Shown piece after piece: positions 1 through 64,000 of a stretch of 64,000 nucleotides of DNA. The DNA comes from Candidatus Woesearchaeota archaeon CG_4_10_14_0_2_um_filter_33_13 (GTDB lineage: Archaea; Nanobdellota; Nanobdellia; Woesearchaeales; GW2011-AR9). The translations under genes and the position numbers were made by a program. How positions within the stretch are numbered: the first letter of the stretch is position 1; each line of letters starts with the position of its first letter. The notes under the pieces were generated by a model. It made no database searches, was not told where the DNA came from, and saw only the letters and a list, made by a program, of their open reading frames with translations. Location of the stretch: the NCBI GenBank assembly GCA_002792115.1, contig PFNQ01000013.1, positions 7,236 to 71,235 of the forward strand. Reading direction: 5' to 3'.

Positions 1-2
1 AA

Positions 3-110
3 ACAACTGTGGATCAAACAAATAGCGTAATTCAGAAACTAGTTAAAGAGGATGGGTTGTTTAAACTTACACACTCAACAAATGAGTTTGTTCTCTTCAA
101 AGTAATATGA
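3..110 (+). CDS. 3' end of an upstream gene (C-terminal 35 codons, function unknown)
   Basis: Frame 3 is open from the window edge (..TTVDQTNSVIQKLVKEDGLFKLTHSTNEFVLFKVI*). Its TGA overlaps the next ATG as ATGA at 107-110, suggesting translational coupling. Confidence 0.4.
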   Translation, partial: TTVDQTNSVIQKLVKEDGLFKLTHSTNEFVLFKVI

Positions 111-1195
111 AAATAGTTTTATTTGGCTTAAATGGACGAGGGGGAATGCTTCATTATACCTCTCAATATGCTAACGCTTTGTCAAAGAAAGTAGATGTTT
201 ATGTAATATTACCATCTTATTCAGATACAAGTTTATTTGATTCTTCAGTAAAGTTAATCAAGATAAATGCTCCTTTATCTGTTGTCAGAACACTGTTTTC
301 TTCTATCAATATAATTCAACATTTACAGTTAATTAGAACAATAAATGAACTCAATCCTTCAATAGTTCAATTTATGGATAATCATCCTTGGTACCTGCCT
401 TATGTTTATATGTTAAAAAGATATAAGATTTTTGTTACTCAACATGATCCTCAACTTCACTCTGGTGAAGCAAGGGGAATAAGATCATTTTTGATTAGCA
501 TAACTAACAAAGTTCTTAGAAATAAAGCAGATCGAGTAATTGTGCATGGTGAAGGATTAAAGAAAGTCTTATTAAAATATGGGGTTTCAGATAGAAAAAT
601 TTTGGTTGTTCCACACGGAGATTATTCTTTTTTCACTAAATATAGTCTCCCTAATATTAGAACAGAACCCTATACTATTTTACAATTTGGTAGGATTGTT
701 AAGTATAAAGGCGTAGATACTTTACTTAAAGCAATACCCTTGGTTAAGAAAAAGATTCCCCTGATTAAAGTTATTATCGCCGGAGAAGGAGATTTTTCCC
801 CTTATCGACAGTATTTAACAAAAGACATTAAAGAAAATGTTAAAATAATCAATCGTTATGTTCCTGATGAAGAAGTTGCTGAACTATTTCAAAAATGTTC
901 TTTTGTTGTTCTTCCTTATGATGATGCGACTCAGTCTGGGCCACTTCATGTTGCTTATTCGTTTAAGAAACCGGTAATTGTAACTGATGTTGGATGTTTG
1001 CCTGAGGTTGTTGATGATGGTAAGACTGGATTAATCATTAAGCCAAAAGACCCAGAAATTCTAGCAGAAGCTATAATCTCGATGTTTCATAAAGATTTAA
1101 AAGCCATGGGTGAGAATGGGTATATAAAAATGAAAGAATTAATGAATTGGGATAAAATCGCAGATATAATCCTTGTCAGCTTAAAACGCCTTTAA
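107..1195 (+). CDS. Glycosyltransferase, GT-B fold (GT4 / group 1)
   Basis: 362-aa ORF. The C-terminal half has GT4-type motifs (IIAGEGDFSPY; LPYDDATQSGPLHVAYSFKKPVIVTDVGCLPEVVDDGKTGLI). Confidence 0.8.
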   Translation: MKIVLFGLNGRGGMLHYTSQYANALSKKVDVYVILPSYSDTSLFDSSVKLIKINAPLSVVRTLFSSINIIQHLQLIRTINELNPSIVQFMDNHPWYLPYVYMLKRYKIFVTQHDPQLHSGEARGIRSFLISITNKVLRNKADRVIVHGEGLKKVLLKYGVSDRKILVVPHGDYSFFTKYSLPNIRTEPYTILQFGRIVKYKGVDTLLKAIPLVKKKIPLIKVIIAGEGDFSPYRQYLTKDIKENVKIINRYVPDEEVAELFQKCSFVVLPYDDATQSGPLHVAYSFKKPVIVTDVGCLPEVVDDGKTGLIIKPKDPEILAEAIISMFHKDLKAMGENGYIKMKELMNWDKIADIILVSLKRL

Positions 1196-1228
1196 GCAGA
1201 TATTGTTCAGAGGAGTTGAATTACAAAA

Positions 1229-2377
1229 ATGGTGAGAAAAGTGTTTATTCAAAATGTTTCAAGTCCTTATTTTGGAACCTTAGGGATGCGTAAAAAGGAG
1301 GATTGTGTAGCTTTGTCTGCGAATATTATGGCAGAGAATGGATATCAATCTATTATTGTCGCAATTGACGTTCTTAAACTTGGTAATCTTAAACACCCAA
1401 AAGAAAAAAACACTATTCCTGAAGTAAAAATTTATAATTTTAAGAGAGTCTTAAATTATTTTATGTTTGCAAGGAAATATAACTCCGCAACTTTTTTTGG
1501 AAATGCAAGGACTATAGTGGGTTTAACAACTTGTTTTTTTGGGGAGTACAGGATTTTTATGAGTCATACTTGTAATCTCCCTACTCATTGGTTGGAAAGA
1601 AAGATATTATCTTTTTTTTTAAAGCGATTTGATGCTATCAAAGTTGAAAGTTATGCTGAAAAGAGGTTGCTTGAGAAACTCGGAATTAACTCCCACCGAA
1701 TTTTTGTAATTCCCATTCCTATCGATTTTGATTATTTTTCTCAAAAACCGAATTCAAATTTGCTTAAGGAGTTAAAGAGTAAATATTTTATAGCTAAAGA
1801 TGAAGTGATACTGATTTTCCTTGCAGCATTGAGGGAGCAAAAACGTGCTGATACCGTGTTAAAGGCAATCAAAGTCTTGAAAGACAGGGGGATCAAAGTA
1901 AAATTATTACAAGTTGGACAAGATTTACTTAAAGAAAGATTAGGCAAAAGTTTTGTTGAATTAGCAACAGAGATTGGCGTAAAAGAAAACATAATCTGCG
2001 CCGGAAGAGTTAAAGATGAAGAATTAAGGGCTTTAATACATTTATCTCAAATTGGTATTCAAAGTTCAGAGGTTGAAGGACAATGTATTGTTGCATTTGA
2101 ATTTGCTGCAGCAGGGATTCCAGAGTGTCTTTCAAATATTCCTTCCTTCGAGGTGTTTGGAGGAAATGTTTTAAGACATAATCCCAGCGATTATCAGAAA
2201 CTTGCTTTTAATATTGAGTTTTACTTAAACAACCCAAATATTGCAAAAAAACATGTTAATGAAAACAAAAGATTAGTCCAAGAAAAGTATGATTATGAAA
2301 CAGTAAAGTTAGAAATGAAAAAATTGTTGATTAATAAGAAAGAATGTCTTAAACGGAAAAAAAGGTGGTTTAAATGA
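1229..2377 (+). CDS. Glycosyltransferase, group 1-like (GT-B)
   Basis: 382-aa ORF with a divergent GT4-like C-terminal region (SSEVEGQCIVAFEFAAAGIPECLSNIP). It lies in the glycan cluster and overlaps the next gene by 4 nt. Confidence 0.6.
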   Translation: MVRKVFIQNVSSPYFGTLGMRKKEDCVALSANIMAENGYQSIIVAIDVLKLGNLKHPKEKNTIPEVKIYNFKRVLNYFMFARKYNSATFFGNARTIVGLTTCFFGEYRIFMSHTCNLPTHWLERKILSFFLKRFDAIKVESYAEKRLLEKLGINSHRIFVIPIPIDFDYFSQKPNSNLLKELKSKYFIAKDEVILIFLAALREQKRADTVLKAIKVLKDRGIKVKLLQVGQDLLKERLGKSFVELATEIGVKENIICAGRVKDEELRALIHLSQIGIQSSEVEGQCIVAFEFAAAGIPECLSNIPSFEVFGGNVLRHNPSDYQKLAFNIEFYLNNPNIAKKHVNENKRLVQEKYDYETVKLEMKKLLINKKECLKRKKRWFK

Positions 2378-3141
2378 AATTTTCTGCTATGGTGCATCAA
2401 TTAAGAGTGTTGACTTATATTATCATAAAAATAAAAAATTGGCCTGAGTTTTTGTATGCCCATCTTAGAAAAAGTAAAAGATTAATGGTTGTAACCTTAA
2501 GGGGGGGATTAAAAGTTTTAGTTCGGCCTTATATGTCTGATGTTACTATGCTAATGGAAACGTGGGGTATGGAAGATTATACACCACCTGGCTTTAAGAT
2601 AAGATCGACTGACATTGTTTTTGATATTGGGGGACATATTGGTTCTTTTTCAATGTATGCTGCGATCAAGGCAACAAAAGGAAAGGTATATTCTTTTGAG
2701 CCATTACCTGAAAATTATCAGATTTTCAAAAGTAACATAGAACAAAACAAATTAAGTAATATTCATCTGGAACAAAAGGCTGTTTCTGATAAGGGGGGGG
2801 TTGGACAATTGTTTCTTTGCAAGGGAACTCATTCTGGAAGCAGCAGTTTGTTTTATCGTAATACAAAGGATACTGTTTCTATTAAAAGAATAACACTGAC
2901 AGATTTTTTTGAGAAATATAAAATTAGCAAGGTTGATTTTATGAAAATAGATTGTGAGGGGGCAGAGTATGATATTTTATTTAGCTTGCCTAAGAAACAA
3001 CTATCTAAAATCAAAAGAATATCTATGGAATATCATGATACTATAAATCATCACACTCATAGAGAATTAATCCATTTTTTTAAAAATAATGGGTTTAAGA
3101 CGAGGTTGAGTGGTGAAATGATTTATGCTATTCAAAAGTAA
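2374..3141 (+). CDS. FkbM-family SAM-dependent methyltransferase
   Basis: Motifs FDIGGHIGSFSMYAA and DFMKIDCEGAEYDIL are typical of the FkbM family. Confidence 0.8.
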   Translation: MKFSAMVHQLRVLTYIIIKIKNWPEFLYAHLRKSKRLMVVTLRGGLKVLVRPYMSDVTMLMETWGMEDYTPPGFKIRSTDIVFDIGGHIGSFSMYAAIKATKGKVYSFEPLPENYQIFKSNIEQNKLSNIHLEQKAVSDKGGVGQLFLCKGTHSGSSSLFYRNTKDTVSIKRITLTDFFEKYKISKVDFMKIDCEGAEYDILFSLPKKQLSKIKRISMEYHDTINHHTHRELIHFFKNNGFKTRLSGEMIYAIQK

Positions 3142-3246
3142 TAACCATCTAAATTAAAAGATTACACCCTTTCATTATTCCATAAACTGGTTAAATGTTT
3201 TTTTTAGAAAGATTATTCCACATTCTATGAATAAACAATCCTTTAA

Positions 3247-3855
3247 TTACAGTTGTTCTTTTTGTGGTTTATCCTCTTCAGTCATAACAGCAATAATTGC
3301 GTTTTTCACACAATGTGTGATAGCTAAGTGCAAATCCTCACAAATTTCCATGTTATTTATGTTTACATGAACCGATTTTGAAGCAATCTCTTTTATTTTC
3401 CCTCCTGAAAAACCACACAATGCGATAGTCAAAGCACCAACTTTATTGGCGTATATTAACGGTTTTACAATATTTGGAGAATTTCCACTACCAGAAATAC
3501 CAATGACCAAGTCATTTGGTTTTAAAAATACTTTCAAACTTTCAAGAAATATATCCTCGTAAGACAAGTCGTTTGCGATTGCCATCATCGCTGGAGAATT
3601 ATCATTAAGACAAATAGACTTGAATTTTCTATGCAATTGGCAAGACAATCCTTTTAAGATATCTCCACAAAAATGGGACGCATTCGCACCACTTCCTCCA
3701 TTACCAAAAATGTATATTGTGCCATCATTCTTATAAGTATTAATAATATCTTGCGCAAAAGAAACAATCTCTCCCTGATTTATTTTTCCTATCGCTTCTT
3801 GTAATTGAGTTAAATAGTTCTGTGTTTCTTCTTTAATTTTGTTCATGTTCATCAC
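3247..3855 (-). CDS. gmhA: Sedoheptulose-7-phosphate isomerase (SIS domain, GmhA)
   Basis: 202 aa with a SIS-domain motif (IYIFGNGGSGANASHFCGD; ISGSGNSPN). It is adjacent to the other heptose pathway genes. Confidence 0.85.
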   Translation of the reverse strand: MMNMNKIKEETQNYLTQLQEAIGKINQGEIVSFAQDIINTYKNDGTIYIFGNGGSGANASHFCGDILKGLSCQLHRKFKSICLNDNSPAMMAIANDLSYEDIFLESLKVFLKPNDLVIGISGSGNSPNIVKPLIYANKVGALTIALCGFSGGKIKEIASKSVHVNINNMEICEDLHLAITHCVKNAIIAVMTEEDKPQKEQL

Positions 3856-4828
3856 CCATGTAAATTATTCTAGATCCTTCATAATCAAATTTAAATTTCA
3901 TCTCCTTTAATTGGTGTAATGCCAATCTCAATTTTTCTCTATTTTCTTTTTCACAATAAAATAAAAGAAAACCCCCTCCCCCTGCACCTAAAAGTTTTCC
4001 TCCTACTGCTCCATTTTGTATCCCTTTTTCATACATTTCATTAATGAAAGGGGTTGTAATTTTTGATGCAAGCTTTTGTTTAAGTTGCCAATTTCGATGT
4101 AATATTTTTCCAAATTCTGTTAAATTGTTGTTACACAAAGCATCTTTTGCATCCCAAACCAACTCTACCATCTTTTTAAGAATCTCAACTTTTTCATCTT
4201 CTTTCATATTTTCATTCTGCTCTGACAAGATAGATGACGCTTCTCTTTGGTTTCCTAAATAAAACAAAATGAGATTATTTTGTAATCTCGTGTTGGTTTC
4301 TTCTGCAAGATTAATAGGTTCTACCTCTACTTTACCATTTGGATAGAATTTAATTATATTAAGTCCTCCAAATGAAGCAGCATATTGGTCTTGTTTGCCT
4401 ATTGGTTCTTTAAGAGTATCTATTTCTATCTCACATGCTTCTGATGCAAGTTGCTCTTTTGTAACATTTCTTCCAGAAAAAGTATGAAGATTATGTAACA
4501 TCCCAACAGTAAAAGACGATGATGAGCCCATTCCTGTACCAGAAGGGATATCAGCACCAGAACTGATTTCAATTGCTCCGTTCATATTAAATTTCTTTAA
4601 CACTTCTCTTGCTATTGGGTGCTGGATTTGATTTACAGAATCAACTGTTTCAGTTTTGGAGTATTTAATCCTAATTTTATTCTCATCAAAAAAACGATGA
4701 GAAGTGATATACATATATTTGTCAATACTTGTGCTGAGCACTGCACCTGGAGAATTCTGATAAAAACGTTTTAAATCTGAGCCCCCACCAACAAAACTAA
4801 TTCTGAACGGTGTTTTTGTGATTATCAT
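3833..4828 (-). CDS. hddA: GHMP kinase, D-glycero-alpha-D-manno-heptose-7-phosphate kinase-like (HddA)
   Basis: N-terminus MIITKTPFRISFVGGGSDL and GHMP motif PSGTGMGSSSS. It overlaps gmhA by 23 nt. Confidence 0.8.
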   Translation of the reverse strand: MIITKTPFRISFVGGGSDLKRFYQNSPGAVLSTSIDKYMYITSHRFFDENKIRIKYSKTETVDSVNQIQHPIAREVLKKFNMNGAIEISSGADIPSGTGMGSSSSFTVGMLHNLHTFSGRNVTKEQLASEACEIEIDTLKEPIGKQDQYAASFGGLNIIKFYPNGKVEVEPINLAEETNTRLQNNLILFYLGNQREASSILSEQNENMKEDEKVEILKKMVELVWDAKDALCNNNLTEFGKILHRNWQLKQKLASKITTPFINEMYEKGIQNGAVGGKLLGAGGGGFLLFYCEKENREKLRLALHQLKEMKFKFDYEGSRIIYMGDEHEQN

Positions 4829-4921
4829 GTTTATTTATTACCAAGATACTTCGTTAAATCACGCCAACATCCTTTATAAATTTTGTTAAGTGAAGTTCTC
4901 CTAAAGTAATCCAAAAGATAA

Positions 4922-6211
4922 TTAACTATTAGATATTTGGATTATAAAATTAACTGCCGCGTTTAAGTCTGGGAACAAATAATCTGGTTTTCCATTAATG
5001 CATCCCTCTCCAGTCTTAACACCAACTGTTTTAATCCCTGCGTTTTTCCCACAACTTATATCTCTAAGAGAGTCTCCTACAAAAAATGATTTTTTGAAAT
5101 CAATGTTAAAATATTCTTTTGCTTTAAGCAAAAGTCCAATATCTGGTTTTCGGCAGTTACATCTTACTTTATAAGTTATATTCTCTCCTTGATAACCTTT
5201 GTCTGGGTGGTGAGGGCAGTAATATATTGCATCGAACTTTGCTCCATTTTGTCCAAGCATGCTTTCCATCTTTTTGTGGATTTCTTCTAGTTCCTTAATT
5301 GAGCAAAGTCCTCTTGCAACAACCGGTTGGTTTGTAATTAAGATTGCAAGTAATTCAGTGTGGTTAATTTTTCTAATGGCTTCAGATACTCCAGGAATCA
5401 ACTCAAATTCATTTATATCATAAATGTGATCTTTTTTAACATTAATAGTTCCATCTCTATCTATAAATATCGCCCCTCTTTTATTTTGAGCATTTAACCT
5501 TTTTATCTTTCCATTTTCCAAATCTTTTTTAACTTCATCAAATCTTTCTTTTGTACCCATATCTTTTAAATATTCAGCAGTATTATACCCATACACCAGT
5601 AAACTTTGTGGTAGGCGGGGGAAAATATCTTTACCAAAATCTTCTTTTTTTCCTTTTTTAATATGTTTAAATATCTCTGTAGAAAATATATATATTCCGG
5701 CGTTAACTAGATTGTTATAATATGTTTTATTTTGATGTGGTTTAGGATGAAATGCAATAATTCTTCCTTCTTCATTAACTTCTAAAAGGTCACTATCATG
5801 GGGGTGGTCGTTTGGGTGAATAACTAGTGTGCATTTACTTGATTTCTGGTTATGAAACTGTATCAACTTATTTATGTTTATATCAAACATAATATCTCCA
5901 TATAATACTAAGAAGTCTTCAACTAATTTATTTTCAATTTCTTTCAATCCACCAGTTGTTCCAAGGGGAATTGTTTCTGTATAATATTCAATATTAACTC
6001 CAAATTCTTTTCCATCTTTGAAGTATTCTTCAATTACATTAGATAAATGCCCAGTAATTAGGATAATCTCCGAGATTCCATACCTTTTAAGGATGTTTAT
6101 TTGGTGTTCTAATATTGGTTTACTCCCTATTTGTATCATTGGTTTTGGAATTTCTTTTGATATATCTCCCATTCGAGTACCTTTCCCACCTGCAATTATT
6201 ACTGCTTTCAT
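4922..6211 (-). CDS. Fusion of heptose-1-phosphate nucleotidyl(guanylyl)transferase (HddC-like) and D,D-heptose-1,7-bisphosphate phosphatase (GmhB, HAD-IIIA)
   Basis: The N-terminal part has MKAVIIAGGKGTRM..PKPM (NTP-transferase). The C-terminal part has AIFIDRDGTIN (DxDxT) plus the GmhB-type Zn loop YYCPHHP..CNCRKP and FVGDSLRD. Confidence 0.8.
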   Translation of the reverse strand: MKAVIIAGGKGTRMGDISKEIPKPMIQIGSKPILEHQINILKRYGISEIILITGHLSNVIEEYFKDGKEFGVNIEYYTETIPLGTTGGLKEIENKLVEDFLVLYGDIMFDININKLIQFHNQKSSKCTLVIHPNDHPHDSDLLEVNEEGRIIAFHPKPHQNKTYYNNLVNAGIYIFSTEIFKHIKKGKKEDFGKDIFPRLPQSLLVYGYNTAEYLKDMGTKERFDEVKKDLENGKIKRLNAQNKRGAIFIDRDGTINVKKDHIYDINEFELIPGVSEAIRKINHTELLAILITNQPVVARGLCSIKELEEIHKKMESMLGQNGAKFDAIYYCPHHPDKGYQGENITYKVRCNCRKPDIGLLLKAKEYFNIDFKKSFFVGDSLRDISCGKNAGIKTVGVKTGEGCINGKPDYLFPDLNAAVNFIIQISNS

Positions 6212-6244
6212 CTTCTCATAGTAAGAATTCTATTAAATACAATT

Positions 6245-7210
6245 TTATTTTTTCACAACCCATTGGTTTTCTTTGATCCATTTGATTGTTTTTTCTACAC
6301 ATTCCATTATGGAATATTTTGGAGCCCACCCCAAAGATTTTATTTTTAAAGTATCAAGATGAACAAAGGGGCTGTCTCCAATCCATCCTCTACTCCCACC
6401 AGTATATTGAAAAGAGACGTCTTTGAGAGATAGTACATCACAAATTTTTTTTGCAATTGTCTTTATTTCTACAAAATCATCATTCCCCAGGTTGTAAATG
6501 TTTATTTTTTCGTTTGATTTTTCAATGGATAAAAACATTGCATCTATTGCGTCAGTTACATACAAAAATGATTTCCTTTGTTTTCCATCTCCAAGAATTT
6601 CTAACTGGCGGGGGTTTTGTAATAGTTTTTTATAAAAATCAAATGCACACCCATGGCTGTACCTTTCTCCCATAAGCGAAACAAATCTGTATATATACAC
6701 ATTAAATCCATATCCATTAGCATAGGCTTCTAAGAGGCCCTCGCATGCAAATTTTGAAGCTCCATAAATAGATGTTTGAATTGGAGATGAAACATTTTCT
6801 GGTGTTGGAAACACGCTTGGTTCTCCATAGATGGCTCCTGATGAAGCAAAAGCAATGTTCTTCACTCCCCATCGTCTCATTGCTTCCAGAACATTGTTTG
6901 TTGCAATGGTATTTTGATTTAAACATTTTATTGGGTCTTTTAGATTATCTTTTATGTCCGCATTTGCCGCCATATGAAATACAAAATCAATGTTTTCCAT
7001 TGCTTTGTGTAATGCTTCTTTATCTAGAATATCTCCTTGAATGAGTTCTACTTTTTCTTTTAAATGATTCACAAATTCTTTTTTCCCAGTAGTAAGGTTA
7101 TCATAAATAATGACATTATTGTTTAGAGAAATTAAGCGTTCAACAATATGACTACCAATGAAACCAGCCCCACCTGTAACTAATACTCTTTTATTATTCA
7201 ACAAGATCAT
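6245..7210 (-). CDS. NAD-dependent sugar-nucleotide epimerase/dehydratase (extended SDR)
   Basis: VLVTGGAGFIGSH Rossmann motif and YGASK (YxxxK) catalytic motif. 321 aa. Confidence 0.85.
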   Translation of the reverse strand: MILLNNKRVLVTGGAGFIGSHIVERLISLNNNVIIYDNLTTGKKEFVNHLKEKVELIQGDILDKEALHKAMENIDFVFHMAANADIKDNLKDPIKCLNQNTIATNNVLEAMRRWGVKNIAFASSGAIYGEPSVFPTPENVSSPIQTSIYGASKFACEGLLEAYANGYGFNVYIYRFVSLMGERYSHGCAFDFYKKLLQNPRQLEILGDGKQRKSFLYVTDAIDAMFLSIEKSNEKINIYNLGNDDFVEIKTIAKKICDVLSLKDVSFQYTGGSRGWIGDSPFVHLDTLKIKSLGWAPKYSIMECVEKTIKWIKENQWVVKK

Positions 7211-7398
7211 TTGCTACACTCCTCCCATTTTGCAAAAAACGTATTATGATTATGTTCTAATTATTAGTTATAAATTTTATGTAGTTAAAGATCAGACTAT
7301 CAACTCAGGGATATTAAATTGCCAGGGATTAAAGATAATTTCTGAGTAATGAACCAATAAGTGCCTAATAGTTCTCTGTATTTTTATTAATATTATTC

Positions 7399-8031
7399 TT
7401 AAATTTTCTCTAACTTCAAGATAGTTATTTCTCCCAATAGCCTACATCTTTTAATTGGCAAGTTAATATTAAGAATGGGTATGTGGGTTCTATTGTATAT
7501 TATGTTTATAATTTTAAACTTATCTTTAATCAACATCTTAATGGTGGCAGGGAATATTGGAGTGATATGGCCAGCACCAAGGTCTAAATAATCTTCTTTA
7601 TCAAAAAAATTTGCAAATTTCAGACTGAACAAGTACAATAATCGAGAGTACCAATTGGTAACATTTGGGGTTGTTAGTACAAGTTTTCCTCTTGGCTTTA
7701 AAACTCGATGAACTTCTCTAATGAACTGGTATGGGTTTTCTATGTGTTCAATTATTTCTATTGCAGTGACTAAATCAAAACTATTGTTCTCATATGGTAG
7801 AATGCCTTCATTTAGGTAAACTGAACAACAAGGTACATCTTTCAATTTAAATTTTTTACTAAATAATTCGCATGCTTTCCTTTCAAAATGCTCTTTATTT
7901 AAACTTGATAGAAATGCGCCAGATCCTGCAGCTATATCCAATATCTTCCCTCGCTCACCCTTTAATAATTCCCTAGCCGTTTCATGAACCCCTGGTGCTG
8001 CTCGAACCGGCAATTTAATTCTTTTTTCCAT
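7399..8031 (-). CDS. Class I SAM-dependent methyltransferase
   Basis: ILDIAAGSGAF motif I and LKPRGKLVLTTPN. 210 aa. Confidence 0.75.
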   Translation of the reverse strand: MEKRIKLPVRAAPGVHETARELLKGERGKILDIAAGSGAFLSSLNKEHFERKACELFSKKFKLKDVPCCSVYLNEGILPYENNSFDLVTAIEIIEHIENPYQFIREVHRVLKPRGKLVLTTPNVTNWYSRLLYLFSLKFANFFDKEDYLDLGAGHITPIFPATIKMLIKDKFKIINIIYNRTHIPILNINLPIKRCRLLGEITILKLEKI

Positions 8032-9061
8032 GTGTAATCCCCTTTTTTATTTGAGCATTCTTAATATTCAGTAGATGTTGTAAACAAACATTGTGTTCAC
8101 TATGTGTAGTGTGAACATATTGAGTACACTTTTTAATAAAACTTTCCCTAAATTTAACATTTTTAATTAACTTTAATGCCAGATTTGGAAGTTGAGAATT
8201 TTTTTTCTTAATTATTTCCCATTGGTCATTACAAACAACTGCAGTTCCACATGCCATCGCTTCTAATTCAACTAAACTTAAGACACCTTGCCAGAAGGAA
8301 CCTAGCACTAAGTCCGCAGAACGATACAACTTTGGAAGATCATTGCGTGGAAAGAAATTATGCCAGATGATATCGTCTTTATATGTTTCAAAGAAAGATT
8401 TATAACGGCCATATTGGCTAAACCTTTTTGGGTATTTAACCAAATGTAATTTAGCAGAAGGGCACTTTTCTTTTATTTTTGAAAATATCTTGAACCCGAA
8501 CTCTGGACTTTTGACTTTGTGCAAACGAGTTGGGAATAAGATAATTGGATTACCTTCTAATTGTATCTTTTCACCAGTTGGATTAAATATGTCCGTATTA
8601 ATTGGGTTTGGCAACCATTGCGCATCTTTTCTAATATATTTTAATGTTGGAAGAATACTAGGGATTGCAGCATAAACAATATCGTACTTTTTAACTGAAG
8701 AAATAATTTTATTCTCAACTATTCTATTTAATATTGTTCCAAAAAGATGACTAAAAAATTGACTATGTTTTAAAGAGTTCTTAGAATTAAGTCCAATTGA
8801 GAAACCATGCCAATGTGCAATCCCAACTTGCCTCTGGTTTGGTACCATATTAGTCATGTTTGACCACACATTACAATGTAAAATATCAAATCGAGACAAT
8901 TCGTCTTTTCTCATCTTTTTAAGATGAAGGTAATGGGTTATAAAGTCATAACGCCCACTCTTTGGTTGATAATAATAAAAATCCCATTCTTTCATATGTT
9001 TTTTAAAAGTGTCTAACAAAAAACCCGGACCAAATCCGTTCATAAAATATTTTCCCTTCAT
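8015..9061 (-). CDS. Glycosyltransferase, GT-B (group 1-like)
   Basis: C-terminal SLVELEAMACGTAVVC motif typical of GT4. Overlaps the downstream methyltransferase by 17 nt. Confidence 0.6.
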   Translation of the reverse strand: MKGKYFMNGFGPGFLLDTFKKHMKEWDFYYYQPKSGRYDFITHYLHLKKMRKDELSRFDILHCNVWSNMTNMVPNQRQVGIAHWHGFSIGLNSKNSLKHSQFFSHLFGTILNRIVENKIISSVKKYDIVYAAIPSILPTLKYIRKDAQWLPNPINTDIFNPTGEKIQLEGNPIILFPTRLHKVKSPEFGFKIFSKIKEKCPSAKLHLVKYPKRFSQYGRYKSFFETYKDDIIWHNFFPRNDLPKLYRSADLVLGSFWQGVLSLVELEAMACGTAVVCNDQWEIIKKKNSQLPNLALKLIKNVKFRESFIKKCTQYVHTTHSEHNVCLQHLLNIKNAQIKKGITHGKKN

Positions 9062-9197
9062 TTTTTAACTAATCTTGTAAACAGTTTATTTATTTTTCCA
9101 TATTCATTCTTCCTTTTAGGTATTCTTACTTATGAACTAGTAGTTTATACTCTAAACCACAGATAACCTTTTAAATCAGGAATAGTGGAGGAATTAA

Positions 9198-10358
9198 ATG
9201 ATTAGCATAGCTAAATATTTATCCGGGAAAGGTATAGACGTATCTAAGAAAAGCAGTCTTTCGGATGTTAAACATGTTTTCATCGTTCCCGATAATACCT
9301 ACAGAATAGTTGAAACAGAGTTAGATTTCATTTATAATGATGGTGTGATCAACCTTACTAAGTATTATCGCATATTATTAAAAGAATGGTTTTATGCGCT
9401 TAAAAAGGATGGAAAAATAATAATCAAGTTCATTGAATCAGATTGGTTTTCATCTGATTTTCTCAAAGAAGAAGTAGAACTCTTGTTTGGCGATAGCGTA
9501 TCGGTTATTTTTGAGAGAAAAGAGAATAAGAAAGATGGCGGGAGTTGTTTTTTGGTTCTTAATAAAAATATCTCTGGGCCGTATTATCCAGAAGGAATAA
9601 ATAATTGGTCTTTTGGAATAATTACCAATGGAAAGAAAATGGATGCCTTAGCTAAGATAATTGCATCTATTAGACACCAGAATATTCCTAATTATGAGAT
9701 TATTATTTGTGGAACTTATGGTGGTTTAATAGAAGAAGACACGAAATACATTCACTTTACAGAAAATGACCATCGGGGATGGATAACTAAAAAAAAAAAT
9801 TTGATTTGTGATAAAGCCAAATTTGAAAATTTGTTTGTTCTGCACGATAGGATTGTTCTTAATCCGGGATGGTTTGCAGGAATGAAAAAATACGGAAATA
9901 ACTTTGAAGTACTCTCTTGCAAAATAGATCATAAAACAATTAGGACTTATGATTGGATTACTTCTCGATACCCTTATAAAGATCCAAGAAGCCGACAATA
10001 TTTTGGTGGTTATTTAGAATATTCCGATTGGGACCAGTGGATTTACATTGATGGTGGGGCGATTATCCTAAAAAAAATAGTCTGGGAAAAAGTTAAATGG
10101 GATGAAAACCTATTTTGGAATGAAGCAGAAGATCTTAAGCTTAGTCATGATCAAACAGAGCACGGAATTTTAATTAGGTTCAATCCTTATTCAACGTGTG
10201 AATCATTAACCTGGAGACATCCATCAAGTAAACTTATTTTTAAAAAGAACAAAAAGAAACTTGGAAAACTAAGTGGTCCTTTTCATTATTTAATTGGAAA
10301 AAAGCTGCTTAATTATTCTGTCCTCGTGAAAAACAAGTTTAAAAATGAAAAATTATAA
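9198..10358 (+). CDS. Two-domain protein with a C-terminal GT-A-like (GT2-like) glycosyltransferase domain
   Basis: WSFGIITNGKKMDALAKIIASIRHQNIPNYEIIICG resembles the start of a GT-A domain. GGAGG lies upstream of the ATG. The N-terminal 130 aa are unassigned. Confidence 0.45.
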   Translation: MISIAKYLSGKGIDVSKKSSLSDVKHVFIVPDNTYRIVETELDFIYNDGVINLTKYYRILLKEWFYALKKDGKIIIKFIESDWFSSDFLKEEVELLFGDSVSVIFERKENKKDGGSCFLVLNKNISGPYYPEGINNWSFGIITNGKKMDALAKIIASIRHQNIPNYEIIICGTYGGLIEEDTKYIHFTENDHRGWITKKKNLICDKAKFENLFVLHDRIVLNPGWFAGMKKYGNNFEVLSCKIDHKTIRTYDWITSRYPYKDPRSRQYFGGYLEYSDWDQWIYIDGGAIILKKIVWEKVKWDENLFWNEAEDLKLSHDQTEHGILIRFNPYSTCESLTWRHPSSKLIFKKNKKKLGKLSGPFHYLIGKKLLNYSVLVKNKFKNEKL

Positions 10359-11856
10359 TACTGATGTGGTGTTAATTAACCTCAATGGACCATTACATAT
10401 GACTTCTAATTATTTGCATGCTCTATTGAAACGTGAGGGAATTTTAGTTAAAACTATTCACTTTAGAGAATATGAGCCTCGGAGCGAACCTCCTACAAAT
10501 AATGAATTAGAAATACTCTCAAATTTGATTAAAGAGATTAATCCTAAAATAATTAACATTTCTGTAAATTCAATGAATTACTTTGATGCTAAGGATATTA
10601 CTGAAAAAATAAGAGGGGAACTTGGCATCCCTTTTATTTGGGGGGGCCCCCATACCCTTGTAATGCCTGAAGAAAGTATTAAAATCGCAGATTTCATTTG
10701 TCGTGGTGAGGGCGATGTTTATTTCCCAGAACTAATTAAGAAATTTATTGCAGGTGAGGATTGCAGTAAAGTTCCGAACATTTGGATTAAGAGGGGCCTA
10801 GAAGTAATAAAAAACGAATTTGGGCCTCTAGTTAAAGATTTGGACATGCTTCCATTTCCGGATTACTCTGATGTGGATAAATATTATCTGATTGATTCTC
10901 GGATAAGCACAAAGTATGAAATTCCTTCTAGAAAGTATGTTTATCAACTAATGACTTCTCGAGGGTGTCCTTTCAGGTGTAGTTATTGTATGAATTCTCT
11001 TATATTTAACTTATTCCATAACAAATTTCTTCGTAAACGGGGAGTTAATTCAGTAATAGAAGAGTTAGTCCAAGTAAAAAAGATGCATCCAAAATTAAAA
11101 ACAATTTATTTTTGGGATGACGTGTTTGTAATGGATCTTCCTTGGTTAAAAGAATTTGCCAAAGTATATAAAGAAAAGATTAATATCCCATTTTTTTGCT
11201 ATTGCCACCCAATGTTTGTAAAAGATGAAACAATTAAAATTCTTAAATGGATGGGTGTTAAGATGATCTTTATTGGGATTGAGAGTGGTTCTCCGCGGGT
11301 TAGAAGAGAAATTTACGATCGTCACGAAACTAACGACAAAATAATTGAAGCAGCAACAATTATTAACAAACATAAAATTAAGGTTCATTATGACATCATC
11401 ACTTCAAAATTTGACACTCTAAAGGACTTTGACGTTGCATTACATCTGTTACTAAACTTGCCTAAACCGTTTCATATAAATCATAATAATTTGGCATATT
11501 ATCCGGGATTTAAAATTACGAATTTGGCCCTCCAAGAAAAAATAATATCAAAGCAGGAAGTTGCGGGGTATTCAAGAAAGATTAGAACACAATATGCAAC
11601 AAAAAATGAATTTGAGAATAATCCTGAATTGGCATATTATTACCTCATTGGGAGAAAATTCATCCCCAACCAGTTTATTTTTTGGTTGTACTCACATGAA
11701 TCTCATCTCAAACATAAGAGTTTATTTGGCCATATCCCTTCTTTGTTTGAAAGCTTTGATAATAATTTACATGCTCTAAATTTGATGTTTAAGCTGTTGT
11801 CATATGGGGAATTTAAATTTGTATTTTTTGAACTTAAGAAACGATTCTTTAAGTGA
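10345..11856 (+). CDS. B12-binding-domain radical SAM enzyme (class B)
   Basis: MTSRGCPFRCSYC (CxxxCxxC) preceded by an N-terminal B12-binding-like domain (WGGPHTLVMPEE; CRGEGDVYFPEL). 503 aa. Confidence 0.8.
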   Translation: MKNYNTDVVLINLNGPLHMTSNYLHALLKREGILVKTIHFREYEPRSEPPTNNELEILSNLIKEINPKIINISVNSMNYFDAKDITEKIRGELGIPFIWGGPHTLVMPEESIKIADFICRGEGDVYFPELIKKFIAGEDCSKVPNIWIKRGLEVIKNEFGPLVKDLDMLPFPDYSDVDKYYLIDSRISTKYEIPSRKYVYQLMTSRGCPFRCSYCMNSLIFNLFHNKFLRKRGVNSVIEELVQVKKMHPKLKTIYFWDDVFVMDLPWLKEFAKVYKEKINIPFFCYCHPMFVKDETIKILKWMGVKMIFIGIESGSPRVRREIYDRHETNDKIIEAATIINKHKIKVHYDIITSKFDTLKDFDVALHLLLNLPKPFHINHNNLAYYPGFKITNLALQEKIISKQEVAGYSRKIRTQYATKNEFENNPELAYYYLIGRKFIPNQFIFWLYSHESHLKHKSLFGHIPSLFESFDNNLHALNLMFKLLSYGEFKFVFFELKKRFFK

Positions 11857-11877
11857 GATACTTTAACATCTGTAAAA

Positions 11878-13500
11878 TTGTCAGAGATTCACAAACTTTA
11901 TATAAGCCCAGTTACACAGAATTTGTGGTGTACCCAAGTGATTCCTGATAACAAATATGTATTAGTTTTAAATTTAGGATTGAGGAGTATTAGAGCAATT
12001 GTTTTTGATCATACTGGTAAAAAGTTAACACATAGCTGGCTACCAGTAAGAACTTTTATTAAGGATGAGATGGTTGAACAAGATCCAAATGAGTGGTGGT
12101 CACTTGCCTTACGTGTAATTGACGAAGCTACTACTAGCCAAGAAATAAAAGATAATTTGGAATATATTACTGTTACAAGTTCATCTTGTAATCTGGTTCT
12201 TGTTGATGAAGATAAAAACTCGTTGGGTAATTCTTTAATGGTTTCTGACAAAAGGTCTTTAATACAGGCACAACAACTTTTTGAACATGAACCAATAAAA
12301 TATTTGTTTGATACACATAATATTCTTCCAGTTTCAAGTTTCTTAGCTCCAAAAATTCTTTGGATAAAAGATAAAGATCCAAATCGATTTTATCATACAA
12401 AACATTTTATTAGCTCTGATTCTTACCTTTTGATGAAACTAACTAATGGGATTATTGTTTCTGACCCTCTTAATGCTGAAAAAGCATTTTATTACATGCC
12501 TGAGAATAAATACCCTGCTCCATTATTAGAATATTTAGGTCTAACTGAAAAAAACTTTCCTCAAGTTAAGAATGTTGGAACAATTATTGGTAAAATTTCT
12601 CCTGAACTAAAAACTTTGTTTGCTTTTAACCAAAACGTTAGTGTGGTTCTTACAACTTATGATGCATTAGCTTCATTCTGGGGTTCGGGAGCACTAGAAG
12701 AAGGAGAAGCATGCATTGTTTGTGGAACGTGTTCTTCCATTAGAGTTTACTCTAAAGAAGGGCTAAAACAAAAAACTGCTGGATTATTATCTCAATATTT
12801 TGAAAATAAAAATGCTCATGTTGTTGGTGGATCAAATAATCTTGCAGGCGGTCTTTTAGAATGGGCTAAGGACGCATTTTATCAGGATGTTTATTCAGAT
12901 AATAATGACTATATCTTTGGTTTGATGGAGCAAGAAGCTAACACTAGTACTCTTGGAGCAAAAGGATTAATCTTTCTGCCATATCTTATTGGAGAAAGAA
13001 CCCCCTTCTTTGATTCTGAGGTTAGAGGTATGTTCTTTGGATTAGAAAGATCCCATAATAGAAAAGATATTATCAGATCAATCTACGAAGCCATTGGGTT
13101 TTTATCTTGGGATATTATCACATCTATGGAAAGAGGTGGGGTGTTAGTCAGAAATCTTCGCCTTTCTGGCGGCTTAGGAAAAAATGAGTTAATTTGTCAG
13201 ATTAAGGCTGATATTACTGGGAAAGAAGTTCATCTTTTGGATGAGGTTGAAACAACTGCTCTCGGATGTTTTATGCTTATTGCTTCTGCTTTAGGGGGTA
13301 ATGAAACACAGAAAGTTTTTCCCACAAATCTCTCTATCAGTAAAAGGTTCATTCCTAATTTAGATAACCATATCAAATATCAACAACTCTATCACCTTTT
13401 CAAAAAATTATACAAAGACAATAAAGAAAATTTTAAGTACAGAAATGAATTACTCAAAACAATTAATGAAAAGAGGAAATACGAAGTAAAAAACTTATAG
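11878..13500 (+). CDS. FGGY-family carbohydrate kinase (xylulokinase/glycerol-kinase-like, substrate unknown)
   Basis: 540 aa with FGGY architecture (LNLGLRSIRAIVFD..; VGGSNNLAGGLLEW; LPYLIGERTPF; RLSGGLGKNE). The track start is TTG, so the true start is uncertain. Confidence 0.75.
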   Translation: MSEIHKLYISPVTQNLWCTQVIPDNKYVLVLNLGLRSIRAIVFDHTGKKLTHSWLPVRTFIKDEMVEQDPNEWWSLALRVIDEATTSQEIKDNLEYITVTSSSCNLVLVDEDKNSLGNSLMVSDKRSLIQAQQLFEHEPIKYLFDTHNILPVSSFLAPKILWIKDKDPNRFYHTKHFISSDSYLLMKLTNGIIVSDPLNAEKAFYYMPENKYPAPLLEYLGLTEKNFPQVKNVGTIIGKISPELKTLFAFNQNVSVVLTTYDALASFWGSGALEEGEACIVCGTCSSIRVYSKEGLKQKTAGLLSQYFENKNAHVVGGSNNLAGGLLEWAKDAFYQDVYSDNNDYIFGLMEQEANTSTLGAKGLIFLPYLIGERTPFFDSEVRGMFFGLERSHNRKDIIRSIYEAIGFLSWDIITSMERGGVLVRNLRLSGGLGKNELICQIKADITGKEVHLLDEVETTALGCFMLIASALGGNETQKVFPTNLSISKRFIPNLDNHIKYQQLYHLFKKLYKDNKENFKYRNELLKTINEKRKYEVKNL

Positions 13501-13504
13501 AAAA

Positions 13505-14221
13505 ATGAAAGTATTAATCCCCCTCGCAGGACGTGGCTCACGCTTTATTGAAGCAGGTTATACCCTGCCAAAACCATTGGTTCTTATTATTAAAGAACCA
13601 ATGATTCGATGGGCAACTAAAAACCTTAACATTGAGGATAAAGATTTGATTTTTTTCATTCTCAAGATCCATATCGATAATTATCAATTAGATCAGAAAT
13701 TAAGAGAAATATTCTCCGCTAATATCAAAATTGTTGTTGTGGATAAAATTACCGAAGGGGCTCCAATAACTCTTCTTCAGGCAAAAGACATTATCGATAC
13801 CGAAGAAGAACTTTTAATATTTAATGGAGACCAGAACTTCAAAGAAAACATTATAGAAATGATTCGTAATCTTCCATTAAAGTATTCTGGGTTAATACCT
13901 GTGTTTCATTCAACACAAACAAAATTTAGTTACGCTCAAGTTGATAAGGGTATGGATGTTATAGAAGTGGCAGAAAAGATTCCAATTTCTAGTTATGCAA
14001 CTGCAGGAGTTTACTATTTCCGCCATGGAAAAGATTTTGTGTGGGCCACAGAACAAATGATATCTAAAGATATTAGAAGAGGGAATGAATTCTTTGTTTG
14101 TCCAGTATACAATGAATTGCTTGGACGCGGGGACAAAATAAAAGCCACCTTAATTGAAACTTTCTGGCCTTTAGGAACACCAGAAGATGTAGAACACTTT
14201 AAAAGGTATTATCATCCTTGA
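13505..14221 (+). CDS. Sugar-phosphate nucleotidyltransferase (GT-A fold), paralog 1
   Basis: MKVLIPLAGRGSRF..LPKPLV N-terminus. It shares AGVYYFRHGKDFVW..EFFVCPVYNELL..LGTPEDV with the ORF at 15478. Confidence 0.7.
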   Translation: MKVLIPLAGRGSRFIEAGYTLPKPLVLIIKEPMIRWATKNLNIEDKDLIFFILKIHIDNYQLDQKLREIFSANIKIVVVDKITEGAPITLLQAKDIIDTEEELLIFNGDQNFKENIIEMIRNLPLKYSGLIPVFHSTQTKFSYAQVDKGMDVIEVAEKIPISSYATAGVYYFRHGKDFVWATEQMISKDIRRGNEFFVCPVYNELLGRGDKIKATLIETFWPLGTPEDVEHFKRYYHP

Positions 14222-15047
14222 TGTGTTTATATAATTGTTTTAATTTATTGGGATAGTCAGTACAGATTCCATCAACATTCAATCTAATGAGGCGTTCCCA
14301 TACTTCTTCAAATCCTTCTTTTGATAGTGGGTGCTTAGGAATAGTATCTTTATGCAGTTCTGGTGAGATTGCGTAGACTAATTTGCCGTCATTATGGCAT
14401 TTATCAATAAACTCTTTGTTATATAATCCATGAACCCATTCATCTGCCCAGACAATTTCCCAACAATTCTCTTTAATGGCCTCTTGGTAGTTGTAGATTG
14501 TTGGATATCTTTTGTCCGGAAAGAGTATATTCTCTCCAATCGATAAAGATAGTTTAAGCTTAGGTTGGAGTTTTTGAAACTTTTTAGCAGAACTAATCAA
14601 AATGTCAAACACAAAAACACGTTTATAAATGTTAAAATCTGGAAAATCTTTTTCAAACTGGTCTAGTTCCTTAACTATCAATATTTCAATATCCTTTTCG
14701 GAACAATCTTTAACTTGAATTGCCAATTCAACCACAGGTAAGGATTTTGCTCTAAACAATTCTAATGTTTCTCTCAAGGAAGGAATTTTTCCAGTGTTAT
14801 TTACTCCAGTTGCTTTTATATAATTAATGCCAATTTTCTGAAGAGAATCAAAATTTATGTTAGTTATTTCTTTATCAATACTTGCTAGGCGTTTAAGATT
14901 AGAATCATGGATGACCACTAGTTTGCCATCTTTGGTACGGTGGATGTCAATCTCTAGACCAAACCCTTGTTCTAGGGCGTGTGTAAAAGATAAAATCGTA
15001 TTCTCTGGATAATTAAGCATTAATCCGCGATGAGCAAAAATTTTCAT
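14199..15047 (-). CDS. Glycerophosphodiester phosphodiesterase (GDPD family)
   Basis: MKIFAHRGL..YPENT..FGLEIDIHRTKDGKLVVIHD are classic GDPD motifs. Its 3' end overlaps the convergent neighbour by 23 nt. Confidence 0.8.
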   Translation of the reverse strand: MKIFAHRGLMLNYPENTILSFTHALEQGFGLEIDIHRTKDGKLVVIHDSNLKRLASIDKEITNINFDSLQKIGINYIKATGVNNTGKIPSLRETLELFRAKSLPVVELAIQVKDCSEKDIEILIVKELDQFEKDFPDFNIYKRVFVFDILISSAKKFQKLQPKLKLSLSIGENILFPDKRYPTIYNYQEAIKENCWEIVWADEWVHGLYNKEFIDKCHNDGKLVYAISPELHKDTIPKHPLSKEGFEEVWERLIRLNVDGICTDYPNKLKQLYKHIKDDNTF

Positions 15048-15151
15048 ACTACTCTCCTTATAACTGTTTTTTATATTTTTTTCGCAAGAGATATAACTTT
15101 AGGTCGCTTTTTTTCATAATTATTATAAATAAAAAGCGTAACCTTTGTTCC

Positions 15152-15481
15152 ATGGAAAGGCAAGATTTTAAGGAAATGACTAAAGGGTGGTTTGTTGGAG
15201 ATTTTGAGCCAAGTGCATTAAAGACAGATAAAGCGGAAGTAGCGGTTAAAAGATATAAAAAGGATGATTTTGAAGAAAAACATCATCATAAAGTTGCTAC
15301 GGAAATAACTTTAATTATCTCTGGAAAAGTTGAGATGAATAATCAGTGTTATCAAACCAATGATATTATTATAATTCTTCCTGGAGAAAGTACTAACTTT
15401 AAAGTTCTTGAAGACACTATTACCGTGGTCGTAAAAGTTCCATGTGTGAAAGGAGATAAATATTTAGGTGATGCAAAATGA
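15152..15481 (+). CDS. Small cupin-domain protein
   Basis: 109 aa with a His-rich cupin-like core (EEKHHHKVATEITLIISGKVEM). 4-nt overlap with the next gene. Confidence 0.55.
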   Translation: MERQDFKEMTKGWFVGDFEPSALKTDKAEVAVKRYKKDDFEEKHHHKVATEITLIISGKVEMNNQCYQTNDIIIILPGESTNFKVLEDTITVVVKVPCVKGDKYLGDAK

Positions 15482-16197
15482 AAATTGTTATGCCCATTGC
15501 GGGATTAGGTTCAAGATTTACTAAGGTGGGGATTGATACTCCAAAACCATTAATCAGTATTCTTAACAACCATATGGCAAAATGGTCTGCTAAATCCATT
15601 CCTTTTGCTAAACCGGAAGACTTTATTTTTATTCTCAGAAAAGAACATGTTAAATCTCATAATCTTGACAAGGAAATGCGGAAATTATTCCCCGAATGTA
15701 AAATCATTGAAATTGATTATGTTACTCAGGGAGCTGCATGTACTGTACTTTTAGCTAAAGAATTTATTAACAACGATGAACAACTAATAGTTACGGATTG
15801 TGACCATTTCTTTAGGAACACCCATTACAACTTTTTAGTAACTAGCAAGATTGATGACCTTAAAGGAATAATCCCTGTTTTTAAGGCTGATGGTGAGAAA
15901 TGGAGCTTTACAAAGTTTGATGAGAATAATGTAGTTTTACAAGTAGCAGAAAAGAAAAGGATTTCAGACTATGCTAATATTGGGGCGTACTATTTTCGAT
16001 ACGGGAAAGATTTCGTATGGGCTGCTGAAAAGATGATCAAAGAGAATAAACGGGTGAATAATGAATTTTATGTTGCTCCAGTTTATAATGAGTTGTTAGA
16101 AAGTGGCGCTAAGATTATGGCTGCCGTTTGTGACGAAGTATGGGGTTTGGGCACCCCAGAGGATGTTAAAATATTTGAAGAAAAGTTTATAAATTAA
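15478..16197 (+). CDS. Sugar-phosphate nucleotidyltransferase (GT-A fold), paralog 2
   Basis: MKIVMPIAGLGSRF..TPKPLI; IGAYYFRYGKDFVW..EFYVAPVYNELL..LGTPEDV. Roughly 35-40% identical by eye to the ORF at 13505. Confidence 0.7.
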   Translation: MKIVMPIAGLGSRFTKVGIDTPKPLISILNNHMAKWSAKSIPFAKPEDFIFILRKEHVKSHNLDKEMRKLFPECKIIEIDYVTQGAACTVLLAKEFINNDEQLIVTDCDHFFRNTHYNFLVTSKIDDLKGIIPVFKADGEKWSFTKFDENNVVLQVAEKKRISDYANIGAYYFRYGKDFVWAAEKMIKENKRVNNEFYVAPVYNELLESGAKIMAAVCDEVWGLGTPEDVKIFEEKFIN

Positions 16198-16793
16198 ATA
16201 GTAACAATTTTGGAAGTATGGTCTTTCGGATTGATTAAAACAGCATAAACCTCTTCATTAGAAGGATTATAAGCTATTATTTCTGGTTCAGAACAGTTTT
16301 CAAAATACCTTTTTGTATTACGCATTACTCCCAAATGTGAAATCACTAAAATTACATCTTTTTTGTTTCCTTTGATTAACTTCTTCAAGAAATTAGCAAC
16401 GCGGGGATAAATAATGGCATAACTTTCTCCAGCTAATCCTTCATACTCTCCGGGATGAACAAAATTATATTTGTCCTTGTTTCTTGTTTGCCAAAGATTA
16501 TCTGCCTTTAACAAAGATTTTTTATGACCTTCCCATGAACCATAACACATCTCTTTCAAATTATTAATAATTGTAACTGGAATGTTGGATTCTTTTGCAA
16601 TGACTTTCGTCGTCTCTATACACCGAGTAGCAGGACTAGAGAAGATTTGGATTACATTTATGGTCTTAGCTAGTTTTGCTAGTTTTTTTGCTTGTTCTAT
16701 TCCTTTTTTTGTTAATGGAGAATCTGATATCCCTTGTAATCTACCTTCACAATTATATTCAGTTTCTCCATGCCGTGCAAAAACAATTAACAT
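16194..16793 (-). CDS. Histidine phosphatase family protein (phosphoglycerate-mutase-like)
   Basis: N-terminal FARHGETEYN (RHG motif) and a later ISHLGVMR (His motif). 199 aa. Confidence 0.8.
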   Translation of the reverse strand: MLIVFARHGETEYNCEGRLQGISDSPLTKKGIEQAKKLAKLAKTINVIQIFSSPATRCIETTKVIAKESNIPVTIINNLKEMCYGSWEGHKKSLLKADNLWQTRNKDKYNFVHPGEYEGLAGESYAIIYPRVANFLKKLIKGNKKDVILVISHLGVMRNTKRYFENCSEPEIIAYNPSNEEVYAVLINPKDHTSKIVTI

Positions 16794-16865
16794 GTTTATC
16801 TTTTGGAAGGGGTTATTTATAAATTAATTGATATATCTAAGTATTATTTTATACTACTAAATAAA

Positions 16866-18146
16866 TTAATTCTTTTTTTTAAGTGCGTAATAAAAGTAAA
16901 CTATCCCCAAACTAGTACTTAACAAAGTAGCCAATACTGCTCCGGTGATATAATATTTTGGTATCAGGATAACATTGAAGAGTATGTTACTTGCTGTTTG
17001 TAATATCATCCCATAAAAATAGTTCTTTGTTTTTCTTAAGCTTGTTGCAGTGAGTAATGACATATAAACCATGTTTATTGAAAGTAATGTTGATGCTAGG
17101 CAGAAGATGATCCATGAATTAATTAAAAAGGGGTAATCATATATTTTAACAACAATAATGTATGTGATTGGCAGGAGCACCATAAAAGCAAGAGGGGTAG
17201 AAAATAGCAATAGCTTGTTTATTTTCTTAAAAGCAGATCCTTTTTCTTTAAACTGGGTTATTGTTGGGAATAAAACATTAATGAACACACCCGTGATGGT
17301 TGCAATAATTATAGTTGAAGCTAAGAAATAAGCTTGATACATCCCCACACTTTCAGTTCCGTAAAAATAATTTAACATTATCTTGTCAACGTTGGCCAAA
17401 ACTATTCCAGAAACTGAAGCAAAAATAATAAATTGATTATATTGACTAATTTTATTAAATACTTTCTGATTAAAGGTGATCTTTATTTTAGGGATAATGT
17501 ATTTAGTAGTCAAAAAGAAACTAATGATATGTATACTAAATAATGGAAGCAAGATCAAATAAATGCCTCTCCCTGTGAAATATAAATACACAAATGTAAT
17601 AAACAATACACTATGTGATATTATTTGTATTGTAGACAACTCTTTGAACTTTAACAATGTTTTGAGAAAGTTATCAGAATAACTAGATAATGCGACTAGT
17701 AATGCGTAAAAAATACTCAAAATAATTGTACTTATTTCTACTTTAAAAACAATGCTTAACAAACCTTTTATCAAAAATAAAATTATTCCAGAGAAAATAA
17801 AAATTACAAAGTAGGAAATGGTTATTGTTGAGAGTAATTCTGTCTTTTTAACTTGGCTTTCTTCTTCTTGATAAAATTTAGTTAAGGCATTTCCCCCAGA
17901 AAAGATAATTATTGGTAGGCATAATATTGTTCCAATAGATATAATCAAGTTAACTTTACCATATATTGCTGGACCCAAAACTCTGCCACCAATTGTTTGG
18001 ACCATAAATAGTAATCCTTTGGCAAAAAGTGTTGCCAGTAAAACAAGGCCAACATTCTTAAGAAAAGCTTTCTCGCCAGAGCTAATCTCATTATTAAATA
18101 TTTTCTGGTGCAATTTATATATTAAGTTAAGTAATAATCTTTTCAT
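16866..18146 (-). CDS. Oligosaccharide/polysaccharide flippase (Wzx / MOP superfamily)
   Basis: 426-aa polytopic membrane protein with about 12 hydrophobic segments, inside the glycan cluster. Confidence 0.65.
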   Translation of the reverse strand: MKRLLLNLIYKLHQKIFNNEISSGEKAFLKNVGLVLLATLFAKGLLFMVQTIGGRVLGPAIYGKVNLIISIGTILCLPIIIFSGGNALTKFYQEEESQVKKTELLSTITISYFVIFIFSGIILFLIKGLLSIVFKVEISTIILSIFYALLVALSSYSDNFLKTLLKFKELSTIQIISHSVLFITFVYLYFTGRGIYLILLPLFSIHIISFFLTTKYIIPKIKITFNQKVFNKISQYNQFIIFASVSGIVLANVDKIMLNYFYGTESVGMYQAYFLASTIIIATITGVFINVLFPTITQFKEKGSAFKKINKLLLFSTPLAFMVLLPITYIIVVKIYDYPFLINSWIIFCLASTLLSINMVYMSLLTATSLRKTKNYFYGMILQTASNILFNVILIPKYYITGAVLATLLSTSLGIVYFYYALKKKN

Positions 18147-18147
18147 T

Positions 18148-19290
18148 TTAACTCAATCTTTTATAAAATTCTAACGTTCTTTTCCAGCTAAATCTATTTT
18201 TGATACGTTCTTTAATTATTTTTGATGATTTTCTGAACAAATAATTATCTTTAATAAATTGTTTAATTCTAATCTTTATCACTTCTGGTTGATTTGGAGT
18301 AATTAAGTTAATGGTGTTTCCTTCCCCAACAATTTCTTTAGTTCCCCCCACATTCGTAGCAATAATCGGCAGACCCATAGCAGCAGCTTCTAACACAGAA
18401 GTGGGCATCCCTTCAGAGTAAGAAGGGTTGACAAAAATGTCAGTTATTGAAAGCGATTCTATTACTCCTTTTTGATCTTTGTTACCAACAAAAAGCGCAT
18501 TGACTCTTTGTTCTTTAGCTAAGTTCTCTAATTCTTTGCGATAAGGACCATCTCCAACAATCAAAAGAGTTACACCAGAAATACCTTTACAAGCTAAAAT
18601 TAGATCCTGTACTCCTTTAGCATAAATTAATCGTCCAACAAAAGTAATTATTTTGTTTTCTTTTGGAATTCCTAATTTCTGTCTTAAATCTGTTTTAACT
18701 TTTTTGTATTTTGTAACATCAATAGAATTAGGGATGTAAACCACTTTTTTTGGATTTGCTCCCATTTTAATGGCAAAATCACAGCAAGGTTTACTTATGC
18801 CAATAACTTTCCACGCCGATTTAAAGATTAACCTTCCTAAACTTTGATCATAAATCCACGCAATTAATTGTATTAATTTGTTATCATGTTTTACAAAAAC
18901 ATTACCATGTTCCGTATGTATTAGTTTAATTTTATTTTTCTTAGCAAACCACCATCCTAACAGTGTGCTTAAAAAGAACCTTGTTTGTGTGTTAATATAA
19001 TCATATTTCTGATCACCTAATTCTTTTAACATTCTTTTTGTTTGCTTGTTCCATCTAGGAATAGAATAAGTCTTCCCTAAAACACTTTTTGATGGAATGC
19101 GGTATATGTTAATGCCTTGATAGTTCTCATAAGAAGGAAGCCTACCATAATTAAAAGTTAGGACATCGGCTTGTATGCCCCTTTTAATAAGACCCGTGCT
19201 TAGATTTAGGACATAATTTTCTAATCCTCCAGCATAAGGATAAAAATTAGTGGTAAAGAACAGTATCTTCATTTTTCTCTCTTTTCTCAC
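18148..19290 (-). CDS. Glycosyltransferase GT4 (group 1)
   Basis: MKILFFTTNFYPYAGG..; SYSEGMPTSVLEAAAMGLPIIATNVGGTKEIV. The track start is GTG at 19290 (GTGA overlap with the upstream stop). ATG at 19272 (MKILFF) is an alternative. Confidence 0.85.
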   Translation of the reverse strand: MRKERKMKILFFTTNFYPYAGGLENYVLNLSTGLIKRGIQADVLTFNYGRLPSYENYQGINIYRIPSKSVLGKTYSIPRWNKQTKRMLKELGDQKYDYINTQTRFFLSTLLGWWFAKKNKIKLIHTEHGNVFVKHDNKLIQLIAWIYDQSLGRLIFKSAWKVIGISKPCCDFAIKMGANPKKVVYIPNSIDVTKYKKVKTDLRQKLGIPKENKIITFVGRLIYAKGVQDLILACKGISGVTLLIVGDGPYRKELENLAKEQRVNALFVGNKDQKGVIESLSITDIFVNPSYSEGMPTSVLEAAAMGLPIIATNVGGTKEIVGEGNTINLITPNQPEVIKIRIKQFIKDNYLFRKSSKIIKERIKNRFSWKRTLEFYKRLS

Positions 19291-19613
19291 TTTTTCTCTA
19301 AAGCAATTTTTCTAACCATATCTTCCATCTTTAGTTGTAATCTTTTAATATTTGTATAATTATAAAAAGATAGGGCAATCAAGAAAAGTATTCCTAACAC
19401 CGTCAATAAATCAATCGGACGAGACAAAGACATTTTCCTGATGAAATAGTCCAATGTGTATGAGAATAGAGTTAAAAGCATAAAACTTATCCAAACCAAA
19501 AACCACCCGATCATTTCCTTAACAGTAAATTCGTTTTTTCTAAATTTTAAGTACGTAACGTAAAGCATAAAGACACCAAATAAAATTCCTACAATTTGAA
19601 TTGTCGATACCAT
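19287..19613 (-). CDS. Small membrane protein, DUF2304-like (GT2-associated)
   Basis: 108 aa with 3-4 TM segments and an SRPIDLL motif. It sits directly downstream of a GT2, as is typical for DUF2304. Confidence 0.55.
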   Translation of the reverse strand: MVSTIQIVGILFGVFMLYVTYLKFRKNEFTVKEMIGWFLVWISFMLLTLFSYTLDYFIRKMSLSRPIDLLTVLGILFLIALSFYNYTNIKRLQLKMEDMVRKIALEKK

Positions 19614-19614
19614 C

Positions 19615-20271
19615 TTATCTTCTTAACCTCCACACCAGCATATTAAAAGCAATTGTTATTCCATCTAAGAAGGTTGTACCTTTATAATTGTCATGGTATA
19701 TCGTTTGAATGGGGATTTGGGTATATTTCAACTTTGATCTACCAAGATTGGCAATCATTTCTGTTTCTACAGAATAATCACTGGATTGCCATCTGATTAA
19801 CTTATAAGTGTGATCAGTAAATGCCCTGTACCCAGATTGTGTGTCATCTAATTTAATTTTAAACAACAATCTTGTCCAGATATTAAGAAACCAGTTGCCA
19901 AATTTTAATATTAATGGCATGTTTTTTGATCTTTTTCTAACACCAAAAACAAGGTCATAAGTTTCTAAGAGTTTGACGAATGTAGGGATCTCTGCGGGGT
20001 CATGTTGCCCATCAGAGTCCATGACAATAATCTTTTTAGCCCCACACTTTATTGCATAATCACAGCCAGTTTTTAAAGCAGAACCTTTGCCTAAGTTAAT
20101 GATATGTTGTAAAGAATGGACATTTGGAATGGTTTTGATTAATCTGGAAGTATTATCTGTGCTTCCATCATCAATTACAATAATATTTTGGGCATATTTC
20201 TTTGTTTCTTCTAAAGTAAAAACTATCCTTCTTTCTTCATTATAAGCAGGAATAACAATCCATTCATTCAT
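19615..20271 (-). CDS. GT2 glycosyltransferase, polyprenyl/dolichyl-phosphate sugar synthase-like
   Basis: VIPAYNEE, IDDGSTDNT and MDSDGQHDP motifs. 218 aa. TTTATAAA lies 23 nt upstream of the ATG. Confidence 0.8.
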   Translation of the reverse strand: MNEWIVIPAYNEERRIVFTLEETKKYAQNIIVIDDGSTDNTSRLIKTIPNVHSLQHIINLGKGSALKTGCDYAIKCGAKKIIVMDSDGQHDPAEIPTFVKLLETYDLVFGVRKRSKNMPLILKFGNWFLNIWTRLLFKIKLDDTQSGYRAFTDHTYKLIRWQSSDYSVETEMIANLGRSKLKYTQIPIQTIYHDNYKGTTFLDGITIAFNMLVWRLRR

Positions 20272-20293
20272 AGATCATAACTCAAAATATTGC

Positions 20294-20301
20294 TTTATAA
20301 A
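20294..20301 (-). promoter_or_regulatory. TATA box (TTTATAAA) for the GT2/DUF2304/GT4/flippase transcription unit
   Basis: Palindromic TTTATAAA 23 nt upstream of ATG 20271. Confidence 0.5.
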
Positions 20302-20356
20302 GATTATGAACTATAAAACCTCTCTGAAGTAAGAAGATAATAAAAAATAACGTTTC

Positions 20357-23260
20357 CTAGCAGTTGTAATCAACGATCCACGTTGAAATTTTCCCGCCAG
20401 TAAACTGTTGTACTTCATCAAACTTTTCAAAGCACTTCGTTCCAAGACCATCAAAAAAGAATAACTTGGTAAAGGTGCTGTACGCCAGCGACGTGTCAGA
20501 TAACAACGCAGCATACCCATTACCATTTGGAATCAGAATTAAAGATGAACCGATAGTCTGACCATCAAATTTTTGTTCTTTTAACTCTTTTCCTTGTACA
20601 TAAACTAAAGATGCTGGGGAAACATTTTGTCCGTTATTAGTTCTAACTTTAGCAATGGCTTCATTTAAATTGATATCTAATGTAATGGATCCTTGCTGAG
20701 TATTGATCTGGCAGGTTACATTTGCTGAACTACTATTCTGACATTGATTTAACCCAGAATGATAGCTTGGCCATGAAGCAATCCATTGATCGGCATCTGT
20801 GGTTTGTATTTCATAACGAATCCTGTCTGCTTCATCTTCAGTTAAGGAGAAATTTTTAGTTAAATAATTAATTGCATCATCTTTTTTCATATTTTTTGTA
20901 TTTTGATACATAACTGCTTTATCAAAATCCCAGCTTCCAAAATGTCCCCAAACTCCTGCTTTACCCACCATATCTTCTGAGGTGATGTAATAATCGGTTG
21001 GTGCTTCGCAGTGTGTGTATTGAATAACGGAAGCCACTTGATTAGCATTTAATCCATAATCATTTAAGGTTTCAATCGCAGCTTCTTTCTTTTCTACGAT
21101 TATTTTGTTGATTATCTTAATCTCTTTTGGCGTGTCATTGAAAATATTATCTAACTCTATGAATGCACTGTTTTGCCCGCAATTTAACATTCTGATTATG
21201 CCTACTGTTGTTTTTTCATCGCTTGTCAAAAGTGATTTCCCGACCCAATGGGCATCCCATCCAACTTGCATACCTCCATCAAAGGTTGTTGGTCGCTCAG
21301 CTATCGCCATAAACCAGTATCCAAAATCCCACCACGAAGTTATCACTGCTTCAGCGGGAGCTTCGCTATTGATCTTAGTTAAAGTGTTATGCCAAGCATC
21401 ATTCATCGCTGGTACAGAATTGTATGCAGTTGAATATCCTGCCATGCTTGGTTGAATTAATAGCACTCCTAACAATAAAAATACAACCACCTTTGAAATA
21501 GTTAAATTAAGATTTAGTTCTTTATTAGTCCAATTACTAATATAACTCCAAGCTAATCCCAAGAATGCACCGAATAATATTGCCACTATCGGTGCAACCA
21601 TTAAAATAAACCTAACTCCCCTTGTTGTAGTATATAATGCTATAGCTAACCAAAAAGATAAAATTAATGCAATCATCAAATTATTGTTTGATTTATCTTT
21701 AACATTTCTTAACATCAATAAAATAATTCCTACTATCGCTAGAGTAAAAATTAGTTTTCCTCCTACTTGGCTGATTACTTGTGAGAATGGAGCAACATTA
21801 AGCTCTGCTACTGTAGTTAAGATATTTGGCCATAAGGAATCTATTGCTACTGCCTTTAAGTGGATTAATGAATTTATTGGTTCAAACAATCCGCTGTAAA
21901 AAGAGTTAAACGAACTAAATATAGAAACAAAAAGTCCTGAACTTATGAGGTAGGTTCCAAATAGGGACACATTTGAGAAAAAATCATCTTTCTTAATTAG
22001 AGTTTTAAGAGCCTTAGAATTTCTAATTAATTCATAAGCAAAGTATGAAAGCATAGATACTGCAAATATGGAAAAGAAATACCACCAAGCTCCCCACACA
22101 AAACTAAGTAATCCTGTTGCTAAACCAGCTAAGACAGTCCAACCTAATTTCTTCTTTAAATCCTTGCAAGTAATCGCTTCAATTAATAACCACAAAATCA
22201 GTATTGGAAAGAAGACAACGTAAACATCTGTGTCTGAACTTTCTCCGGTGGTTCTGGAAACAAAAAAAGCTGAGACTGCAATTAAAATAGCAACAAAAAA
22301 TCCACCAACATTATTTTTAGTGATTTTTTTACCGATAAAGAATGCAGGAATAACTGTTAATGCTGAGAAGATAGTTCCTATTAAAAAGAAACTAAACATC
22401 AATGGTACGTCTGAAAAAGAACTTAAAAATCGATGTAAAAATGCTCCAAACCAGGTGTGAAAATTTCCCCCTTCTGGTGAACCAGTTGGGTAGGCTCGAT
22501 AAGAATCATAATACTTTCCATCTTTTATTGAATTACCCGGATGACCATTTTCTAATCTATATTCTGTTTGTCTGTAAAAATAATAAGGGTCAATTCCTAA
22601 CAGATATAAAGTTCCCTGATCATCTCTAAACTGATCTTTATATTGTTGTGATACTTGCTTAATATCATTATTAACCTGGTCCTTGTTTTTCTCTTTTAAT
22701 TTTTGCAATTCATTCTGGACTAATGCATCTCTGTTTTGTTGTGGCAAGTTAGGATACTGTTGATTGATCTGGGCGGTAACTTGATTTTGATAAAAATTAT
22801 TAACTGTATTGTCGGCCCATTCATCGGTTATTGACATTCTTAATGGCATGGTTCGTAGATAAACAGAAGCAAACATAGCAATTAAAATAAATAATGCGGG
22901 GATGATCCATTTAGCATTAGTTTTAGCAAAAGTGGTAATTTTTGAAAAATCTACAGAAAGTTCGTCATCATTAACTTCTTTTTTGTGATGTTTATGTTCC
23001 GGATGGGAATGTTTATCTTTATCAGAAGAAGTTAAGCTTTTAAAAAATCGTTTAGCTTTATTTTTTATCTCAGAAAAATCTATTGATAAATCCTCATTAT
23101 CCTTATGAAACTCTTTTTTAACAACTTCTACTTTCCCAAGAGTGATCGTTTTTTTGTCACTATGATGTTGCAAAGTGTCTTCTGTTTTTGTTTCTTCCTG
23201 CTCCTCAGTATTAGAATCAATCTTAATATCTTTAGCCAATTTTCCACCCCAATAATCCAT
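20357..23260 (-). CDS. aglB: Archaeal oligosaccharyltransferase AglB (STT3 family)
   Basis: 967 aa and polytopic. It has the WWDYG-type motif SWWDFGYW (encoded at 21314-21334) and the EL1 motif GIDPYYFYRQ. There is an unusual charged N-terminal extension of about 117 aa. Confidence 0.9.
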   Translation of the reverse strand: MDYWGGKLAKDIKIDSNTEEQEETKTEDTLQHHSDKKTITLGKVEVVKKEFHKDNEDLSIDFSEIKNKAKRFFKSLTSSDKDKHSHPEHKHHKKEVNDDELSVDFSKITTFAKTNAKWIIPALFILIAMFASVYLRTMPLRMSITDEWADNTVNNFYQNQVTAQINQQYPNLPQQNRDALVQNELQKLKEKNKDQVNNDIKQVSQQYKDQFRDDQGTLYLLGIDPYYFYRQTEYRLENGHPGNSIKDGKYYDSYRAYPTGSPEGGNFHTWFGAFLHRFLSSFSDVPLMFSFFLIGTIFSALTVIPAFFIGKKITKNNVGGFFVAILIAVSAFFVSRTTGESSDTDVYVVFFPILILWLLIEAITCKDLKKKLGWTVLAGLATGLLSFVWGAWWYFFSIFAVSMLSYFAYELIRNSKALKTLIKKDDFFSNVSLFGTYLISSGLFVSIFSSFNSFYSGLFEPINSLIHLKAVAIDSLWPNILTTVAELNVAPFSQVISQVGGKLIFTLAIVGIILLMLRNVKDKSNNNLMIALILSFWLAIALYTTTRGVRFILMVAPIVAILFGAFLGLAWSYISNWTNKELNLNLTISKVVVFLLLGVLLIQPSMAGYSTAYNSVPAMNDAWHNTLTKINSEAPAEAVITSWWDFGYWFMAIAERPTTFDGGMQVGWDAHWVGKSLLTSDEKTTVGIIRMLNCGQNSAFIELDNIFNDTPKEIKIINKIIVEKKEAAIETLNDYGLNANQVASVIQYTHCEAPTDYYITSEDMVGKAGVWGHFGSWDFDKAVMYQNTKNMKKDDAINYLTKNFSLTEDEADRIRYEIQTTDADQWIASWPSYHSGLNQCQNSSSANVTCQINTQQGSITLDINLNEAIAKVRTNNGQNVSPASLVYVQGKELKEQKFDGQTIGSSLILIPNGNGYAALLSDTSLAYSTFTKLFFFDGLGTKCFEKFDEVQQFTGGKISTWIVDYNC

Positions 23261-23283
23261 AAGGGTAGCAAAACTGAGCTTTG

Positions 23284-23291
23284 TTTATAAA
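23284..23291 (-). promoter_or_regulatory. TATA box (TTTATAAA) for aglB
   Basis: 24 nt upstream of ATG 23260. Confidence 0.5.
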
Positions 23292-23309
23292 ATTTATTAT
23301 CCTCAATAA

Positions 23310-23348
23310 GGTGCTACATCCAATTTTTCTAGAAATTGGCACTGCACC
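23310..23348. other. Imperfect hairpin H1 in the aglB-mbf1 intergenic region
   Basis: GGTGC-tacat-CCAATTT-ttctag-AAATTGG-cact-GCACC. Confidence 0.5.
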
Positions 23349-23363
23349 ATTATTGAGATCTTA

Positions 23364-23438
23364 AAAATGCGGTGTGTTGAAAATCGTTCTGTGATACTCT
23401 GTTCTTTGAGGCAGAATGGAACGATTTTACCGCATTTT
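23364..23438. other. 75-nt extended hairpin H2 (20 bp of stem), candidate structured RNA or protein-binding palindrome
   Basis: AAAATGCGGT (23364-73) pairs with ACCGCATTTT (23429-38). AAAATCGTTC (23380-89) pairs with GAACGATTTT (23419-28). There is a 6-nt 5' bulge and a 29-nt apical loop. Confidence 0.55.
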
Positions 23439-23498
23439 ATGATACTTGAAGCAGGTGTTCGCCGATAAGTTTTAATATTGGTTAAATTTAAATCACTT

Positions 23499-23987
23499 AT
23501 GGCTGTTTGTGAAATGTGTGGAAAGGATGCGTATTTATCTAGTGTAAACGTTGAAGGGGTAGAACTAAAAGTTTGCCCTAATTGTAGTAAGTATGGTACC
23601 AAAAACCCTTCCCTTGAGCGTAGATTTAACTCGCGAGACCGATTTAAACAAGATAAGTCTTCAAATCGGCAAGAAGTTGAATGGAAGATCATTGAAAACT
23701 TCTCTATTTTACTTAAGAAAGCGAGAGATGAGAAACATTTTACTCAAGAACAATTTGCAAAGTTTATCAATGAACGGGAAAGCGTATTGCAAAAATGGGA
23801 GAATGGCGATCTTAAACCTAGAATTGATGTAGCAAGGAAACTAGAACAAATTTTAAATCTGAACTTAGTTGTTAAGGACAACAAAGACACTAGTGAAGGT
23901 GATGAAGACTTAACCTCAAATCAAAAGAATAAAAAGGCTGCAGAAGAGTTCACGTTAGGAGACTTTATCAAAATTCGTAAAAAGTAA
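23499..23987 (+). CDS. mbf1: Archaeal multiprotein-bridging factor 1 (zinc ribbon + HTH)
   Basis: MAVCEMCGKDAY..VCPNCSKYG zinc ribbon followed by an HTH (FTQEQFAKFINERESVLQKWENG). The track ORF begins at TTG 23478. ATG 23499 is preferred because a TATA-like box lies 21 nt upstream. Confidence 0.85.
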   Translation: MAVCEMCGKDAYLSSVNVEGVELKVCPNCSKYGTKNPSLERRFNSRDRFKQDKSSNRQEVEWKIIENFSILLKKARDEKHFTQEQFAKFINERESVLQKWENGDLKPRIDVARKLEQILNLNLVVKDNKDTSEGDEDLTSNQKNKKAAEEFTLGDFIKIRKK

Positions 23988-24022
23988 TTTTCTGAATAAT
24001 TAGTTGAGAATTATTCGTTTCT

Positions 24023-24880
24023 TCATAAATATATGATTGATAAGGTTAATCCCACCCATATTGCCATCCCTATAACTAAAGGCTTATTTTTAAATACCCT
24101 TTCCGGATGTCTAGCAACATCAGAACCATTATTTATTAAGTTCAAGAATCCAAAGATTAAATAGATCCCTAAAGGGACAGTATAGATGAGAGTTGGGTGT
24201 TCACTAAGAAAGGAGTATAAACAATACGAAACAATTAATAATATCGTAGAGAAGTTCACTAATTGGTTCGTCAGCTGTTTGTTGTAATGTTCTAATATTG
24301 CTCTTGTTCTCTTACCATCGGTTTTCATTAAGCTTAAATCTGCCTGCCTTTTTCCTACAACCAAAAACAATGCTAAGAAAAAAGGGCACAAAATCAACCA
24401 CGGAGAAACCCAAACATCAACTGCTAAAGCTCCAGATAACGCTCGTAAGGCAAACAAACTAGCAATAGTCAGGATGTCTGCGAACAAAACATTCTTTAAG
24501 TAAAGAGTATAAATCTGCGTTAGTACAAATAACAAGATTACAATTAATAAAAATGTTAAGTTAATTGATTTTGCTATCAACAAACCGATTATTAGTAAAA
24601 GCAATAATGCCAAAATTGCTTTATTTAAGCCAATCTTTCCAGAAGCAAGAGGACGGTTTTTCTTCTCTGGGTGCAGGGCATCTTTTTTTCTGTCAACTAA
24701 ATCATTAATAATATATCCTGCCGAAGAAACAAAAGATAGTGAGAAGAAGGCTAAAATGGAAATTAAGAATAGTTCTCCATCAAAAAGTTTCTCAGAAAAG
24801 ATAATCGCCAGGAATACAACTAGGTTTTTGTACCATTGTCTGATTCGCATCAGGTTCAAATAATCTTTGATTTTAGTCAT
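24023..24880 (-). CDS. UbiA-superfamily enzyme resembling polyprenyl-phosphate phosphoribosyltransferase (DPPR synthase-like)
   Basis: N-terminal MRIRQWYKNLVVF (RxxQWxKN) and NDLVDRKKDALHPEKKNRPLASG motifs. 285 aa with about 8 TM segments. 8-nt overlap with the upstream GT-C gene. Confidence 0.7.
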   Translation of the reverse strand: MTKIKDYLNLMRIRQWYKNLVVFLAIIFSEKLFDGELFLISILAFFSLSFVSSAGYIINDLVDRKKDALHPEKKNRPLASGKIGLNKAILALLLLLIIGLLIAKSINLTFLLIVILLFVLTQIYTLYLKNVLFADILTIASLFALRALSGALAVDVWVSPWLILCPFFLALFLVVGKRQADLSLMKTDGKRTRAILEHYNKQLTNQLVNFSTILLIVSYCLYSFLSEHPTLIYTVPLGIYLIFGFLNLINNGSDVARHPERVFKNKPLVIGMAIWVGLTLSIIYL

Positions 24881-26309
24881 TTTCTAGAGGAAGATAAATC
24901 TTATAATTGCACGTTTTAATGGTTTTATTAAAGATTTCTTTGTTCTCAATCTCAATTTGGGCCAATAATTCTGCCTTTTCAGATACACATTCGTTATCCT
25001 TAGGCTTACAAATTAGATCACAATCATTGATAAAAATAAGTTGGTATGGTTCTTCTAATTTCCCGTAGATTTTTGCTGCAAATTCCATGCCGTCTAAAGT
25101 GATAATCTTATTATCTAAAAAAGAAACAAAAGATGGGTCTGACGAGACAATTGTTCCAGTAATATTTTTTTCGGTAATAATCTGTTGAATCTCTGTCCTG
25201 AAGGCCGGAGCACTTTCAAAACTAAGGTTAGCTGGCATTGGTACTAGTAATAGCAATAATACAACAAGCAAAAATGCTTTTGGTTTAATAAATGGCTTTT
25301 GCTGTTGTTTTAAATTCTCATAAATCATTAGAATTACTTTTACAGCAAAGAATGCTAAGAAGGGTATAATTATCACCAAGTATCGTGGCTCCTTTCTTGG
25401 AACAATAAAAATAAAATAAACTAGAGTGAGGATCGTTATTGTTAGCGTGATTATACTATGACCTGTTACATCTATTTTCCTCCTAAAGAAAAGATATCCA
25501 TAATAAATTGAGAATAGGAATATTGGGTTACTTAAAAAGAAATGTAAGAAGTAGTAACTCCAACCTTGGCCATATAACCAGGTTGCTGTTCCTACAATCA
25601 TTGATCCAGACAAGAATGGTTCCAAAATGTTTCCGTACTTATACTGATTTAAGATTAAGTATGGGATTAATGGTAATAAAAAACCAACGCCCAAAAAGAA
25701 GATATTTTTAGTCTTCCCCCATAACGTTTCTTTGTTGAATAAAAGAACAATTGCTACTCCTGCAATGTACGTCCAAAGCGTAAATTTAGTTAAGAAAGCC
25801 AAACTTAATAATACTCCAGCGAGAAATATCTTTGTTTTATGTTGATGACCTAATAACAAATAAAGGCCAAGTAACCCAAAAGTCATCGCCAATGGTTCAG
25901 TAAGAATCATTCCGGTATGCATCAGGAATATAGGAGTTACACTAAAGATTAATGATGAGAAGAATGCGGTTTTCTTGTCAGAGACCTGTTTAACAATCTT
26001 GTAAAAAGCAGCAATTGCGATTAGAGAAAATAATAGGTCCAAAATTTTTCCAAAAGCAATTGGGTTTAACCCTAGTTTCCAAATTAAACCGATTAAGAAT
26101 GGATGGATCAACGGACGAAATGATTCCCAAATTCCAATTTCTCCTCCAGTGAAGATATATTTGCCCATACCAATATACACGTGGGCGTCCCACCACAATG
26201 GCCAATTAATTGATAAGTAAAAGATTCTGATCAGAAAACTAAATACTAGAACAAAAAAAAAAGGCTTTTGTTTAATTAGGTTAAACATTCTTTGCAAGTA
26301 TTGTTTCAT
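24873..26309 (-). CDS. GT-C fold membrane glycosyltransferase (ArnT/PMT-like)
   Basis: 478 aa: about 11 TM segments plus a C-terminal soluble domain. The first loop reads WPLWWDAHVY. Confidence 0.65.
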   Translation of the reverse strand: MKQYLQRMFNLIKQKPFFFVLVFSFLIRIFYLSINWPLWWDAHVYIGMGKYIFTGGEIGIWESFRPLIHPFLIGLIWKLGLNPIAFGKILDLLFSLIAIAAFYKIVKQVSDKKTAFFSSLIFSVTPIFLMHTGMILTEPLAMTFGLLGLYLLLGHQHKTKIFLAGVLLSLAFLTKFTLWTYIAGVAIVLLFNKETLWGKTKNIFFLGVGFLLPLIPYLILNQYKYGNILEPFLSGSMIVGTATWLYGQGWSYYFLHFFLSNPIFLFSIYYGYLFFRRKIDVTGHSIITLTITILTLVYFIFIVPRKEPRYLVIIIPFLAFFAVKVILMIYENLKQQQKPFIKPKAFLLVVLLLLLVPMPANLSFESAPAFRTEIQQIITEKNITGTIVSSDPSFVSFLDNKIITLDGMEFAAKIYGKLEEPYQLIFINDCDLICKPKDNECVSEKAELLAQIEIENKEIFNKTIKTCNYKIYLPLEND

Positions 26310-26312
26310 TAT

Positions 26313-27050
26313 TTAATTTTCTTCTGTTAGACAGATCTCAGAGTTTTCTAGTGAGTTACAGATCTGTTCTTGTAACTGTTCTTTACTTACAACACCTTCA
26401 AACTTTCTGTTATCAATGATTAGGGTGGGATATTTCTTAACAGTAAATTGTTCCATTACAATATCTACCATTGGTTCACTGTTCTTTAAATCAACATTAA
26501 TTGGAAAGACTAATACTTGTTCCCCAAATTTTTTCTTGAAGTATGTAAGTATGGTTCCTTGGTTTGGACAAGAAGGACAGTCAGCGGAGTAGAAGTAAAT
26601 AATTGGTACAATATCTAAATTACATTTTTTCTTACTTTCTAAGGCTAATAACCAGTAACGGAGGTTGTCGATGGCATAACGCCGCATGATAATGGTTTTT
26701 CTGGCATCAGAAACTTTTTGTTCTTCTTCATAAGCAACAACCTCACTAAGTGATTCAGAAAGGTCGACAACGGCCTCCTTAAGAGTTGTAGATAAGATTG
26801 GACAATTATCGGCATTATTAAATGCGTTGAGATAAAGATATTGCATCTGTAAACTTAAGTATTTAGTTTCTTGTGCTAAATTAACGTCTTCTATTAAGTT
26901 ATATCTATAATCATCTAAAACAAACCCTAATGTTATTCCTAATGAGAATATTAACAAAGTTATCACTCCTGCGATAATATACTTATCCTTACTTATTCTT
27001 CTAAAATTATTTTGATCATTAGTTTTGTCTTGTTTTTTTTCACTTACCAT
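26313..27050 (-). CDS. Membrane-anchored thioredoxin-fold protein (CxxC)
   Basis: One N-terminal TM (IIAGVITLLIFSLGITLGFVL) followed by FYSADCPSCPNQG and a Trx-like region (VFPINVD..KYPTLII). Confidence 0.6.
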   Translation of the reverse strand: MVSEKKQDKTNDQNNFRRISKDKYIIAGVITLLIFSLGITLGFVLDDYRYNLIEDVNLAQETKYLSLQMQYLYLNAFNNADNCPILSTTLKEAVVDLSESLSEVVAYEEEQKVSDARKTIIMRRYAIDNLRYWLLALESKKKCNLDIVPIIYFYSADCPSCPNQGTILTYFKKKFGEQVLVFPINVDLKNSEPMVDIVMEQFTVKKYPTLIIDNRKFEGVVSKEQLQEQICNSLENSEICLTEEN

Positions 27051-28333
27051 TTTAGTTTTTTACCTCTAGCAAATTCAAATAGTGATAATAGTAATATCAC
27101 TCCTTTAAGCAAATAATAAAAAAAGAAATAGGGGATTAAAGGAATAAATCCAAACTTAGTCATTCTTTCATTAGCATTTTTATGGGCTAAATAAAAAAAA
27201 GATGCACCAACGACAAAAATAAAGATAATTAAAAAACTGCGCCTAAAATCCATCTGCAAGAAATTAATCAAGTTAAATTTGAAACTTAATGTTTTAAGAT
27301 AAGGTATTATGTTAAATTTTATTGCAATCAAATTCTTTACTCGATTAATCATTGGCAAGAAGATTAAATAAACCGCAATAGTTATCCCTGTTATTGCCAA
27401 TATGTATCCCGCAACATTCTTAATCATCTGCATCATGCCGAAATCACCGTACTTTTTATTGGCGATTAATTCCTTGTATTGGTTAACACAAATTATACTC
27501 CCCAAATACCATCTCCTTCTTTGTCGGTAAAAGGGTTTAACTTCTTTTGGTGCAGTAGTATGAACATAACCATCAAAACATTGCTTTATTTTGTAATGAT
27601 GTTTTTGTAGTCTATAAGCAATCTCCTGATCTTCAGTTATGCTTTTAACATCAAATCCTCCTAATTCTCGGATGATCTTTGTTCTGTATAATGAGAATGG
27701 GCCTGGTGCCACATATAAAGAATCTAATCTGCTAGAAAGTCTTGCAATCAAGATAATTACTAAGTACTCTAACCACTGCACACGTTGTAGTAAATTCTTT
27801 GGTTTGTCAACTTTCATTGCGGGGGTAACAATAGCTAATTTGGGATCATTTTCTTGATCATAGATATTTAACATTTTTCTTAATGTCTGTGGATCTACAA
27901 AAGAATCGGCGTCCAGACAAGCAAAAAAATCTCCCTTCGTTAATTCTAAGGCCTTGTTCATAGATGCAGCCTTTCCTATGTTTTTGTGAGAGATTAACTG
28001 AAAATGTTTTTTATTTTGAATGTATTCCGCGATTATTTTTTTTGTATCGTCCTTAGAACCATCATCAATAACAATAACCTCTAATTTATCTTTTGGGTAT
28101 TCTATTTCATTGATTGATTGTAGTGTTCTCAGTATTGTTTTCTCTTCATTGTACGCAGGGACAAGAATAGAGACAAATGGAAATTTGTTTATTTGAGTGG
28201 AAGATTTTTCTTTTTTGAAAAATTCTCGATTATCCAGATAAACCAATAATAAGAATATTGAAAAGTACAATGATATAGCATACACAATCCATAATAGCAT
28301 ATTTACAAATATATTCATCAGTTTGTACTCCAA
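27044..28333 (-). CDS. Processive family-2 glycosyltransferase (membrane-integrated beta-glycan synthase; PgaC/NodC/cellulose-synthase-like)
   Basis: VPAYNEE, IDDGSKDDT, LDADSF, ITEDQE and the RQRRRW (QxxRW) motif. TM segments lie on both sides of the catalytic domain. Confidence 0.8.
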   Translation of the reverse strand: MEYKLMNIFVNMLLWIVYAISLYFSIFLLLVYLDNREFFKKEKSSTQINKFPFVSILVPAYNEEKTILRTLQSINEIEYPKDKLEVIVIDDGSKDDTKKIIAEYIQNKKHFQLISHKNIGKAASMNKALELTKGDFFACLDADSFVDPQTLRKMLNIYDQENDPKLAIVTPAMKVDKPKNLLQRVQWLEYLVIILIARLSSRLDSLYVAPGPFSLYRTKIIRELGGFDVKSITEDQEIAYRLQKHHYKIKQCFDGYVHTTAPKEVKPFYRQRRRWYLGSIICVNQYKELIANKKYGDFGMMQMIKNVAGYILAITGITIAVYLIFLPMINRVKNLIAIKFNIIPYLKTLSFKFNLINFLQMDFRRSFLIIFIFVVGASFFYLAHKNANERMTKFGFIPLIPYFFFYYLLKGVILLLSLFEFARGKKLKW

Positions 28334-28344
28334 AAGTTTTAAGC

Positions 28345-29751
28345 TTAGTCAGCTTTCCCAAACACCCACACCTCAGAATCTTCGTTGGAATGGACTAATT
28401 TAAATCTTTCGTTTTTAAGTAAGAAAAGCAGACCTTGTTCTTTGGGCAAGATTTCTTTCATATATTTGTTAACATATATAATAGAAATGTTGTGTTCTTC
28501 AAGTATTGGAAAAAGTTCGGTAATATACAATGATGCTAATGCTTTATACGTTAGATCTAAGGAAGAAGAATCTTTTTGTTTAAACAACGTTTCCCTTCCA
28601 GAAAAATAATTGATAATAAATGTATTCTCCGGCAAAGATAAGACCTTGCCTTCTTGAGGTATGTTTTGCTGAACCCAATACAAAGATTCTATGTCTCCAG
28701 CAGTTGGTCCATTTTCTTTGACTCTATCTAAATATGTTATTGTGGAGAAAAGCAGACCTAACACTAATAACAAAAACGTGAACTTTTTAAGAGAAATTAA
28801 GTTCCAATCTCGTTGAAATAGTTTTATAATTCCTGTGGCTGCAAAGAAAGAAGTTAACAGGCTTAAATGAAAAATTGCTTGGCTGTTTAACAAATATGCT
28901 CCCAAGGCGAGAGGTAAGAAAAGGTAGAAAATGTAAAAATTTTTCTTCTTCCAAGTTGTGGTTAAACCAATTAACGCTAAGGCTAAGGTAAATATTTTTA
29001 TGCCACTAACACTACCAAAGTCAGATATTAAACTGGCAATCTTCATCTGAAAGTTGAAAGGACCTAGAATGAATGGAATCTTTAAAACCAAATAATTAAA
29101 TAAAGCAATTATTGTAATTGAAGAGATAATCACATAGCCCTGCAAACTAAAATCTTTTTTTATCAAATATAAGTAGCAAGCTAAAATCAGAATCATAAAT
29201 ATGCTACTATATAGGTCAAAAAAAGTTGCCAAAAGAAAAGGAATTATTGATAAATGGTGTTGCCAATTTTCCTTTTGGTAAAAGTAAAATCCTAATAATA
29301 CAAGAGTAATGTAAAAGGAATATGCTGATAATGTACTAAATGTGTAAATAAATGTTGGAGATAGTGATACCATTAACAAAAAGAAGAAAATAACTTTATC
29401 TGAGATAGTTGTTTTTTCAGTTATTTTGAAGAAAAGCCATAATGAAACGATGGCTAGTCCTAATGGCAGTAATATTAACAAGCTCGTGGAAAATAATTCT
29501 GTCGCCAACTGTAACGGCAGATAATAAAATGTGTTAATGTCCCAAGATTGTGCCTTTAAGAGATGGTAATAACTTTCTTCTCCCATCAATATTGGTTTGC
29601 CCAATGAATGATTATACAGTGAAGGAAGTAACAAGACTACTAAAAATAAACATATGAAAAATGTTCTTTGGTTTTTTAGAAAAAAATTGAATATTTTATT
29701 GTTACTGCTAATAATGGTTTGTTCAATTTTAGTATCTTCGGTTTGACTCAT
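28345..29751 (-). CDS. Polytopic membrane protein, GT-C/STT3-like architecture without WWDYG
   Basis: 468 aa. The first loop MGEESYYHLLK resembles the STT3 EL1 motif. There are about 11 TM segments and a C-terminal soluble domain of about 130 aa (VLSLPENTFIINYFSGRE). Confidence 0.5.
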   Translation of the reverse strand: MSQTEDTKIEQTIISSNNKIFNFFLKNQRTFFICLFLVVLLLPSLYNHSLGKPILMGEESYYHLLKAQSWDINTFYYLPLQLATELFSTSLLILLPLGLAIVSLWLFFKITEKTTISDKVIFFFLLMVSLSPTFIYTFSTLSAYSFYITLVLLGFYFYQKENWQHHLSIIPFLLATFFDLYSSIFMILILACYLYLIKKDFSLQGYVIISSITIIALFNYLVLKIPFILGPFNFQMKIASLISDFGSVSGIKIFTLALALIGLTTTWKKKNFYIFYLFLPLALGAYLLNSQAIFHLSLLTSFFAATGIIKLFQRDWNLISLKKFTFLLLVLGLLFSTITYLDRVKENGPTAGDIESLYWVQQNIPQEGKVLSLPENTFIINYFSGRETLFKQKDSSSLDLTYKALASLYITELFPILEEHNISIIYVNKYMKEILPKEQGLLFLLKNERFKLVHSNEDSEVWVFGKAD

Positions 29752-29752
29752 T

Positions 29753-31243
29753 TTATTTTCCGATCAATTTACATTTTATTAAATAAATTTTTGTTTCTTG
29801 ATTATAAATCAATTCAAAACAATTCTTATCTAAGTAAGGTAATTCTTCAATTCCATACCTCTGTTTTGATTTTGAGGTTATTACAATATAATTAATTCCA
29901 TACGCATCGTAAATGCTTAGGGCCTGTGTTTGGAATTTAGCAGTAAACAGAGCGTTCAAATTATCAAATCTTTGATTTACTTTTTTTATTAAATTAAACT
30001 GGTCATCCATCAAATTTTTTCTGTTTCCATAATAGCTTACCAAGCTGCCCTCTCTAAGATTAGATGCCACCACGCTTTTTTCAGGAGTATTTTGCTTTAA
30101 CCAGACAAAACTATTTACTTGTTCTGTTGTTGGAGTATCTTGATCAAGAGAAAAACTTAATGCTGGGGGAACAATTGTCAAAAGTAATATGATTGTTAAA
30201 ATTAAAGTTATCTTTTTAGTGTAATTGTAGAATTTTGTTTTTTTAATATAATCTGTAAGGTCAACATAAAATACTGAAAACAATATTGCTAAGATTATGG
30301 CAAAAAAACTTAATGATAATTTGAATTCTATTAGCTTTAACCATGATAATATCGTTGTTGAAATGACAAAACTAATCAATAAAAATGCCTTTTGATTTTT
30401 AAGATTAAACAAAGAATTATAGACCACATATATTCCTGTAACAAAGGGAATTATACCAACTAAAACTATTGCCTGTGCTAATGATAATTGTGGATAGTAT
30501 TGAGCTAGAATCTGTTGTGGGATGTTTTGCCAAATAAAGTTTATCCCTTCTGTCAATAATGTCTGTTTGTAAAATAGAAATTGCGTCCAAAGGTAAAGGA
30601 AAAAAGAGAAGATAATGACTTCTGTTTCAGCCCGGTTTATTCTTTTCTTTTCAATTGCTAACAAAACCAAATAGATTAGGTATCCTCCTAAAATTAAGAT
30701 TGTCCCAGAGCTGGTTAAGGAAAGGCAAAACATGGAAAAGATGTACAAATACAAGTAAAATTCTTCTTTAATATTTAAGAAGGCATAGATTGAAAGAAAC
30801 AGAAGCGGCAAAAATAGTGTTTGTGGCGTAAATGAATCTGTTGAGTATAATATTGGTAGGAATCCAGCTATTACGGCCGATAATATTGATGCTTGCTGGT
30901 TATCTGTTAATTTCTTGCTTATCAAATATACTAATGGAACAATTAAAGCGATTAACAAATTTGGTAAAATTTTGGCAACTAGTTCTAAAGGAAGGATTAG
31001 AGCAAAAAATGCTGCAAGATAGTGAAATAATGGTAGAAATACATTAGTTCTTCCTCCATAAGATAGAGGGTCATTGTATAAAGGCAATCCTGTTGAAGAA
31101 ATATGTTCCACCTGTCTAAGATGAAAGTAAGAATCGTATGTTAAGTTTGGCATAAAAAAAGCAAGGACTAATCTTATCGTTAAAGTTAGCATAAATATTG
31201 CCAATAACCAGTATTTGGTATTTTTACCCATAAACATTAACAA
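29753..31243 (-). CDS. Polytopic membrane protein, GT-C/STT3-like architecture without WWDYG
   Basis: 496 aa. The first loop is NLTYDSYFHLRQ. There are about 12 TM segments and a C-terminal soluble domain (VVASNLREGSLVSYYGNRKNLMDD). Several Met codons occur near the start (MLMFMGKN), so the start is uncertain. Confidence 0.5.
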   Translation of the reverse strand: MLMFMGKNTKYWLLAIFMLTLTIRLVLAFFMPNLTYDSYFHLRQVEHISSTGLPLYNDPLSYGGRTNVFLPLFHYLAAFFALILPLELVAKILPNLLIALIVPLVYLISKKLTDNQQASILSAVIAGFLPILYSTDSFTPQTLFLPLLFLSIYAFLNIKEEFYLYLYIFSMFCLSLTSSGTILILGGYLIYLVLLAIEKKRINRAETEVIIFSFFLYLWTQFLFYKQTLLTEGINFIWQNIPQQILAQYYPQLSLAQAIVLVGIIPFVTGIYVVYNSLFNLKNQKAFLLISFVISTTILSWLKLIEFKLSLSFFAIILAILFSVFYVDLTDYIKKTKFYNYTKKITLILTIILLLTIVPPALSFSLDQDTPTTEQVNSFVWLKQNTPEKSVVASNLREGSLVSYYGNRKNLMDDQFNLIKKVNQRFDNLNALFTAKFQTQALSIYDAYGINYIVITSKSKQRYGIEELPYLDKNCFELIYNQETKIYLIKCKLIGK

Positions 31244-31256
31244 AAAGACACTTTTT

Positions 31257-31264
31257 TTTATAAA
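31257..31264 (-). promoter_or_regulatory. TATA box (TTTATAAA) for the six-gene GT-C/GT2/UbiA operon
   Basis: 14 nt upstream of the first Met codon at 31243 and 17-26 nt upstream of the next Met codons (31240, 31234, 31231). Confidence 0.4.
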
Positions 31265-31287
31265 TGTGTATGTTCAAGCTCAGATAT

Positions 31288-31295
31288 ATTTATAT
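31288..31295 (+). promoter_or_regulatory. TATA-like box (ATTTATAT) for radB
   Basis: 23 nt upstream of ATG 31318. Confidence 0.45.
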
Positions 31296-31317
31296 CTTTT
31301 AAAATACTATTAATTTT

Positions 31318-31992
31318 ATGGAAAAACTATCCACCGGGGCATTATTCTTAGATCAACTCCTTAATGGGGGGTATGACCAAGATATTGTTACTACCATATA
31401 TGGTCCTTCCGGTTCTGGTAAAACTAATTTTTGTTTAATGGCTGCTGTTAAAGTAGCTGAAAATGGCAAAAAAGTTATTTTTGTTGATACTGAAGGGGGA
31501 ATTGCTGTTGAAAGAATAAAACAAATTTCTACCTCTTATAAAGATGCTTTAATTAATATGTTATTTTTTAACCCATTTAATTTTATTGAGCAAAATGAGA
31601 TAATGGACAAATTGAAAGAATTGATTAATGAAGATATTGGTTTGATTGTAGTTGATTCTATTTCTATGCTCTATCGTTTAGAATTGGGAAAAAGAGAGGA
31701 TGTTTATGATGTGAACATATCTTTAGGTAGACAAATCGCCACATTGGTGGAGATTACCAGAAAAAGAAAAATTCCTGTCTTGATTACAAATCAAGTTTAT
31801 TCTGATTTTGATGATCGTAATGAGGTTAAGATGGTGGGCGGAGATTTATTGAGGTATGGTTCAAAATGTTTAATTGAACTAAAGAGAAATAATAACTCTA
31901 GAGAGTTCATTTTACGAAAACATCGCTCCTTACCAGAAGGATTAGGCACTACCTTCAAAATTGTGCAATCGGGCTTAGAATCAATAAATTAA
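31318..31992 (+). CDS. radB: RadB-type recombinase paralog (RecA/RadA family, no N-terminal HhH domain)
   Basis: 224 aa with Walker A GPSGSGKTNF and Walker B LIVVDS. A TATA-like box lies 23 nt upstream. Confidence 0.8.
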   Translation: MEKLSTGALFLDQLLNGGYDQDIVTTIYGPSGSGKTNFCLMAAVKVAENGKKVIFVDTEGGIAVERIKQISTSYKDALINMLFFNPFNFIEQNEIMDKLKELINEDIGLIVVDSISMLYRLELGKREDVYDVNISLGRQIATLVEITRKRKIPVLITNQVYSDFDDRNEVKMVGGDLLRYGSKCLIELKRNNNSREFILRKHRSLPEGLGTTFKIVQSGLESIN

Positions 31993-32000
31993 AGCAAATC

Positions 32001-32008
32001 TTTATAAA
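32001..32008 (+). promoter_or_regulatory. TATA box (TTTATAAA) upstream of the structured rps2 leader
   Basis: Lies 181 nt upstream of the rps2 ATG. This implies a long 5' UTR or a separate small transcript. Confidence 0.4.
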
Positions 32009-32075
32009 TAAGTCCACAAAACTTGTTTCTATAGCCGACGCTTATCTGTTATAGGATAAAGCATAACTGCGTGAG

Positions 32076-32091
32076 GCAAAAAAAATCGCAG
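32076..32091 (+). repeat. 16-nt direct repeat copy 1 (GCAAAAAAAATCGCAG)
   Basis: Exact copy at 32134-32149. Followed by the palindrome AGTCAG-ttaatt-CTGACT (32090-32107). Confidence 0.8.
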
Positions 32092-32133
32092 TCAGTTAAT
32101 TCTGACTTCCATTTTTAGGCTTTACTACGCAAA

Positions 32134-32149
32134 GCAAAAAAAATCGCAG
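32134..32149 (+). repeat. 16-nt direct repeat copy 2 (GCAAAAAAAATCGCAG)
   Basis: Exact copy of 32076-32091. Followed by the hairpin CAGATAAG-acttatt-CTTATCTG (32147-32169). Confidence 0.8.
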
Positions 32150-32188
32150 ATAAGACTTATTCTTATCTGATTAATATGAGGCAATAAA

Positions 32189-32794
32189 ATGAGCGAAGAA
32201 CAAGAGAACTTGTTGATTGATTCCAAGGAATACCTTAAGTCTGGAATTCATATCGGAACTAAGTTTAAAACGAAGTATATGGCCAATTTTATCTATAAAA
32301 CCAGGCCAGACGGATTATCCGTATTGAACCTTAAAAAGATTGATGAAAGAGTAAAGTTAGCCGCAAATTTTTTATCAAACTATTCCCCTGAAGAAATATT
32401 AATTGTTTGTAGAAGAGAGAATGGTTGGAAGGCATTAAAGGTTTTAAGTAAAATAACTGGGATGAAAGTAATTGCTGGTAGATATCCTCCAGGAATATTA
32501 ACAAACCCAAATTTAGCAACATTTATCGAACCAAGAGTAATTATGGTTTGTGATCCTTGGCCAGACAAAAATGCAGTTGATGATGCCCGTCGTGTTGGTG
32601 TTCCAATAATTGCATTGTGTGATACTAATAATCAATCCAACAATGTTGATTTAGTTGTACCTTGTAACAATAAAGGTAAGAAATCTGTTGGTTTAGTATT
32701 TTATTTAATTGCAAGGGAATATCTTCATACAAAAGGAGATTTAAAGAGCAACGAAGAATTATCTGTTCCTATTGACGATTTTGTTGAGGAATAA
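32189..32794 (+). CDS. rps2: 30S ribosomal protein uS2 (archaeal form)
   Basis: 201 aa: LLIDSKEYLKSGIHIGT..; IIALCDTNN..VDLVVPCNNKG. Confidence 0.92.
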   Translation: MSEEQENLLIDSKEYLKSGIHIGTKFKTKYMANFIYKTRPDGLSVLNLKKIDERVKLAANFLSNYSPEEILIVCRRENGWKALKVLSKITGMKVIAGRYPPGILTNPNLATFIEPRVIMVCDPWPDKNAVDDARRVGVPIIALCDTNNQSNNVDLVVPCNNKGKKSVGLVFYLIAREYLHTKGDLKSNEELSVPIDDFVEE

Positions 32795-32913
32795 ACATAA
32801 GGTTCTCTGATTAAATTTTTATTTTTCTTAATTCTTTATTTTTTTAATTCTAACTTTCTTCACTAATCTATCTGCTTATTCCATAACCTTTAAAAACGAA
32901 ATTTTTCTTTACT

Positions 32914-33897
32914 TTGATTATGCGTAAAGTAGTTACTTTAGGTGGCGGAACTGGCAATTTTACTGTTCTAAGAGGACTTAAGAAATATGATCTTGATCTC
33001 TCTGCGATTGTTTCTATGGCTGACGATGGTGGTAGTACAGGGATATTGCGAGATGAATTAGGAGTCTTGCCTCCAGGAGATGTTCGTCAATGTTTAGTGG
33101 CGTTATCTGATTCTAGTAGGTTAATGCGTAGCTTGATGAACTATCGTTTTGAAAATGGTTGTTTGCAGGGCCATAGCTTTGGTAATTTATTATTATCTGC
33201 TTTAGAGAAGGTTACTGGTAGTTTTGAAAAGGCGGTGGAAGAAGCAGGAAAAATTCTTTCCATTAAAGGAAAAGTTATTCCCGTAACTACTAATCCCGTA
33301 AGGTTACAAATGCTTTTACCCAATGGTAAGATCTTAAGGGGAGAAAGTGAAATATTGATGTCGAAAAAATCCCTTGTTGGTTTTCAAAGTTTATATTTAG
33401 AACCATTTCCTAAAGCCAATCCTCATGCTATTGATGAAATACTTAACGCCGATTTAGTTGTTTTTGGTCCGGGTGGTTTGTATACTAGTTTAATTCCTTT
33501 ACTTTTAGTTGAAGGTGTGGGGAAGGCCCTGAGGGAAACTAAAGCCAAGAAAGTCTTTGTACTTAACCTGATGAATAAAAAAGCCCAGACTCCAAATTTT
33601 AAAGCAAACAGTTATTTGCAAGAAATTAAAAAATTTATGGGCAAAGATGTTTTTGATTACATTCTGATAAATAATGCTAGGCCAGATCAAGAGTTAATTT
33701 TCAAGTATTCAGAAGAGAGCGAATTTATTGATAATGATCTAGTTAAAGATTCTCGAGTCCTTGAAACAGATTTGATTGATAAAGAATCTGCGGAATATAG
33801 TTCTAGTGATGCCTTGGCAAAAACTAGAGCATTAATTCGTCATGATCCTAAAAAGCTTGCAATAGTGTTAATGAATATAATGGATGAGAAATGTTAA
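32914..33897 (+). CDS. YvcK/CofD-family protein (UPF0052, 2-phospho-L-lactate-transferase-like fold)
   Basis: VVTLGGGTGNFTVLRGLK..SMADDGGSTG..GDVRQC motifs. The track start is TTG; ATG at 32920 is likelier. Confidence 0.8.
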   Translation: MIMRKVVTLGGGTGNFTVLRGLKKYDLDLSAIVSMADDGGSTGILRDELGVLPPGDVRQCLVALSDSSRLMRSLMNYRFENGCLQGHSFGNLLLSALEKVTGSFEKAVEEAGKILSIKGKVIPVTTNPVRLQMLLPNGKILRGESEILMSKKSLVGFQSLYLEPFPKANPHAIDEILNADLVVFGPGGLYTSLIPLLLVEGVGKALRETKAKKVFVLNLMNKKAQTPNFKANSYLQEIKKFMGKDVFDYILINNARPDQELIFKYSEESEFIDNDLVKDSRVLETDLIDKESAEYSSSDALAKTRALIRHDPKKLAIVLMNIMDEKC

Positions 33898-34585
33898 AAT
33901 GCTGATTATCTTAGACTTAGATGATACTTTGATTGATACTTCTGGGTATTATCTGCCTTTAAAACTGCGTCAGGCTTTAGATGCAATGATTAATTCTGGG
34001 TTGGAGACGGGGGATAAAAAAGAAGAGCAATTGTTTCAAGCATTGTTACAAATTGACACTAGTTCTCCTAATGGTAGAGAGACTATAAAGTCTTTCTTAA
34101 CTCAATATTCTGCAGGAAATAATTCTCGTCTTTTTGAGGTTGGAGAAGAAGCATATTATGGTCCATGTGCTGATGAGTTTAAAATTCCTTTGTTAGATCA
34201 TACCAACGAAGTCATTTCTTATTTAAAACAAAATGGTCACATTCTTGTTCTAGTAACTTATGGGATGAAATCTGAGCAGCATAAAAAGATCCTAACATCA
34301 GGCATTAGGAAAGAATTATTTGATCAGATCATAATTGTTGATTTTACCGAAGGATATGATAAAGGGCACGTTTATAAAAAACTATTAATGGAATATGGTC
34401 TCTCTGAGAAAGAGATCGTTGTTTGTGGGGATAAATACAGTAGTGATATCTTACCGGCAAAAAAATTAGGACTTAAGACTGTGCATTTTAGACATGGCCG
34501 TGGAAAAAATCACCGTTATAATCCCAACGAAGTTGATTATTCAATTGAGAATATTATTAAACTTAAAGAAATTGTTGAAAATTAA
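33884..34585 (+). CDS. HAD-superfamily hydrolase
   Basis: ILDLDDTLIDT (DxDxT) and GDKYSSDI motifs. The start could be ATG 33899. Confidence 0.75.
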   Translation: MRNVKMLIILDLDDTLIDTSGYYLPLKLRQALDAMINSGLETGDKKEEQLFQALLQIDTSSPNGRETIKSFLTQYSAGNNSRLFEVGEEAYYGPCADEFKIPLLDHTNEVISYLKQNGHILVLVTYGMKSEQHKKILTSGIRKELFDQIIIVDFTEGYDKGHVYKKLLMEYGLSEKEIVVCGDKYSSDILPAKKLGLKTVHFRHGRGKNHRYNPNEVDYSIENIIKLKEIVEN

Positions 34586-34612
34586 TTAAAACTTAGCGAA
34601 AAAATTATTAAA

Positions 34613-35311
34613 ATGAAAGTTGTTATTTTAGCAGCAGGGAAAGGGACTAGAATGTTACCCTTAACAGAAACATTTCCCAAGGTATTGGTGCCGATAAATG
34701 GCAAACCATTTTTGTATTATCTGATGAGAAATCTGCAGAAAGCAGGTTATTCTGAGTTTTCTTTGGTGGTTGGTTACAAAAAAGATAAAATTCAGAGTTT
34801 TCTGAAGGAGTATGGTTTTGAAGCAGAATTGATAGAACAAAAAGAACAACTTGGAACAGGCCATGCCGTTTTACAAGCCAAAAATTTTGTTAATAATGAA
34901 GAGTTTATTGTTTTGGGTGGAGACAATCTGTGGGGTGTTGATGATTTAAAAGGTATTAATCAAAAGGACGAATTTAATTATATCAGTGGTTTGGAAGTAG
35001 AAAATCCAGAAAAGTATGGCGTTTTAGTTGAAGAAAAAGGTTTATTAAAAGACATTAAAGAAAAACCAAAACAGTTTGTTGGTTATCTGATTAATACTGG
35101 GCTATATAAGTTTAAGTCTGAAGTGTTTACATATTTAGAGAATGTTATTCCTTCTGTAAGGGGAGAGATAGAACTAACTAGTGCGATTGCTAAGATGGCA
35201 GAAAAGAATAAAGTTAAGGTTTTAAGGGTTTTAACTTATTGGAAGGATCTTGGTTGTATCAAAGATGTAGAACCATTAGAACATTTCTTGAAAGAAGTAT
35301 GGTCAGAATAA
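34613..35311 (+). CDS. Sugar-1-phosphate nucleotidyltransferase
   Basis: MKVVILAAGKGTRMLPLTETFPKVLVPINGKP is the canonical NTP-transferase N-terminus. 232 aa. Confidence 0.85.
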   Translation: MKVVILAAGKGTRMLPLTETFPKVLVPINGKPFLYYLMRNLQKAGYSEFSLVVGYKKDKIQSFLKEYGFEAELIEQKEQLGTGHAVLQAKNFVNNEEFIVLGGDNLWGVDDLKGINQKDEFNYISGLEVENPEKYGVLVEEKGLLKDIKEKPKQFVGYLINTGLYKFKSEVFTYLENVIPSVRGEIELTSAIAKMAEKNKVKVLRVLTYWKDLGCIKDVEPLEHFLKEVWSE

Positions 35312-35377
35312 AAATAATAATAAAGTAACTTTTATAAATTCTGGGTTCTTAATTATGATTTAAAAGAGGTTGATAGA

Positions 35378-36856
35378 ATGAAATTTAAAGTAAAAGATAT
35401 GGATATCGCTACTGGCGGGATTCTTATAGTTATTCTTAATCACAATGATGCCACAAAACTAGATCTTCATTCTGGAGACCGGATTTTAGTAAAAGCAAAA
35501 AAAAGTTCTATTACCTGTATTTTAGATATTTCTGAAAGTGACGTGGCTGTTCCTGAGGGAAAGATTGGTCTTTTTGAAGAAGTTTTAGATCGTTTAGGGA
35601 TACATGAAGGCAATTTAGTTGAAGTTAGTTTTACTGGTAAGCCAGAGTCCGTAAAACATATTAGAGAAAAATTACACGGTAAAAGATTATCTTACAAACA
35701 ATTGTATCATATAATTGATGACATCACCCATGATCGATTAACAGATATTGAAAAAACTTACTTTGTTGCTGCAGGGTTTAGTAATGGTTGGAACATTGAA
35801 GAAATTGTCGATATGACTCAGGCAATGGTAGAAACCGGCACAAAGATGAAGTTTAAAGGGATAGTTTTAGATAAACATTGTATTGGTGGCGTGCCTGGAA
35901 ATAGGACTACGATGGTGGTTATTCCAATAATTGCGGCTGCAGGATTTGTTATTCCTAAAACCAGTTCTCGAGCTATAACTTCTCCAGCTGGAACGGCCGA
36001 TACTATGGAATGTTTAGCAAAGGTAGAATTGCCACAAGAAAAAATTAAAGAAATTGTTAAGAAAACCGGGGCGTGTATAGTTCATGGCGGATCAATGAAT
36101 CTTGCTCCAGCAGATGATAAGATTATTGATGTAGAAAATCCATTGTCAATAGATGCGGAAGGACAACTTTTAGCTTCTGTAATGGCCAAAAAGTATTCTG
36201 TTGGTGCCAACCATGTTTTAATAGATATTCCCATGGGTAAGAGCACTAAAGCTAACACCTGGGACAAGGCAAAAAGATTGCGAAAGTTGTTTGAAAAGAT
36301 TGGTAAACGTTTGGATATGAATGTTAAAGTCATAATTACCGACGGTACGCATCCAATTGGAAACGGTGTTGGACCGGTATTGGAGGCCGAGGATGTGATG
36401 GCCGTCCTGAGAAACGAAATTCTTGCTCCTTCCGATTTAAGGAAAAAAGCTCTTTATATGGCAGGAATACTTTTTGAGATGACTGGCAAGTGTAAGAAAG
36501 GGAAGGGTTACCAAATGGCCACAGAAATCCTTGACAACGGCAGAGCGTATAAAAAGATGTTAGATATCATTAAAGAGCAAGGTAAACAACCCATGCCAAA
36601 GTTGGGTGAGGAAAAGTACTATGTCAAAGCCAAGAAGTTTGGCCACGTAACCGAAATAAATAATGAGATTATTGCTAAAGTTGCTAGGATTGCTGGTGCT
36701 CCCACAGACAAGGGTGCGGGTTTGTACCTTAACAAGAAACCACATGATGTAGTAAAAAAAGGTGAGTTGTTGTATACTATTTATGCCGAGAGTAAATTTA
36801 AATTAGATTTAGCAGTTAATTTCATTAAAAAGAATAGTGGGTTTGTGATTAAGTAA
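35378..36856 (+). CDS. deoA: AMP phosphorylase (archaeal thymidine-phosphorylase family)
   Basis: 492 aa with the N-terminal extension typical of AMPpase (MKFKVKDMDIATGG..) and DKHCIGGVPGNRTT. An SD-like AGAGG lies upstream. Confidence 0.8.
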   Translation: MKFKVKDMDIATGGILIVILNHNDATKLDLHSGDRILVKAKKSSITCILDISESDVAVPEGKIGLFEEVLDRLGIHEGNLVEVSFTGKPESVKHIREKLHGKRLSYKQLYHIIDDITHDRLTDIEKTYFVAAGFSNGWNIEEIVDMTQAMVETGTKMKFKGIVLDKHCIGGVPGNRTTMVVIPIIAAAGFVIPKTSSRAITSPAGTADTMECLAKVELPQEKIKEIVKKTGACIVHGGSMNLAPADDKIIDVENPLSIDAEGQLLASVMAKKYSVGANHVLIDIPMGKSTKANTWDKAKRLRKLFEKIGKRLDMNVKVIITDGTHPIGNGVGPVLEAEDVMAVLRNEILAPSDLRKKALYMAGILFEMTGKCKKGKGYQMATEILDNGRAYKKMLDIIKEQGKQPMPKLGEEKYYVKAKKFGHVTEINNEIIAKVARIAGAPTDKGAGLYLNKKPHDVVKKGELLYTIYAESKFKLDLAVNFIKKNSGFVIK

Positions 36857-36876
36857 TCAATCCAATAATCAATCCA

Positions 36877-37392
36877 ATGAAACAAAAAGTAAAGAAGGTT
36901 TCAGTTGTATCTATGATTAACACAGATAGGCCTAAAGGAACTTCTTCAGAGATTTTGAATATTTTTACAAAAGAAATTAAGAAGGTTGAACAATCCTTAA
37001 AGAGAATTGAGGAGATTTACACTAAAGATTTGAGATGGTTTGAAAGATTATCAGATAAGATTGCAGAAGTTGGTGGAAGTTGGAAATTTATTGTTAGTTT
37101 CTTATTGTTTATCCTTGTATGGATGATTATAAACATTTTTGTTCTTGCCACTAAACCTTTTGATCCTTATCCGTTTATACTTCTCAATTTGTGTTTATCT
37201 TGTTTAGCAGCGATACAGGCCCCAGTAATATTAATGAGTCAAAGTAGGGCAGCAAAAAGAGATCAAGCAAGAGCAGAAATGGATCTTGAAAAAGATTTGA
37301 GAGACCTTAAAATTGACCAGAGTTCCCATAGAATATTATTGGACTTGCAGAAGGACATCGCAGAAATTAAACTTGAATTAAAGTTAAAGTAG
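36877..37392 (+). CDS. DUF1003 membrane protein
   Basis: PFDPYPFILLNLCLSCLAAIQAPVILMSQSRAAKRD is the DUF1003 signature. 171 aa. Confidence 0.7.
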   Translation: MKQKVKKVSVVSMINTDRPKGTSSEILNIFTKEIKKVEQSLKRIEEIYTKDLRWFERLSDKIAEVGGSWKFIVSFLLFILVWMIINIFVLATKPFDPYPFILLNLCLSCLAAIQAPVILMSQSRAAKRDQARAEMDLEKDLRDLKIDQSSHRILLDLQKDIAEIKLELKLK

Positions 37393-37413
37393 TTTTTAAT
37401 TGTTATTAAAAAA

Positions 37414-37851
37414 TCATCTTAACCCCGTGCTGCCAAAACCGCCCCTATCAGAATTTTCTATTTCTTCAATCTCATTCCACATATCTCGTTCATACTTTAC
37501 TAAAAATGCGTTAGCAATCCTATCTCCGCGATTGATAGTTATGTTTTTATCAGTCATATTATACAGAGAGATTTTGATCTCATCTTTTGGTCCTCGATAA
37601 TCAGAATCAATCAATCCTATCCCATTAGCTAATATTAAACCGGGATAATTTTTTGCTAAACTGCTTCTCGCACTTATAATTAATCCTTGTCCGTGCGGAA
37701 TTTCCATAATTATATTACTTGGAGCTAAAGCCCAACCTTTTGCAGGTATGACTATTTCTTCTCTGCTATAAAGATCAAATGCCGCAGATCCGGAGGTTTT
37801 GTATTCTGGTAAGGGTAAAGTTTGATCAATCCTTTTAATCTTGATTGGCAT
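37414..37851 (-). CDS. dut: dUTP diphosphatase (trimeric dUTPase)
   Basis: 145 aa with GSAAFDL, GLIDSDYRG and the C-terminal RGGFGSTG motif. Confidence 0.88.
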   Translation of the reverse strand: MPIKIKRIDQTLPLPEYKTSGSAAFDLYSREEIVIPAKGWALAPSNIIMEIPHGQGLIISARSSLAKNYPGLILANGIGLIDSDYRGPKDEIKISLYNMTDKNITINRGDRIANAFLVKYERDMWNEIEEIENSDRGGFGSTGLR

Positions 37852-37866
37852 TTTATTGTTTCCGAT

Positions 37867-38601
37867 TCAAAATCTGCGACAGAATATTAAAAATCCCGTG
37901 TGGCCCAACATTTGGAATTCCGGACGCATAATCTTATCTTCAATTTTCCATTCTCTCTCTAAGATTTCTATAATTTGTAGAACTTTGATCCTGGTTTTAT
38001 TTGTTGAGTCAATAAAGGTTTTAACTTGTGTTAGGTTTGGAAGATATACTACTAAATGACCGCCTGTTTTTAATGATTTTTCCGCATGTTCTATAACTTG
38101 CCATGGTTCTGGTAGGTCTAAAGTCAATAAGTCAATATTTTTCTCTTTAATCCCTTTGTAAATATCCTCTTGTTTAAGTTTTAAATTTTTAACTCCAAAC
38201 ATCTCTATGTTTTTTCTAATAACATCAAGGTGTTCAGGATTAATTTCATAGACTATTATTTCTTTACATATATTTGCTAAAGAGAGACATAATGAACCAG
38301 AACCTCCACCGGCATCTACTACAAAAGTGGTTTTATTTATCCCAGTTTTAGCTATAATCAAACCAATGTCTTTTTGAATCATAACTTGCGGGCCCCGCTG
38401 TAATGATTCCCATAAGTCTGCAAAATTTGGTTCTAGTAACAAAAATCTCTTTCCTTTATTAGATATGATCACTTCTTTATCCGAGCGTAAATCCTCACTG
38501 GATATTACTCCAGAAGAGGTATGAAAATTATCTTCTAGCTCTTTAACAAAATATTTTTTGTAAGTTCTTTCTTCAATTAATATCTTTTTTATGTTACGCA
38601 T
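37867..38601 (-). CDS. trmI: tRNA (adenine-N1)-methyltransferase TrmI (GCD14 family)
   Basis: VVDAGGGSGSL SAM motif and LDLPEPW. The track ORF starts at TTG 38661. ATG 38601 is preferred because a GGAG SD lies about 8 nt upstream. Confidence 0.8.
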   Translation of the reverse strand: MRNIKKILIEERTYKKYFVKELEDNFHTSSGVISSEDLRSDKEVIISNKGKRFLLLEPNFADLWESLQRGPQVMIQKDIGLIIAKTGINKTTFVVDAGGGSGSLCLSLANICKEIIVYEINPEHLDVIRKNIEMFGVKNLKLKQEDIYKGIKEKNIDLLTLDLPEPWQVIEHAEKSLKTGGHLVVYLPNLTQVKTFIDSTNKTRIKVLQIIEILEREWKIEDKIMRPEFQMLGHTGFLIFCRRF

Positions 38602-38774
38602 TTTATTCTCCGAAAAGTCTAAACTATTTAAACCAATTAAACTAATATCAATTAAAAACAAAATAGTACTTTATATTATTTTTGCTCTTTTTCTAATCAT
38701 CGTCCATTAGTTTAAAAAGAAATAACAAATAAGAAAAGATAAGAAAAAACAAGAAAAGAAATGAGAATCTCCCG

Positions 38775-41700
38775 TTAACGTCTTTTTCTTTTTAAGGAAA
38801 CAATCAGGCCCATCAACACAGCAATAAATACTAATGCTACCATTATTGTTAATAATGATGTGTATGCAGTAGTATCCCTAAAAGAAGCTATTGTTTTCTG
38901 GCTTTGCACCTTCCTTACATCTAACTCATTTTGCAACTGCAAAGCTAACTGATCTTTGTTAACATATTGGTTAACCGCTTGTGTGGTTGAACTTTGTGCG
39001 TAACAATCTGTTAACTCTAATGTTACATCAGTACTATCTTCCAATATGTCATTATCCCTGTAAACCTTTACTGTAAGTGGATATGATCCCGCTTTAGCAT
39101 CTTCCAAATTAAGATTGAACGTGGCTTTGTAATCGTTGTCGCCACTGGAGTACTTTTCCAAGTCTATAGCAGTTTTACTCAAACTTAAGTCTAAAGCAGA
39201 GTTTTCTACAACAATCTTAACATCATCTTCATTACTCTTTCCAATATTCTCAACCATTACTTGCATAGTGGTTTGTCTTAAACATTGTAAAGTGCTAGAG
39301 GACAAGGAAGCAGAGTTGATGATAACTTGGTGTGTCTCTAAATCTACATCTACAGTTTTAATTTCTGTTGTAGTATGTGTAGACCCATCATCTGCTTCTC
39401 CTTCTATAGTTAGTTCTAATGTGTAAGTATCTTCATCAATGGTTTCTCCTTTAAGGTCAAAATCAACTGTAAAGGTTTCACTGTCTCCATCTCTAATATC
39501 ATTTTCATCAGATTCTTCTTCAAGGTCTTCTCCGTCAACATCTAGAATCTTAACCATCACAAACACATTATTAATGTCTTCACTATACTCATTGTTAACT
39601 TTAATTTCTATCTCATTTAGGTCTTGCAATGAAAGTTTTCCAGAGGATTTGCCATTAATCTTGATGTTATCAACTGTTAAGTAACTTTTTGGACTTAAGT
39701 AAATATCTTGCTCACTTGAATCCTCGTTGCTAGTAACATTTATTCTTCCAATCTGATGTTGTCCAGAATCTTCTCCTTCAGGAACGTAAAAGTTAAAGGT
39801 TAAGGAAAATTGTTGTCCTGCACTCAAACTTACTGGAACGCTTCCAGAAAAATTTGCTTTGTACTTGCTATTAATATCAAGTAGTTCTACTGATAATCCT
39901 GTTAATGATTGGTAAGTTCCAGTATTCTTAATAGTAACTTGAACACTTCCACTTTTTCCTTTATCAACGTTGCTTATAACGATCGGCGATATATCTATTG
40001 TAGCAGGTTGGTCTTCTACAACAAGATATGTAGAAAAACCTGTTACTGTAAAGATTATTTGTCCATTACTGTTATTGGTTATAACACAAATGGATTCTGG
40101 ACAAGTACTAAATTCGCTAGCATCATTATCAAACCCTTCTGCACGAAGAATCCTCGGGTTAGTAAATGATTTTTTTATAGTAATTGTTGCTGGAACATTT
40201 AATTCTGGTGCAGCATTATCACTAGTGTCGACTGAAACTTTATTAACATTAACCACAATAACTTCATCTATATTCAAGATTCCCGTCAAATCTAGATTGC
40301 CGTCAAAAACAATCTTTGCAAAGTTATTCTCAATTGTGAACTCATCTACACTTGCAGGATCTCTTATCTTACCATCAAAACTACCATTCCAATAACCTTC
40401 TGGAATTAATCCAGATTCTGAAACCGGTTCATCAGTGACGATATAAGTCCAAACTTGGGTATACTCTCCATTTATTTCCGCGTAAACCTCAAATTCACCA
40501 ACTTGATCAAATGGCAAGGGGTAATTTACTCCTTGGTAAACAGCTTCATCATTTACATACCACATTACTCTTTGATCAAAACCATCCTCTGCTAAAGTGA
40601 CACTTAATTCATCATCTGGTTGTCCTAACCCTATAATCCAGGTGTCTTCTTCTGGAGCATATGATAATAAACAATTATTTCTTTTTACTGTTGTTGACAA
40701 CACATTACTATATGTGGAATCGTCTCTGTACAACCCTTTAACATAAATAGTGTTATCTCCTTCACTTAAATCTTCAGTTTTTATCCATATTTTTATTAGT
40801 GCAGCAGTTGCTGAATCTATGGCTGGAACTTCTTTAACAATCTCTAAATCTCCTGATTGAATCAGCAATTTAAGATCGTCCTCTGTGTTTTTGCCAAGAT
40901 TGGTATACTCAATATTTAACCAAGCCCCTCCCCGACAAGTTAATTCTGATTGTCCTAAAGTTACGGCATTAATGATAATATCTGCGGCATCTTTGCTAAC
41001 TTCTAAATTAAAATTAAATAAATCCTTTCTCAGAATGGATGGATTTTGATAATCCTTACCAGTTATGATCAAATCAACGTTAAACACCTGCTCTACTGCT
41101 ACTAATGGTACATCAAAATCGATTGAAATAGTTTTTGTTTCTCCTGGATTTAAATTTGTGTTAAATTCATTTTCAACAACTGCACCATTTACATCCAATT
41201 TGTAAGCCAGTCCAGTTAACTTATAATTTAGGTGATTATTAACTTCAACACTAAGAGTTACATGGTCCAGTGGTTTTAACTCTTGGGCTAAATCTCCTGA
41301 ATTGACAGTTTCTCCATTTACTTTAAGAGATTTGATCTCCAGTGCGGGGGTAACAGATATATTAACTGTTTTTTGTACAACACCACCATAACTATCATCA
41401 ACAGAGATGGTGCAGCTTGCGTCCTTTTTCCAGTTTACACCTAACTTTAATTGTAATTGTTCATTTGTAATAACCTTACACAAAACTCCGCCCTTTTGGG
41501 AAATTTTTGTATAAATCAAATCGTCTCCGTCAGCATCAGAGAATAAGTCAGTAAGTTCTAGGATTATTAATTCATTATTTACTTCTGCTAAGTTCTGGGA
41601 TAGAATTGATCCAACAGGTTTTCTATTATTTGCAGAATTTTTTGTCGCTTCATTAGATATAATCCATTCTATATTGCCGTCATGGATACGAGAAATAAGT

Positions 41701-42119
41701 TCGTCTGTTAATAGAGTATCTGTGTGTGTTGCAATGGCTGCATGAGTGTAATCTCCGTAAGTAAGGGCGTCAATGAAACCAGACGGAGAATTCTTAAGAA
41801 CAATTTTGTCCCCAGAATCAGTTAGTTTATTATTTAATTCTAAAATTAGGTGACTATGTCCATTAATTTTTCCAGTAATGACGGTATCTCCTAAGTTGGT
41901 TCTAATAAATCCAGTACCTAAGGCATCATAATCAACAGAATCTACTCCGGTATTGTATAACTCGATCCATTCATTTCCTGTGCTTGGGTCAACCATTATT
42001 TCGTTAATGACCACGTCAGTATCCATACCTAATGCTGCTTTGGTTGTTAATATCAAAGCAACAATTACAAAAAGAATTGTTAGAATTTTAGTTTGTTTCA
42101 TTTTGTTTTTATACCTCAA
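38775..42119 (-). CDS. Large secreted surface protein with an N-terminal lamin-tail (LTD) domain, repeated beta-sandwich modules and a C-terminal TM anchor
   Basis: 1114 aa with a signal peptide (KILTILFVIVALILTTKAALG). The LTD motif is VVINEIMVDPSTGNEWIELYN. The C-terminus is LLTIMVALVFIAVLMGLIVSLKRKRR. Confidence 0.75.
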   Translation of the reverse strand: MRYKNKMKQTKILTILFVIVALILTTKAALGMDTDVVINEIMVDPSTGNEWIELYNTGVDSVDYDALGTGFIRTNLGDTVITGKINGHSHLILELNNKLTDSGDKIVLKNSPSGFIDALTYGDYTHAAIATHTDTLLTDELISRIHDGNIEWIISNEATKNSANNRKPVGSILSQNLAEVNNELIILELTDLFSDADGDDLIYTKISQKGGVLCKVITNEQLQLKLGVNWKKDASCTISVDDSYGGVVQKTVNISVTPALEIKSLKVNGETVNSGDLAQELKPLDHVTLSVEVNNHLNYKLTGLAYKLDVNGAVVENEFNTNLNPGETKTISIDFDVPLVAVEQVFNVDLIITGKDYQNPSILRKDLFNFNLEVSKDAADIIINAVTLGQSELTCRGGAWLNIEYTNLGKNTEDDLKLLIQSGDLEIVKEVPAIDSATAALIKIWIKTEDLSEGDNTIYVKGLYRDDSTYSNVLSTTVKRNNCLLSYAPEEDTWIIGLGQPDDELSVTLAEDGFDQRVMWYVNDEAVYQGVNYPLPFDQVGEFEVYAEINGEYTQVWTYIVTDEPVSESGLIPEGYWNGSFDGKIRDPASVDEFTIENNFAKIVFDGNLDLTGILNIDEVIVVNVNKVSVDTSDNAAPELNVPATITIKKSFTNPRILRAEGFDNDASEFSTCPESICVITNNSNGQIIFTVTGFSTYLVVEDQPATIDISPIVISNVDKGKSGSVQVTIKNTGTYQSLTGLSVELLDINSKYKANFSGSVPVSLSAGQQFSLTFNFYVPEGEDSGQHQIGRINVTSNEDSSEQDIYLSPKSYLTVDNIKINGKSSGKLSLQDLNEIEIKVNNEYSEDINNVFVMVKILDVDGEDLEEESDENDIRDGDSETFTVDFDLKGETIDEDTYTLELTIEGEADDGSTHTTTEIKTVDVDLETHQVIINSASLSSSTLQCLRQTTMQVMVENIGKSNEDDVKIVVENSALDLSLSKTAIDLEKYSSGDNDYKATFNLNLEDAKAGSYPLTVKVYRDNDILEDSTDVTLELTDCYAQSSTTQAVNQYVNKDQLALQLQNELDVRKVQSQKTIASFRDTTAYTSLLTIMVALVFIAVLMGLIVSLKRKRR

Positions 42120-42202
42120 GTTTGATGATTACACAAATCTCATGTTTAAACATCAATCACACAGAACAATCAAATAAAAAATAAAAAAGATTAACTTAAT
42201 AC

Positions 42203-43585
42203 TTATTTGAGTAACACCACCAAAAAGACAATAATCAATGCTACTACTAAAATAATTGCAATGATTATTGCTCCCACAAGGAAATCATTTGCGGAGTAAG
42301 AGTGTTCTGTGGTGGAAACAACAGTAGTTGAAGACGTTGGTTGATTACTCGTTGGGGTGTTTGTGTTACTTGCAGTAGTTTGATTCAACACTGTAACGAT
42401 AACTTCAGAGTCATCTGCAGTAGTTGGTGTGGTGGGGTTTATTGTTACTTGACATTTTCCAACATTTAAAGAAACTCTTTCATAATCAGCATTTTCATCT
42501 AAGTCAATGTAAGCGTTTATATCAAAATCGTATTTCCCCTCTTTAACTCCCACTAACGGAATGGTAACTGTTTTCTTCCAAGTGTTAACTTTATCACTAA
42601 ACTCGTTAATGACCAAGTTCTTAATGTTTTCATTAATTTTTAAAGCTTGGTTGTAAATAGCAACAGCAGCAGCTTTTTGATCATCAGTGCCATAGTTTGT
42701 TACTTCTACAGTTAAGAAAACTTCTTCATCACAAGTTGTAACTGTTTCAGGTTGAAATTCAGCTTTGACTATTCTTAAATCGTCTCTAACTCGATCGACT
42801 TCAATAGTTAAAGTCTTTTCAATCTTGTATTCTACATTTTTTTCATCTATTGCAACCAAAGTAATGTCTAATTCATACTTCCCTTCATCAACATCTTCAT
42901 CAGGTGTGAAAGAGATTTCAAATGAATCATCTGTATCTGCGTCTAAAGCATCTAAATCCCAAGAATCATCAATGTCCTGGCTCAGGTCATCATTATCATC
43001 AATAGTTAAAGTAATATCATCAAACGTTCCATATTTATATTTGTCATTAAATGAATTTGCGTATTTAAATGTGAATGTAATTTCTTCCCCAGCAAGAACT
43101 GTTTGATCTAAGTCCCAAGAACTTTCTTCATCATTACCATCAAACTTATCTGTTTCACTTCCATCTTCACTTTTGTAATCTACTTCTAATCTATCAAAGT
43201 CTAGCATCATGGCAGTGTTTTGTTCTAAACTAGCACTATCTGTATTGGCAGCATTACCTTTTTCTTCAACTTTTAAAGTCCCGATATTTTCAGTTCCTGC
43301 GTCTTTATCATGAGGAACCTTTATGGTATAAGAAACAGCCTGGGTGGAGTTGGCCGCAATAACAACTTCTTTTGTGTCTGCAACATATTTTGTGCTAGGT
43401 AAACCACTTGCTGAAACTACAATCGTTAAATTGCTTGCATCCGGATTGTTGACAGTAAAACTTGCTTGTCCTAAAACATAATCTTTATAATCACCATCAT
43501 CAAAATCCTGATAATCCACACTTAGATTAACTTTGTCTTCAACAATGTTCAAAGCAGAAACAACATTAACAACTAGTAAAAGCAT
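42203..43585 (-). CDS. Acidic secreted surface protein with a Thr/Ser/Pro/Asn-rich stalk and a C-terminal TM anchor
   Basis: 460 aa. The stalk is NPTTPTTADD..TNTPTSNQPTSSTTVVSTT, followed by the TM GAIIIAIILVVALIIVFLVVLLK. The N-terminus looks truncated (see finding). Confidence 0.7.
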   Translation of the reverse strand: MLLLVVNVVSALNIVEDKVNLSVDYQDFDDGDYKDYVLGQASFTVNNPDASNLTIVVSASGLPSTKYVADTKEVVIAANSTQAVSYTIKVPHDKDAGTENIGTLKVEEKGNAANTDSASLEQNTAMMLDFDRLEVDYKSEDGSETDKFDGNDEESSWDLDQTVLAGEEITFTFKYANSFNDKYKYGTFDDITLTIDDNDDLSQDIDDSWDLDALDADTDDSFEISFTPDEDVDEGKYELDITLVAIDEKNVEYKIEKTLTIEVDRVRDDLRIVKAEFQPETVTTCDEEVFLTVEVTNYGTDDQKAAAVAIYNQALKINENIKNLVINEFSDKVNTWKKTVTIPLVGVKEGKYDFDINAYIDLDENADYERVSLNVGKCQVTINPTTPTTADDSEVIVTVLNQTTASNTNTPTSNQPTSSTTVVSTTEHSYSANDFLVGAIIIAIILVVALIIVFLVVLLK

Positions 43586-43762
43586 TAATATTCCTAATAA
43601 TATTTTAGTTTTAATTTTAACCCACCCCAGATAGTTTTTATTATTGAGTAGTCAATTTGTTTTTTAAAGATTTATATACTACAGAATATAGTTTAAAGTT
43701 TATCTGGGTTTTCGTCAATAAATAGTGACTAAAACTATAAAAAAGAAAAAAGGGGGAGTGAT

Positions 43763-44278
43763 TTATTTATGTCCCATGTAAAAGAACTTTTCTATTGACA
43801 CATCAGAATCTACATAATTCCCTGATCTTGGGTGGGAACCATCTTGTTTTTGGGCTGCTCCTTGAGTTACCTGAGATTGTGCAGGCTGGGATTGTGTTTT
43901 AAGTTCTCCAGTGTTAATATCTCTGGCTGGGCCGGTAGCATATGGTCTATTCTTAAGATTAGTAATGTCTTTTTCTAAAGATTCAATTTTATCTTGAAAT
44001 TCCTTAAATTTTTTAATCACAAAAGCAGTATTTTTCTCTAGAATATCTTTGATTTGGTCTTGTGATAAATTATTCATGCCGGCCGGGTGGGGATTATCTA
44101 TAGTAGGAACTTCTTCCATTCTTTGTCTAATTTGTGCATAATCGTCTACATCTCTATTTCGAAAAATTGTTTCTGCTTTAGCAACGGCTTCTTCTCTGTC
44201 AGCGGCTAAACCTTGTCGCATTAAGTCTAGAGCAAGATTATTTACTTTTTGAATTCTTTCTACATCCATATTAATCAA
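43763..44278 (-). CDS. Hypothetical protein (predicted helical/coiled-coil)
   Basis: 171-aa ORF with no recognisable motif and coding-like composition. Confidence 0.5.
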   Translation of the reverse strand: MINMDVERIQKVNNLALDLMRQGLAADREEAVAKAETIFRNRDVDDYAQIRQRMEEVPTIDNPHPAGMNNLSQDQIKDILEKNTAFVIKKFKEFQDKIESLEKDITNLKNRPYATGPARDINTGELKTQSQPAQSQVTQGAAQKQDGSHPRSGNYVDSDVSIEKFFYMGHK

Positions 44279-44390
44279 CCTCTCTTTTGATGGTCAAACT
44301 TAACAAGAAGTTAGTTATAACGTTTTCTATTCTAGTAGATATAGTTAGTACTACTTAGACAAAATAAAAGTTAAAAGAATTAGTTTAATT

Positions 44391-44534
44391 TTATCCACAT
44401 ACAGCAGGTATCTTAAATGGAATAATGCCTTTTGTTCCCAAAAACACTAAAACAAAAGCAATAATTATACCAATAAGCAGACCAACTATAAAATATTTGA
44501 GTTCAATAATCCCTAATTGTCCTCTTTTTTGCAT
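44391..44534 (-). CDS. Small membrane protein (47 aa) with a prepilin-like N-terminus
   Basis: My own translation gives MQKRGQLGIIELKYFIVGLLIGIIIAFVLVFLGTKGIIPFKIPAVCG*. It is below the track size cut-off. TTTATATA lies 24 nt upstream of the ATG. Confidence 0.45.
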   Translation of the reverse strand: MQKRGQLGIIELKYFIVGLLIGIIIAFVLVFLGTKGIIPFKIPAVCG

Positions 44535-44557
44535 AGTCTAAAAGCATTCCTTTTGAG

Positions 44558-44565
44558 TATATAAA
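44558..44565 (-). promoter_or_regulatory. TATA box for the 47-aa micro-ORF
   Basis: The minus strand reads AAACATTTATATA. It lies 24 nt upstream of ATG 44534 and is the mirror image of the box at 44596. Confidence 0.45.
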
Positions 44566-44595
44566 TGTTTCCTTTGCTTGTCTTAAAGCAAAACA

Positions 44596-44603
44596 TTTAT
44601 AAA
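44596..44603 (+). promoter_or_regulatory. TATA box (AAACATTTATAAA) upstream of tfb
   Basis: 69 nt upstream of the tfb ATG, which has its own GGAGG SD. It forms an inverted repeat with 44558-44570. Confidence 0.45.
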
Positions 44604-44671
44604 CTATGAGCTTGGTTAGTATTTAAACTTAACTATTAGGTAGTGGTTCTTATGGTTAGGAGGTTTTCAAG

Positions 44672-45592
44672 ATGATAAGAAAAACCTTAAAGGAATGTCC
44701 GGAATGTGCAAGCAAGAATATTTATCGTGATCAAGATAAAGGGGAAACCATTTGTCGGGATTGTGGATTAGTTATTGAAGATAGGATGGTTGACTTTTCT
44801 CAAGAATGGAGAGAATTTGACGATGATGGTGCCAGTAAAAGAAGGACTGGTGCACCGACCTCCGAAACGTCTTTTGATCGTGGTTTAGGCACCGAGGTGG
44901 GAAGTACTTCTGATTTTTATAAGTTAGGTTCTGAAAGAGAAAGAGATAGATTCTTTAGATTAAGAAAATGGAACATTAGAATTAGTACCGCTATTGAAAG
45001 AAACTTGAAAGTTGCCTTGGCTGAGCTCAAAAGAGTGAGTTCGTTTTTAAAATTACCTAAATCAGTTGAAGAAGAAGCAGCAAGAATTTATCGCTTGGCT
45101 GTACAGAAAGGATTAGTTCGTGGAAGAAGTATGGAATCTGTTGTGGCTGGAGCGTTGTATGCTGCTTGCAGAAGACACGAAGTTCCTAGAACTTTAGATG
45201 AGATGGGTGAAGCTTCAGGTATTGAAAAGAAGGAAATTGGTAGAACCTATCGTTTTGTTACTAGAGAACTTGAGATTAGTATCAAACCAAGTAATCCTGC
45301 TGATTATATTCCAAGATTTGCTTCTGCTTTGAAATTAAGTCCAGAAACTCAATCAAAGTCTGTCGAGATTCTTGAACAAGCAAGAGATATTGAGCTGACT
45401 TCAGGAAGAGGACCAACTGGAATTGCTGCTGCTGCTCTTTACGTAGCTTCTTTAATCCATGGTGAGAAAAGAACTCAAAGAGAAGTTGCTGACGTAGCTG
45501 GAGTAACGGAAGTTACTATCAGAAATCGTTACAAGGAACTGATTAAGAAACTTAAACTTGGCAAGGACGTTGAGAAAAGCAAGAAGAAATAA
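44672..45592 (+). CDS. tfb: Transcription initiation factor IIB (TFB)
   Basis: Zinc ribbon CPECAS..CRDCGLVIED followed by two cyclin-like repeats. 306 aa. GGAGG SD lies upstream. Confidence 0.95.
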   Translation: MIRKTLKECPECASKNIYRDQDKGETICRDCGLVIEDRMVDFSQEWREFDDDGASKRRTGAPTSETSFDRGLGTEVGSTSDFYKLGSERERDRFFRLRKWNIRISTAIERNLKVALAELKRVSSFLKLPKSVEEEAARIYRLAVQKGLVRGRSMESVVAGALYAACRRHEVPRTLDEMGEASGIEKKEIGRTYRFVTRELEISIKPSNPADYIPRFASALKLSPETQSKSVEILEQARDIELTSGRGPTGIAAAALYVASLIHGEKRTQREVADVAGVTEVTIRNRYKELIKKLKLGKDVEKSKKK

Positions 45593-45649
45593 ATTTTATT
45601 TTTTAAGTTCTGGTTTTGATTGGTGTTTATAGGAAAGACCGTTTGTAAT

Positions 45650-46192
45650 ATGAGACTAGAAGATTTATTGTCAGAAAAAGAATTAATGCTAAATGAATTT
45701 ATGGATAGATTTGGCAATGCCGTTGCGGGTTTGGTTTCCCACACAGAATTCTTACTGGTCGCGACAGGTAATGGAGAAGTCATTGTCCCCTCTTATAGAC
45801 TGCCTGATTACGCAAATTATGCCCCCTGGTTTAAAGTAGAAAAAATAACGGATTTATTAACAGAATATGCTGTACTTAAAGGTATTGTTGACTACCAATA
45901 TAAAGAAAAAAACCAACATAGCAAACATTTTCAATGGGTTAAGAGTTTGGTTGATCAAATCTCAGAACCATTAGTATCCTTAAGACAATGCTCTGAGATT
46001 ACTCCAGAAACAGCAGCAGTCTTAAGACTAAATGAATTGGGGGCAGAAGTAAAGCAATTGTATGGCTTACTATTAGAAGTGAACCGAGCCATAGAATTAT
46101 ATTACACAGTAGTTTCTCAGGATGTTGGAAGAGCTCATTTTTTAGATAAACATCCAGATGTTGCTGTAAGATATGGAAAACGAAAAGTATAA
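45650..46192 (+). CDS. Hypothetical protein
   Basis: The track ORF starts at TTG 45620. The first ATG is 45650 (MRLEDLLSEKE..). No recognisable motif. Confidence 0.5.
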   Translation: MRLEDLLSEKELMLNEFMDRFGNAVAGLVSHTEFLLVATGNGEVIVPSYRLPDYANYAPWFKVEKITDLLTEYAVLKGIVDYQYKEKNQHSKHFQWVKSLVDQISEPLVSLRQCSEITPETAAVLRLNELGAEVKQLYGLLLEVNRAIELYYTVVSQDVGRAHFLDKHPDVAVRYGKRKV

Positions 46193-46218
46193 ATTTTACT
46201 ACAAAACTTAAAGTAAAA

Positions 46219-47322
46219 ATGCAATTAACCCCAGAAATAAAGCAACAGTTAGCTGAACAAAAGAAGCAATGTGTTTTTTGTAAATTAATTTCTGGTGAGA
46301 TGCAGGCCAAAACAGTTTTTGAAGATAATAAAACGATGGCTTTATTGGATATTTATCCTGCTATTAAAGGGCATACTTTGTTTATGACTAAAGAGCATTA
46401 TCCGATTATGCCTTATCTTCCACCGGATGAGTTTCAACAACTATTTGGTTTAGTACCACAATTATGTAATGCAGTAAAGAAAGCTAGGGTTGCAACAGGA
46501 GTTAATCTATTCATTGCTAATGGCGGTGTTGCCGGACAACAAGCCCCACATTTTTTGATACATTTATTTCCTAGAGAAACTGGAGATGGATTCTTTAATT
46601 TTTTATTTAAAGAGAAACAAACTTTAGAAGAAGAGAAAGTCCAGATCCTTTTGCATAACTTCCCTTTAATGATGCAAAACCATTTTGCCAGAACTCCAGG
46701 TTCTTGGCATAGTGGAAATGGAGAAAGATCAATTTTTTTGCAGAGTAAAGTTGCTGCTGGCCAAGTCATTTATGAAGACGAAAAAGTGCTTTGTCTTTTA
46801 TCAAATAAAGGAGTGGTTAAAGGCCACATTAAGATTTACAGTAAAGTTGAAGCAAAAGATATTGAAAAATTATCTAGTGAAGATTCTGCACATTTATTTT
46901 ATGTTGCTTCTTATGCTGCAACATTATTATTTGAAGGATTAAAAGTTCAAGGAACAAATATTATTCTGAAATCTGGAGTTTCTGACGATAATCTTGACGG
47001 AGAGTTATGTTTACATGTTCTACCAAGAATGCCCGAAGACGGATTAAATAAAACATTGTTGTGGGAACCTAAACAGCCCAGTTATAATCTTGACGATATT
47101 TTGGGGAAGTTAAAAGATAAAACATGGAGTATTAAATATAAAGAAATTAAAAAGGATATAGACACAAAAACAAAGAAAGAACCATTTTTTGTAAAATCAG
47201 AAGTTGTTAGGTTGTCTAATTCTCAGCAAGGAGATGAAGATGTTGATAAACAGTATGGTGATTCTCAAGAAGAATCTTCTGAAGAAGAAATAAAGAAAGC
47301 TATAGAAAAAGTAAAAAATTAG
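46219..47322 (+). CDS. Tandem HIT-like domain protein with degenerate histidine triads and an acidic tail
   Basis: Domain 1: CVFCKLISGE..LDIYPAIKGHTLFMTKEH..GQQAPHFLIHLFPR. Domain 2: ..KGHIKIYSK..GELCLHVLPR. The C-terminus is Asp/Glu/Ser-rich. Confidence 0.7.
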   Translation: MQLTPEIKQQLAEQKKQCVFCKLISGEMQAKTVFEDNKTMALLDIYPAIKGHTLFMTKEHYPIMPYLPPDEFQQLFGLVPQLCNAVKKARVATGVNLFIANGGVAGQQAPHFLIHLFPRETGDGFFNFLFKEKQTLEEEKVQILLHNFPLMMQNHFARTPGSWHSGNGERSIFLQSKVAAGQVIYEDEKVLCLLSNKGVVKGHIKIYSKVEAKDIEKLSSEDSAHLFYVASYAATLLFEGLKVQGTNIILKSGVSDDNLDGELCLHVLPRMPEDGLNKTLLWEPKQPSYNLDDILGKLKDKTWSIKYKEIKKDIDTKTKKEPFFVKSEVVRLSNSQQGDEDVDKQYGDSQEESSEEEIKKAIEKVKN

Positions 47323-47324
47323 AA

Positions 47325-47846
47325 TTATTCTCCTTTAAACTCAACTAAAGTGAAGATATCATAACCTTGCAACTTTTCTTTTCCTTTTAATTCATGGAGG
47401 CCTATTACAAATGCTACACTAACAACTTTTCCACCTAACTTTTCCACTAATTTACAGGCAGCACAAATAGTTCCGCCGGTGGCAATCAAATCATCAATAA
47501 CCAGAACATTATCTCCTTCATTAATGGCATTCTTATGGATTTCTATTTGATCTGTTCCGTATTCTAACTCATATTTTTGAGAAATTGTTTCTCCAGGTAA
47601 TTTTCCTTTCTTACGAATTAACACTAATGGTAACTTTAATTCACGAGCCAAAGCAGCACCAAAAATAAATCCTCTAGATTCAATAGCCGCAATTTTTGTA
47701 ATTTCCTTATTTTGGTATTGTTCTTTAAATATTTCAATACACTGATTGAATGCTTCTGGATTCTCTATTAATGAAGTAATGTCTCTAAACATTATTCCTG
47801 GCTTAGGCCAATTTGGAATTGTTCTAATTGATTCTTTAAGATTCAT
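47325..47846 (-). CDS. apt: Adenine phosphoribosyltransferase
   Basis: VLVIDDLIATGGT PRPP motif. Start taken at MNLKESIRTIPNWPKPGIMFRDIT. The longer track ORF (to 47906) would overlap mtnP. Confidence 0.88.
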   Translation of the reverse strand: MNLKESIRTIPNWPKPGIMFRDITSLIENPEAFNQCIEIFKEQYQNKEITKIAAIESRGFIFGAALARELKLPLVLIRKKGKLPGETISQKYELEYGTDQIEIHKNAINEGDNVLVIDDLIATGGTICAACKLVEKLGGKVVSVAFVIGLHELKGKEKLQGYDIFTLVEFKGE

Positions 47847-47847
47847 T

Positions 47848-48609
47848 TTAATTCTCTTTAATTCTTGGTATCGTATTAACCAAAAGGTTAACCACCTTAC
47901 CAACATTTTCTTTAAAAACTTTCAAAACTTCTTCCCAAGTAACTGGGACAACATCATTAAATAAACAATCATAATCTGTACTCATTGCTATCGTGGCGTA
48001 AGGAATATCAATTTCATTGGCGAGGATACATTCTGGTGCAATGGACATGTTAATAACATTTGCCCCCCATAATGAGAACATTCTTGATTCCGCTTTTGTG
48101 CTGAAACGTGGACCTTCAATAGTTATTACCGTCCCTTTTGGATGATGTTTTAAATTTAATTCTTGACAAGTGTTGATCAAAAGGTTCCTTAACTCATTGT
48201 TAAATGGTGTAGCCATTGAGGTATGTATCATCTTTCCTGGTTCAAACGAATCATAAAAACTCAATTTTCTTAATCTAGTGAAGTCAATAAACTGATCCAA
48301 GATTACTAAATCACCACGTTCAATTTCTTTTTTTAAAGAACCACAAGCAGTTGTAGATAAAATGTGTGTGCAACCAATATCTTTAAGTGCTTGGATATTA
48401 GCTTGATTATTAACCTGTGTTGGCGGGAGATTATGGTCTCTTCCGTGTCTTGCTAGTAAAACAACATCTACCCCTTTTATCTTTCCACATTTTAATTGAG
48501 AAGAAGGTTTGCCAAATTTTGTTTCAACATCAACATCTTTTGCTTCTTGTAATATCTCTGGGTTATCTAATCCTGAGCCGCCAATAATTCCAATTTTAAT
48601 CATGTGCAA
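47848..48609 (-). CDS. mtnP: S-methyl-5'-thioadenosine phosphorylase (PNP/MTAP family)
   Basis: IGIIGGSGL N-terminus; ..HGR..PP..VN..ANI..LK..G; 253 aa. Confidence 0.85.
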   Translation of the reverse strand: MHMIKIGIIGGSGLDNPEILQEAKDVDVETKFGKPSSQLKCGKIKGVDVVLLARHGRDHNLPPTQVNNQANIQALKDIGCTHILSTTACGSLKKEIERGDLVILDQFIDFTRLRKLSFYDSFEPGKMIHTSMATPFNNELRNLLINTCQELNLKHHPKGTVITIEGPRFSTKAESRMFSLWGANVINMSIAPECILANEIDIPYATIAMSTDYDCLFNDVVPVTWEEVLKVFKENVGKVVNLLVNTIPRIKEN

Positions 48610-49606
48610 TCTCCCTTTTTAATTCTTGACCATTAATATTTTTTAAATCAACCCCTTTTTGTGCAACAACCTTTGAAGCAAGCAAAGAACCCAATCTTCC
48701 TGCTTTTTCTAAATGCCAATTGTTGCAGTAACCATAAAGAAATCCAGCTGCGTAACTATCTCCTGCTCCCGTGGTGTCAATACATTGTGCTGGGAAGCAC
48801 GGGATTTTTGTAATAACTTCATTATAATAAATTAGTGATCCTTCTTTACCTATTTTCACGATTGCAATTTTACAATGTTTGCCTAATTCTTTAGCTGCTT
48901 CTGCTTCTTCCAAACCAGTAAACTCTTTTGCTTCTTTTTCATTAACAAAAACTATGTCTGCATGTTTCATTACTAATTCTTTGAGGAATTCTTTGTTTCT
49001 TCTAATTAATCCGGGATCTGCTAAATCAATAGAAACTAAAGTGTTATGCTTTTTTGCTAAAGCAATTGCGTGAAGAAGAGTTTCTCTAGTTGGTCCTTCT
49101 ATTTGATATCCTTCTAAGTGTAATACTTTACTTTTTTGAATATCTTCCTCTAAAACATCTTCTTTTTTTAATTGGATTGCTGCTCCCAAATGTACTGAAA
49201 AAGTTCTTTCAGAATCTGGAGTGATAAAAGTTAGTGCATGGCCTGTTATTGAAGAGTGTTTATTGATTCTTGCAATAACTCCATGTTTTTCAATCTCTTG
49301 CACATAGATCTCTCCATGTTTATCGTTTCCAACTTTTCCACAAAGTAAAGCGTTTCCACCTAATAAAGCAATTCCTTTCAATGTATTTGCAGAACTGCCT
49401 CCAGGTATGGCCTCTATCTTTAGTTGTTGTTGATTGATTTTTTCTAGAATAAGTTTAGCCTTTTCTTCTTCTACTAAATGCATCTCTCCCTTCTTTAAAT
49501 CAAATTCTAACAATTTATTATCTTCTACTTCAATCAAGAGATCCATCAAAGCATTTCCTAAACCAATTACATCGTTTGTTTTTATGGCTGTATTTTCTTC
49601 CATCAT
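48596..49606 (-). CDS. PfkB-family kinase (adenosine-kinase-like)
   Basis: GGSSANT and DTTGAGDSYAAGF motifs. Sits between ahcY and mtnP. Confidence 0.75.
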   Translation of the reverse strand: MMEENTAIKTNDVIGLGNALMDLLIEVEDNKLLEFDLKKGEMHLVEEEKAKLILEKINQQQLKIEAIPGGSSANTLKGIALLGGNALLCGKVGNDKHGEIYVQEIEKHGVIARINKHSSITGHALTFITPDSERTFSVHLGAAIQLKKEDVLEEDIQKSKVLHLEGYQIEGPTRETLLHAIALAKKHNTLVSIDLADPGLIRRNKEFLKELVMKHADIVFVNEKEAKEFTGLEEAEAAKELGKHCKIAIVKIGKEGSLIYYNEVITKIPCFPAQCIDTTGAGDSYAAGFLYGYCNNWHLEKAGRLGSLLASKVVAQKGVDLKNINGQELKREIAHD

Positions 49607-49607
49607 T

Positions 49608-51026
49608 TTAATATCTGTAATGGTCCGCTTTGTACGGGCCTTCTTTTTTAATTCCCAAATAAGCAGCTTGTTTATCAGTTAACTCATCCATCTGTACTCC
49701 CAATTTCTTTAGATGTAACCTGGCAACTTCTTCATCTAACGCTTTTGGTAACATATGAACTCCAAGTGCGTATTTCTTATTCCACAATTCTAACTGTGCT
49801 AAAACTTGATTAGTAAAGCTTGCCGACATCACAAAACTAGGATGTCCAGTAGCACAACCTAAATTAACTAATCTTCCTTCTGCAAGAACATAAAGCTCTT
49901 TTCCGTTCGGGAAAACATATTTATCATATTGTGGCTTAATCTGTTCTTTCTTTGCACCAGACTTTTTGTTCAACCAGCCCATATCAATCTCATTGTCAAA
50001 ATGACCAATATTACAAACAATAGCCTGATCTTTCATAGCCAAGAAATGCTTTTCTACGATTATATCGGTGTTTCCGGTGGTAGTCACAAAAATGTCTCCC
50101 TCTTTAATTGCATCATCCATTCTCTTTACTTCGTAACCTTCCATCGTAGCCTGAAGAGCATTGATTGGGTCTATTTCTGTAATTAAAACTCTGCATCCAT
50201 ATCCTTTTAAAGATTGGGCACAACCTTTTCCAACATCACCGTAGCCAGCAACGACTGCAATTTTTCCTGCCAACATTACATCGGTTGCTCTTTTGATGCC
50301 ATCTACTAAAGATTCTCTACAACCATAGAGATTATCAAATTTTGATTTCGTAACGGAATCATTAACATTAATTGCTGGAAACAACAATTTTTTCTCTGTA
50401 GCCATTTGATACAAACGATGTACTCCCGTAGTTGTTTCTTCAGAAACTCCTTTGACCTCTTTAGCCACTCTGGTCCAAATATTTTGATTTTTTGCATAAA
50501 GTTCTTTGAGGATGTTCATTAACTCCTGAAAATCTTCTCCTTCTTGGGAATAATCTTTTTCTAGAACCGAAGAATTTTCTTCAATTTCAACACCTTTATG
50601 AATCATTAACGTAGCGTCTCCACCATCATCAACAATTATTTGTGGCCCTTGCCAGTCTCCAAAATCTAGTGCTTTCATTGTGCACCACCAATATTCCTTA
50701 AGCGATTCACCCTTCCAAGCAAAGACCGGAATGCCAGCAGCAGCTATTGCGGCAGCTGCATGATCTTGAGTGGAGAATATATTACAACTGCACCACCTTA
50801 CATCTGCACCCAGTTCTTTTAATGTTTCAATTAACACTGCCGTTTGAATGGTCATATGTAAAGAACCGGTAATTCTTGCTCCTTGTAACGGTTTTTGATC
50901 TTTAAACTTTTCTCTTAAAGCCATTAATCCTGGCATTTCTTTCTCTGCAATCTGAATTTCTTTTCTGCCCCATTCAGCTAAAAAAATATCTTTAACTTTG
51001 TAATCATTATTTTTTGTTTGTTCCAT
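49608..51026 (-). CDS. ahcY: Adenosylhomocysteinase
   Basis: [28 protein letters not shown].. and the NAD motif GYGDVGKG. Start taken at MEQTKNN (GGGGTG SD upstream). The longest ORF (to 51068) would abut the TATA run. Confidence 0.9.
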
Positions 51027-51068
51027 TAAAAACACCCCATCGTTTAAGTTAATATTTTCACGAAACAT

Positions 51069-51080
51069 AATATATATAAA
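51069..51080. promoter_or_regulatory. Bidirectional TATA run (AATATATATAAA) between ahcY and gatD
   Basis: It is the only AT-alternating element between the divergent genes. It lies 24 nt from gatD ATG 51104, and the minus strand reads TTTATATA. Confidence 0.5.
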
Positions 51081-51103
51081 TGTTTAGAAATTATAGTCCT
51101 ACT

Positions 51104-52399
51104 ATGGTTAAAGTTGGAGACAAGATTAAAGTATTAACAGAAAGTGGAGAAGAGCAAGGTATAATGATGCCTAGTCCTGATCTTGATGTAGTTATCATCA
51201 AATTATCTAATGGTTACAACATTGGTTTTGATAAAAAAAATATTAAAAAAACAACGTTAATTGAAGAGTTAAAACCTATTTCTAAGGAAAAAAAAGAAAT
51301 AGTCTCTCCAAAAGACGGGTTAAAAACAATTTCAATTTTACATTGCGGTGGAACAATTGCTAGCAAGGTTGATTATCAAACCGGGGCAGTTAAAGCACAG
51401 TTTTCTCCTGAAGAATTATTGGAAATGTTTCCAGAATTAAGTACAATTGTTAATTTACGTAGCAAACTGATTTCTAATATGCTATCGGAAAATATGGTTT
51501 TTGCTCATTACAATCTTATCGCTAAAGAAATTGAAAAAGAAATCAAGGCCGGGTCGCAAGGAATTATTTTGACTCATGGCACAGATACACTTCACTATAC
51601 TGCTGCAGCACTATCCTTTATTTTAGAAGGATTAAATGTTCCTGTATTGTTGGTTGGAGCACAAAGAAGTTCTGATCGTGGTAGTAGTGATGCATTTATG
51701 AACCTTAGATGTGCAGCCCATTTTATTGCACAAACTAATTTTGCTGAAGTGGCTATTTGTATGCATGCATCGGCAGGAGATGAGCAATGTGCGATTATTT
51801 CCGGTACACGGGCTAGAAAATTACATTCTTCTCGTCGAGACGCGTTTAAATCAATCAATTCTGATCCTTTTGCATTTATTGATAACAACGGCAAAGTGGA
51901 GTGGCAAAGAAAAGATTTTGCAGTAACAGCAAAAAGAGATCTTAAATTAAAGTTGATGCATGAAAAAATTAGGGTTGGCATCTTACGTTCACATCCACAA
52001 ATGTATCATGAAGAGATAGAGTTTTATGAAAAGTTTGATGGATTAATCTTGGAAGGAACAGGCCTAGGTCATTTTCCGGTAGAGAAATACGATCCATTTA
52101 CTGGTGAAAATGAAGTTATTTATCACGCACTTGGTAAATTAGCAAAAAAAATGCCTGTTGTAATGACTTTACAGACTATTTTTGGTGGGGTTAATATGAA
52201 TGTGTATACTCCTGGAAGAATGTTACAATCTGTTGGTATTTTAGGTAATGGTTTTGATATTACTGTTGAAACGGCTTTCATTAAGTTGGCTTGGTTACTA
52301 AGTAACTATGAAAGGAAAGACATAAAAGACCTATGGTCAAAAAATTTCCGAGGAGAGTTTTCAAAAACTGTTGGTTACCAACCAAACTTTTTAAAATAA
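51104..52399 (+). CDS. gatD: Glutamyl-tRNA(Gln) amidotransferase subunit D
   Basis: Asparaginase-type motifs HCGGTIAS and THGTDT, with an N-terminal AD domain (GDKIKVL..LSNGYNIGF). The ATG at 51080 lies inside the TATA run, so 51104 is preferred. Confidence 0.88.
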   Translation: MVKVGDKIKVLTESGEEQGIMMPSPDLDVVIIKLSNGYNIGFDKKNIKKTTLIEELKPISKEKKEIVSPKDGLKTISILHCGGTIASKVDYQTGAVKAQFSPEELLEMFPELSTIVNLRSKLISNMLSENMVFAHYNLIAKEIEKEIKAGSQGIILTHGTDTLHYTAAALSFILEGLNVPVLLVGAQRSSDRGSSDAFMNLRCAAHFIAQTNFAEVAICMHASAGDEQCAIISGTRARKLHSSRRDAFKSINSDPFAFIDNNGKVEWQRKDFAVTAKRDLKLKLMHEKIRVGILRSHPQMYHEEIEFYEKFDGLILEGTGLGHFPVEKYDPFTGENEVIYHALGKLAKKMPVVMTLQTIFGGVNMNVYTPGRMLQSVGILGNGFDITVETAFIKLAWLLSNYERKDIKDLWSKNFRGEFSKTVGYQPNFLK

Positions 52400-52452
52400 T
52401 ATTACTCATTTAAATTTAAATACTTAATTGACAAAGAAAAGAGGGAAATAAA

Positions 52453-52716
52453 ATGAAAAAAGTAATTGGTGTGATGTTTGTCTTATTAACTTTTTTAATA
52501 GTTGGTTGTTCTAGTGTTGATGAAGAATTAGTTTGTACTAAAGATGTTGATTGTGTCCCTAATCAATGTTGTCATGCTGACGGGGCATTAAATAAAGAGT
52601 TTGGACCAAATTGTTTAGGGCAACTTTGTACAATGGAATGCGTTCCCGGAACGATTGACTGTGGCCAAGGTGAGATTAAATGTTTAAATGAGCAGTGCCA
52701 AGTTGTGTTTAAATAA
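52453..52716 (+). CDS. Small Cys-rich secreted lipoprotein-like protein
   Basis: Signal plus lipobox-like LIVGCSS. There are 10 further cysteines in about 65 mature residues. Confidence 0.55.
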   Translation: MKKVIGVMFVLLTFLIVGCSSVDEELVCTKDVDCVPNQCCHADGALNKEFGPNCLGQLCTMECVPGTIDCGQGEIKCLNEQCQVVFK

Positions 52717-52795
52717 ACCAATTTTTTGTCAAGTGTTTCATTTTTCTTATTTTTGTGTCAAAGGATATATATCTCCCTTTTAGTTACTAATTATT

Positions 52796-53050
52796 ATGGC
52801 ATTATTAGACTTGGATTTACCTGATCTGGAAGTTCCTTTAGAGATTATCATTGATCAAGAAAGGAGAAGGAGGGAACGTCCTTCTGAAGGTGTACCTTTA
52901 TATCTTCCAGTTCCAGATTATTTTCCTATCCCTAAAGATCAAAGAGATGATCATCCATCATCGCGGGGAGTGTTGATTATTGATCCAGAAGATTCAGATC
53001 GAGGATCTGGTGTGGTAATAGAAATGTCTGGTCAAAAATATTTCTCTTAA
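52796..53050 (+). CDS. Hypothetical small acidic/Pro-rich protein
   Basis: 84-aa ORF with no motif. Confidence 0.35.
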   Translation: MALLDLDLPDLEVPLEIIIDQERRRRERPSEGVPLYLPVPDYFPIPKDQRDDHPSSRGVLIIDPEDSDRGSGVVIEMSGQKYFS

Positions 53051-53060
53051 TTTTCTTAAC

Positions 53061-53714
53061 TTATTTTAATTCTTGTTCTATTCTTAATTCTTCCCTTCTA
53101 AGCTCTACAAAACCAAGACCTATTCTTTTTAACTCTTTTAGATCTGTTGTTTCCTGTTCAAAGATTTGATGATATATCGCAGATACAATACAATAATGAA
53201 CCATCGCGTCCATCCAAAATGTAAAAGCATTGCGTTGTAATGGTTCAGAGCTAGTTTCATGCCAATTTTTAAATGTTTTATATTCTAACAAGAAATCATT
53301 TGGATCAGAATACATTTGTGGTAAATAATCAGAGATTATCTGTGTCACTGCTGGTTCCGCTAGGGTAATTACTGCACCCAAATTTTCTCCTACCCTAAAT
53401 TTGTGATATCTTGCTAATTCAAATGCAATCGCTGCATAGGTCATCGGAAATTCATTTTTAGTAAACTCCTTTGAATCAGAAACATAAAAATCTGAGATAA
53501 TTTCTTCTTCATCAAGAGGATCGAATAATGTTTGTTTAGTTTGTAGGATAGTTTTTTCAAGTTTACTTCCTTTGATTGCAGAACCATCTCTAATTGCGTT
53601 GTATAAAACATCAACTGTGGCGCGTATTCCTTCTAAATGTTCATGCAATTGTAATGTGTATTCTTCTAGTGCAGTAACCATAATTACCTGTTTTTTGTAT
53701 TTTATTATAAACAT
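53061..53714 (-). CDS. Hypothetical protein
   Basis: 217-aa ORF with no recognisable motif. The start may be the internal Met (MVTALEEY). Confidence 0.5.
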   Translation of the reverse strand: MFIIKYKKQVIMVTALEEYTLQLHEHLEGIRATVDVLYNAIRDGSAIKGSKLEKTILQTKQTLFDPLDEEEIISDFYVSDSKEFTKNEFPMTYAAIAFELARYHKFRVGENLGAVITLAEPAVTQIISDYLPQMYSDPNDFLLEYKTFKNWHETSSEPLQRNAFTFWMDAMVHYCIVSAIYHQIFEQETTDLKELKRIGLGFVELRREELRIEQELK

Positions 53715-53866
53715 TTGTTGACTGAGAAAACTATCTTTGACTAGTCATTTAATTATTAAGACTTAATGATCTCAACAAATTGAATGTTTAGTTGTAATTT
53801 TAAACTAAAGGTTTATTTATCAGTTTTTGTTATGGCCATTCTATTAATAAAAAAGGTGTATTAAAG

Positions 53867-54499
53867 ATGGAATACTTAGAATTAATCTTACGTTTTATAC
53901 TTACATTTGTTGCTGCTCTTTTATTTGGTTTAGAAAGACAACGGTCACACAAACCAATTGGTTTTGGTACATTTATTTTTGTATCTATTGGTGCATGTGC
54001 ATTATCAATTGTTGCTGTTATTATTGTTCCGGAAAATCCTCTGCCATTACTTGGTGCGATTGTAACCGGAATTGGTTTCTTAGGAGCTGGCGCGTTAATT
54101 AAAACAACAGATAAAATTTTTGGGTTTACCACTGCAGCAGCTATTTGGTCTTTCGCCATTTTAGGTTTGATTATTGGAGTTGGCCAATATTTTATTGCTG
54201 GATTAGTCTATTTTTTTATCTGGATAATAATTATAGTAGACAATATTCTAAAAAAAAAGGGCATTGGTTCTTATCAACGTAGAATGATTCTCACTACTAA
54301 CAAGATTATCAACAATAACCATATTAAGGAAGTTTTTGATAAAAATTTTGTTACTTACAAAGTAATTGAATACTTCATTGATCGCACAGCTAAGACTCTT
54401 TCTTTTACTTTATTGGTAGAAGGGAGGAAAGAAAATATTAATCATCTGCCACAAGACTTATTGAAAGAAGAATGGCTTAATACTTGTAGGATTGAATAA
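53867..54499 (+). CDS. mgtC: MgtC/SapB-family membrane protein
   Basis: LERQRSHKPIGFGTFIFVSIGA..GIGFLGAGALIK..TTAAAIW are MgtC-family motifs. 210 aa. Confidence 0.8.
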   Translation: MEYLELILRFILTFVAALLFGLERQRSHKPIGFGTFIFVSIGACALSIVAVIIVPENPLPLLGAIVTGIGFLGAGALIKTTDKIFGFTTAAAIWSFAILGLIIGVGQYFIAGLVYFFIWIIIIVDNILKKKGIGSYQRRMILTTNKIINNNHIKEVFDKNFVTYKVIEYFIDRTAKTLSFTLLVEGRKENINHLPQDLLKEEWLNTCRIE

Positions 54500-54504
54500 T
54501 TCAT

Positions 54505-55224
54505 CTATTTGTCTTCATTAACTTCATAATAAAGACGATCTAATTCTACTTTAACATTACTCATTGCTCGACCAAGCCCTTTCAACCTTAATGTACATTC
54601 CTCTTTGAATGCAGCCCCATATTTTGATAAGACAAATAGTCCTAGCCCTCCAACTAAAGATATCCCTATATTCGTTAATGCTGGAGCCAATTCCCATTCG
54701 GTACAACAGCTATAAGTTGTATATCCTCCAGCATAAGCGACAGATAATTTTGCAGAAAGGCCGAAAAATGTTTCCGTTGCTTTTGCTCCCCACTTCATGT
54801 TGTCAAGTTCAGTCTCTTGTTGTTTCATTGCCCTTAATCTTTCTTCCAACTGATCTATTCTGTCCATCCTTTTTTGATTTGGTTTATAATCTCTTGTAGA
54901 AGGGCCTTTTGCAGTAGTTTTGGAGCGATTAGCGCGTTGTTCCCAGAATGCGTTGTCTCTAGCCTCAAACTCTTCAACTGACATCCGTATAATCTCTAAT
55001 AAAGATAATGGTTGATATTCACGGGAAAGATCATATACTGTTTTTTTCCTGTCGTCTCCTAATACCTCATATGCTTCATTGAGTTCTATTAGTATTGCTT
55101 CAGATTGAGGATTATTTGGATCTCTATCCGGATGATATTGTAAGGCTAATCTTCGATAAGCTGATTTAATCTCTGCATGTGTTGCTGATGGATCAACTTC
55201 AAGAGTAGTGTAATAATCTTTCAT
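54505..55224 (-). CDS. J-domain protein with a C-terminal membrane region
   Basis: DYYTTLEVDPSATHAEIKSAYRRLALQYHPDR (HPD motif). C-terminal hydrophobic segments (LAPALTNIGISLVGGLGLFVL). TTTATAAA lies 22 nt upstream. Confidence 0.75.
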   Translation of the reverse strand: MKDYYTTLEVDPSATHAEIKSAYRRLALQYHPDRDPNNPQSEAILIELNEAYEVLGDDRKKTVYDLSREYQPLSLLEIIRMSVEEFEARDNAFWEQRANRSKTTAKGPSTRDYKPNQKRMDRIDQLEERLRAMKQQETELDNMKWGAKATETFFGLSAKLSVAYAGGYTTYSCCTEWELAPALTNIGISLVGGLGLFVLSKYGAAFKEECTLRLKGLGRAMSNVKVELDRLYYEVNEDK

Positions 55225-55245
55225 TTTGGGATTCTCGGGGGGGAG

Positions 55246-55253
55246 TTTATAAA
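55246..55253 (-). promoter_or_regulatory. TATA box (TTTATAAA) for the J-domain gene
   Basis: 22 nt upstream of ATG 55224. Confidence 0.5.
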
Positions 55254-55312
55254 TTTTTTGACAAGGAACTATTGCAGGGGAGTAACATAATGGTTAAATC
55301 AGGTAGTTAATT

Positions 55313-55320
55313 TTTTAAAT
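55313..55320 (+). promoter_or_regulatory. TATA-like box (TTTTAAAT) for tRNA-Leu
   Basis: 24 nt upstream of tRNA position 1 (55344). Confidence 0.45.
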
Positions 55321-55343
55321 CACCCTCTTATCCCAACTTTCAT

Positions 55344-55441
55344 GCGAGGGTTGGAGAGCGGTCAAATCCGCTACCTTGAGGTTATTAAAGCAAAAGGGTA
55401 GTCCCTTAGTGGGTACGCGTGTTCAAATCACGTCCCTCGCA
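55344..55441 (+). tRNA. tRNA-Leu (anticodon GAG) with a ~14-nt intron 3' of position 37
   Basis: Folded by hand. Acceptor GCGAGGG/CCCTCGC plus discriminator A. 3-bp D stem with GG in the loop. Anticodon stem CTACC/GGTAG. Anticodon GAG at 55378-55380. Intron about 55382-55395. Long variable arm CCC-TTAGT-GGG. T arm GCGTG-TTCAAAT-CACGT. Confidence 0.85.
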
Positions 55442-55447
55442 TTTTTT
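55442..55447 (+). terminator. Oligo-T terminator after tRNA-Leu
   Basis: A T6 run immediately follows the discriminator base. Confidence 0.45.
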
Positions 55448-55681
55448 CATGTACTTTTCAAGAAAGATTTTTATATTCCAACAAATTAATTAATTTTAAT
55501 GAAACAAATTCAATTCAACGCTTTTGGTTTTAGCTTTTTCTAGACTTAAATTTCAATCAAGATAAATTCTCTTTTTGCTTGGATCCGAAAAATCTTTTGC
55601 GTCGGGGATGAAACTTGATTGCATGGCAAACAACAACCCAACATCTTTATTCTTATTTTAATCAAGGTAATGGAGGATAAA

Positions 55682-55942
55682 ATGAAAATTATAGTTCAAA
55701 TCTTAAATTTATTATTCTTGCCTAACTGTCCAAAGGAAGAAGCGGAAAGACCTGACTACTTCAAACAATGGGTTCGAACAAAATACGGAGTTTATCGAAA
55801 AGTAGAAGAACAACTTTTGTTAAATCCCGGTGACCTTGTTCTTTGCAGAAGCTATGCAAAACTTGAAGCTCAGATCAGAAATCGTTTCCCTAATGAATTA
55901 AGGGACAAGAATCTTGAAGAAGTTGTTATAAACTACCTTTAA
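55682..55942 (+). CDS. Hypothetical small protein
   Basis: ATG 55682 is preceded by GGAGG (taatGGAGGataaaATG). 86 aa. The longer track ORF starts at 55619. Confidence 0.45.
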   Translation: MKIIVQILNLLFLPNCPKEEAERPDYFKQWVRTKYGVYRKVEEQLLLNPGDLVLCRSYAKLEAQIRNRFPNELRDKNLEEVVINYL

Positions 55943-56008
55943 TTCTTATTTTTTTATTTCTTTTCCCTCACCCAAACATATTTAAACAACTAAATTCTTT
56001 GCTTCTCC

Positions 56009-56815
56009 ATGGAATCCACTTGGCAAATAACTCAAGAAACAAAAGTTTTACCGAAATTAAACAAACCCATTTTTATTGAAGGTTTACCTGGAATTGGAAA
56101 TGTTGGTAAGATTGCAGTTGATTATCTTGTTGAAGGGTTAAAAGCAAAGAGAATATATTCTTTTTTTTCTTACAAATTTCCCCATTCTGTTTTTGTTTCA
56201 GAAAAAAATTTAATAGAAATGCCCCGGATTGAAATTTTTTACAAAAAATCTACCGGCAAGGGAAGAGACTTTTTATTTTTAGTCGGGGACATTCAACCAA
56301 TTGATGAAGACAGTTGTTACTCTTTTTGTAATGAAATTTTAACTATCATAAAACAGTACAATTGTTCGGAGGTAATAACTACCGGCGGGATTGGTTTACA
56401 AACTATTCCAGATACCCCCAAAATATATTGTACTAGTAACGATGCTGAACTCTTAAAACAATATCACCAAAAAAGCAAGATTCTAGAAAAAGAAATATTT
56501 GGTGTAGTTGGTCCAATTGTTGGTGTTTCCGGAGTATTGTTGGGATTTGGTCAAAGGCAAGGAGTTAAAGGTGTTGCTTTACTAGCAGAGACTTATGGTC
56601 ATCCATTATATTTGGGAATAAAAGGGGCTAAAGAAATATTAAAAATCATTGATAAAAGATTTTCTTTAAAGATTAATCTGCAAAAAGTTGATAAAGATAT
56701 TCTTAGTTTGGAAAAAGAATTGTTAAAGAAGACTGCTGAGCTTTCCTCTGAGATATTGCATTCAACATCAGCTGGTGCAAAAGCAAGAGATAAAGATGTT
56801 AATTATATTGGTTAA
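56009..56815 (+). CDS. PAC2-family protein (proteasome-assembly-chaperone-like)
   Basis: IEGLPGIGNVGKIAVDYL is a typical PAC2 N-terminal motif. 268 aa. Confidence 0.7.
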   Translation: MESTWQITQETKVLPKLNKPIFIEGLPGIGNVGKIAVDYLVEGLKAKRIYSFFSYKFPHSVFVSEKNLIEMPRIEIFYKKSTGKGRDFLFLVGDIQPIDEDSCYSFCNEILTIIKQYNCSEVITTGGIGLQTIPDTPKIYCTSNDAELLKQYHQKSKILEKEIFGVVGPIVGVSGVLLGFGQRQGVKGVALLAETYGHPLYLGIKGAKEILKIIDKRFSLKINLQKVDKDILSLEKELLKKTAELSSEILHSTSAGAKARDKDVNYIG

Positions 56816-56924
56816 ATGCAATCCTACATTTTTTTAATTAAAACTCACACTTCTCAATTTAGCAAACTTAATGTATTTATTTGTTTTTTTAAGACGACAT
56901 TCTTCAAGTTAAGGTAACACAAGC

Positions 56925-56932
56925 TTTATAAA
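56925..56932 (+). promoter_or_regulatory. TATA box (TTTATAAA) for the 666-aa / giant-ORF unit
   Basis: 23 nt upstream of ATG 56955. Confidence 0.5.
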
Positions 56933-56954
56933 TAAATATAATATACTTTAATCA

Positions 56955-58955
56955 ATGCCAAAAAAGAGGTTGGGATGTGGTTTATTTAGTTTTCTTCCTA
57001 TTAGCTCAGGCTCTGGGCGAAGCTCTAAAAGAGGGCAAATCACTGTTTTTATTATTCTGGGCATTTTAATGTTGTTGGCATTGGTTTTAGTTATCGCTTT
57101 AAAATCAGAAATTTTTGCTTTTAAAACGGATGAAATCGCTCCTACAGAAAAAGGCAAAGTTGAAAATTATATTGTTGCGTGTATGGATAGACTTGGAGAA
57201 GAAGCTTTATTTAAAATTGGTCTTCAAAGCGGATACATTGAAGTACCTACCCAAATTGCTAAAGATAATCAACAAAGTTTGAGACTTTCTCCTATGAATG
57301 TAGTTCCCTATTGGGCGGTTGGGCCAAATATCTTTGTTCCCTCATTACAAGAGATAAAAGAACGGATTGATCTTTACATGGAAGAAAATATGCGCGATTG
57401 TCTTTTCTCTACTCAAGCTTTTACAGAACAATACGACCTAATCGAGAAAAGTGAAATTACTGCAGATACAAATATTGCTGAGAATCAAGTTATCTTTAAT
57501 ATTCATTGGGACATTGAAGTTAATAATAAAGCAGGAGAAGTTGTTAGTGAAGTTATCAACCATATTACTGAGTCTCCTGTGAAATTAAAGAAAGTTTATA
57601 CTATGGCAGTAAAGATTCTTGAGAATGAGATGCAATCATTAAAGGTGGAAGATATTACTCAAGACCTTATTGCTTTAGAACATCCTAAAGTGCCGGTAGC
57701 TGGAATTGAATTAAGATGTAGTAAAAAAACATGGGATGTTAAAGAAGCGGAGAGTACTTTGCTAAAGATGTTACGTATCAACATCCGAGAATTAAAAATT
57801 AAAGGGACCGATTTTTTAGAGTTTCCTGAAGAATTACCTTACTATGATAATCATTATGTTTGGGACATTGGAGAAGATATTTCTGAAAGAAAAGTTAGTG
57901 TAATGTTTAACTTTGATGAGACTTATCCACATGTTTTTGCAGTTACTCCTTTATCCGGCACAAAAATGGCTAGTTCTCAATTAGGTGGTACTGATCAAAT
58001 TTCTTTCTTATGTATTCAAACGTGGAAATTTACTTACGATTTGGTTTACCCGGTACTGGTAAGAGTGAGGGATGAAACAACCAATTATGAATTTAATATG
58101 GCCTTTACAGTTCATTTAATTCAGAACACTCCTAACAAAGGCGATCCTGTCGCTAGAGCTTCGTTGCAATTTCCTACAATAAATGCTGATGGGTATTGTA
58201 CTTCTGCTAATGTTCCAATGAGTATAAAAACTTATGAACTAGTAGAAAATGGTGAGGGAGTAAGTTATAACGAAGATTTGGGAGATGTTAACCTCAGCTT
58301 TACTTGTTTAAGATACAAATGTGACTTGGGCCAAAGTAAATACGACTACGCAGGTTTGGGTTTCTCTGGAATAAGTTTGAATGTGCCGTATTGTGTTGGA
58401 GGAATTTTAAGGGGAACTAAACCAGGATATAAAGAATCTTGGCAGAGAGTAGTTACAACGGCCGGCAAGGAAGCCGAGTTAAGCTTGACTCCAGTTATTA
58501 ATATTCCTCTCAATAAAATTAAGGTGGTTAAACATGATTTTACTGAAGTTAATGGAGTTAAAAATATTGGTCCTGCTCAAGAAGGTGCAGTTGAGGAGAC
58601 TACATTAATCAAACTTAAGTTTATTAAATCAAATCTTACCGAAACAAATTTAGAACATGAGGCTACTGTTGCAGTATCAAAACAGATGGACAAAAAAATA
58701 TTTGAAGAAGAGAAATTAGAATTGTTGGCTAAAGCCGATTTTACCTATTATTTGGAAGTGATGGTTTTCAGAGAAGAAGAGTTTATTGGAGGATATAAAG
58801 GTGAAGTAACCTTACCTTGGAGCCAATTAAAAGATGCTAGTCAATTAATCTTCCACATTTTATCCAGTAAAACAACTAATGAGGAAGAAATGTTTGCATT
58901 TATGACAAACATTGAAGAGCTGAGCAAAGAAATACCTGCTTTAGAAATAAAATAA
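56955..58955 (+). CDS. Large exported protein of unknown function with a class III (prepilin-like) signal motif
   Basis: 666 aa. N-terminus ..SSKRGQITVFIILGILMLLALVLVIAL. 9 Cys. TTTATAAA lies 23 nt upstream of the ATG. Confidence 0.7.
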   Translation: MPKKRLGCGLFSFLPISSGSGRSSKRGQITVFIILGILMLLALVLVIALKSEIFAFKTDEIAPTEKGKVENYIVACMDRLGEEALFKIGLQSGYIEVPTQIAKDNQQSLRLSPMNVVPYWAVGPNIFVPSLQEIKERIDLYMEENMRDCLFSTQAFTEQYDLIEKSEITADTNIAENQVIFNIHWDIEVNNKAGEVVSEVINHITESPVKLKKVYTMAVKILENEMQSLKVEDITQDLIALEHPKVPVAGIELRCSKKTWDVKEAESTLLKMLRINIRELKIKGTDFLEFPEELPYYDNHYVWDIGEDISERKVSVMFNFDETYPHVFAVTPLSGTKMASSQLGGTDQISFLCIQTWKFTYDLVYPVLVRVRDETTNYEFNMAFTVHLIQNTPNKGDPVARASLQFPTINADGYCTSANVPMSIKTYELVENGEGVSYNEDLGDVNLSFTCLRYKCDLGQSKYDYAGLGFSGISLNVPYCVGGILRGTKPGYKESWQRVVTTAGKEAELSLTPVINIPLNKIKVVKHDFTEVNGVKNIGPAQEGAVEETTLIKLKFIKSNLTETNLEHEATVAVSKQMDKKIFEEEKLELLAKADFTYYLEVMVFREEEFIGGYKGEVTLPWSQLKDASQLIFHILSSKTTNEEEMFAFMTNIEELSKEIPALEIK

Positions 58956-58986
58956 TTTCAGTTTAAGAAATGATGTATCATTAAAC

Positions 58987-61900
58987 ATGGTCAATATGAA
59001 AAGACATTGGAAAAGTAAGTGGTTATTAACCATCATTGTATTGGTTATAATGATTAACCTACCAATAATCAGTGCTTTAGAACTCTCAAACGTTCGAGCA
59101 GAAGACATCACTGATAATAGTGCCAATGTTAAATGGGACACCGATGAACCGGCAGATAGTTTTGTAAGTTATGGAAATGATAAAACTAATTTACAAAAAG
59201 TTGGTGATGCTAAACAGTTAACAGAACACGGATTCTATTTAACTGGATTAAATGCAGAACAAGAATATTTTTACAAGGTAGAAAGTAATGATGTTGTTGA
59301 CGATAATTCTGGGTCTCTTTATTCTTTTAAGACTTTAGCCCCAGATAAAACTCCTCCTGCGTTACAGGTAGATCTTCCTGAAATGATGGCGGGAACAAGG
59401 ATGGATGTTATCGGATGGACCGAGCCAGGAGCGGAAGTTTCCTTATTCTTGGATGGGTCTTTAGCCGGAAACACCAGAGCAGAGTTGGAAAATGCTAGCA
59501 ATGTGATTACCTCGAACTTTACGGAAGAAATTATTGAAGAACAGCCAATTGAAGATGTTACAATTGAGGAAATGGTAGATGAAGAAGTTACAATTAATAA
59601 TAGCACTGAACAGATTGAACAGATTTTGGAAGAGATTAATATTACTTCTGATCCTACGTCTGAATCTACCTCTGAGTCATTAACAAATGAAACTAACATT
59701 AACATTACAGAAAATGCTATTACCGGCCAAGCTTTTTTTGGTAATAATGATAATGACAAAACTGCCGAGAAACCGCAAGGAAAATTTACTTTTAATAACA
59801 TTTTAATAAACAAGGACGATTATACTAATATTACTATAGAATCAATTGATGCTTCTGGAAACAAAGCCACTTTCTCTGGTCAAGTTTTTTCAGATAATAG
59901 CAAACCAAAAATTGAAATTGGTAATTACTCTAATGTTATAGACACTAACTCTATTGATTTAGCAGTAATTTTTTCTGAAGAAGTTGAATTTGAAATTTTT
60001 GCTGATAATCGTTCTGTAAAGAAAGGTCAGGGAACAAGTATGAATGAAAGCATTTCTTTACAAGAAGGAGAAAATAAAATTAAGATTATAGCCAAAGATG
60101 TTGCAGGTTGGGAAACCACAAAAGAAATTGTTGTTTTATCTGACACTCAACCTCCAACAGTTAAGATAGAGATTGAAAAGGGAAATGAATATTATCAAGG
60201 AAGAGCTGTTTCTAACATTCATGGAGAGACTGAACCAGGAGCAACTTTGTATCTTTATGTTTACCGTCCACAAGCATATGAATTTAGTCCTGATTTCAAA
60301 CGGCCATGGACAAGAGTAACGGCAGATCAAAACGGAACCTTTACCTTTTCTGATGTTAACTTTGAAGGTGAACCAATAAGTTTAGAAGATTTTGCACCAA
60401 AACAAGTTCCATCAGGATTAGAACAATATTCTATTTTCCCAGTAGAATTAGTTAATGAACAGCAAAGGCACACTTATTACTTATTTGTTATTGCTGAAGA
60501 TCAGACTGGTAAAACTTCTTCTGCTCAAGCAACCATCACTATTAATAGTTGTTATACTGGAGATTGGGCTTTTGATGTTAGATCTGTTCCAGAATTTCAA
60601 AGACCAATGCGTCTTGATCCTGGACTGTTAGATGAAGGAAGAGAACAAGTTACTGCCGTTTTCAATTTAAGTTATCGTGGCAGTGCGTCGCCTAAAATTA
60701 ACGTTTTAAATCCGCAAGACAAAGAAGAGGCATTTCAAATTGTTGATGTTGTTTTTGATCGTGCCTGCACACAAAGTATGATGGATGATGAACAATTCCG
60801 GCTAGGATGTAGTATCTTGCCGCCTAGTCCAAATAAAATCAAGAATGGCGATGGGACCGCTTGGTATTTAACTTACAAGCTAAGTAGTTCTCAAAAGTTA
60901 AGCGAAGCAAAAGACGATTTTTGGGATGAATTTCAAAAAAGACAATTAATTTTTCCAATGAAGTTGAGGATACAATATCAAGAAAGACAACCGGGGGGAG
61001 AGTTTGGTCCAGTAAAAACTCAAACTAGTTGCTATGATCTTGGTTATTTTGTGGATATTCCCATTGATAGTAAGGATATGATTCCTGATTGGTTAGCAGA
61101 TGAAGGGATGGATGCAATTGAAGGGACATTAAATGTTATTGATACAATCTTGCCTTATTTAGAAAAAGCAATTTTAGTAACTGGTTATGCTTGCATTTTC
61201 TCTTTCTTAGGAAGAATGACGATGCGCTGGATTAGAATTTTTGTTGCTAAGATGGAAGTCTATTCTTCTAAGATGAAGAAAGAAGGGGAGAAATGTCCTT
61301 CAAATCAAAACGGTTATTATTTGAAAAGTACCATTGATCATTGGAAAGAGATTGAAAATATTTTTGGAAAAACCCCAGGAGAAGACAACCAACCGAAAGG
61401 AGATTGGAAGAATCAGAAACCGCTTGATGATCTTTGTCCAAGTACAGCTAGTATGTGGAAAGTTGAAGCAGCATTAGATCAGGCTTATCGTTGGACTTGT
61501 GATCGAGTATATTGTCGGGCAGTTCCTGCTGGATGGACAGCTAGTAAGACTAAAGATCAAGTTGAAACGGTTATTTTAGCACAGAATCAATGTACTGTTA
61601 GTAGTAGAGGAATTCCTTTGCAAGAGGTTGAGAATTGTCAAGAATTATTAACACAAGATGTTACCAATCCTTCTCAAAAAGCACAAGCTTTAGTTAAGAA
61701 AGGAGCCTTTACTTGTTATCGTTACAACGGCCGTTTATATCAAGTAACTTCAGAACAAACTCAAAGTGATGTTGGGGAAGTTGTTACATTAGAGATGATC
61801 CATGACTTTGGTTTAACGATTAATCAAGGATCACAATTTATTGGTTATAGTAATCTAATTGCTTACAAACCCCCTAGGTCTGATCAATTTATTGTTGGAC

Positions 61901-64000
61901 AAGATCAAAGTTGTAAGAATGCTTGTAAAAATCCACGCAAACCAGGTTACAAACCAGACTTGGAAGGAAGCATAACTAACCTTAAATCAGAAACTGCTAC
62001 AAGCCCTGAACATAATGGCTGTTATCAAGAAGTGTACCAAGATGGTTCTTTTAGTGGAGCAACAACGTTAGTTGGATCAAAAGGACCAATGACTGGCAAT
62101 AGATTTTCTGCTGGTTATACTAAAGATTGCTTTGTTGATTTCAATAAAGGTTCTGGTTTATCCACCCAAACAACTACTAACGAAAGTTGTAGTGGAACAC
62201 CAGATTGTGTAAGTGGTAATAGTGGACAATGTATTAATAACAAATGTGTTTATCAAACAACTAGCGACATTGATGTAATTGGACCTAACTCTGCCACGGG
62301 CACAACAGGTTTATTACAATGTGTATGTACTGTTGATGAGAAACAAGAACAAAAATATGGGGCGAGAACAGCAGCAAAGGAAGTTGAAGAATCTGACACT
62401 TCTGAAGATTGGGTTTATCGTCAATCTTCAATCTTTAAAGATACTCGAGGCATGTACGGAACATATTATCCCGAATGGCGTTATTATGGTGGAAGAGATT
62501 TATCCTCTGCTTTTGGTGCAGACTATCTCTTAGATTATTTTGGTACGGAAAAAACAGTTCATGAAGTTAATCCCCATACCCAATTCCTTGGAATTTACCA
62601 AACCATTTGTTTATCTGGAATTAGAGCACATCTAGTGATGTTAAAAAGTATACTTGAAGGATTGAGGGGATGTATTGAACAAGCTAAGTACACGGGATTA
62701 ACTGATGCTGGAACTTGTAAAACTATTTTCTCACAACATGTATGTGGGTTAATCTATAAAGCAATTGCTTATTTCTTTACCAGTTGTAGTCCACATTCCT
62801 TTGCAGATGAAACCAAAACAGAAGGTGGAGTAGTAGAAGGTATTGGTGAAGTCTTTAGTGCAGGGTTTGGCTCTATTGGAGAAGCAATGCAATCTTCAAT
62901 AGATGATATCAAATCTGATTATGGAAATGCTAAATTAAATGAATACTTTTCAACTGGAGCAAGAGGCTTTACAGAATCATTATGTATGGCTGCTTTTGGT
63001 TATGATTGGCCGTTAGGTATGGACTTTATTCTAGATTCAGCATACTCTTATCCTATGAAATCAACAGTAATGGTTTTCCCAGCAGAAAGAGAACTTGCTA
63101 CTTTTAATCCAACTAAAGGGACTGCTGTTTATAATTATAATCTTGGCGCGATGGTCTTGCCTGGTTGTCAGATTAAAAGTGCAGACGTTTATTTGAAATG
63201 TGTCGGCCCAGAAGATCAAGGTCATCCAGGGTTACAATGTGGTAACCAGGGTTGTGATTGTATACACGCAACAGAATCATCTTCATTGGAAGGAGAAAAA
63301 ATACGTTATTTGGATAATGGACGACAGTTTAACATAAAGCAAGGTTCTTTTATTGACTTAAAGATTCCTTCTCCACAAAAGATTGACTCTCAATATAGGT
63401 ATGATCATGTTGTAGTTAAACTTGTGTTGGACTCTTCTGAATCTCCAGACAATTGTTTTGATGAAGGTTATAAAGACGGATTATTTTATTTCCCAATAAT
63501 TGATATATCTCCTCCTGCAGAATTCATTTGTCAAGTGCAACCAACTACAGGAAGATATTATTGTCCAGAAGTTGTTAAGATGTTTGGTGGTGGTGGCGGA
63601 GCGTATTTAGAAGATCCTTACATTAGTTGTTATGACAAAGATTCAGAATCTTACGTCTCGTGTAAAACTCCCAATTTGTTTGTTAAAGGAGACCAGATTA
63701 AAGTTAAAACTCATGTAGTTACGGATGGAGAAGCTTATTGTTTAAGGATGAGTGCTACCGGATTAGGTCCAGATAAACAAGAATTAGGCATCAAGCAACT
63801 GCCAAAGAATCTTCCTGGTCCGTATGGTATTGAAACTAATCTCGGAACTGTTTCGCCAGAATTATTTTCCGGAGCATATAATTCTATGACCCTTACTTCA
63901 GATAGTGACCCACAATGTAGCAGGCAAGTACAATACAATAATTTTCCGCAAGGACAAATAGCTCAAAAGTCTTACACCTTTACCTATACTGTAACTAATA
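58987..64000 (+). CDS. Giant surface protein, 5' part only (at least 1,671 codons, open to the window end)
   Basis: I translated it codon by codon from ATG 58987 to 64000 and found no stop. It is not in the supplied track. It has a signal/TM (KWLLTIIVLVIMINLPIISA) and an FN3-like domain (AEDITDNSANVKWDTDEPADSFVSYG..YFYKVES). Ig-like modules follow (TPP..TEPGA), then a hydrophobic segment near codon 726 and a region with about 40 Cys. Confidence 0.85.
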   Translation, partial: MVNMKRHWKSKWLLTIIVLVIMINLPIISALELSNVRAEDITDNSANVKWDTDEPADSFVSYGNDKTNLQKVGDAKQLTEHGFYLTGLNAEQEYFYKVESNDVVDDNSGSLYSFKTLAPDKTPPALQVDLPEMMAGTRMDVIGWTEPGAEVSLFLDGSLAGNTRAELENASNVITSNFTEEIIEEQPIEDVTIEEMVDEEVTINNSTEQIEQILEEINITSDPTSESTSESLTNETNINITENAITGQAFFGNNDNDKTAEKPQGKFTFNNILINKDDYTNITIESIDASGNKATFSGQVFSDNSKPKIEIGNYSNVIDTNSIDLAVIFSEEVEFEIFADNRSVKKGQGTSMNESISLQEGENKIKIIAKDVAGWETTKEIVVLSDTQPPTVKIEIEKGNEYYQGRAVSNIHGETEPGATLYLYVYRPQAYEFSPDFKRPWTRVTADQNGTFTFSDVNFEGEPISLEDFAPKQVPSGLEQYSIFPVELVNEQQRHTYYLFVIAEDQTGKTSSAQATITINSCYTGDWAFDVRSVPEFQRPMRLDPGLLDEGREQVTAVFNLSYRGSASPKINVLNPQDKEEAFQIVDVVFDRACTQSMMDDEQFRLGCSILPPSPNKIKNGDGTAWYLTYKLSSSQKLSEAKDDFWDEFQKRQLIFPMKLRIQYQERQPGGEFGPVKTQTSCYDLGYFVDIPIDSKDMIPDWLADEGMDAIEGTLNVIDTILPYLEKAILVTGYACIFSFLGRMTMRWIRIFVAKMEVYSSKMKKEGEKCPSNQNGYYLKSTIDHWKEIENIFGKTPGEDNQPKGDWKNQKPLDDLCPSTASMWKVEAALDQAYRWTCDRVYCRAVPAGWTASKTKDQVETVILAQNQCTVSSRGIPLQEVENCQELLTQDVTNPSQKAQALVKKGAFTCYRYNGRLYQVTSEQTQSDVGEVVTLEMIHDFGLTINQGSQFIGYSNLIAYKPPRSDQFIVGQDQSCKNACKNPRKPGYKPDLEGSITNLKSETATSPEHNGCYQEVYQDGSFSGATTLVGSKGPMTGNRFSAGYTKDCFVDFNKGSGLSTQTTTNESCSGTPDCVSGNSGQCINNKCVYQTTSDIDVIGPNSATGTTGLLQCVCTVDEKQEQKYGARTAAKEVEESDTSEDWVYRQSSIFKDTRGMYGTYYPEWRYYGGRDLSSAFGADYLLDYFGTEKTVHEVNPHTQFLGIYQTICLSGIRAHLVMLKSILEGLRGCIEQAKYTGLTDAGTCKTIFSQHVCGLIYKAIAYFFTSCSPHSFADETKTEGGVVEGIGEVFSAGFGSIGEAMQSSIDDIKSDYGNAKLNEYFSTGARGFTESLCMAAFGYDWPLGMDFILDSAYSYPMKSTVMVFPAERELATFNPTKGTAVYNYNLGAMVLPGCQIKSADVYLKCVGPEDQGHPGLQCGNQGCDCIHATESSSLEGEKIRYLDNGRQFNIKQGSFIDLKIPSPQKIDSQYRYDHVVVKLVLDSSESPDNCFDEGYKDGLFYFPIIDISPPAEFICQVQPTTGRYYCPEVVKMFGGGGGAYLEDPYISCYDKDSESYVSCKTPNLFVKGDQIKVKTHVVTDGEAYCLRMSATGLGPDKQELGIKQLPKNLPGPYGIETNLGTVSPELFSGAYNSMTLTSDSDPQCSRQVQYNNFPQGQIAQKSYTFTYTVTN

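Follow-up and report, generated by a model that had tools for sequence, protein, structure and literature searches.

Introduction

Lipid-linked pentofuranose donors derived from PRPP serve the mycobacterial cell wall and are a drug target there. In Mycobacterium tuberculosis the relevant proteins are the UbiA-fold synthase Rv3806c (DPPRS), the PAP2 phosphatase Rv3807c and the GT-C glycosyltransferase Rv3805c (AftB). The annotated cluster of Tsukamurella (Mycobacteriales) has the order PAP2-DPPRS-AftB, with all genes overlapping; that of Lactococcus reads GT-C-DPPRS-HAD-GtrA, with the GT-C assignment uncertain, and that of Rhizobium reads HAD-UbiA-GtrA-DprE1-like-DprE2-like.

Since 2024, lipid-linked pentofuranose donors have also been known from bacterial O-antigens and pilins (PMC11127046). 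In Citrobacter youngae O1/O2, Kelly et al. (2024) described ORF15 (PPPRS-PRP), ORF14 (a MATE flippase) and ORF12 (a GT-C of family GT136), which provide experimental precedent for a pathway in which a PPPRS, a phosphatase, a flippase and a GT-C add ribofuranose (Ribf), Ribf being the sugar added where there is no epimerase; bacterial pentofuranose systems with several GT-Cs are noted in the same work (PMC11127046). The statement in the initial annotation that the enzyme serves GT-C arabinosyltransferases in Corynebacterineae is too narrow: Pseudomonas, Citrobacter, rhizobia and others hold characterised or annotated equivalents (PMC11127046).

In haloarchaea, megaplasmid clusters that are annotated and uncharacterised carry DPPRS-like genes beside a GT-C gene (Haloterrigena sp. 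KLK7, WP_339106049.1; Halostagnicola larsenii, WP_049954310.1). Our literature search returned no relevant report on archaeal DPPRS, on DPANN glycosylation involving UbiA proteins or on archaeal pentose glycans. Another member of the UbiA superfamily, DGGGP synthase, should occur in any archaeon that synthesises its lipids itself. Here we analyse a 64-kb stretch of woesearchaeal DNA (hereafter, the window) in which a DPPRS-like gene overlaps a GT-C gene.

Results

The UbiA-fold protein belongs to the phosphoribosyltransferase branch

The gene pair occupies the following positions:

24023-24880, minus strand: putative UbiA-fold polyprenyl/dolichyl-phosphate 5-phosphoribosyltransferase (DPPRS/PPPRS-like), 285 aa, GenBank PIZ52035.1
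24873-26309, minus strand: GT-C glycosyltransferase GTC3 (PMT_2/GT39-like), 478 aa, GenBank PIZ52036.1, annotated "hypothetical protein"
24873-24880, minus strand: overlap of the GTC3 stop and the UbiA start, 8 nt, ATGACTAA, read directly

The UbiA gene product matches Pfam UbiA at 102.5 bits. Its best match among all families is the NCBIfam DPPRS model NF008977, which aligns over the full length at 225.5 bits, 8.5 bits below the curated cutoff of 234; the other DPPRS models score 156.9 bits (NF008978; cutoff 207) and 110 bits (NF008976; cutoff 474). The DGGGPS models score 56.7 bits (NF009522; cutoff 353) and 46.2 bits (NF009521; cutoff 296), both below cutoff. A single-sequence search against the PDB identifies Rv3806c (8j8j) as the best solved relative (90 bits vs. 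39.5 bits for DGGGPS), and a profile of the protein's own family gives 177.7 bits for Rv3806c (residues 17-297) vs. 50.6 bits for DGGGPS. In phmmer comparisons, DPPRS references score 90-166 bits and outgroups score 22-31 bits, with full-length haloarchaeal DGGGPS at 22-27 bits; the closest named relatives found are the haloarchaeal DPPRS-like proteins (162-166 bits, about 31% identity). The AlphaFold (AF2) model (pLDDT 89.2) shows a UbiA-type fold, with about nine transmembrane helices, and has 8j8j as its top Foldseek match, with a TM score of 0.83 and an rmsd of 3.4, vs. TM scores of 0.64-0.67 for DGGGPS.

Phylogenetic placement, which the initial annotation had named as one check, with grouping among DGGGP synthases as the refuting outcome, puts the protein with DPPRS instead. 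In a neighbour-joining (NJ) distance tree, 275 of 300 bootstrap replicates (92%) separate the family and the DPPRS references (Rv3806c and the Tsukamurella, Lactococcus, Rhizobium and haloarchaeal DPPRS-like proteins) from E. coli UbiA, AfUbiA and three full-length haloarchaeal DGGGPS. An earlier NJ tree, in which DGGGPS was represented only by a 158-residue M. jannaschii fragment, had saturated distances and nested DGGGPS within the family at 4% support; it was discarded.

The two motifs on which the initial annotation relied are both present: MRIRQWYKNLVVF (residues 11-23) and NDLVDRKKDALHPEKKNRPLASG (residues 59-81). Rv3806c contacts PRPP, Mg2+ and the 5-phosphate through R22, K28, Y70, N73, D77, K87, R90, Q135, Y138, K143, Y157 and K208 (PMC10994848). 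Nine of these 12 residues are identical in the window protein, R22, K28, Y70, N73, D77, K87, R90, Y138 and K143 corresponding to R12, K18, Y56, N59, D63, K73, R76, Y124 and K129, and each of these nine is at least 90% conserved, if not invariant, across the family. Y157 is replaced by F143, a Phe substitution that occurs in some mycobacteria; Q135 and K208 are not kept, the corresponding residues being T121 and Ala. The extension of the first motif, HPEKKNRP, aligns with HPTKRFRP of Rv3806c. Archaeal DGGGP synthase (PDB 6m31) shares the superfamily fold and the first Asp-rich motif, but has a second Asp-rich motif that is absent here. Where true prenyltransferases carry this second motif (DRDDD in E. 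coli UbiA, KDVEDIAGD in DGGGPS), the window protein has GKRxxDL (VGKRQADL, vs. AGKRYAEL in Rv3806c). Profile scores, active-site residues, predicted fold and tree support assignment of the protein, as initially annotated, to the polyprenyl-phosphate phosphoribosyltransferase branch (Rv3806c type) and not to DGGGP synthase. The enzyme type was known before, its family is large, and PIZ52035.1 is already named DPPRS in GenBank.

GTC3 and UbiA close a six-gene operon

The pair is last in an operon with the order GTC1, GTC2, GT2 synthase, membrane thioredoxin, GTC3, UbiA. The remaining genes, and the convergent gene at the downstream end of the operon, are as follows:

29753-31243, minus strand: GTC1, GT-C paralogue and first operon gene, 496 aa; PMT_2 26.6 bits, STT3 N-terminal similarity
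28345-29751, minus strand: GTC2, GT-C paralogue, 468 aa; no Pfam match, about 9-11 hydrophobic segments
27044-28333, minus strand: processive GT2 synthase (PgaC/NodC/chitin-synthase-like; DAD, ED, QRRRW), 429 aa
26313-27050, minus strand: membrane-anchored thioredoxin-like protein with a CPSC motif, 245 aa; Thioredoxin/TraF matches
23478-23987, plus strand: MBF1/HVO_2718-like HTH protein; HTH_3 and HVO_2718 matches

The junction of the pair reads ...GAA AAT GAC TAA in the frame of GTC3 and ATG ACT AAA in the +1 register, confirming the reported 8-nt overlap, ATGACTAA being common to both genes. Because homolog alignments begin at the same Met, the UbiA start is not an artefact.

GTC3 matches PMT_2 (46.5 bits) and Glyco_transf_22 (30 bits) in Pfam; PMT_2 enzymes are typically hexose and aminoarabinose transferases. 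Searching the PDB with the GTC3 sequence gave no matches. The AF2 model (pLDDT 92.6) has the GT-C_A fold, and its Foldseek matches comprise STT3, ALG9, ArnT, AftA and AftB, the first three of which outscore AftA and AftB. As modelled, the fold has no special affinity to arabinofuranosyltransferases, and the fold search does not discriminate donor specificity. In the GTC3 alignment W40, D41 and Y45 in the first outer loop are invariant and the C-terminal cysteines are conserved; the homologs form about 110 clusters, all DPANN-type. The three GT-Cs are linked by hhalign values of 97.0% (GTC2 to GTC3), 99.5% (GTC2 to GTC1) and 97.8% (GTC1 to GTC3).

The GT2 synthase (Glycos_transf_2, 121 bits; PgaC_IcaA, 176.5 bits, below cutoff) conserves D141-A-D143, E234-D235 and Q271..W275, and its PDB matches are cellulose and chondroitin synthases. 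The thioredoxin-like protein, which is present in every operon copy, has one N-terminal TM segment and conserves C158xxC161 and four other Cys.

Gene order is conserved among relatives

Locus statistics refer to 80 loci from a metagenome scan that used the family alignment; a single-protein scan of genome contigs gave 7 loci. Twenty loci, on Woesearchaeota-type contigs, retain all six genes of the operon, and the HTH gene is a conserved flank. In 12 of these 20 copies a PAP2 phosphatase gene with an intact catalytic motif lies directly after UbiA, in the slot before the HTH gene, mostly overlapping UbiA; it is missing from the window and its nearest relatives. The gap between GTC3 and UbiA ranges from -58 to +45 nt, and the two genes overlap in 11 of 23 relatives. 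The sequences thus show an overlap that is partly conserved; the translational coupling named in the initial annotation is putative.

A GT-C gene lies within five genes of UbiA in 19 of 21 relatives with at least 50% identity; among relatives at 40-50% identity, no more than 9 of 30 loci have a recognisable GT-C nearby. Even GTC3 homologs with 35-36% identity share this operon with UbiA and PAP2, and a 28%-identical GTC3 relative (L109) is linked to GT2 synthases, without a UbiA gene. Four loci (L060, L075, L076 and L084) have the UbiA gene between genes for a PpgS-like GT2 and DUF2304; in none of them is a GT-C gene the immediate neighbour of UbiA. In six others, at 44-48% identity (L047, L050, L052, L061, L064 and L072), genes for an SDR epimerase and an amine-oxidase-type FAD enzyme stand beside PAP2/PHP, UbiA and EamA-half genes. 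Linkage of UbiA and GT-C genes also occurs in Mycobacteriales, Lactococcus, haloarchaea and Parvarchaeota; that is, it recurs independently. This conserved gene order supports the donor-acceptor pairing of UbiA enzyme and GT-C that had been predicted from the overlap.

Phosphatase, flippase and epimerase genes in the window

Searching the 64-kb window by tblastn with proteins from related loci revealed no homolog of PAP2, GtrA, HAD-IB, PHP, LPG_synthase_TM, EamA-half or amine-oxidase-type FAD proteins. The Rhizobium DprE1-like and DprE2-like proteins and the Tsukamurella FAD oxidoreductase likewise had no match at E < 0.1, and DprE1/E2-type epimerase genes occur in none of the 20 operon copies of the window's clade. 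Pfam scans of the window ORFs detect no MATE domain, and neither the Rfam nor the tRNA scan gave a match in the window. Apart from one generic nucleotide-sugar SDR, the searches thus agree with the initial annotation, which had found neither a DprE1/E2-like epimerase nor a PAP2 phosphatase. This SDR (6245-7210) lies 17 kb from the operon, among nucleotide-sugar and heptose genes, and is 25% identical to the SDRs of relatives; with this distance and context, and with its best scores as GalE or dTDP-glucose dehydratase, it was rejected as an ORF13-like epimerase.

Two unlinked genes in the window encode candidate phosphatases: a HAD protein (33884-34585) and a CobC-like His phosphatase (16194-16793). 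The HAD gene co-occurs with PAP2-less operons, but the co-occurrence is confounded by phylogeny and locus ends and the protein is not of the HAD-IB PRP type; we rejected it as the missing phosphatase, keeping it as an idea only. A further pair of genes lies 4 kb from the operon, in the neighbouring AglB cluster:

19287-20271, minus strand: PpgS-like GT2 (19615-20271; NF058614 PpgS, 103 bits) and DUF2304 small membrane protein (19287-19613; DUF2304, 73 bits)

The PpgS-like GT2 is a candidate second lipid-phosphate-sugar donor synthase, and DUF2304 is a candidate flippase or helper. That DUF2304, or the Wzx protein at 16866-18146, substitutes for the flippase of the UbiA pathway is conjectural.

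Comparison with described systems

The window protein and Rv3806c belong to the same enzyme branch, with contacts to PRPP, Mg and 5-phosphate conserved, and both are encoded by a gene that overlaps a GT-C gene; among relatives of the window protein, most have a PAP2 gene overlapping the synthase gene as well. In contrast to M. tuberculosis, the gene order is reversed (GT-C before UbiA), identity to Rv3806c is 24-25%, the window has no PAP2 gene, and the GT-C is a small PMT_2-type protein, whereas Emb/Aft-type enzymes have carbohydrate-binding modules. As in the loci of Kelly et al. (2024), a PPPRS and a GT-C are encoded together, and a lipid-monophosphate donor is predicted to supply a pentofuranose that is added outside the cytoplasm, after polymerisation. 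Unlike those O-antigen loci, the genes here belong to an archaeon and share their operon with genes for a QRRRW GT2 synthase and a membrane thioredoxin, the GT-C is PMT_2-like, and the window has neither a HAD-type PRP domain or gene nor a recognisable MATE, GtrA or SMR flippase. The haloarchaeal clusters differ in having a PHP phosphatase, an SDR epimerase and a flippase-like LPG_synthase_TM protein, and in having no module of GT2 synthase and thioredoxin.

Discussion

With moderate confidence, we propose that the locus directs synthesis of dolichyl- or polyprenyl-phosphoribose as a donor for extracytoplasmic ribofuranosylation, and that it corresponds, in an archaeon, to the three-component pentofuranose systems of bacteria. 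We infer that the UbiA enzyme would transfer ribose-5-phosphate from PRPP to a polyprenyl monophosphate at the cytoplasmic face, yielding lipid-P-beta-D-ribofuranose-5-P; the carrier in an archaeon is most likely dolichyl monophosphate, in place of the decaprenyl phosphate of M. tuberculosis. The 5-phosphate would then be removed, in most relatives by the PAP2 encoded directly after UbiA and here by an unlinked phosphatase, and the lipid-P-ribofuranose would be flipped to the outer side. There GTC3, and possibly GTC1 and GTC2 too, would add ribofuranose to an acceptor; candidates are the glycan of a surface glycoprotein and the polymer that the QRRRW-type GT2 synthase of the operon would export. 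With no epimerase gene nearby, ribofuranose is more likely than arabino- or xylofuranose; since the window has no DprE1/DprE2, ribose is expected rather than the arabinose of M. tuberculosis. Against the proposal, two of the three components, phosphatase and flippase, have no linked gene in the window, as is also true of an epimerase. The NF008977 score below its cutoff, the replacement of Q135 and K208, the Pfam family and fold ranking of GTC3, the PpgS-like GT2 at 4 kb, the L109 locus and the low share of GT-C neighbours at 40-50% identity also count against it.

The product of a genuine phosphoribosyltransferase could instead be epimerised by unlinked enzymes, to arabinofuranose (by DprE1/E2-like proteins or an analogue) or to xylofuranose (by a GalE-like SDR), in which case the GT-C would transfer arabinofuranose or xylofuranose, as happens in mycobacteria, in the glycosylation of Pseudomonas pilin or in Citrobacter O2. 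The SDR and amine-oxidase-type FAD genes of the 44-48%-identity relatives, the haloarchaeal SDR and the DprE1/E2-like genes of Rhizobium point this way, as does the fact that the GT-C of Kelly et al. takes Ribf and Xylf donors alike (PMC11127046); moreover, the gene search covered 64 kb of the genome, and that stretch includes the SDR with 25% identity to those of relatives. We nevertheless consider epimerisation unlikely: the distance and best-scoring families of that SDR, the empty tblastn search of the window and the lack of an epimerase gene from the operon and from all 20 clade copies argue against it. A different possibility is that the genes are operonic neighbours that form no donor-user pair, the three GT-Cs using dolichyl-P-hexose or -hexosamine from the PpgS-like GT2, or acting on the GT2-synthase polymer, while the phosphoribosyl-lipid serves, for example, as a polymer primer or anchor or as a membrane lipid head group. 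The PMT_2/GT39-like character of the GT-Cs, with STT3, ALG9 and ArnT as nearest structures, is consistent with this, as are the PpgS-DUF2304 pair in the adjacent cluster, the L109 locus (GT2 synthases and no UbiA) and the four loci in which UbiA adjoins PpgS-like GT2 and DUF2304 rather than a GT-C; on this reading, one GT-C or all three could in fact draw their donor from the PpgS-like GT2. However, every characterised product of the DPPRS/PPPRS class is consumed by GT-C enzymes (PMC11127046, PMC10994848), UbiA-GT-C linkage is found independently in four other groups, and adjacency of GTC3 and UbiA holds down to 35% GTC3 identity, so that we judge an unpaired arrangement improbable.

A third reading questions the enzyme itself: the protein would be an ordinary UbiA-superfamily prenyltransferase (DGGGP synthase or a quinone or haem prenyltransferase), and its likeness to DPPRS motifs superficial. 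Every branch of the superfamily does have the UbiA fold and the first NDxxDxxxD motif, and the partial M. jannaschii DGGGPS fragment is 31% identical over 154 columns; this identity, however, reflects the conserved N-terminal half and an equally AT-rich organism, and is gone with full-length sequences. The DGGGPS scores, the absence of the second Asp-rich motif together with the presence of the Rv3806c-specific 5-phosphate and pyrophosphate contacts, the bootstrap split and the TM scores all contradict this reading, which is very improbable and effectively refuted by sequence comparison.

For the proposed ribofuranosylation, the conserved operon predicts ribofuranose or a derived pentose on the surface glycans of many Woesearchaeota, of related DPANN and of some haloarchaea. 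Woesearchaeota and other DPANN are uncultured, and their envelopes mediate host attachment; cultured haloarchaea with a related cluster make the prediction testable. No general principle is altered, and the name of the enzyme in GenBank is already correct. Comparison across lineages indicates that unrelated proteins take the accessory steps: dephosphorylation can fall to a PAP2, HAD, PHP or alkaline-phosphatase-like protein, flipping to GtrA, to EamA halves or to LPG_synthase_TM, and epimerisation to DprE1/E2, to a single SDR or to an SDR paired with an amine oxidase. This variety helps the annotation of DPPRS-type loci.

A more specific scheme is speculative, and we regard it as doubtful: Woesearchaeota might make an envelope polysaccharide with the chitin-synthase/NodC-type GT2, onto which ribofuranose from a PRPP-derived dolichyl-phosphate donor would be added or polymerised outside the membrane by three dedicated GT-Cs, the thioredoxin disulfide-bonding the outer domains of the GT-Cs; the PAP2-less lineage, including the window, might add ribose-5-phosphate instead. 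If true, the scheme would give Archaea their first lipid-linked pentofuranose donor and, with it, their first pentofuranan-type wall polymer.

A minor observation concerns the supply of PRPP, for which the window contains one further gene of interest:

47325-47906, minus strand: adenine phosphoribosyltransferase (Apt); NF002632 243.3 bits, at cutoff; TIGR01090 237 bits, above cutoff

Apt, as assigned by these models, consumes PRPP, providing indirect evidence that the cell has PRPP.

A UbiA gene overlaps a GT-C gene at the end of a six-gene operon

The UbiA protein (an exact match to GenBank PIZ52035.1, named 'decaprenyl-phosphate phosphoribosyltransferase') and the GT-C protein GTC3 (PIZ52036.1, 'hypothetical protein COY27_01625') are encoded at the downstream end of a tightly spaced operon that runs from 31243 to 24023 on the minus strand:

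29753-31243 (-), GT-C protein GTC1, 496 aa
28345-29751 (-), GT-C protein GTC2, 468 aa
27044-28333 (-), GT2 synthase, 429 aa, carrying membrane helices at its C-terminus and the motifs DAD, ED and QRRRW
26313-27050 (-), membrane thioredoxin-like protein, 245 aa, anchored by a single membrane helix at the N-terminus; its CxxC is conserved
24873-26309 (-), GT-C protein GTC3, 478 aa
24023-24880 (-), UbiA protein, 285 aa

The GTC3/UbiA junction reads GAA AAT GAC TAA in one frame and ATG ACT AAA in the other, and the two genes therefore have 8 nt in common, ATGACTAA. The overlap reported in the initial annotation is thus seen directly at the junction, both UbiA motifs quoted there are found in the ORF, and alignment places the UbiA start Met at the same position as in homologs. 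The overlap suggests translational coupling of GTC3 and UbiA.

A divergent RadA-like gene borders the operon on one side and a convergent MBF1-like gene on the other, and beyond the operon lies an AglB cluster (AglB, PpgS-like GT2, DUF2304, GT4 and Wzx). The host is an uncultured DPANN archaeon; G+C is ~32% across the whole window, and archaeal markers encoded there include TFIIB, RadA-like, MBF1-like, AglB/STT3 and AMP phosphorylase. In hhalign comparisons, GTC1 and GTC2 match each other at 99.5% (they are paralogues) and match their homolog GTC3 at 97.8% and 97.0%, respectively. At the sequence level, the DAD, ED and QRRRW motifs mark processive synthases of the chitin, NodC or hyaluronan type, making the operon GT2 of this DPANN archaeon a predicted processive polysaccharide synthase; the GT2 gene is kept in all operon copies.

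The UbiA protein is placed with the phosphoribosyltransferase type

Among NCBIfam models, the model for DPPRS (polyprenyl-phosphate phosphoribosyltransferase, Rv3806c type), NF008977, matches the UbiA protein at 225.5 bits (residues 4-284 on 2-288 of 297; cutoff 234), further DPPRS models score 157 and 110 bits, and the HAD-fused model PRK08238 scores 178; models for DGGGPS, the archaeal lipid prenyltransferase, score 56.7 and 46.2 bits, with haem O synthase, UbiA and MenA types below. Against the PDB, the single sequence scores 90 bits with Rv3806c (8j8j), 39.5 with DGGGPS and 23.6 with AfUbiA, and a 26-member family profile scores 177.7 bits with Rv3806c over residues 17-297, 57.1 with AfUbiA and 50.6, over the first half only, with DGGGPS. 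The AlphaFold model (pLDDT 89.2) gives TM 0.83 with 8j8j, 0.72-0.74 with AfUbiA and 0.64-0.67 with DGGGPS. With full-length annotated references, phmmer scores are 162-166 for haloarchaeal DPPRS-like proteins, 118 for Lactococcus, 109 for Rhizobium HAD-UbiA, 102 for Tsukamurella and 90 for Rv3806c, vs. 31 for E. coli UbiA and 22-27 for haloarchaeal DGGGPS. All of these profile and structure comparisons favour the DPPRS, Rv3806c type. In a distance tree (neighbour-joining), a split between the family plus DPPRS references and a group of E. coli UbiA, AfUbiA and three DGGGPS is present in 275/300 bootstraps; the UbiA protein is thereby kept apart from DGGGPS, and the assignment to the DPPRS branch made in the initial annotation is supported. 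The branch is large, with 1,361 clusters (50% identity) scoring an E of 1e-30 or better.

Most of the residues that contact substrate in the cryo-EM structure of Rv3806c (PMC10994848) are kept. The pyrophosphate contacts R22, K87, R90, K143, Y138 and K208 correspond to R12, K73, R76, K129, Y124 and Ala in the UbiA protein; N73 and D77 (Mg2+) and N73 and Q135 (ribose) correspond to N59, D63 and T121; and the 5-phosphate contacts K28, Y70 and Y157 correspond to K18, Y56 and F143, a Tyr-to-Phe change found at this position in mycobacteria too (PMC10994848). Nine contact residues are identical in the two proteins, and across 26 to 33 homologs each of these is either invariant or conserved to at least 90%; Q135 and K208 are not retained. 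As its second Asp-rich motif, E. coli UbiA has DRDDD and DGGGPS has KDVEDIAGD. In true prenyltransferases this motif holds the second Mg2+ of the prenyl diphosphate. In its place the UbiA protein has GKRQADL, which aligns with GKRYAEL in Rv3806c. From the retained contact residues and the GKR motif, we conclude that the UbiA protein has the features that separate phosphoribosyltransferase from prenyltransferase within the UbiA fold.

GTC3 and the source of its donor

GTC3 matches the Pfam families PMT_2 (46.5 bits) and Glyco_transf_22 (30 bits), and its model (pLDDT 92.6) has a GT-C_A fold, with STT3, ALG9 and ArnT as top matches (TM 0.55-0.66) and with further matches to AftA, AftB, Pmt4, PimE and Emb proteins. 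The modelled fold confirms GTC3 as a predicted lipid-phosphate-sugar-dependent transferase and is silent on the sugar. Its first outer loop carries an invariant W40-D41, and its C-terminal outer domain carries four conserved cysteines (C430, C434, C441 and C467). GTC3 homologs fall into only ~110 clusters, and every one of these comes from a Woesearchaeota or Nanoarchaeota-type source. The outer C-terminal domain of GTC1 has conserved C475 and C491, and the thioredoxin-like protein has a conserved CPSC motif plus four more conserved Cys. These cysteines, in the thioredoxin-like protein and in the GTC3 and GTC1 outer domains, suggest that the operon encodes an extracytoplasmic disulfide-forming helper.

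The GT-C family type of GTC3 is commoner among hexose transferases, and an alternative donor source for the GT-Cs lies 4 kb off, in the PpgS-like GT2. The PpgS-like GT2 gene, followed by DUF2304 (19287-20271 (-)), is of the polyprenyl-P-hexosamine synthase type (103 bits), and the pair resembles mycobacterial Rv3631/Rv3632. A 28% GTC3 relative (L109) adjoins two QRRRW-type GT2 synthases without UbiA. On the side of the UbiA protein as donor source stands gene order across a conservation set of 97 loci (exact look-ups, genome scan and metagenome scan). The complete six-gene operon is present in 20 loci (UbiA identity 47-68%), and GTC3 directly precedes UbiA in 23/58 loci with enough upstream DNA, with gaps of -58 to +45 nt and 11 overlaps. 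A GT-C gene lies within five genes of UbiA in 19/21 relatives at 50% identity or above and in 9/30 at 40-50% identity (16/30 counting large polytopic unknowns), and searches with GTC3 recover homologs at 35-36% identity still in an operon with UbiA and PAP2. In four loci (L060, L075, L076 and L084), the UbiA gene lies exactly between the PpgS-like GT2 and DUF2304 genes, and DUF2304 may for this reason be a helper or flippase for lipid-P-sugars.

Accessory genes in relatives

A PAP2 phosphatase gene (~150 aa, catalytic motif intact) lies 3' of UbiA, mostly overlapping it, in 12/20 operon copies, the same arrangement as in mycobacterial Rv3806c/Rv3807c; in Tsukamurella, the PAP2, DPPRS and AftB genes are mutually overlapping. 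In one relative, L014, the PAP2 gene is at 10864-11334. PAP2 is absent after UbiA in the window and in its nearest relatives (L017-L022, L025 and L026). Other accessory genes accompany UbiA elsewhere.

Accessory genes adjoining or accompanying UbiA
Bacteroidales and Lactococcus: HAD-IB; in Lactococcus also GtrA
Haloarchaea: PHP, LPG_synthase_TM, SDR and GT-C
L029: alkaline-phosphatase-like gene
L047, L050, L052, L061, L064 and L072: SDR, amine-oxidase-type FAD protein, PAP2 or PHP, and two EamA-half proteins
Rhizobium: HAD fusion, GtrA, DprE1-like and DprE2-like

Searches of the 64-kb window found no accessory-gene homologs save a generic nucleotide-sugar SDR (6245-7210); PAP2 and DprE1/E2 genes are absent, as the initial annotation stated.

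At the site occupied by PAP2 in others, three of the relatives closest to the window, L019 (10917-12011) and L020/L037 (10919-12022), encode a geranylgeranyl-reductase-like FAD protein (364-367 aa), a candidate for forming dolichol by saturation of the polyprenol carrier. In the six metagenome loci with EamA-halves (UbiA identity 44-48%), the SDR is an epimerase and the EamA-halves are small membrane proteins; the set may constitute a non-orthologous DprE1/DprE2 analogue plus an ArnE/F-like flippase, in which case these loci would hold a complete lipid-P-arabinose-like pathway assembled from different parts. Plasmids of the cultured haloarchaea Haloterrigena sp. KLK7 (L098) and Halostagnicola larsenii (L101) share a conserved cluster in which GT-C ('DolP-mannose mannosyltransferase') and SDR genes are divergent from those for DPPRS, PHP and an LPG_synthase_TM protein, offering a tractable setting for work on possible archaeal pentofuranosylation.

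Proposed pathway

Experiments on bacterial three-component systems have shown that PPPRS, phosphatase, flippase and GT-C attach Ribf outside the membrane with undecaprenyl-P-Ribf as donor, that an extra SDR leads to Xylf, and that DprE1/E2 homologs accompany Araf (Kelly et al., 2024; PMC11127046). By analogy, we propose four steps: the UbiA protein would convert PRPP to dolichyl- or polyprenyl-P-ribose-5-P; an unlinked phosphatase would remove the 5-phosphate; a flippase would export the lipid; and GTC3, possibly with GTC1 and GTC2, would move ribofuranose onto an acceptor, which, from operon content, could be the polymer of the QRRRW synthase. The analysis establishes the family of the UbiA protein, the conservation of its residues, the fold and the gene order; the substrates and products are all inferred. 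An adenine phosphoribosyltransferase encoded in the window indirectly supports PRPP use by the host cell.

The enzyme class and its structure, the logic of the bacterial systems (2024) and the GenBank name of the UbiA protein are already known, and annotated DPPRS equivalents exist in cultured haloarchaea; the searched literature contained no description of a comparable system in Archaea. New here is an archaeal member with unusual partners: three GT-Cs, a predicted processive GT2 and a thioredoxin.

Other features of the window

Nucleoside salvage genes (35378-36856 (+) and 47325-51068 (-)), relevant to ribose-phosphate/PRPP supply, encode AMP phosphorylase (569 bits, above cutoff), the adenine phosphoribosyltransferase, MTA phosphorylase, AdoHcy hydrolase and a PfkB kinase resembling ribokinase or ribose-1-phosphate kinase. 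A GDP-D-glycero-D-manno-heptose-type set (3247-7210 (-): SIS isomerase, GHMP kinase, fused nucleotidyltransferase and GmhB-like phosphatase, and SDR) belongs to a 31-kb glycan island that also encodes GT4s, FkbM and other methyltransferases, a B12-radical SAM enzyme, FGGY kinase, GDPD and a CobC-like histidine phosphatase.

A predicted surface protein of 1114 aa (38775-42119 (-)) has lamin-tail, Nup98-type S59 autopeptidase, CARDB and Big_9 domains. A giant surface protein is the probable product of an ORF of >1671 aa (58987-64000 (+)) that continues past the window end; it shows a hydrophobic segment at its N-terminus and carries a purple-acid-phosphatase-N/fibronectin-like domain. The preceding 666-aa ORF (56955-58955) has no match in a Pfam search. 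AglB/STT3 (20357-23260 (-), 967 aa) begins with an extension of ~110 residues, with many His, Lys, Asp and Glu, that precedes its first membrane helix; the AglB homolog of L014 has C-terminal rotamase (PPIase) domains instead.

Follow-up and report, generated by a model that had tools for sequence, protein, structure and literature searches.

Woesearchaeota, like related DPANN archaea, are abundant and uncultured; they are presumed to live on other cells, and no machinery for attachment or host access is known to have been defined for them. Among the closest described systems are the pilin-like proteins that EppA processes in Methanococcus maripaludis (Epd pilus, "system 1"); they have a basic residue at position -2, glycine at -1 and glutamine at +1, and a hydrophobic helix comes next. 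In Methanococcus, EppA processing reportedly requires the +1 glutamine (PMC4390842), and system 1 archaeal type IV filaments have been reported in some DPANN archaea (bioRxiv 10.64898/2026.04.22.720090). Epd pilins are small and are encoded in loci with an ATPase, a platform protein and EppA. A pilin-type class III N-terminus can also precede a large functional ectodomain, as in Streptococcus sanguinis PilB (PMC8179133) and in the DUF2341/PilY-like large proteins of archaeal pilus loci (PMC4858521), and such proteins have been proposed to be displayed on filaments or to act as adhesins (PMC8179133, PMC4858521). The sugar-binding (bindosome) proteins of Sulfolobus set a precedent for large non-pilin proteins that carry a class III signal, undergo processing by PibD and have their genes apart from those for assembly (PMC3047682; bioRxiv 10.64898/2026.04.22.720090). 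A different type of surface assembly is represented by Sulfolobus SlaB (PDB 8qox_B), in which a tandem beta-sandwich stalk goes together with a much larger anchorless partner. For Woesearchaeota and Pacearchaeota, bacterial hosts have been proposed as the target of lineage-specific families and of large murein-LT proteins (PMC8204110).

Here we analyse a module found at the end of a 64,000-nt stretch of Woesearchaeal DNA (the whole stretch is called the window). Its first gene, gene A (56955..58955, + strand, ATG start), is a 666-residue ORF, as an earlier sequence-only reading had stated, and belongs to an uncharacterised Woesearchaeota/Nanoarchaeota family. Gene A shares with the Epd proteins the residues around the predicted processing site and the hydrophobic helix, but it is far larger, has no filament genes within 10 kb, carries Q-x-T-x-F instead of the Epd-type QxSxE motif and has no match to PF04021. 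Like PilB and the DUF2341/PilY-like proteins it joins a class III-type N-terminus to a large ectodomain; however, it has no sequence or domain relationship to these modular pilins and adhesins (no DUF2341, vWA or any other Pfam match), lies outside a pilus locus and is paired with a conserved giant partner. Compared to the Sulfolobus bindosome substrates, it lacks both a substrate-binding-protein domain and a neighbouring ABC transporter, and both lineage and ectodomain are different. SlaB is a top structural match, although it is anchored at the C-terminus and contains a coiled coil, the TM-score is approximately 0.15 and there is no sequence similarity. The families of PMC8204110 are, like those of the present module, hypothetical, lineage-specific, from the same lineage and possibly symbiosis-related, with a similar idea about bacterial walls; the accessible portion of that study contains no description of genes A, B or C, of pilin-like N-termini or of an operon link to lytic enzymes, and its "module 98" comprises 51 families. 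Our preferred reading, to which we give modest but positive confidence, is that A is a pilin-signal-bearing subunit that sits close to the membrane in a conserved cell-surface complex of Woesearchaeota.

Promoter and operon structure

A TATA box, TTTATAAA, is present at 56925..56932 (+ strand), with its first base at -30 and its end 22 nt before the gene A ATG; the sequence-only reading had seen the box correctly and had put it 1 nt too far away, at 23 nt. In homologous loci, a TATA-like box starts at exactly -30 in 37/75 cases and falls within -24..-40 of gene A in 59/75, versus 3.9% at random positions. No such box was found upstream of gene B in any of 60 loci. The position of the first base at -30 implies a leaderless or near-leaderless mRNA, and the consistent presence of a box before A, never before B, suggests that both genes are in one operon. 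Gene A is thus predicted from the sequence to be the first gene of an operon A-B-C that is transcribed from its own TATA promoter.

The spacer between A and B (58956..58986, + strand) follows the TAA stop of gene A and has no promoter box. Its length of 31 nt had been given correctly before. By contrast, the statement that the two genes share a reading frame is wrong, as 56955 mod 3 equals 0 and 58987 mod 3 equals 1, and a spacer of 31 nt cannot preserve the frame. A read-through or fusion of A and B was considered and rejected, given the different frames, the TAA stop and the gap. Spacings in relatives are mostly between -4 and +35 nt, and gene overlaps of -4 nt are common.

The N-terminus of gene A

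The family is large and without annotation. Gene A has 238 homologues with identities of 48-100%, every one annotated as "hypothetical"; a profile search gave 6,027 representative clusters, and there are 388 matching stretches in species-representative genomes. Domain scans of the full protein returned no matches in Pfam or NCBIfam, and the profile had no sequence matches among all PDB chains.

The protein starts with MPKKRLGCGLFSFLPISSGSGRSSKRGQITVFIILGILMLLALVLVIAL, and the N-terminus is the most conserved part of the whole family. Residues 1-27 (MPKKRLGCGLFSFLPISSGSGRSSKRG; 56955..57035, + strand) form a putative class III leader peptide, with predicted cleavage after G27, and residues 28-49 (QITVFIILGILMLLALVLVIAL; 57036..57101, + strand) form the hydrophobic helix with which the putative mature protein would begin, and the sole predicted transmembrane segment. 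Around the predicted cleavage site the residues are K25-R26-G27|Q28, within the context ...SKRG|QITVFIILG.... The motif [KR]-[G/A/S]|Q-[VI]-T-x-F-I-I-x-G is essentially invariant in 114/120 close homologues and in 114 distant representatives. Among the 114 close homologues, position -1 is only ever G (72) or A (42), position -2 is K or R in 105, and +1 Q, +3 T, +5 F and +9 G are each present in all 114. For the 114 distant representatives, -2 is K or R in 109, -1 is G, A or S (78, 29 and 7, respectively) and +1 is Q in 113. Correspondingly, the helix residues Q28, T30, F32, I33, I34 and G36 are invariant in an alignment of 33 homologues. By its sequence, the N-terminus is a textbook class III (prepilin-type) pattern with a predicted G27|Q28 cleavage site.

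The segment before this site behaves differently from the one after it. With 27 residues, the leader is longer than usual in archaeal class III signals; its sequence varies as well as its length, which ranges from 19 to 94 residues across the close subfamily and is 3-9 residues in 90/114 distant members (mode 5, e.g., MKKRG|QITVFIIIG). Such freely variable lengths (3-94 residues overall) in front of a fixed downstream sequence are expected for a peptide that is removed. In the gene A subfamily, however, the leader begins with a conserved MxKKR and is therefore not wholly unconstrained. A mis-called start behind the long leader was rejected, since MxKKR is conserved at the protein level and the TATA box has a fixed position at -30 from that very ATG in relatives.

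With a FlaFind-type pattern, in our own re-implementation of the published rule rather than with FlaFind itself, gene A is the sole window ORF of at least 50 residues that pairs the pattern with a single hydrophobic helix at the N-terminus; the pattern occurs three more times, once in a short unannotated ORF and otherwise inside multi-pass membrane proteins. Curated Pfam and NCBIfam HMMs, whether of class III signals or of pilin N-termini in archaea, did not match N-terminal fragments of A or C, even at E <= 10, and the only sub-threshold matches were to PF13400 Tad (TadE/G-like), with E-values of 0.028-0.13, in three short-leader paralogues. The earlier claim of a prepilin-like signal therefore stands as far as the motif goes, which is kept in more than 200 relatives, and lacks backing from the curated class III models.

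The same data bear on a simpler explanation, which we regard as possible although rather unlikely: A could be a signal-anchor (type II membrane) protein that is simply never cleaved, in which the K-K-G-Q-V-T-I-F-I-I-L-G helix packs against C, B or another membrane partner and neither a peptidase nor filament machinery is involved. A single N-terminal transmembrane segment whose cytoplasmic flank is basic, the missing HMM matches and the long leader with its conserved MxKKR start are all consistent with an anchor. It leaves unexplained, however, why the residue preceding the helix should be restricted to G, A or S between K/R and Q in more than 200 diverged members, and why the upstream segment should vary from 3 to 94 residues while the downstream part is fixed. 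As a point against our preferred reading, strong conservation of a transmembrane helix may equally reflect helix-helix packing in a membrane complex.

The ectodomain of gene A

Residues 50-666 (57102..58952, + strand) constitute an ectodomain of approximately 600 residues, which is disulfide-rich and ends in tandem beta-sandwich "stalk" domains. The whole protein has 9 cysteines (residues 8, 76, 149, 255, 353, 415, 451, 456, and 480), and the motif FTCLRYKCDLG is present in the ORF translation, both in agreement with the earlier description; 8 of the 9 cysteines, all within the ectodomain, are invariant in the 33-homologue alignment. In the predicted model, residues 1-23 have pLDDT values below 50, a helix spans residues 25-59 and is broken at 60-64, residues from about 65 to 400 form an alpha/beta region without a match in the fold search, and residues from about 410 to 640 form tandem beta-sandwiches resembling transthyretin/CnaB-like domains. 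This stalk resembles the SdrD adhesin and the SlaB S-layer anchor, with TM-scores of only 0.13-0.17.

The architecture argues strongly against a third reading, in which A itself polymerises as the major pilin of a type IV-like pilus, and which we consider extremely improbable. Its appeal is the class III-like N-terminus with a hydrophobic helix behind it. Known major type IV pilins pack tightly in a helical array, and a multi-domain ectodomain of 600 residues is incompatible with this. Pilins proper are small, and their single globular head packs on the C-terminal half of the N-terminal helix; in A, the helix runs into the break at residues 60-64 and is not packed onto a single globular head. 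The locus also has no ATPase or platform gene. Paralogues of gene A with other ectodomains (257-1,071 residues) share an identical type of N-terminus, and this reuse on different ectodomains, expected of a targeting or processing signal, counts against the plain signal-anchor as well.

The giant secreted partner

Gene B starts at the ATG at 58987 and is open at the window end (58987..64000, + strand), so that its 5' 1,671 codons are available. As full-length relatives have approximately 1,760-2,300 residues, only the last few hundred codons lie outside the window. The protein has a Sec-type signal peptide (residues 1-30, ...PIISA|LE) and no terminal anchor. Residues 34-116 form an fn3/purple-acid-phosphatase-N-like domain and Ig-like domains are also present, with only weak Pfam matches (Pur_ac_phosph_N, fn3, and Glucodextran_B) and no sequence matches among all PDB chains. 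From approximately residue 500 onwards there is a highly conserved, cysteine-rich core; among relatives, 34 of 40 cysteines are at least 90% conserved and the column identity is 0.6-0.79. The protein also has 13 N-glycosylation sequons. Together, the 8 invariant cysteines of A and the 34 conserved ones of B indicate an extracellular location for both proteins. An adhesin role for the gene B product would be a guess.

Synteny, gene C and the fourth gene

Gene B follows gene A in 64/74 loci. In the ten loci without a complete B after A, B runs off the locus end in nine and is split in one, so that the pair is kept in practically all relatives whose downstream DNA is long enough, as would be predicted from the sequence-only reading. 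The module order in relatives is A (approximately 660 residues), B (1,760-2,300), C (approximately 190) and usually a variable secreted enzyme, with C following B in 44/59 loci. Both gene C and the fourth gene are known from relatives, as they are located beyond the window end here. The earlier proposal of a two-gene module was thus right about the pair and too narrow, given that the module also includes C and usually an enzyme of the murein-hydrolase type.

The N-termini of 95 gene C proteins are pilin-like, with a G|xxxxE pattern (-1 is G in 67, A in 20 and S in 8; +5 is E in 62 and Q in 13) and a leader with a mode of 5 residues. This independent G|xxxxE in C is not accounted for by a plain signal-anchor in A. 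The gene C model shows a generic beta-sandwich, with a disordered linker of approximately 25 residues between helix and domain, and the flexible separation of the two is what a simple tether might look like, which favours the signal-anchor explanation. When the model was compared with PDB folds, no archaeal pilin or archaellin was found among the top 60. Identification of C as a pilin by its fold was rejected as unproven, the matches being to generic beta-sandwiches only.

The fourth gene usually encodes a secreted enzyme with peptidoglycan-lytic, lipase or nuclease domains. For the gene after C in 34 loci, we observed SLT (9), Amidase_2 (4), Peptidase_M15_4 (3), Glucosaminidase (2), Phage_lysozyme2 (2), Hydrolase_2 (2), Polysacc_deac_1 (2), and M74 (1) domains, and GDSL lipase in up to 12.

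Type IV filament machinery

The window had been described as containing no pilus ATPase or peptidase. Pfam scans of 20 large ORFs and inspection of all polytopic ORFs bear this out, and no platform gene was found among them either. The hunt for filament genes by motif and Pfam was extended to 1.41 Mb, consisting of the window and 86 loci, and no A24 peptidase, FlaI-like ATPase or FlaJ-like platform gene is present within 10 kb of the module in approximately 80 homologous loci. The candidates that did appear were rejected; these are VIT1, ion channel or unknown proteins. Neither a FlaI/PilB-type Walker motif nor a FlaJ-like polytopic protein was found in the 1.41 Mb. The absence of filament genes near the module is a further point for the signal-anchor. 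Should A be such an anchor, a core envelope complex of an uncultured phylum would still be defined by it. Prepilin peptidase genes of the flaK type, and flaI/J/K as a set, have been reported in most Woesearchaeota MAGs (PMC11606122, PMC5994134). One preprint describes type IV pilus components as missing in DPANN (10.1101/2020.05.14.094862), whereas others report archaeal-type fla genes.

Possible role of the complex

According to our preferred reading of A as a pilin-signal-bearing subunit, A would insert N-in/C-out, and the mature Q-I-T-V-F-I-I-L-G helix would either keep A in the membrane or dock with C into a short type-IV-filament-like stem. The A/C pair would then hold and display the anchorless giant protein B. 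Murein is absent from archaea, and the link of the operon to murein hydrolases leads us to propose a role at the walls of bacterial hosts: based on gene adjacency, and with the fourth gene outside the window, the complex possibly helps the cells to attach to these walls or to breach them.

Gene A is predicted to head one of the most conserved lineage-specific operons found here, joining two proteins with pilin-type N-termini, a giant, unusually conserved and cysteine-rich surface protein, and enzymes that degrade bacterial and not archaeal walls. If our reading is right, it provides concrete candidates for the way in which these archaea contact bacterial hosts, and it widens the repertoire of large non-pilin cargoes on the archaeal class III signal route. 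A more ambitious version, which we deem quite unlikely, is that A-B-C(-lytic enzyme) constitutes an unrecognised, near-universal Woesearchaeal nanomachine, with A and C, cut by the archaeal prepilin peptidase, as a short pseudopilus-like stem and B as a disulfide-locked head of 2,000 residues, which would attach to bacterial walls and breach them together with co-encoded murein hydrolases, lipases and nucleases. Such a machine would explain in physical terms how DPANN archaea live as episymbionts on bacteria. It would also be the archaeal counterpart of a device for type II secretion or contact-dependent attack, encoded apart from the classical type IV filament loci.

Genomic setting

The module sits amid housekeeping genes (PAC2, GatD, AdoHcyase, and enolase), and an N-glycosylation gene island is present within the same 64-kb window. 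Both observations, together with the near-universal occurrence of the module in the lineage (388 matching stretches) and the large, Sec-secreted and anchorless gene B product with its 13 sequons, are compatible with an explanation in which A and B form a two-component Woesearchaeal S-layer or envelope, A being a SlaB-like stalk and B a SlaA-like canopy; the class III-like signal would be a mere processing detail and host interaction would not be the function. We judge this improbable. The TM-scores of 0.13-0.17 reflect generic beta-sandwich arrays, and the anchor is C-terminal in SlaB and N-terminal in A. S-layer proteins normally diverge fast, whereas conservation here is unusually high, with 48-68% identity for A, 60-79% column identity for B and 34 conserved cysteines. 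The operon link to murein hydrolases would also be left without an explanation. A tRNA scan of the window found none, and the immediate neighbours of gene A are PAC2 upstream and gene B downstream.

An operon headed by a protein with a pilin-like N-terminus

The 666-residue exported protein claimed in the sequence-only reading (here A) is present as described, with an ATG start and the FTCLRYKCDLG motif, at 56955..58955 on the forward strand (the last base of the stop codon being 58955), and it does contain nine cysteines (residues 8, 76, 149, 255, 353, 415, 451, 456 and 480). Its N-terminal sequence is MPKKRLGCGLFSFLPISSGSGRSSKRGQITVFIILGILMLLALVLVIAL. The giant ORF (B) starts 31 nt past the A stop, as had been reported, with an ATG at 58987, and is open through base 64000 (>1,671 codons in the window); the two ORFs were wrongly said to share a reading frame, given that 56955 mod 3 is 0 and 58987 mod 3 is 1. 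The TATA box of A, TTTATAAA, occupies 56925-56932, running from 30 nt (first base) to 22 nt (last base) 5' of the ATG. Across homologous loci, a TATA-like box begins exactly 30 nt 5' of the A ATG in 37/75 and falls within -24 to -40 in 59/75, versus 3.9% at random positions; 5' of B, such a box was found in 0/60 loci. A is therefore the first gene of the transcription unit. An mRNA starting at A is probably leaderless, and the M-x-K-K-R start of A, hence its long leader, is genuine.

No match to A was found in Pfam, NCBIfam or PDB sequences. All 238 full-length homologues (48-100% identity) are labelled hypothetical and come from sources named Woesearchaeota, Nanoarchaeota or Nanoarchaeia. With a profile built from 33 members, a search of 1.84 billion proteins at E <= 1e-3 matched 6,027 representative clusters, of which 789 reached E <= 1e-30; the named members sampled were Woesearchaeota or Nanoarchaeia, and relatives are encoded on 388 stretches of species-representative genomes. 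These counts, source names and labels thus describe a large, lineage-specific and uncharacterised family. Many MAGs carrying this operon (loci L006, L009, L012 and others) were deposited as 'uncultured Methanosarcinales archaeon'; they look taxonomically mislabelled, since by protein A their closest relatives bear the names Woesearchaeota or Nanoarchaeota.

A conserved, putative prepilin-type site

Relative to the predicted cleavage site (G27|Q28 in A), the motif could be anchored in 114 of 120 close homologues. In these, K-K/R is recorded at -2/-1, with -1 being solely G (72) or A (42); Q at +1, T at +3, F at +5 and G at +9 each occur in 114/114, with V/I at +2 and I-I at +6/+7, and about 12 further hydrophobic residues follow +9 before K/R-x-E. 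The leader varies from 19 to 94 residues, of which only the first five, M-x-K-K-R, are conserved. The site is kept in 114 distant full-length representatives (-2 K/R in 109; -1 G in 78, A in 29 and S in 7; +1 Q in 113, +3 T in 103, +5 F in 107), with leaders typically of 4-9 residues (mode 5), for example MKKRG|QITVFIIIG. The subfamily of the window protein (alignment A1 of A homologues; leader 56955..57035) has an extended leader that opens with M-x-K-K-R and carries another basic patch, S-K-K/R-G, at the predicted site, as though an ancestral MKKRG|Q leader had gained some 15-20 residues by insertion.

Judged by sequence, the N-terminus of the A family has the published architecture of the archaeal class III (prepilin-type) signal. 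For EppA, the pilin-specific peptidase of Methanococcus, a +1 glutamine is reported to be essential (PMC4390842). The conserved site pattern supports the proposal of such a signal on A. Curated HMMs for class III signals and pilin N-termini count against it: they did not match A-family N-termini, and the TadE/G-like PF13400 gave only sub-threshold matches, in three short-leader paralogues. A could instead be a signal anchor that stays uncleaved, its helix conserved for packing. A boundary residue restricted to G/A/S, a freely varying leader and an N-terminus shared by paralogues with different ectodomains (257, 262, 341, 708-763 and 1,071 aa) favour processing or targeting over ordinary anchoring; we regard the anchor as rather unlikely.

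In a divergent clade, a paralogous module lies directly 5' of the true A gene (L065, 2153-9827; L066, 1707-10007; L077, 530-8900; L080, 1845-9981; L086, 10001-18359). It encodes, in order, an A-like protein (708-763 aa, KKRG|QITVFII), a ~1,040-aa signal-peptide protein, a 489-800-aa protein and a ~260-aa membrane protein, for which Pfam gave no matches; in L086, B is apparently split into genes of 1,101 and 905 aa. Other members join an A-type N-terminus to a short leader, for instance MYKRG|Q or MKKRG|Q (L001, 5417-8632, 1,071 aa; L027, 182-1207, 341 aa; L085, 2191-2979 and 5358-6131, 262 and 257 aa), both of those in L085 lying 5' of a ~770-aa protein without a Pfam match.

In the AlphaFold model of A (mean pLDDT 78) the leader is disordered (residues 1-23), residues 25-59 form a long helix and ~65-400 an alpha/beta region, and the C-terminal half is beta-rich. 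Eight cysteines are invariant, which is consistent with an extracellular, disulfide-bonded ectodomain. We take the conserved site, the single helix and the extracellular character of the ectodomain as established.

Filament machinery

The reported absence of a pilus ATPase and a prepilin peptidase holds among the ORFs of the window, where a platform protein is likewise absent; the multi-pass membrane proteins it encodes are a flippase, STT3, a UbiA-like protein, PMT_2-type glycosyltransferases, a GT2 and MgtC. Across the window and 1.41 Mb of DNA around ~80 homologous loci, no A24 peptidase, no ATPase of the FlaI type and no platform of the FlaJ type was found. Weighing the prepilin-type site and helix against this lack of assembly genes, we consider it extremely improbable that A is a true polymerising pilin. 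In the literature, most Woesearchaeota MAGs are reported to have flaB/H/I/J/K (PMC11606122; also PMC5994134), and systems 1 and 4A of the archaeal type IV filaments are reported from some DPANN and Nanoarchaeota (bioRxiv 10.64898/2026.04.22.720090). DPANN lack type IV pilus components according to one preprint (10.1101/2020.05.14.094862). Class III signals on large cargo proteins are already known: the sugar-binding proteins of Sulfolobus, encoded away from assembly genes, are a precedent (PMC3047682).

B, C and a variable lytic gene

B lies 3' of A in essentially every relative, in line with the suggested pairing: of 74 loci extending at least 1 kb downstream, 64 have a complete B homologue, B runs off the locus end in nine more and one B is split. 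The two genes are mostly spaced by -4 to +35 nt, and B is 1,760-2,300 aa long. B has a Sec-type signal (...PIISA|LE), a fn3/purple-acid-phosphatase-N-like domain and Ig-like domains, and no terminal membrane anchor. Conservation of its core from ~residue 500 (34/40 cysteines at least 90% conserved; column identity 60-79%) is remarkable for a surface protein. An acidic low-complexity insert (residues ~150-250; 59437..59736) is variable and missing from most homologues (column identity 0-0.17); the 164-aa antisense ORF overlapping it (59319..59813, reverse strand) is probably spurious.

A third gene product, C (180-220 aa), follows B in 44/59 loci; its gene would lie past the window end and is present in L005, the closest relative with sequence (A 67% identical). 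Its N-terminus, M-N-K-K-G|K-V-A-M-E-I-L..., shows the G|xxxxE signature that is classical for type IV pilins (95 evaluable homologues: leader-length mode 5; -1 G67/A20/S8; +5 E62/Q13).

The fourth gene, 3' of C, varies between loci. Domains tallied in 34 loci were SLT lytic transglycosylase (9 loci), GDSL lipase (Lipase_GDSL_2 in 7 and Lipase_GDSL in 5, which may overlap), FGE-sulfatase-like (7), Amidase_2 (4), Peptidase_M15_4 and DUF218 (3 each), Glucosaminidase, Phage_lysozyme2, Hydrolase_2, polysaccharide deacetylase and exo/endonuclease-phosphatase (2 each) and Peptidase_M74 (1); in 3/34 an enolase follows C, so the cluster ends there. We count the operon with its synteny, and these lytic domains in relatives, as established. 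To our knowledge murein is absent from Archaea, so the murein-lytic domains would be tools against bacterial walls. They echo a proposal that Woese-/Pacearchaeota encoding large murein-lytic proteins live as episymbionts on bacteria (PMC8204110).

The constant pairing of A with an anchorless B might also point to a SlaB/SlaA-like two-component envelope layer; with the lytic genes in the same cluster, we find this improbable. On balance we lean towards A being a prepilin-like processed surface protein. Cleavage at G27|Q28 would free a mature N-terminal helix that anchors or docks A; A and C, physically associated with B, would together hold the anchorless giant, perhaps in a filament-like assembly, and the complex may act on the walls of bacterial hosts in contact with them, a role made plausible by the operon-linked murein hydrolases. 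We found no description of the A family, the tripartite operon or the murein-lytic link in the literature searched.

Genomic neighbourhood

The window has a G+C content of ~32%. Its archaeal markers are GatD, a PAC2 chaperone of proteasome assembly, and AglB/STT3 accompanied by a glycosylation gene island. PAC2 (56009..56815, forward strand) lies directly 5' of A, also in the distant relatives L001, L003 and L005, with AdoHcyase and GatD farther upstream; this places the module among conserved housekeeping genes and not in a mobile island. Bases 1..31243 form a large glycan-biosynthesis and N-glycosylation island, with AglB/STT3 (20357..23260), a Wzx-like flippase (16866..18146), several GT1/GT2/GT4 glycosyltransferases, PMT_2-type enzymes, nucleotidyl transferases and a B12/radical-SAM enzyme; A and B, as surface proteins, could be glycosylated by it. 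Three sizeable ORFs without a Pfam match encode 468 aa with 7 TM segments inside this island (28345..29751, reverse), 386 aa (9198..10358, forward) and 460 aa with a C-terminal TM segment (42203..43585, reverse). Another large surface protein, of 1,114 aa (38775..42119, reverse), has a signal-like N-terminal segment, a C-terminal TM segment and Pfam matches to Lamin Tail Domain, a Nup98-type S59 autopeptidase domain, CARDB and a bacterial Ig domain; of these, the autoproteolytic one is unusual for an archaeon.
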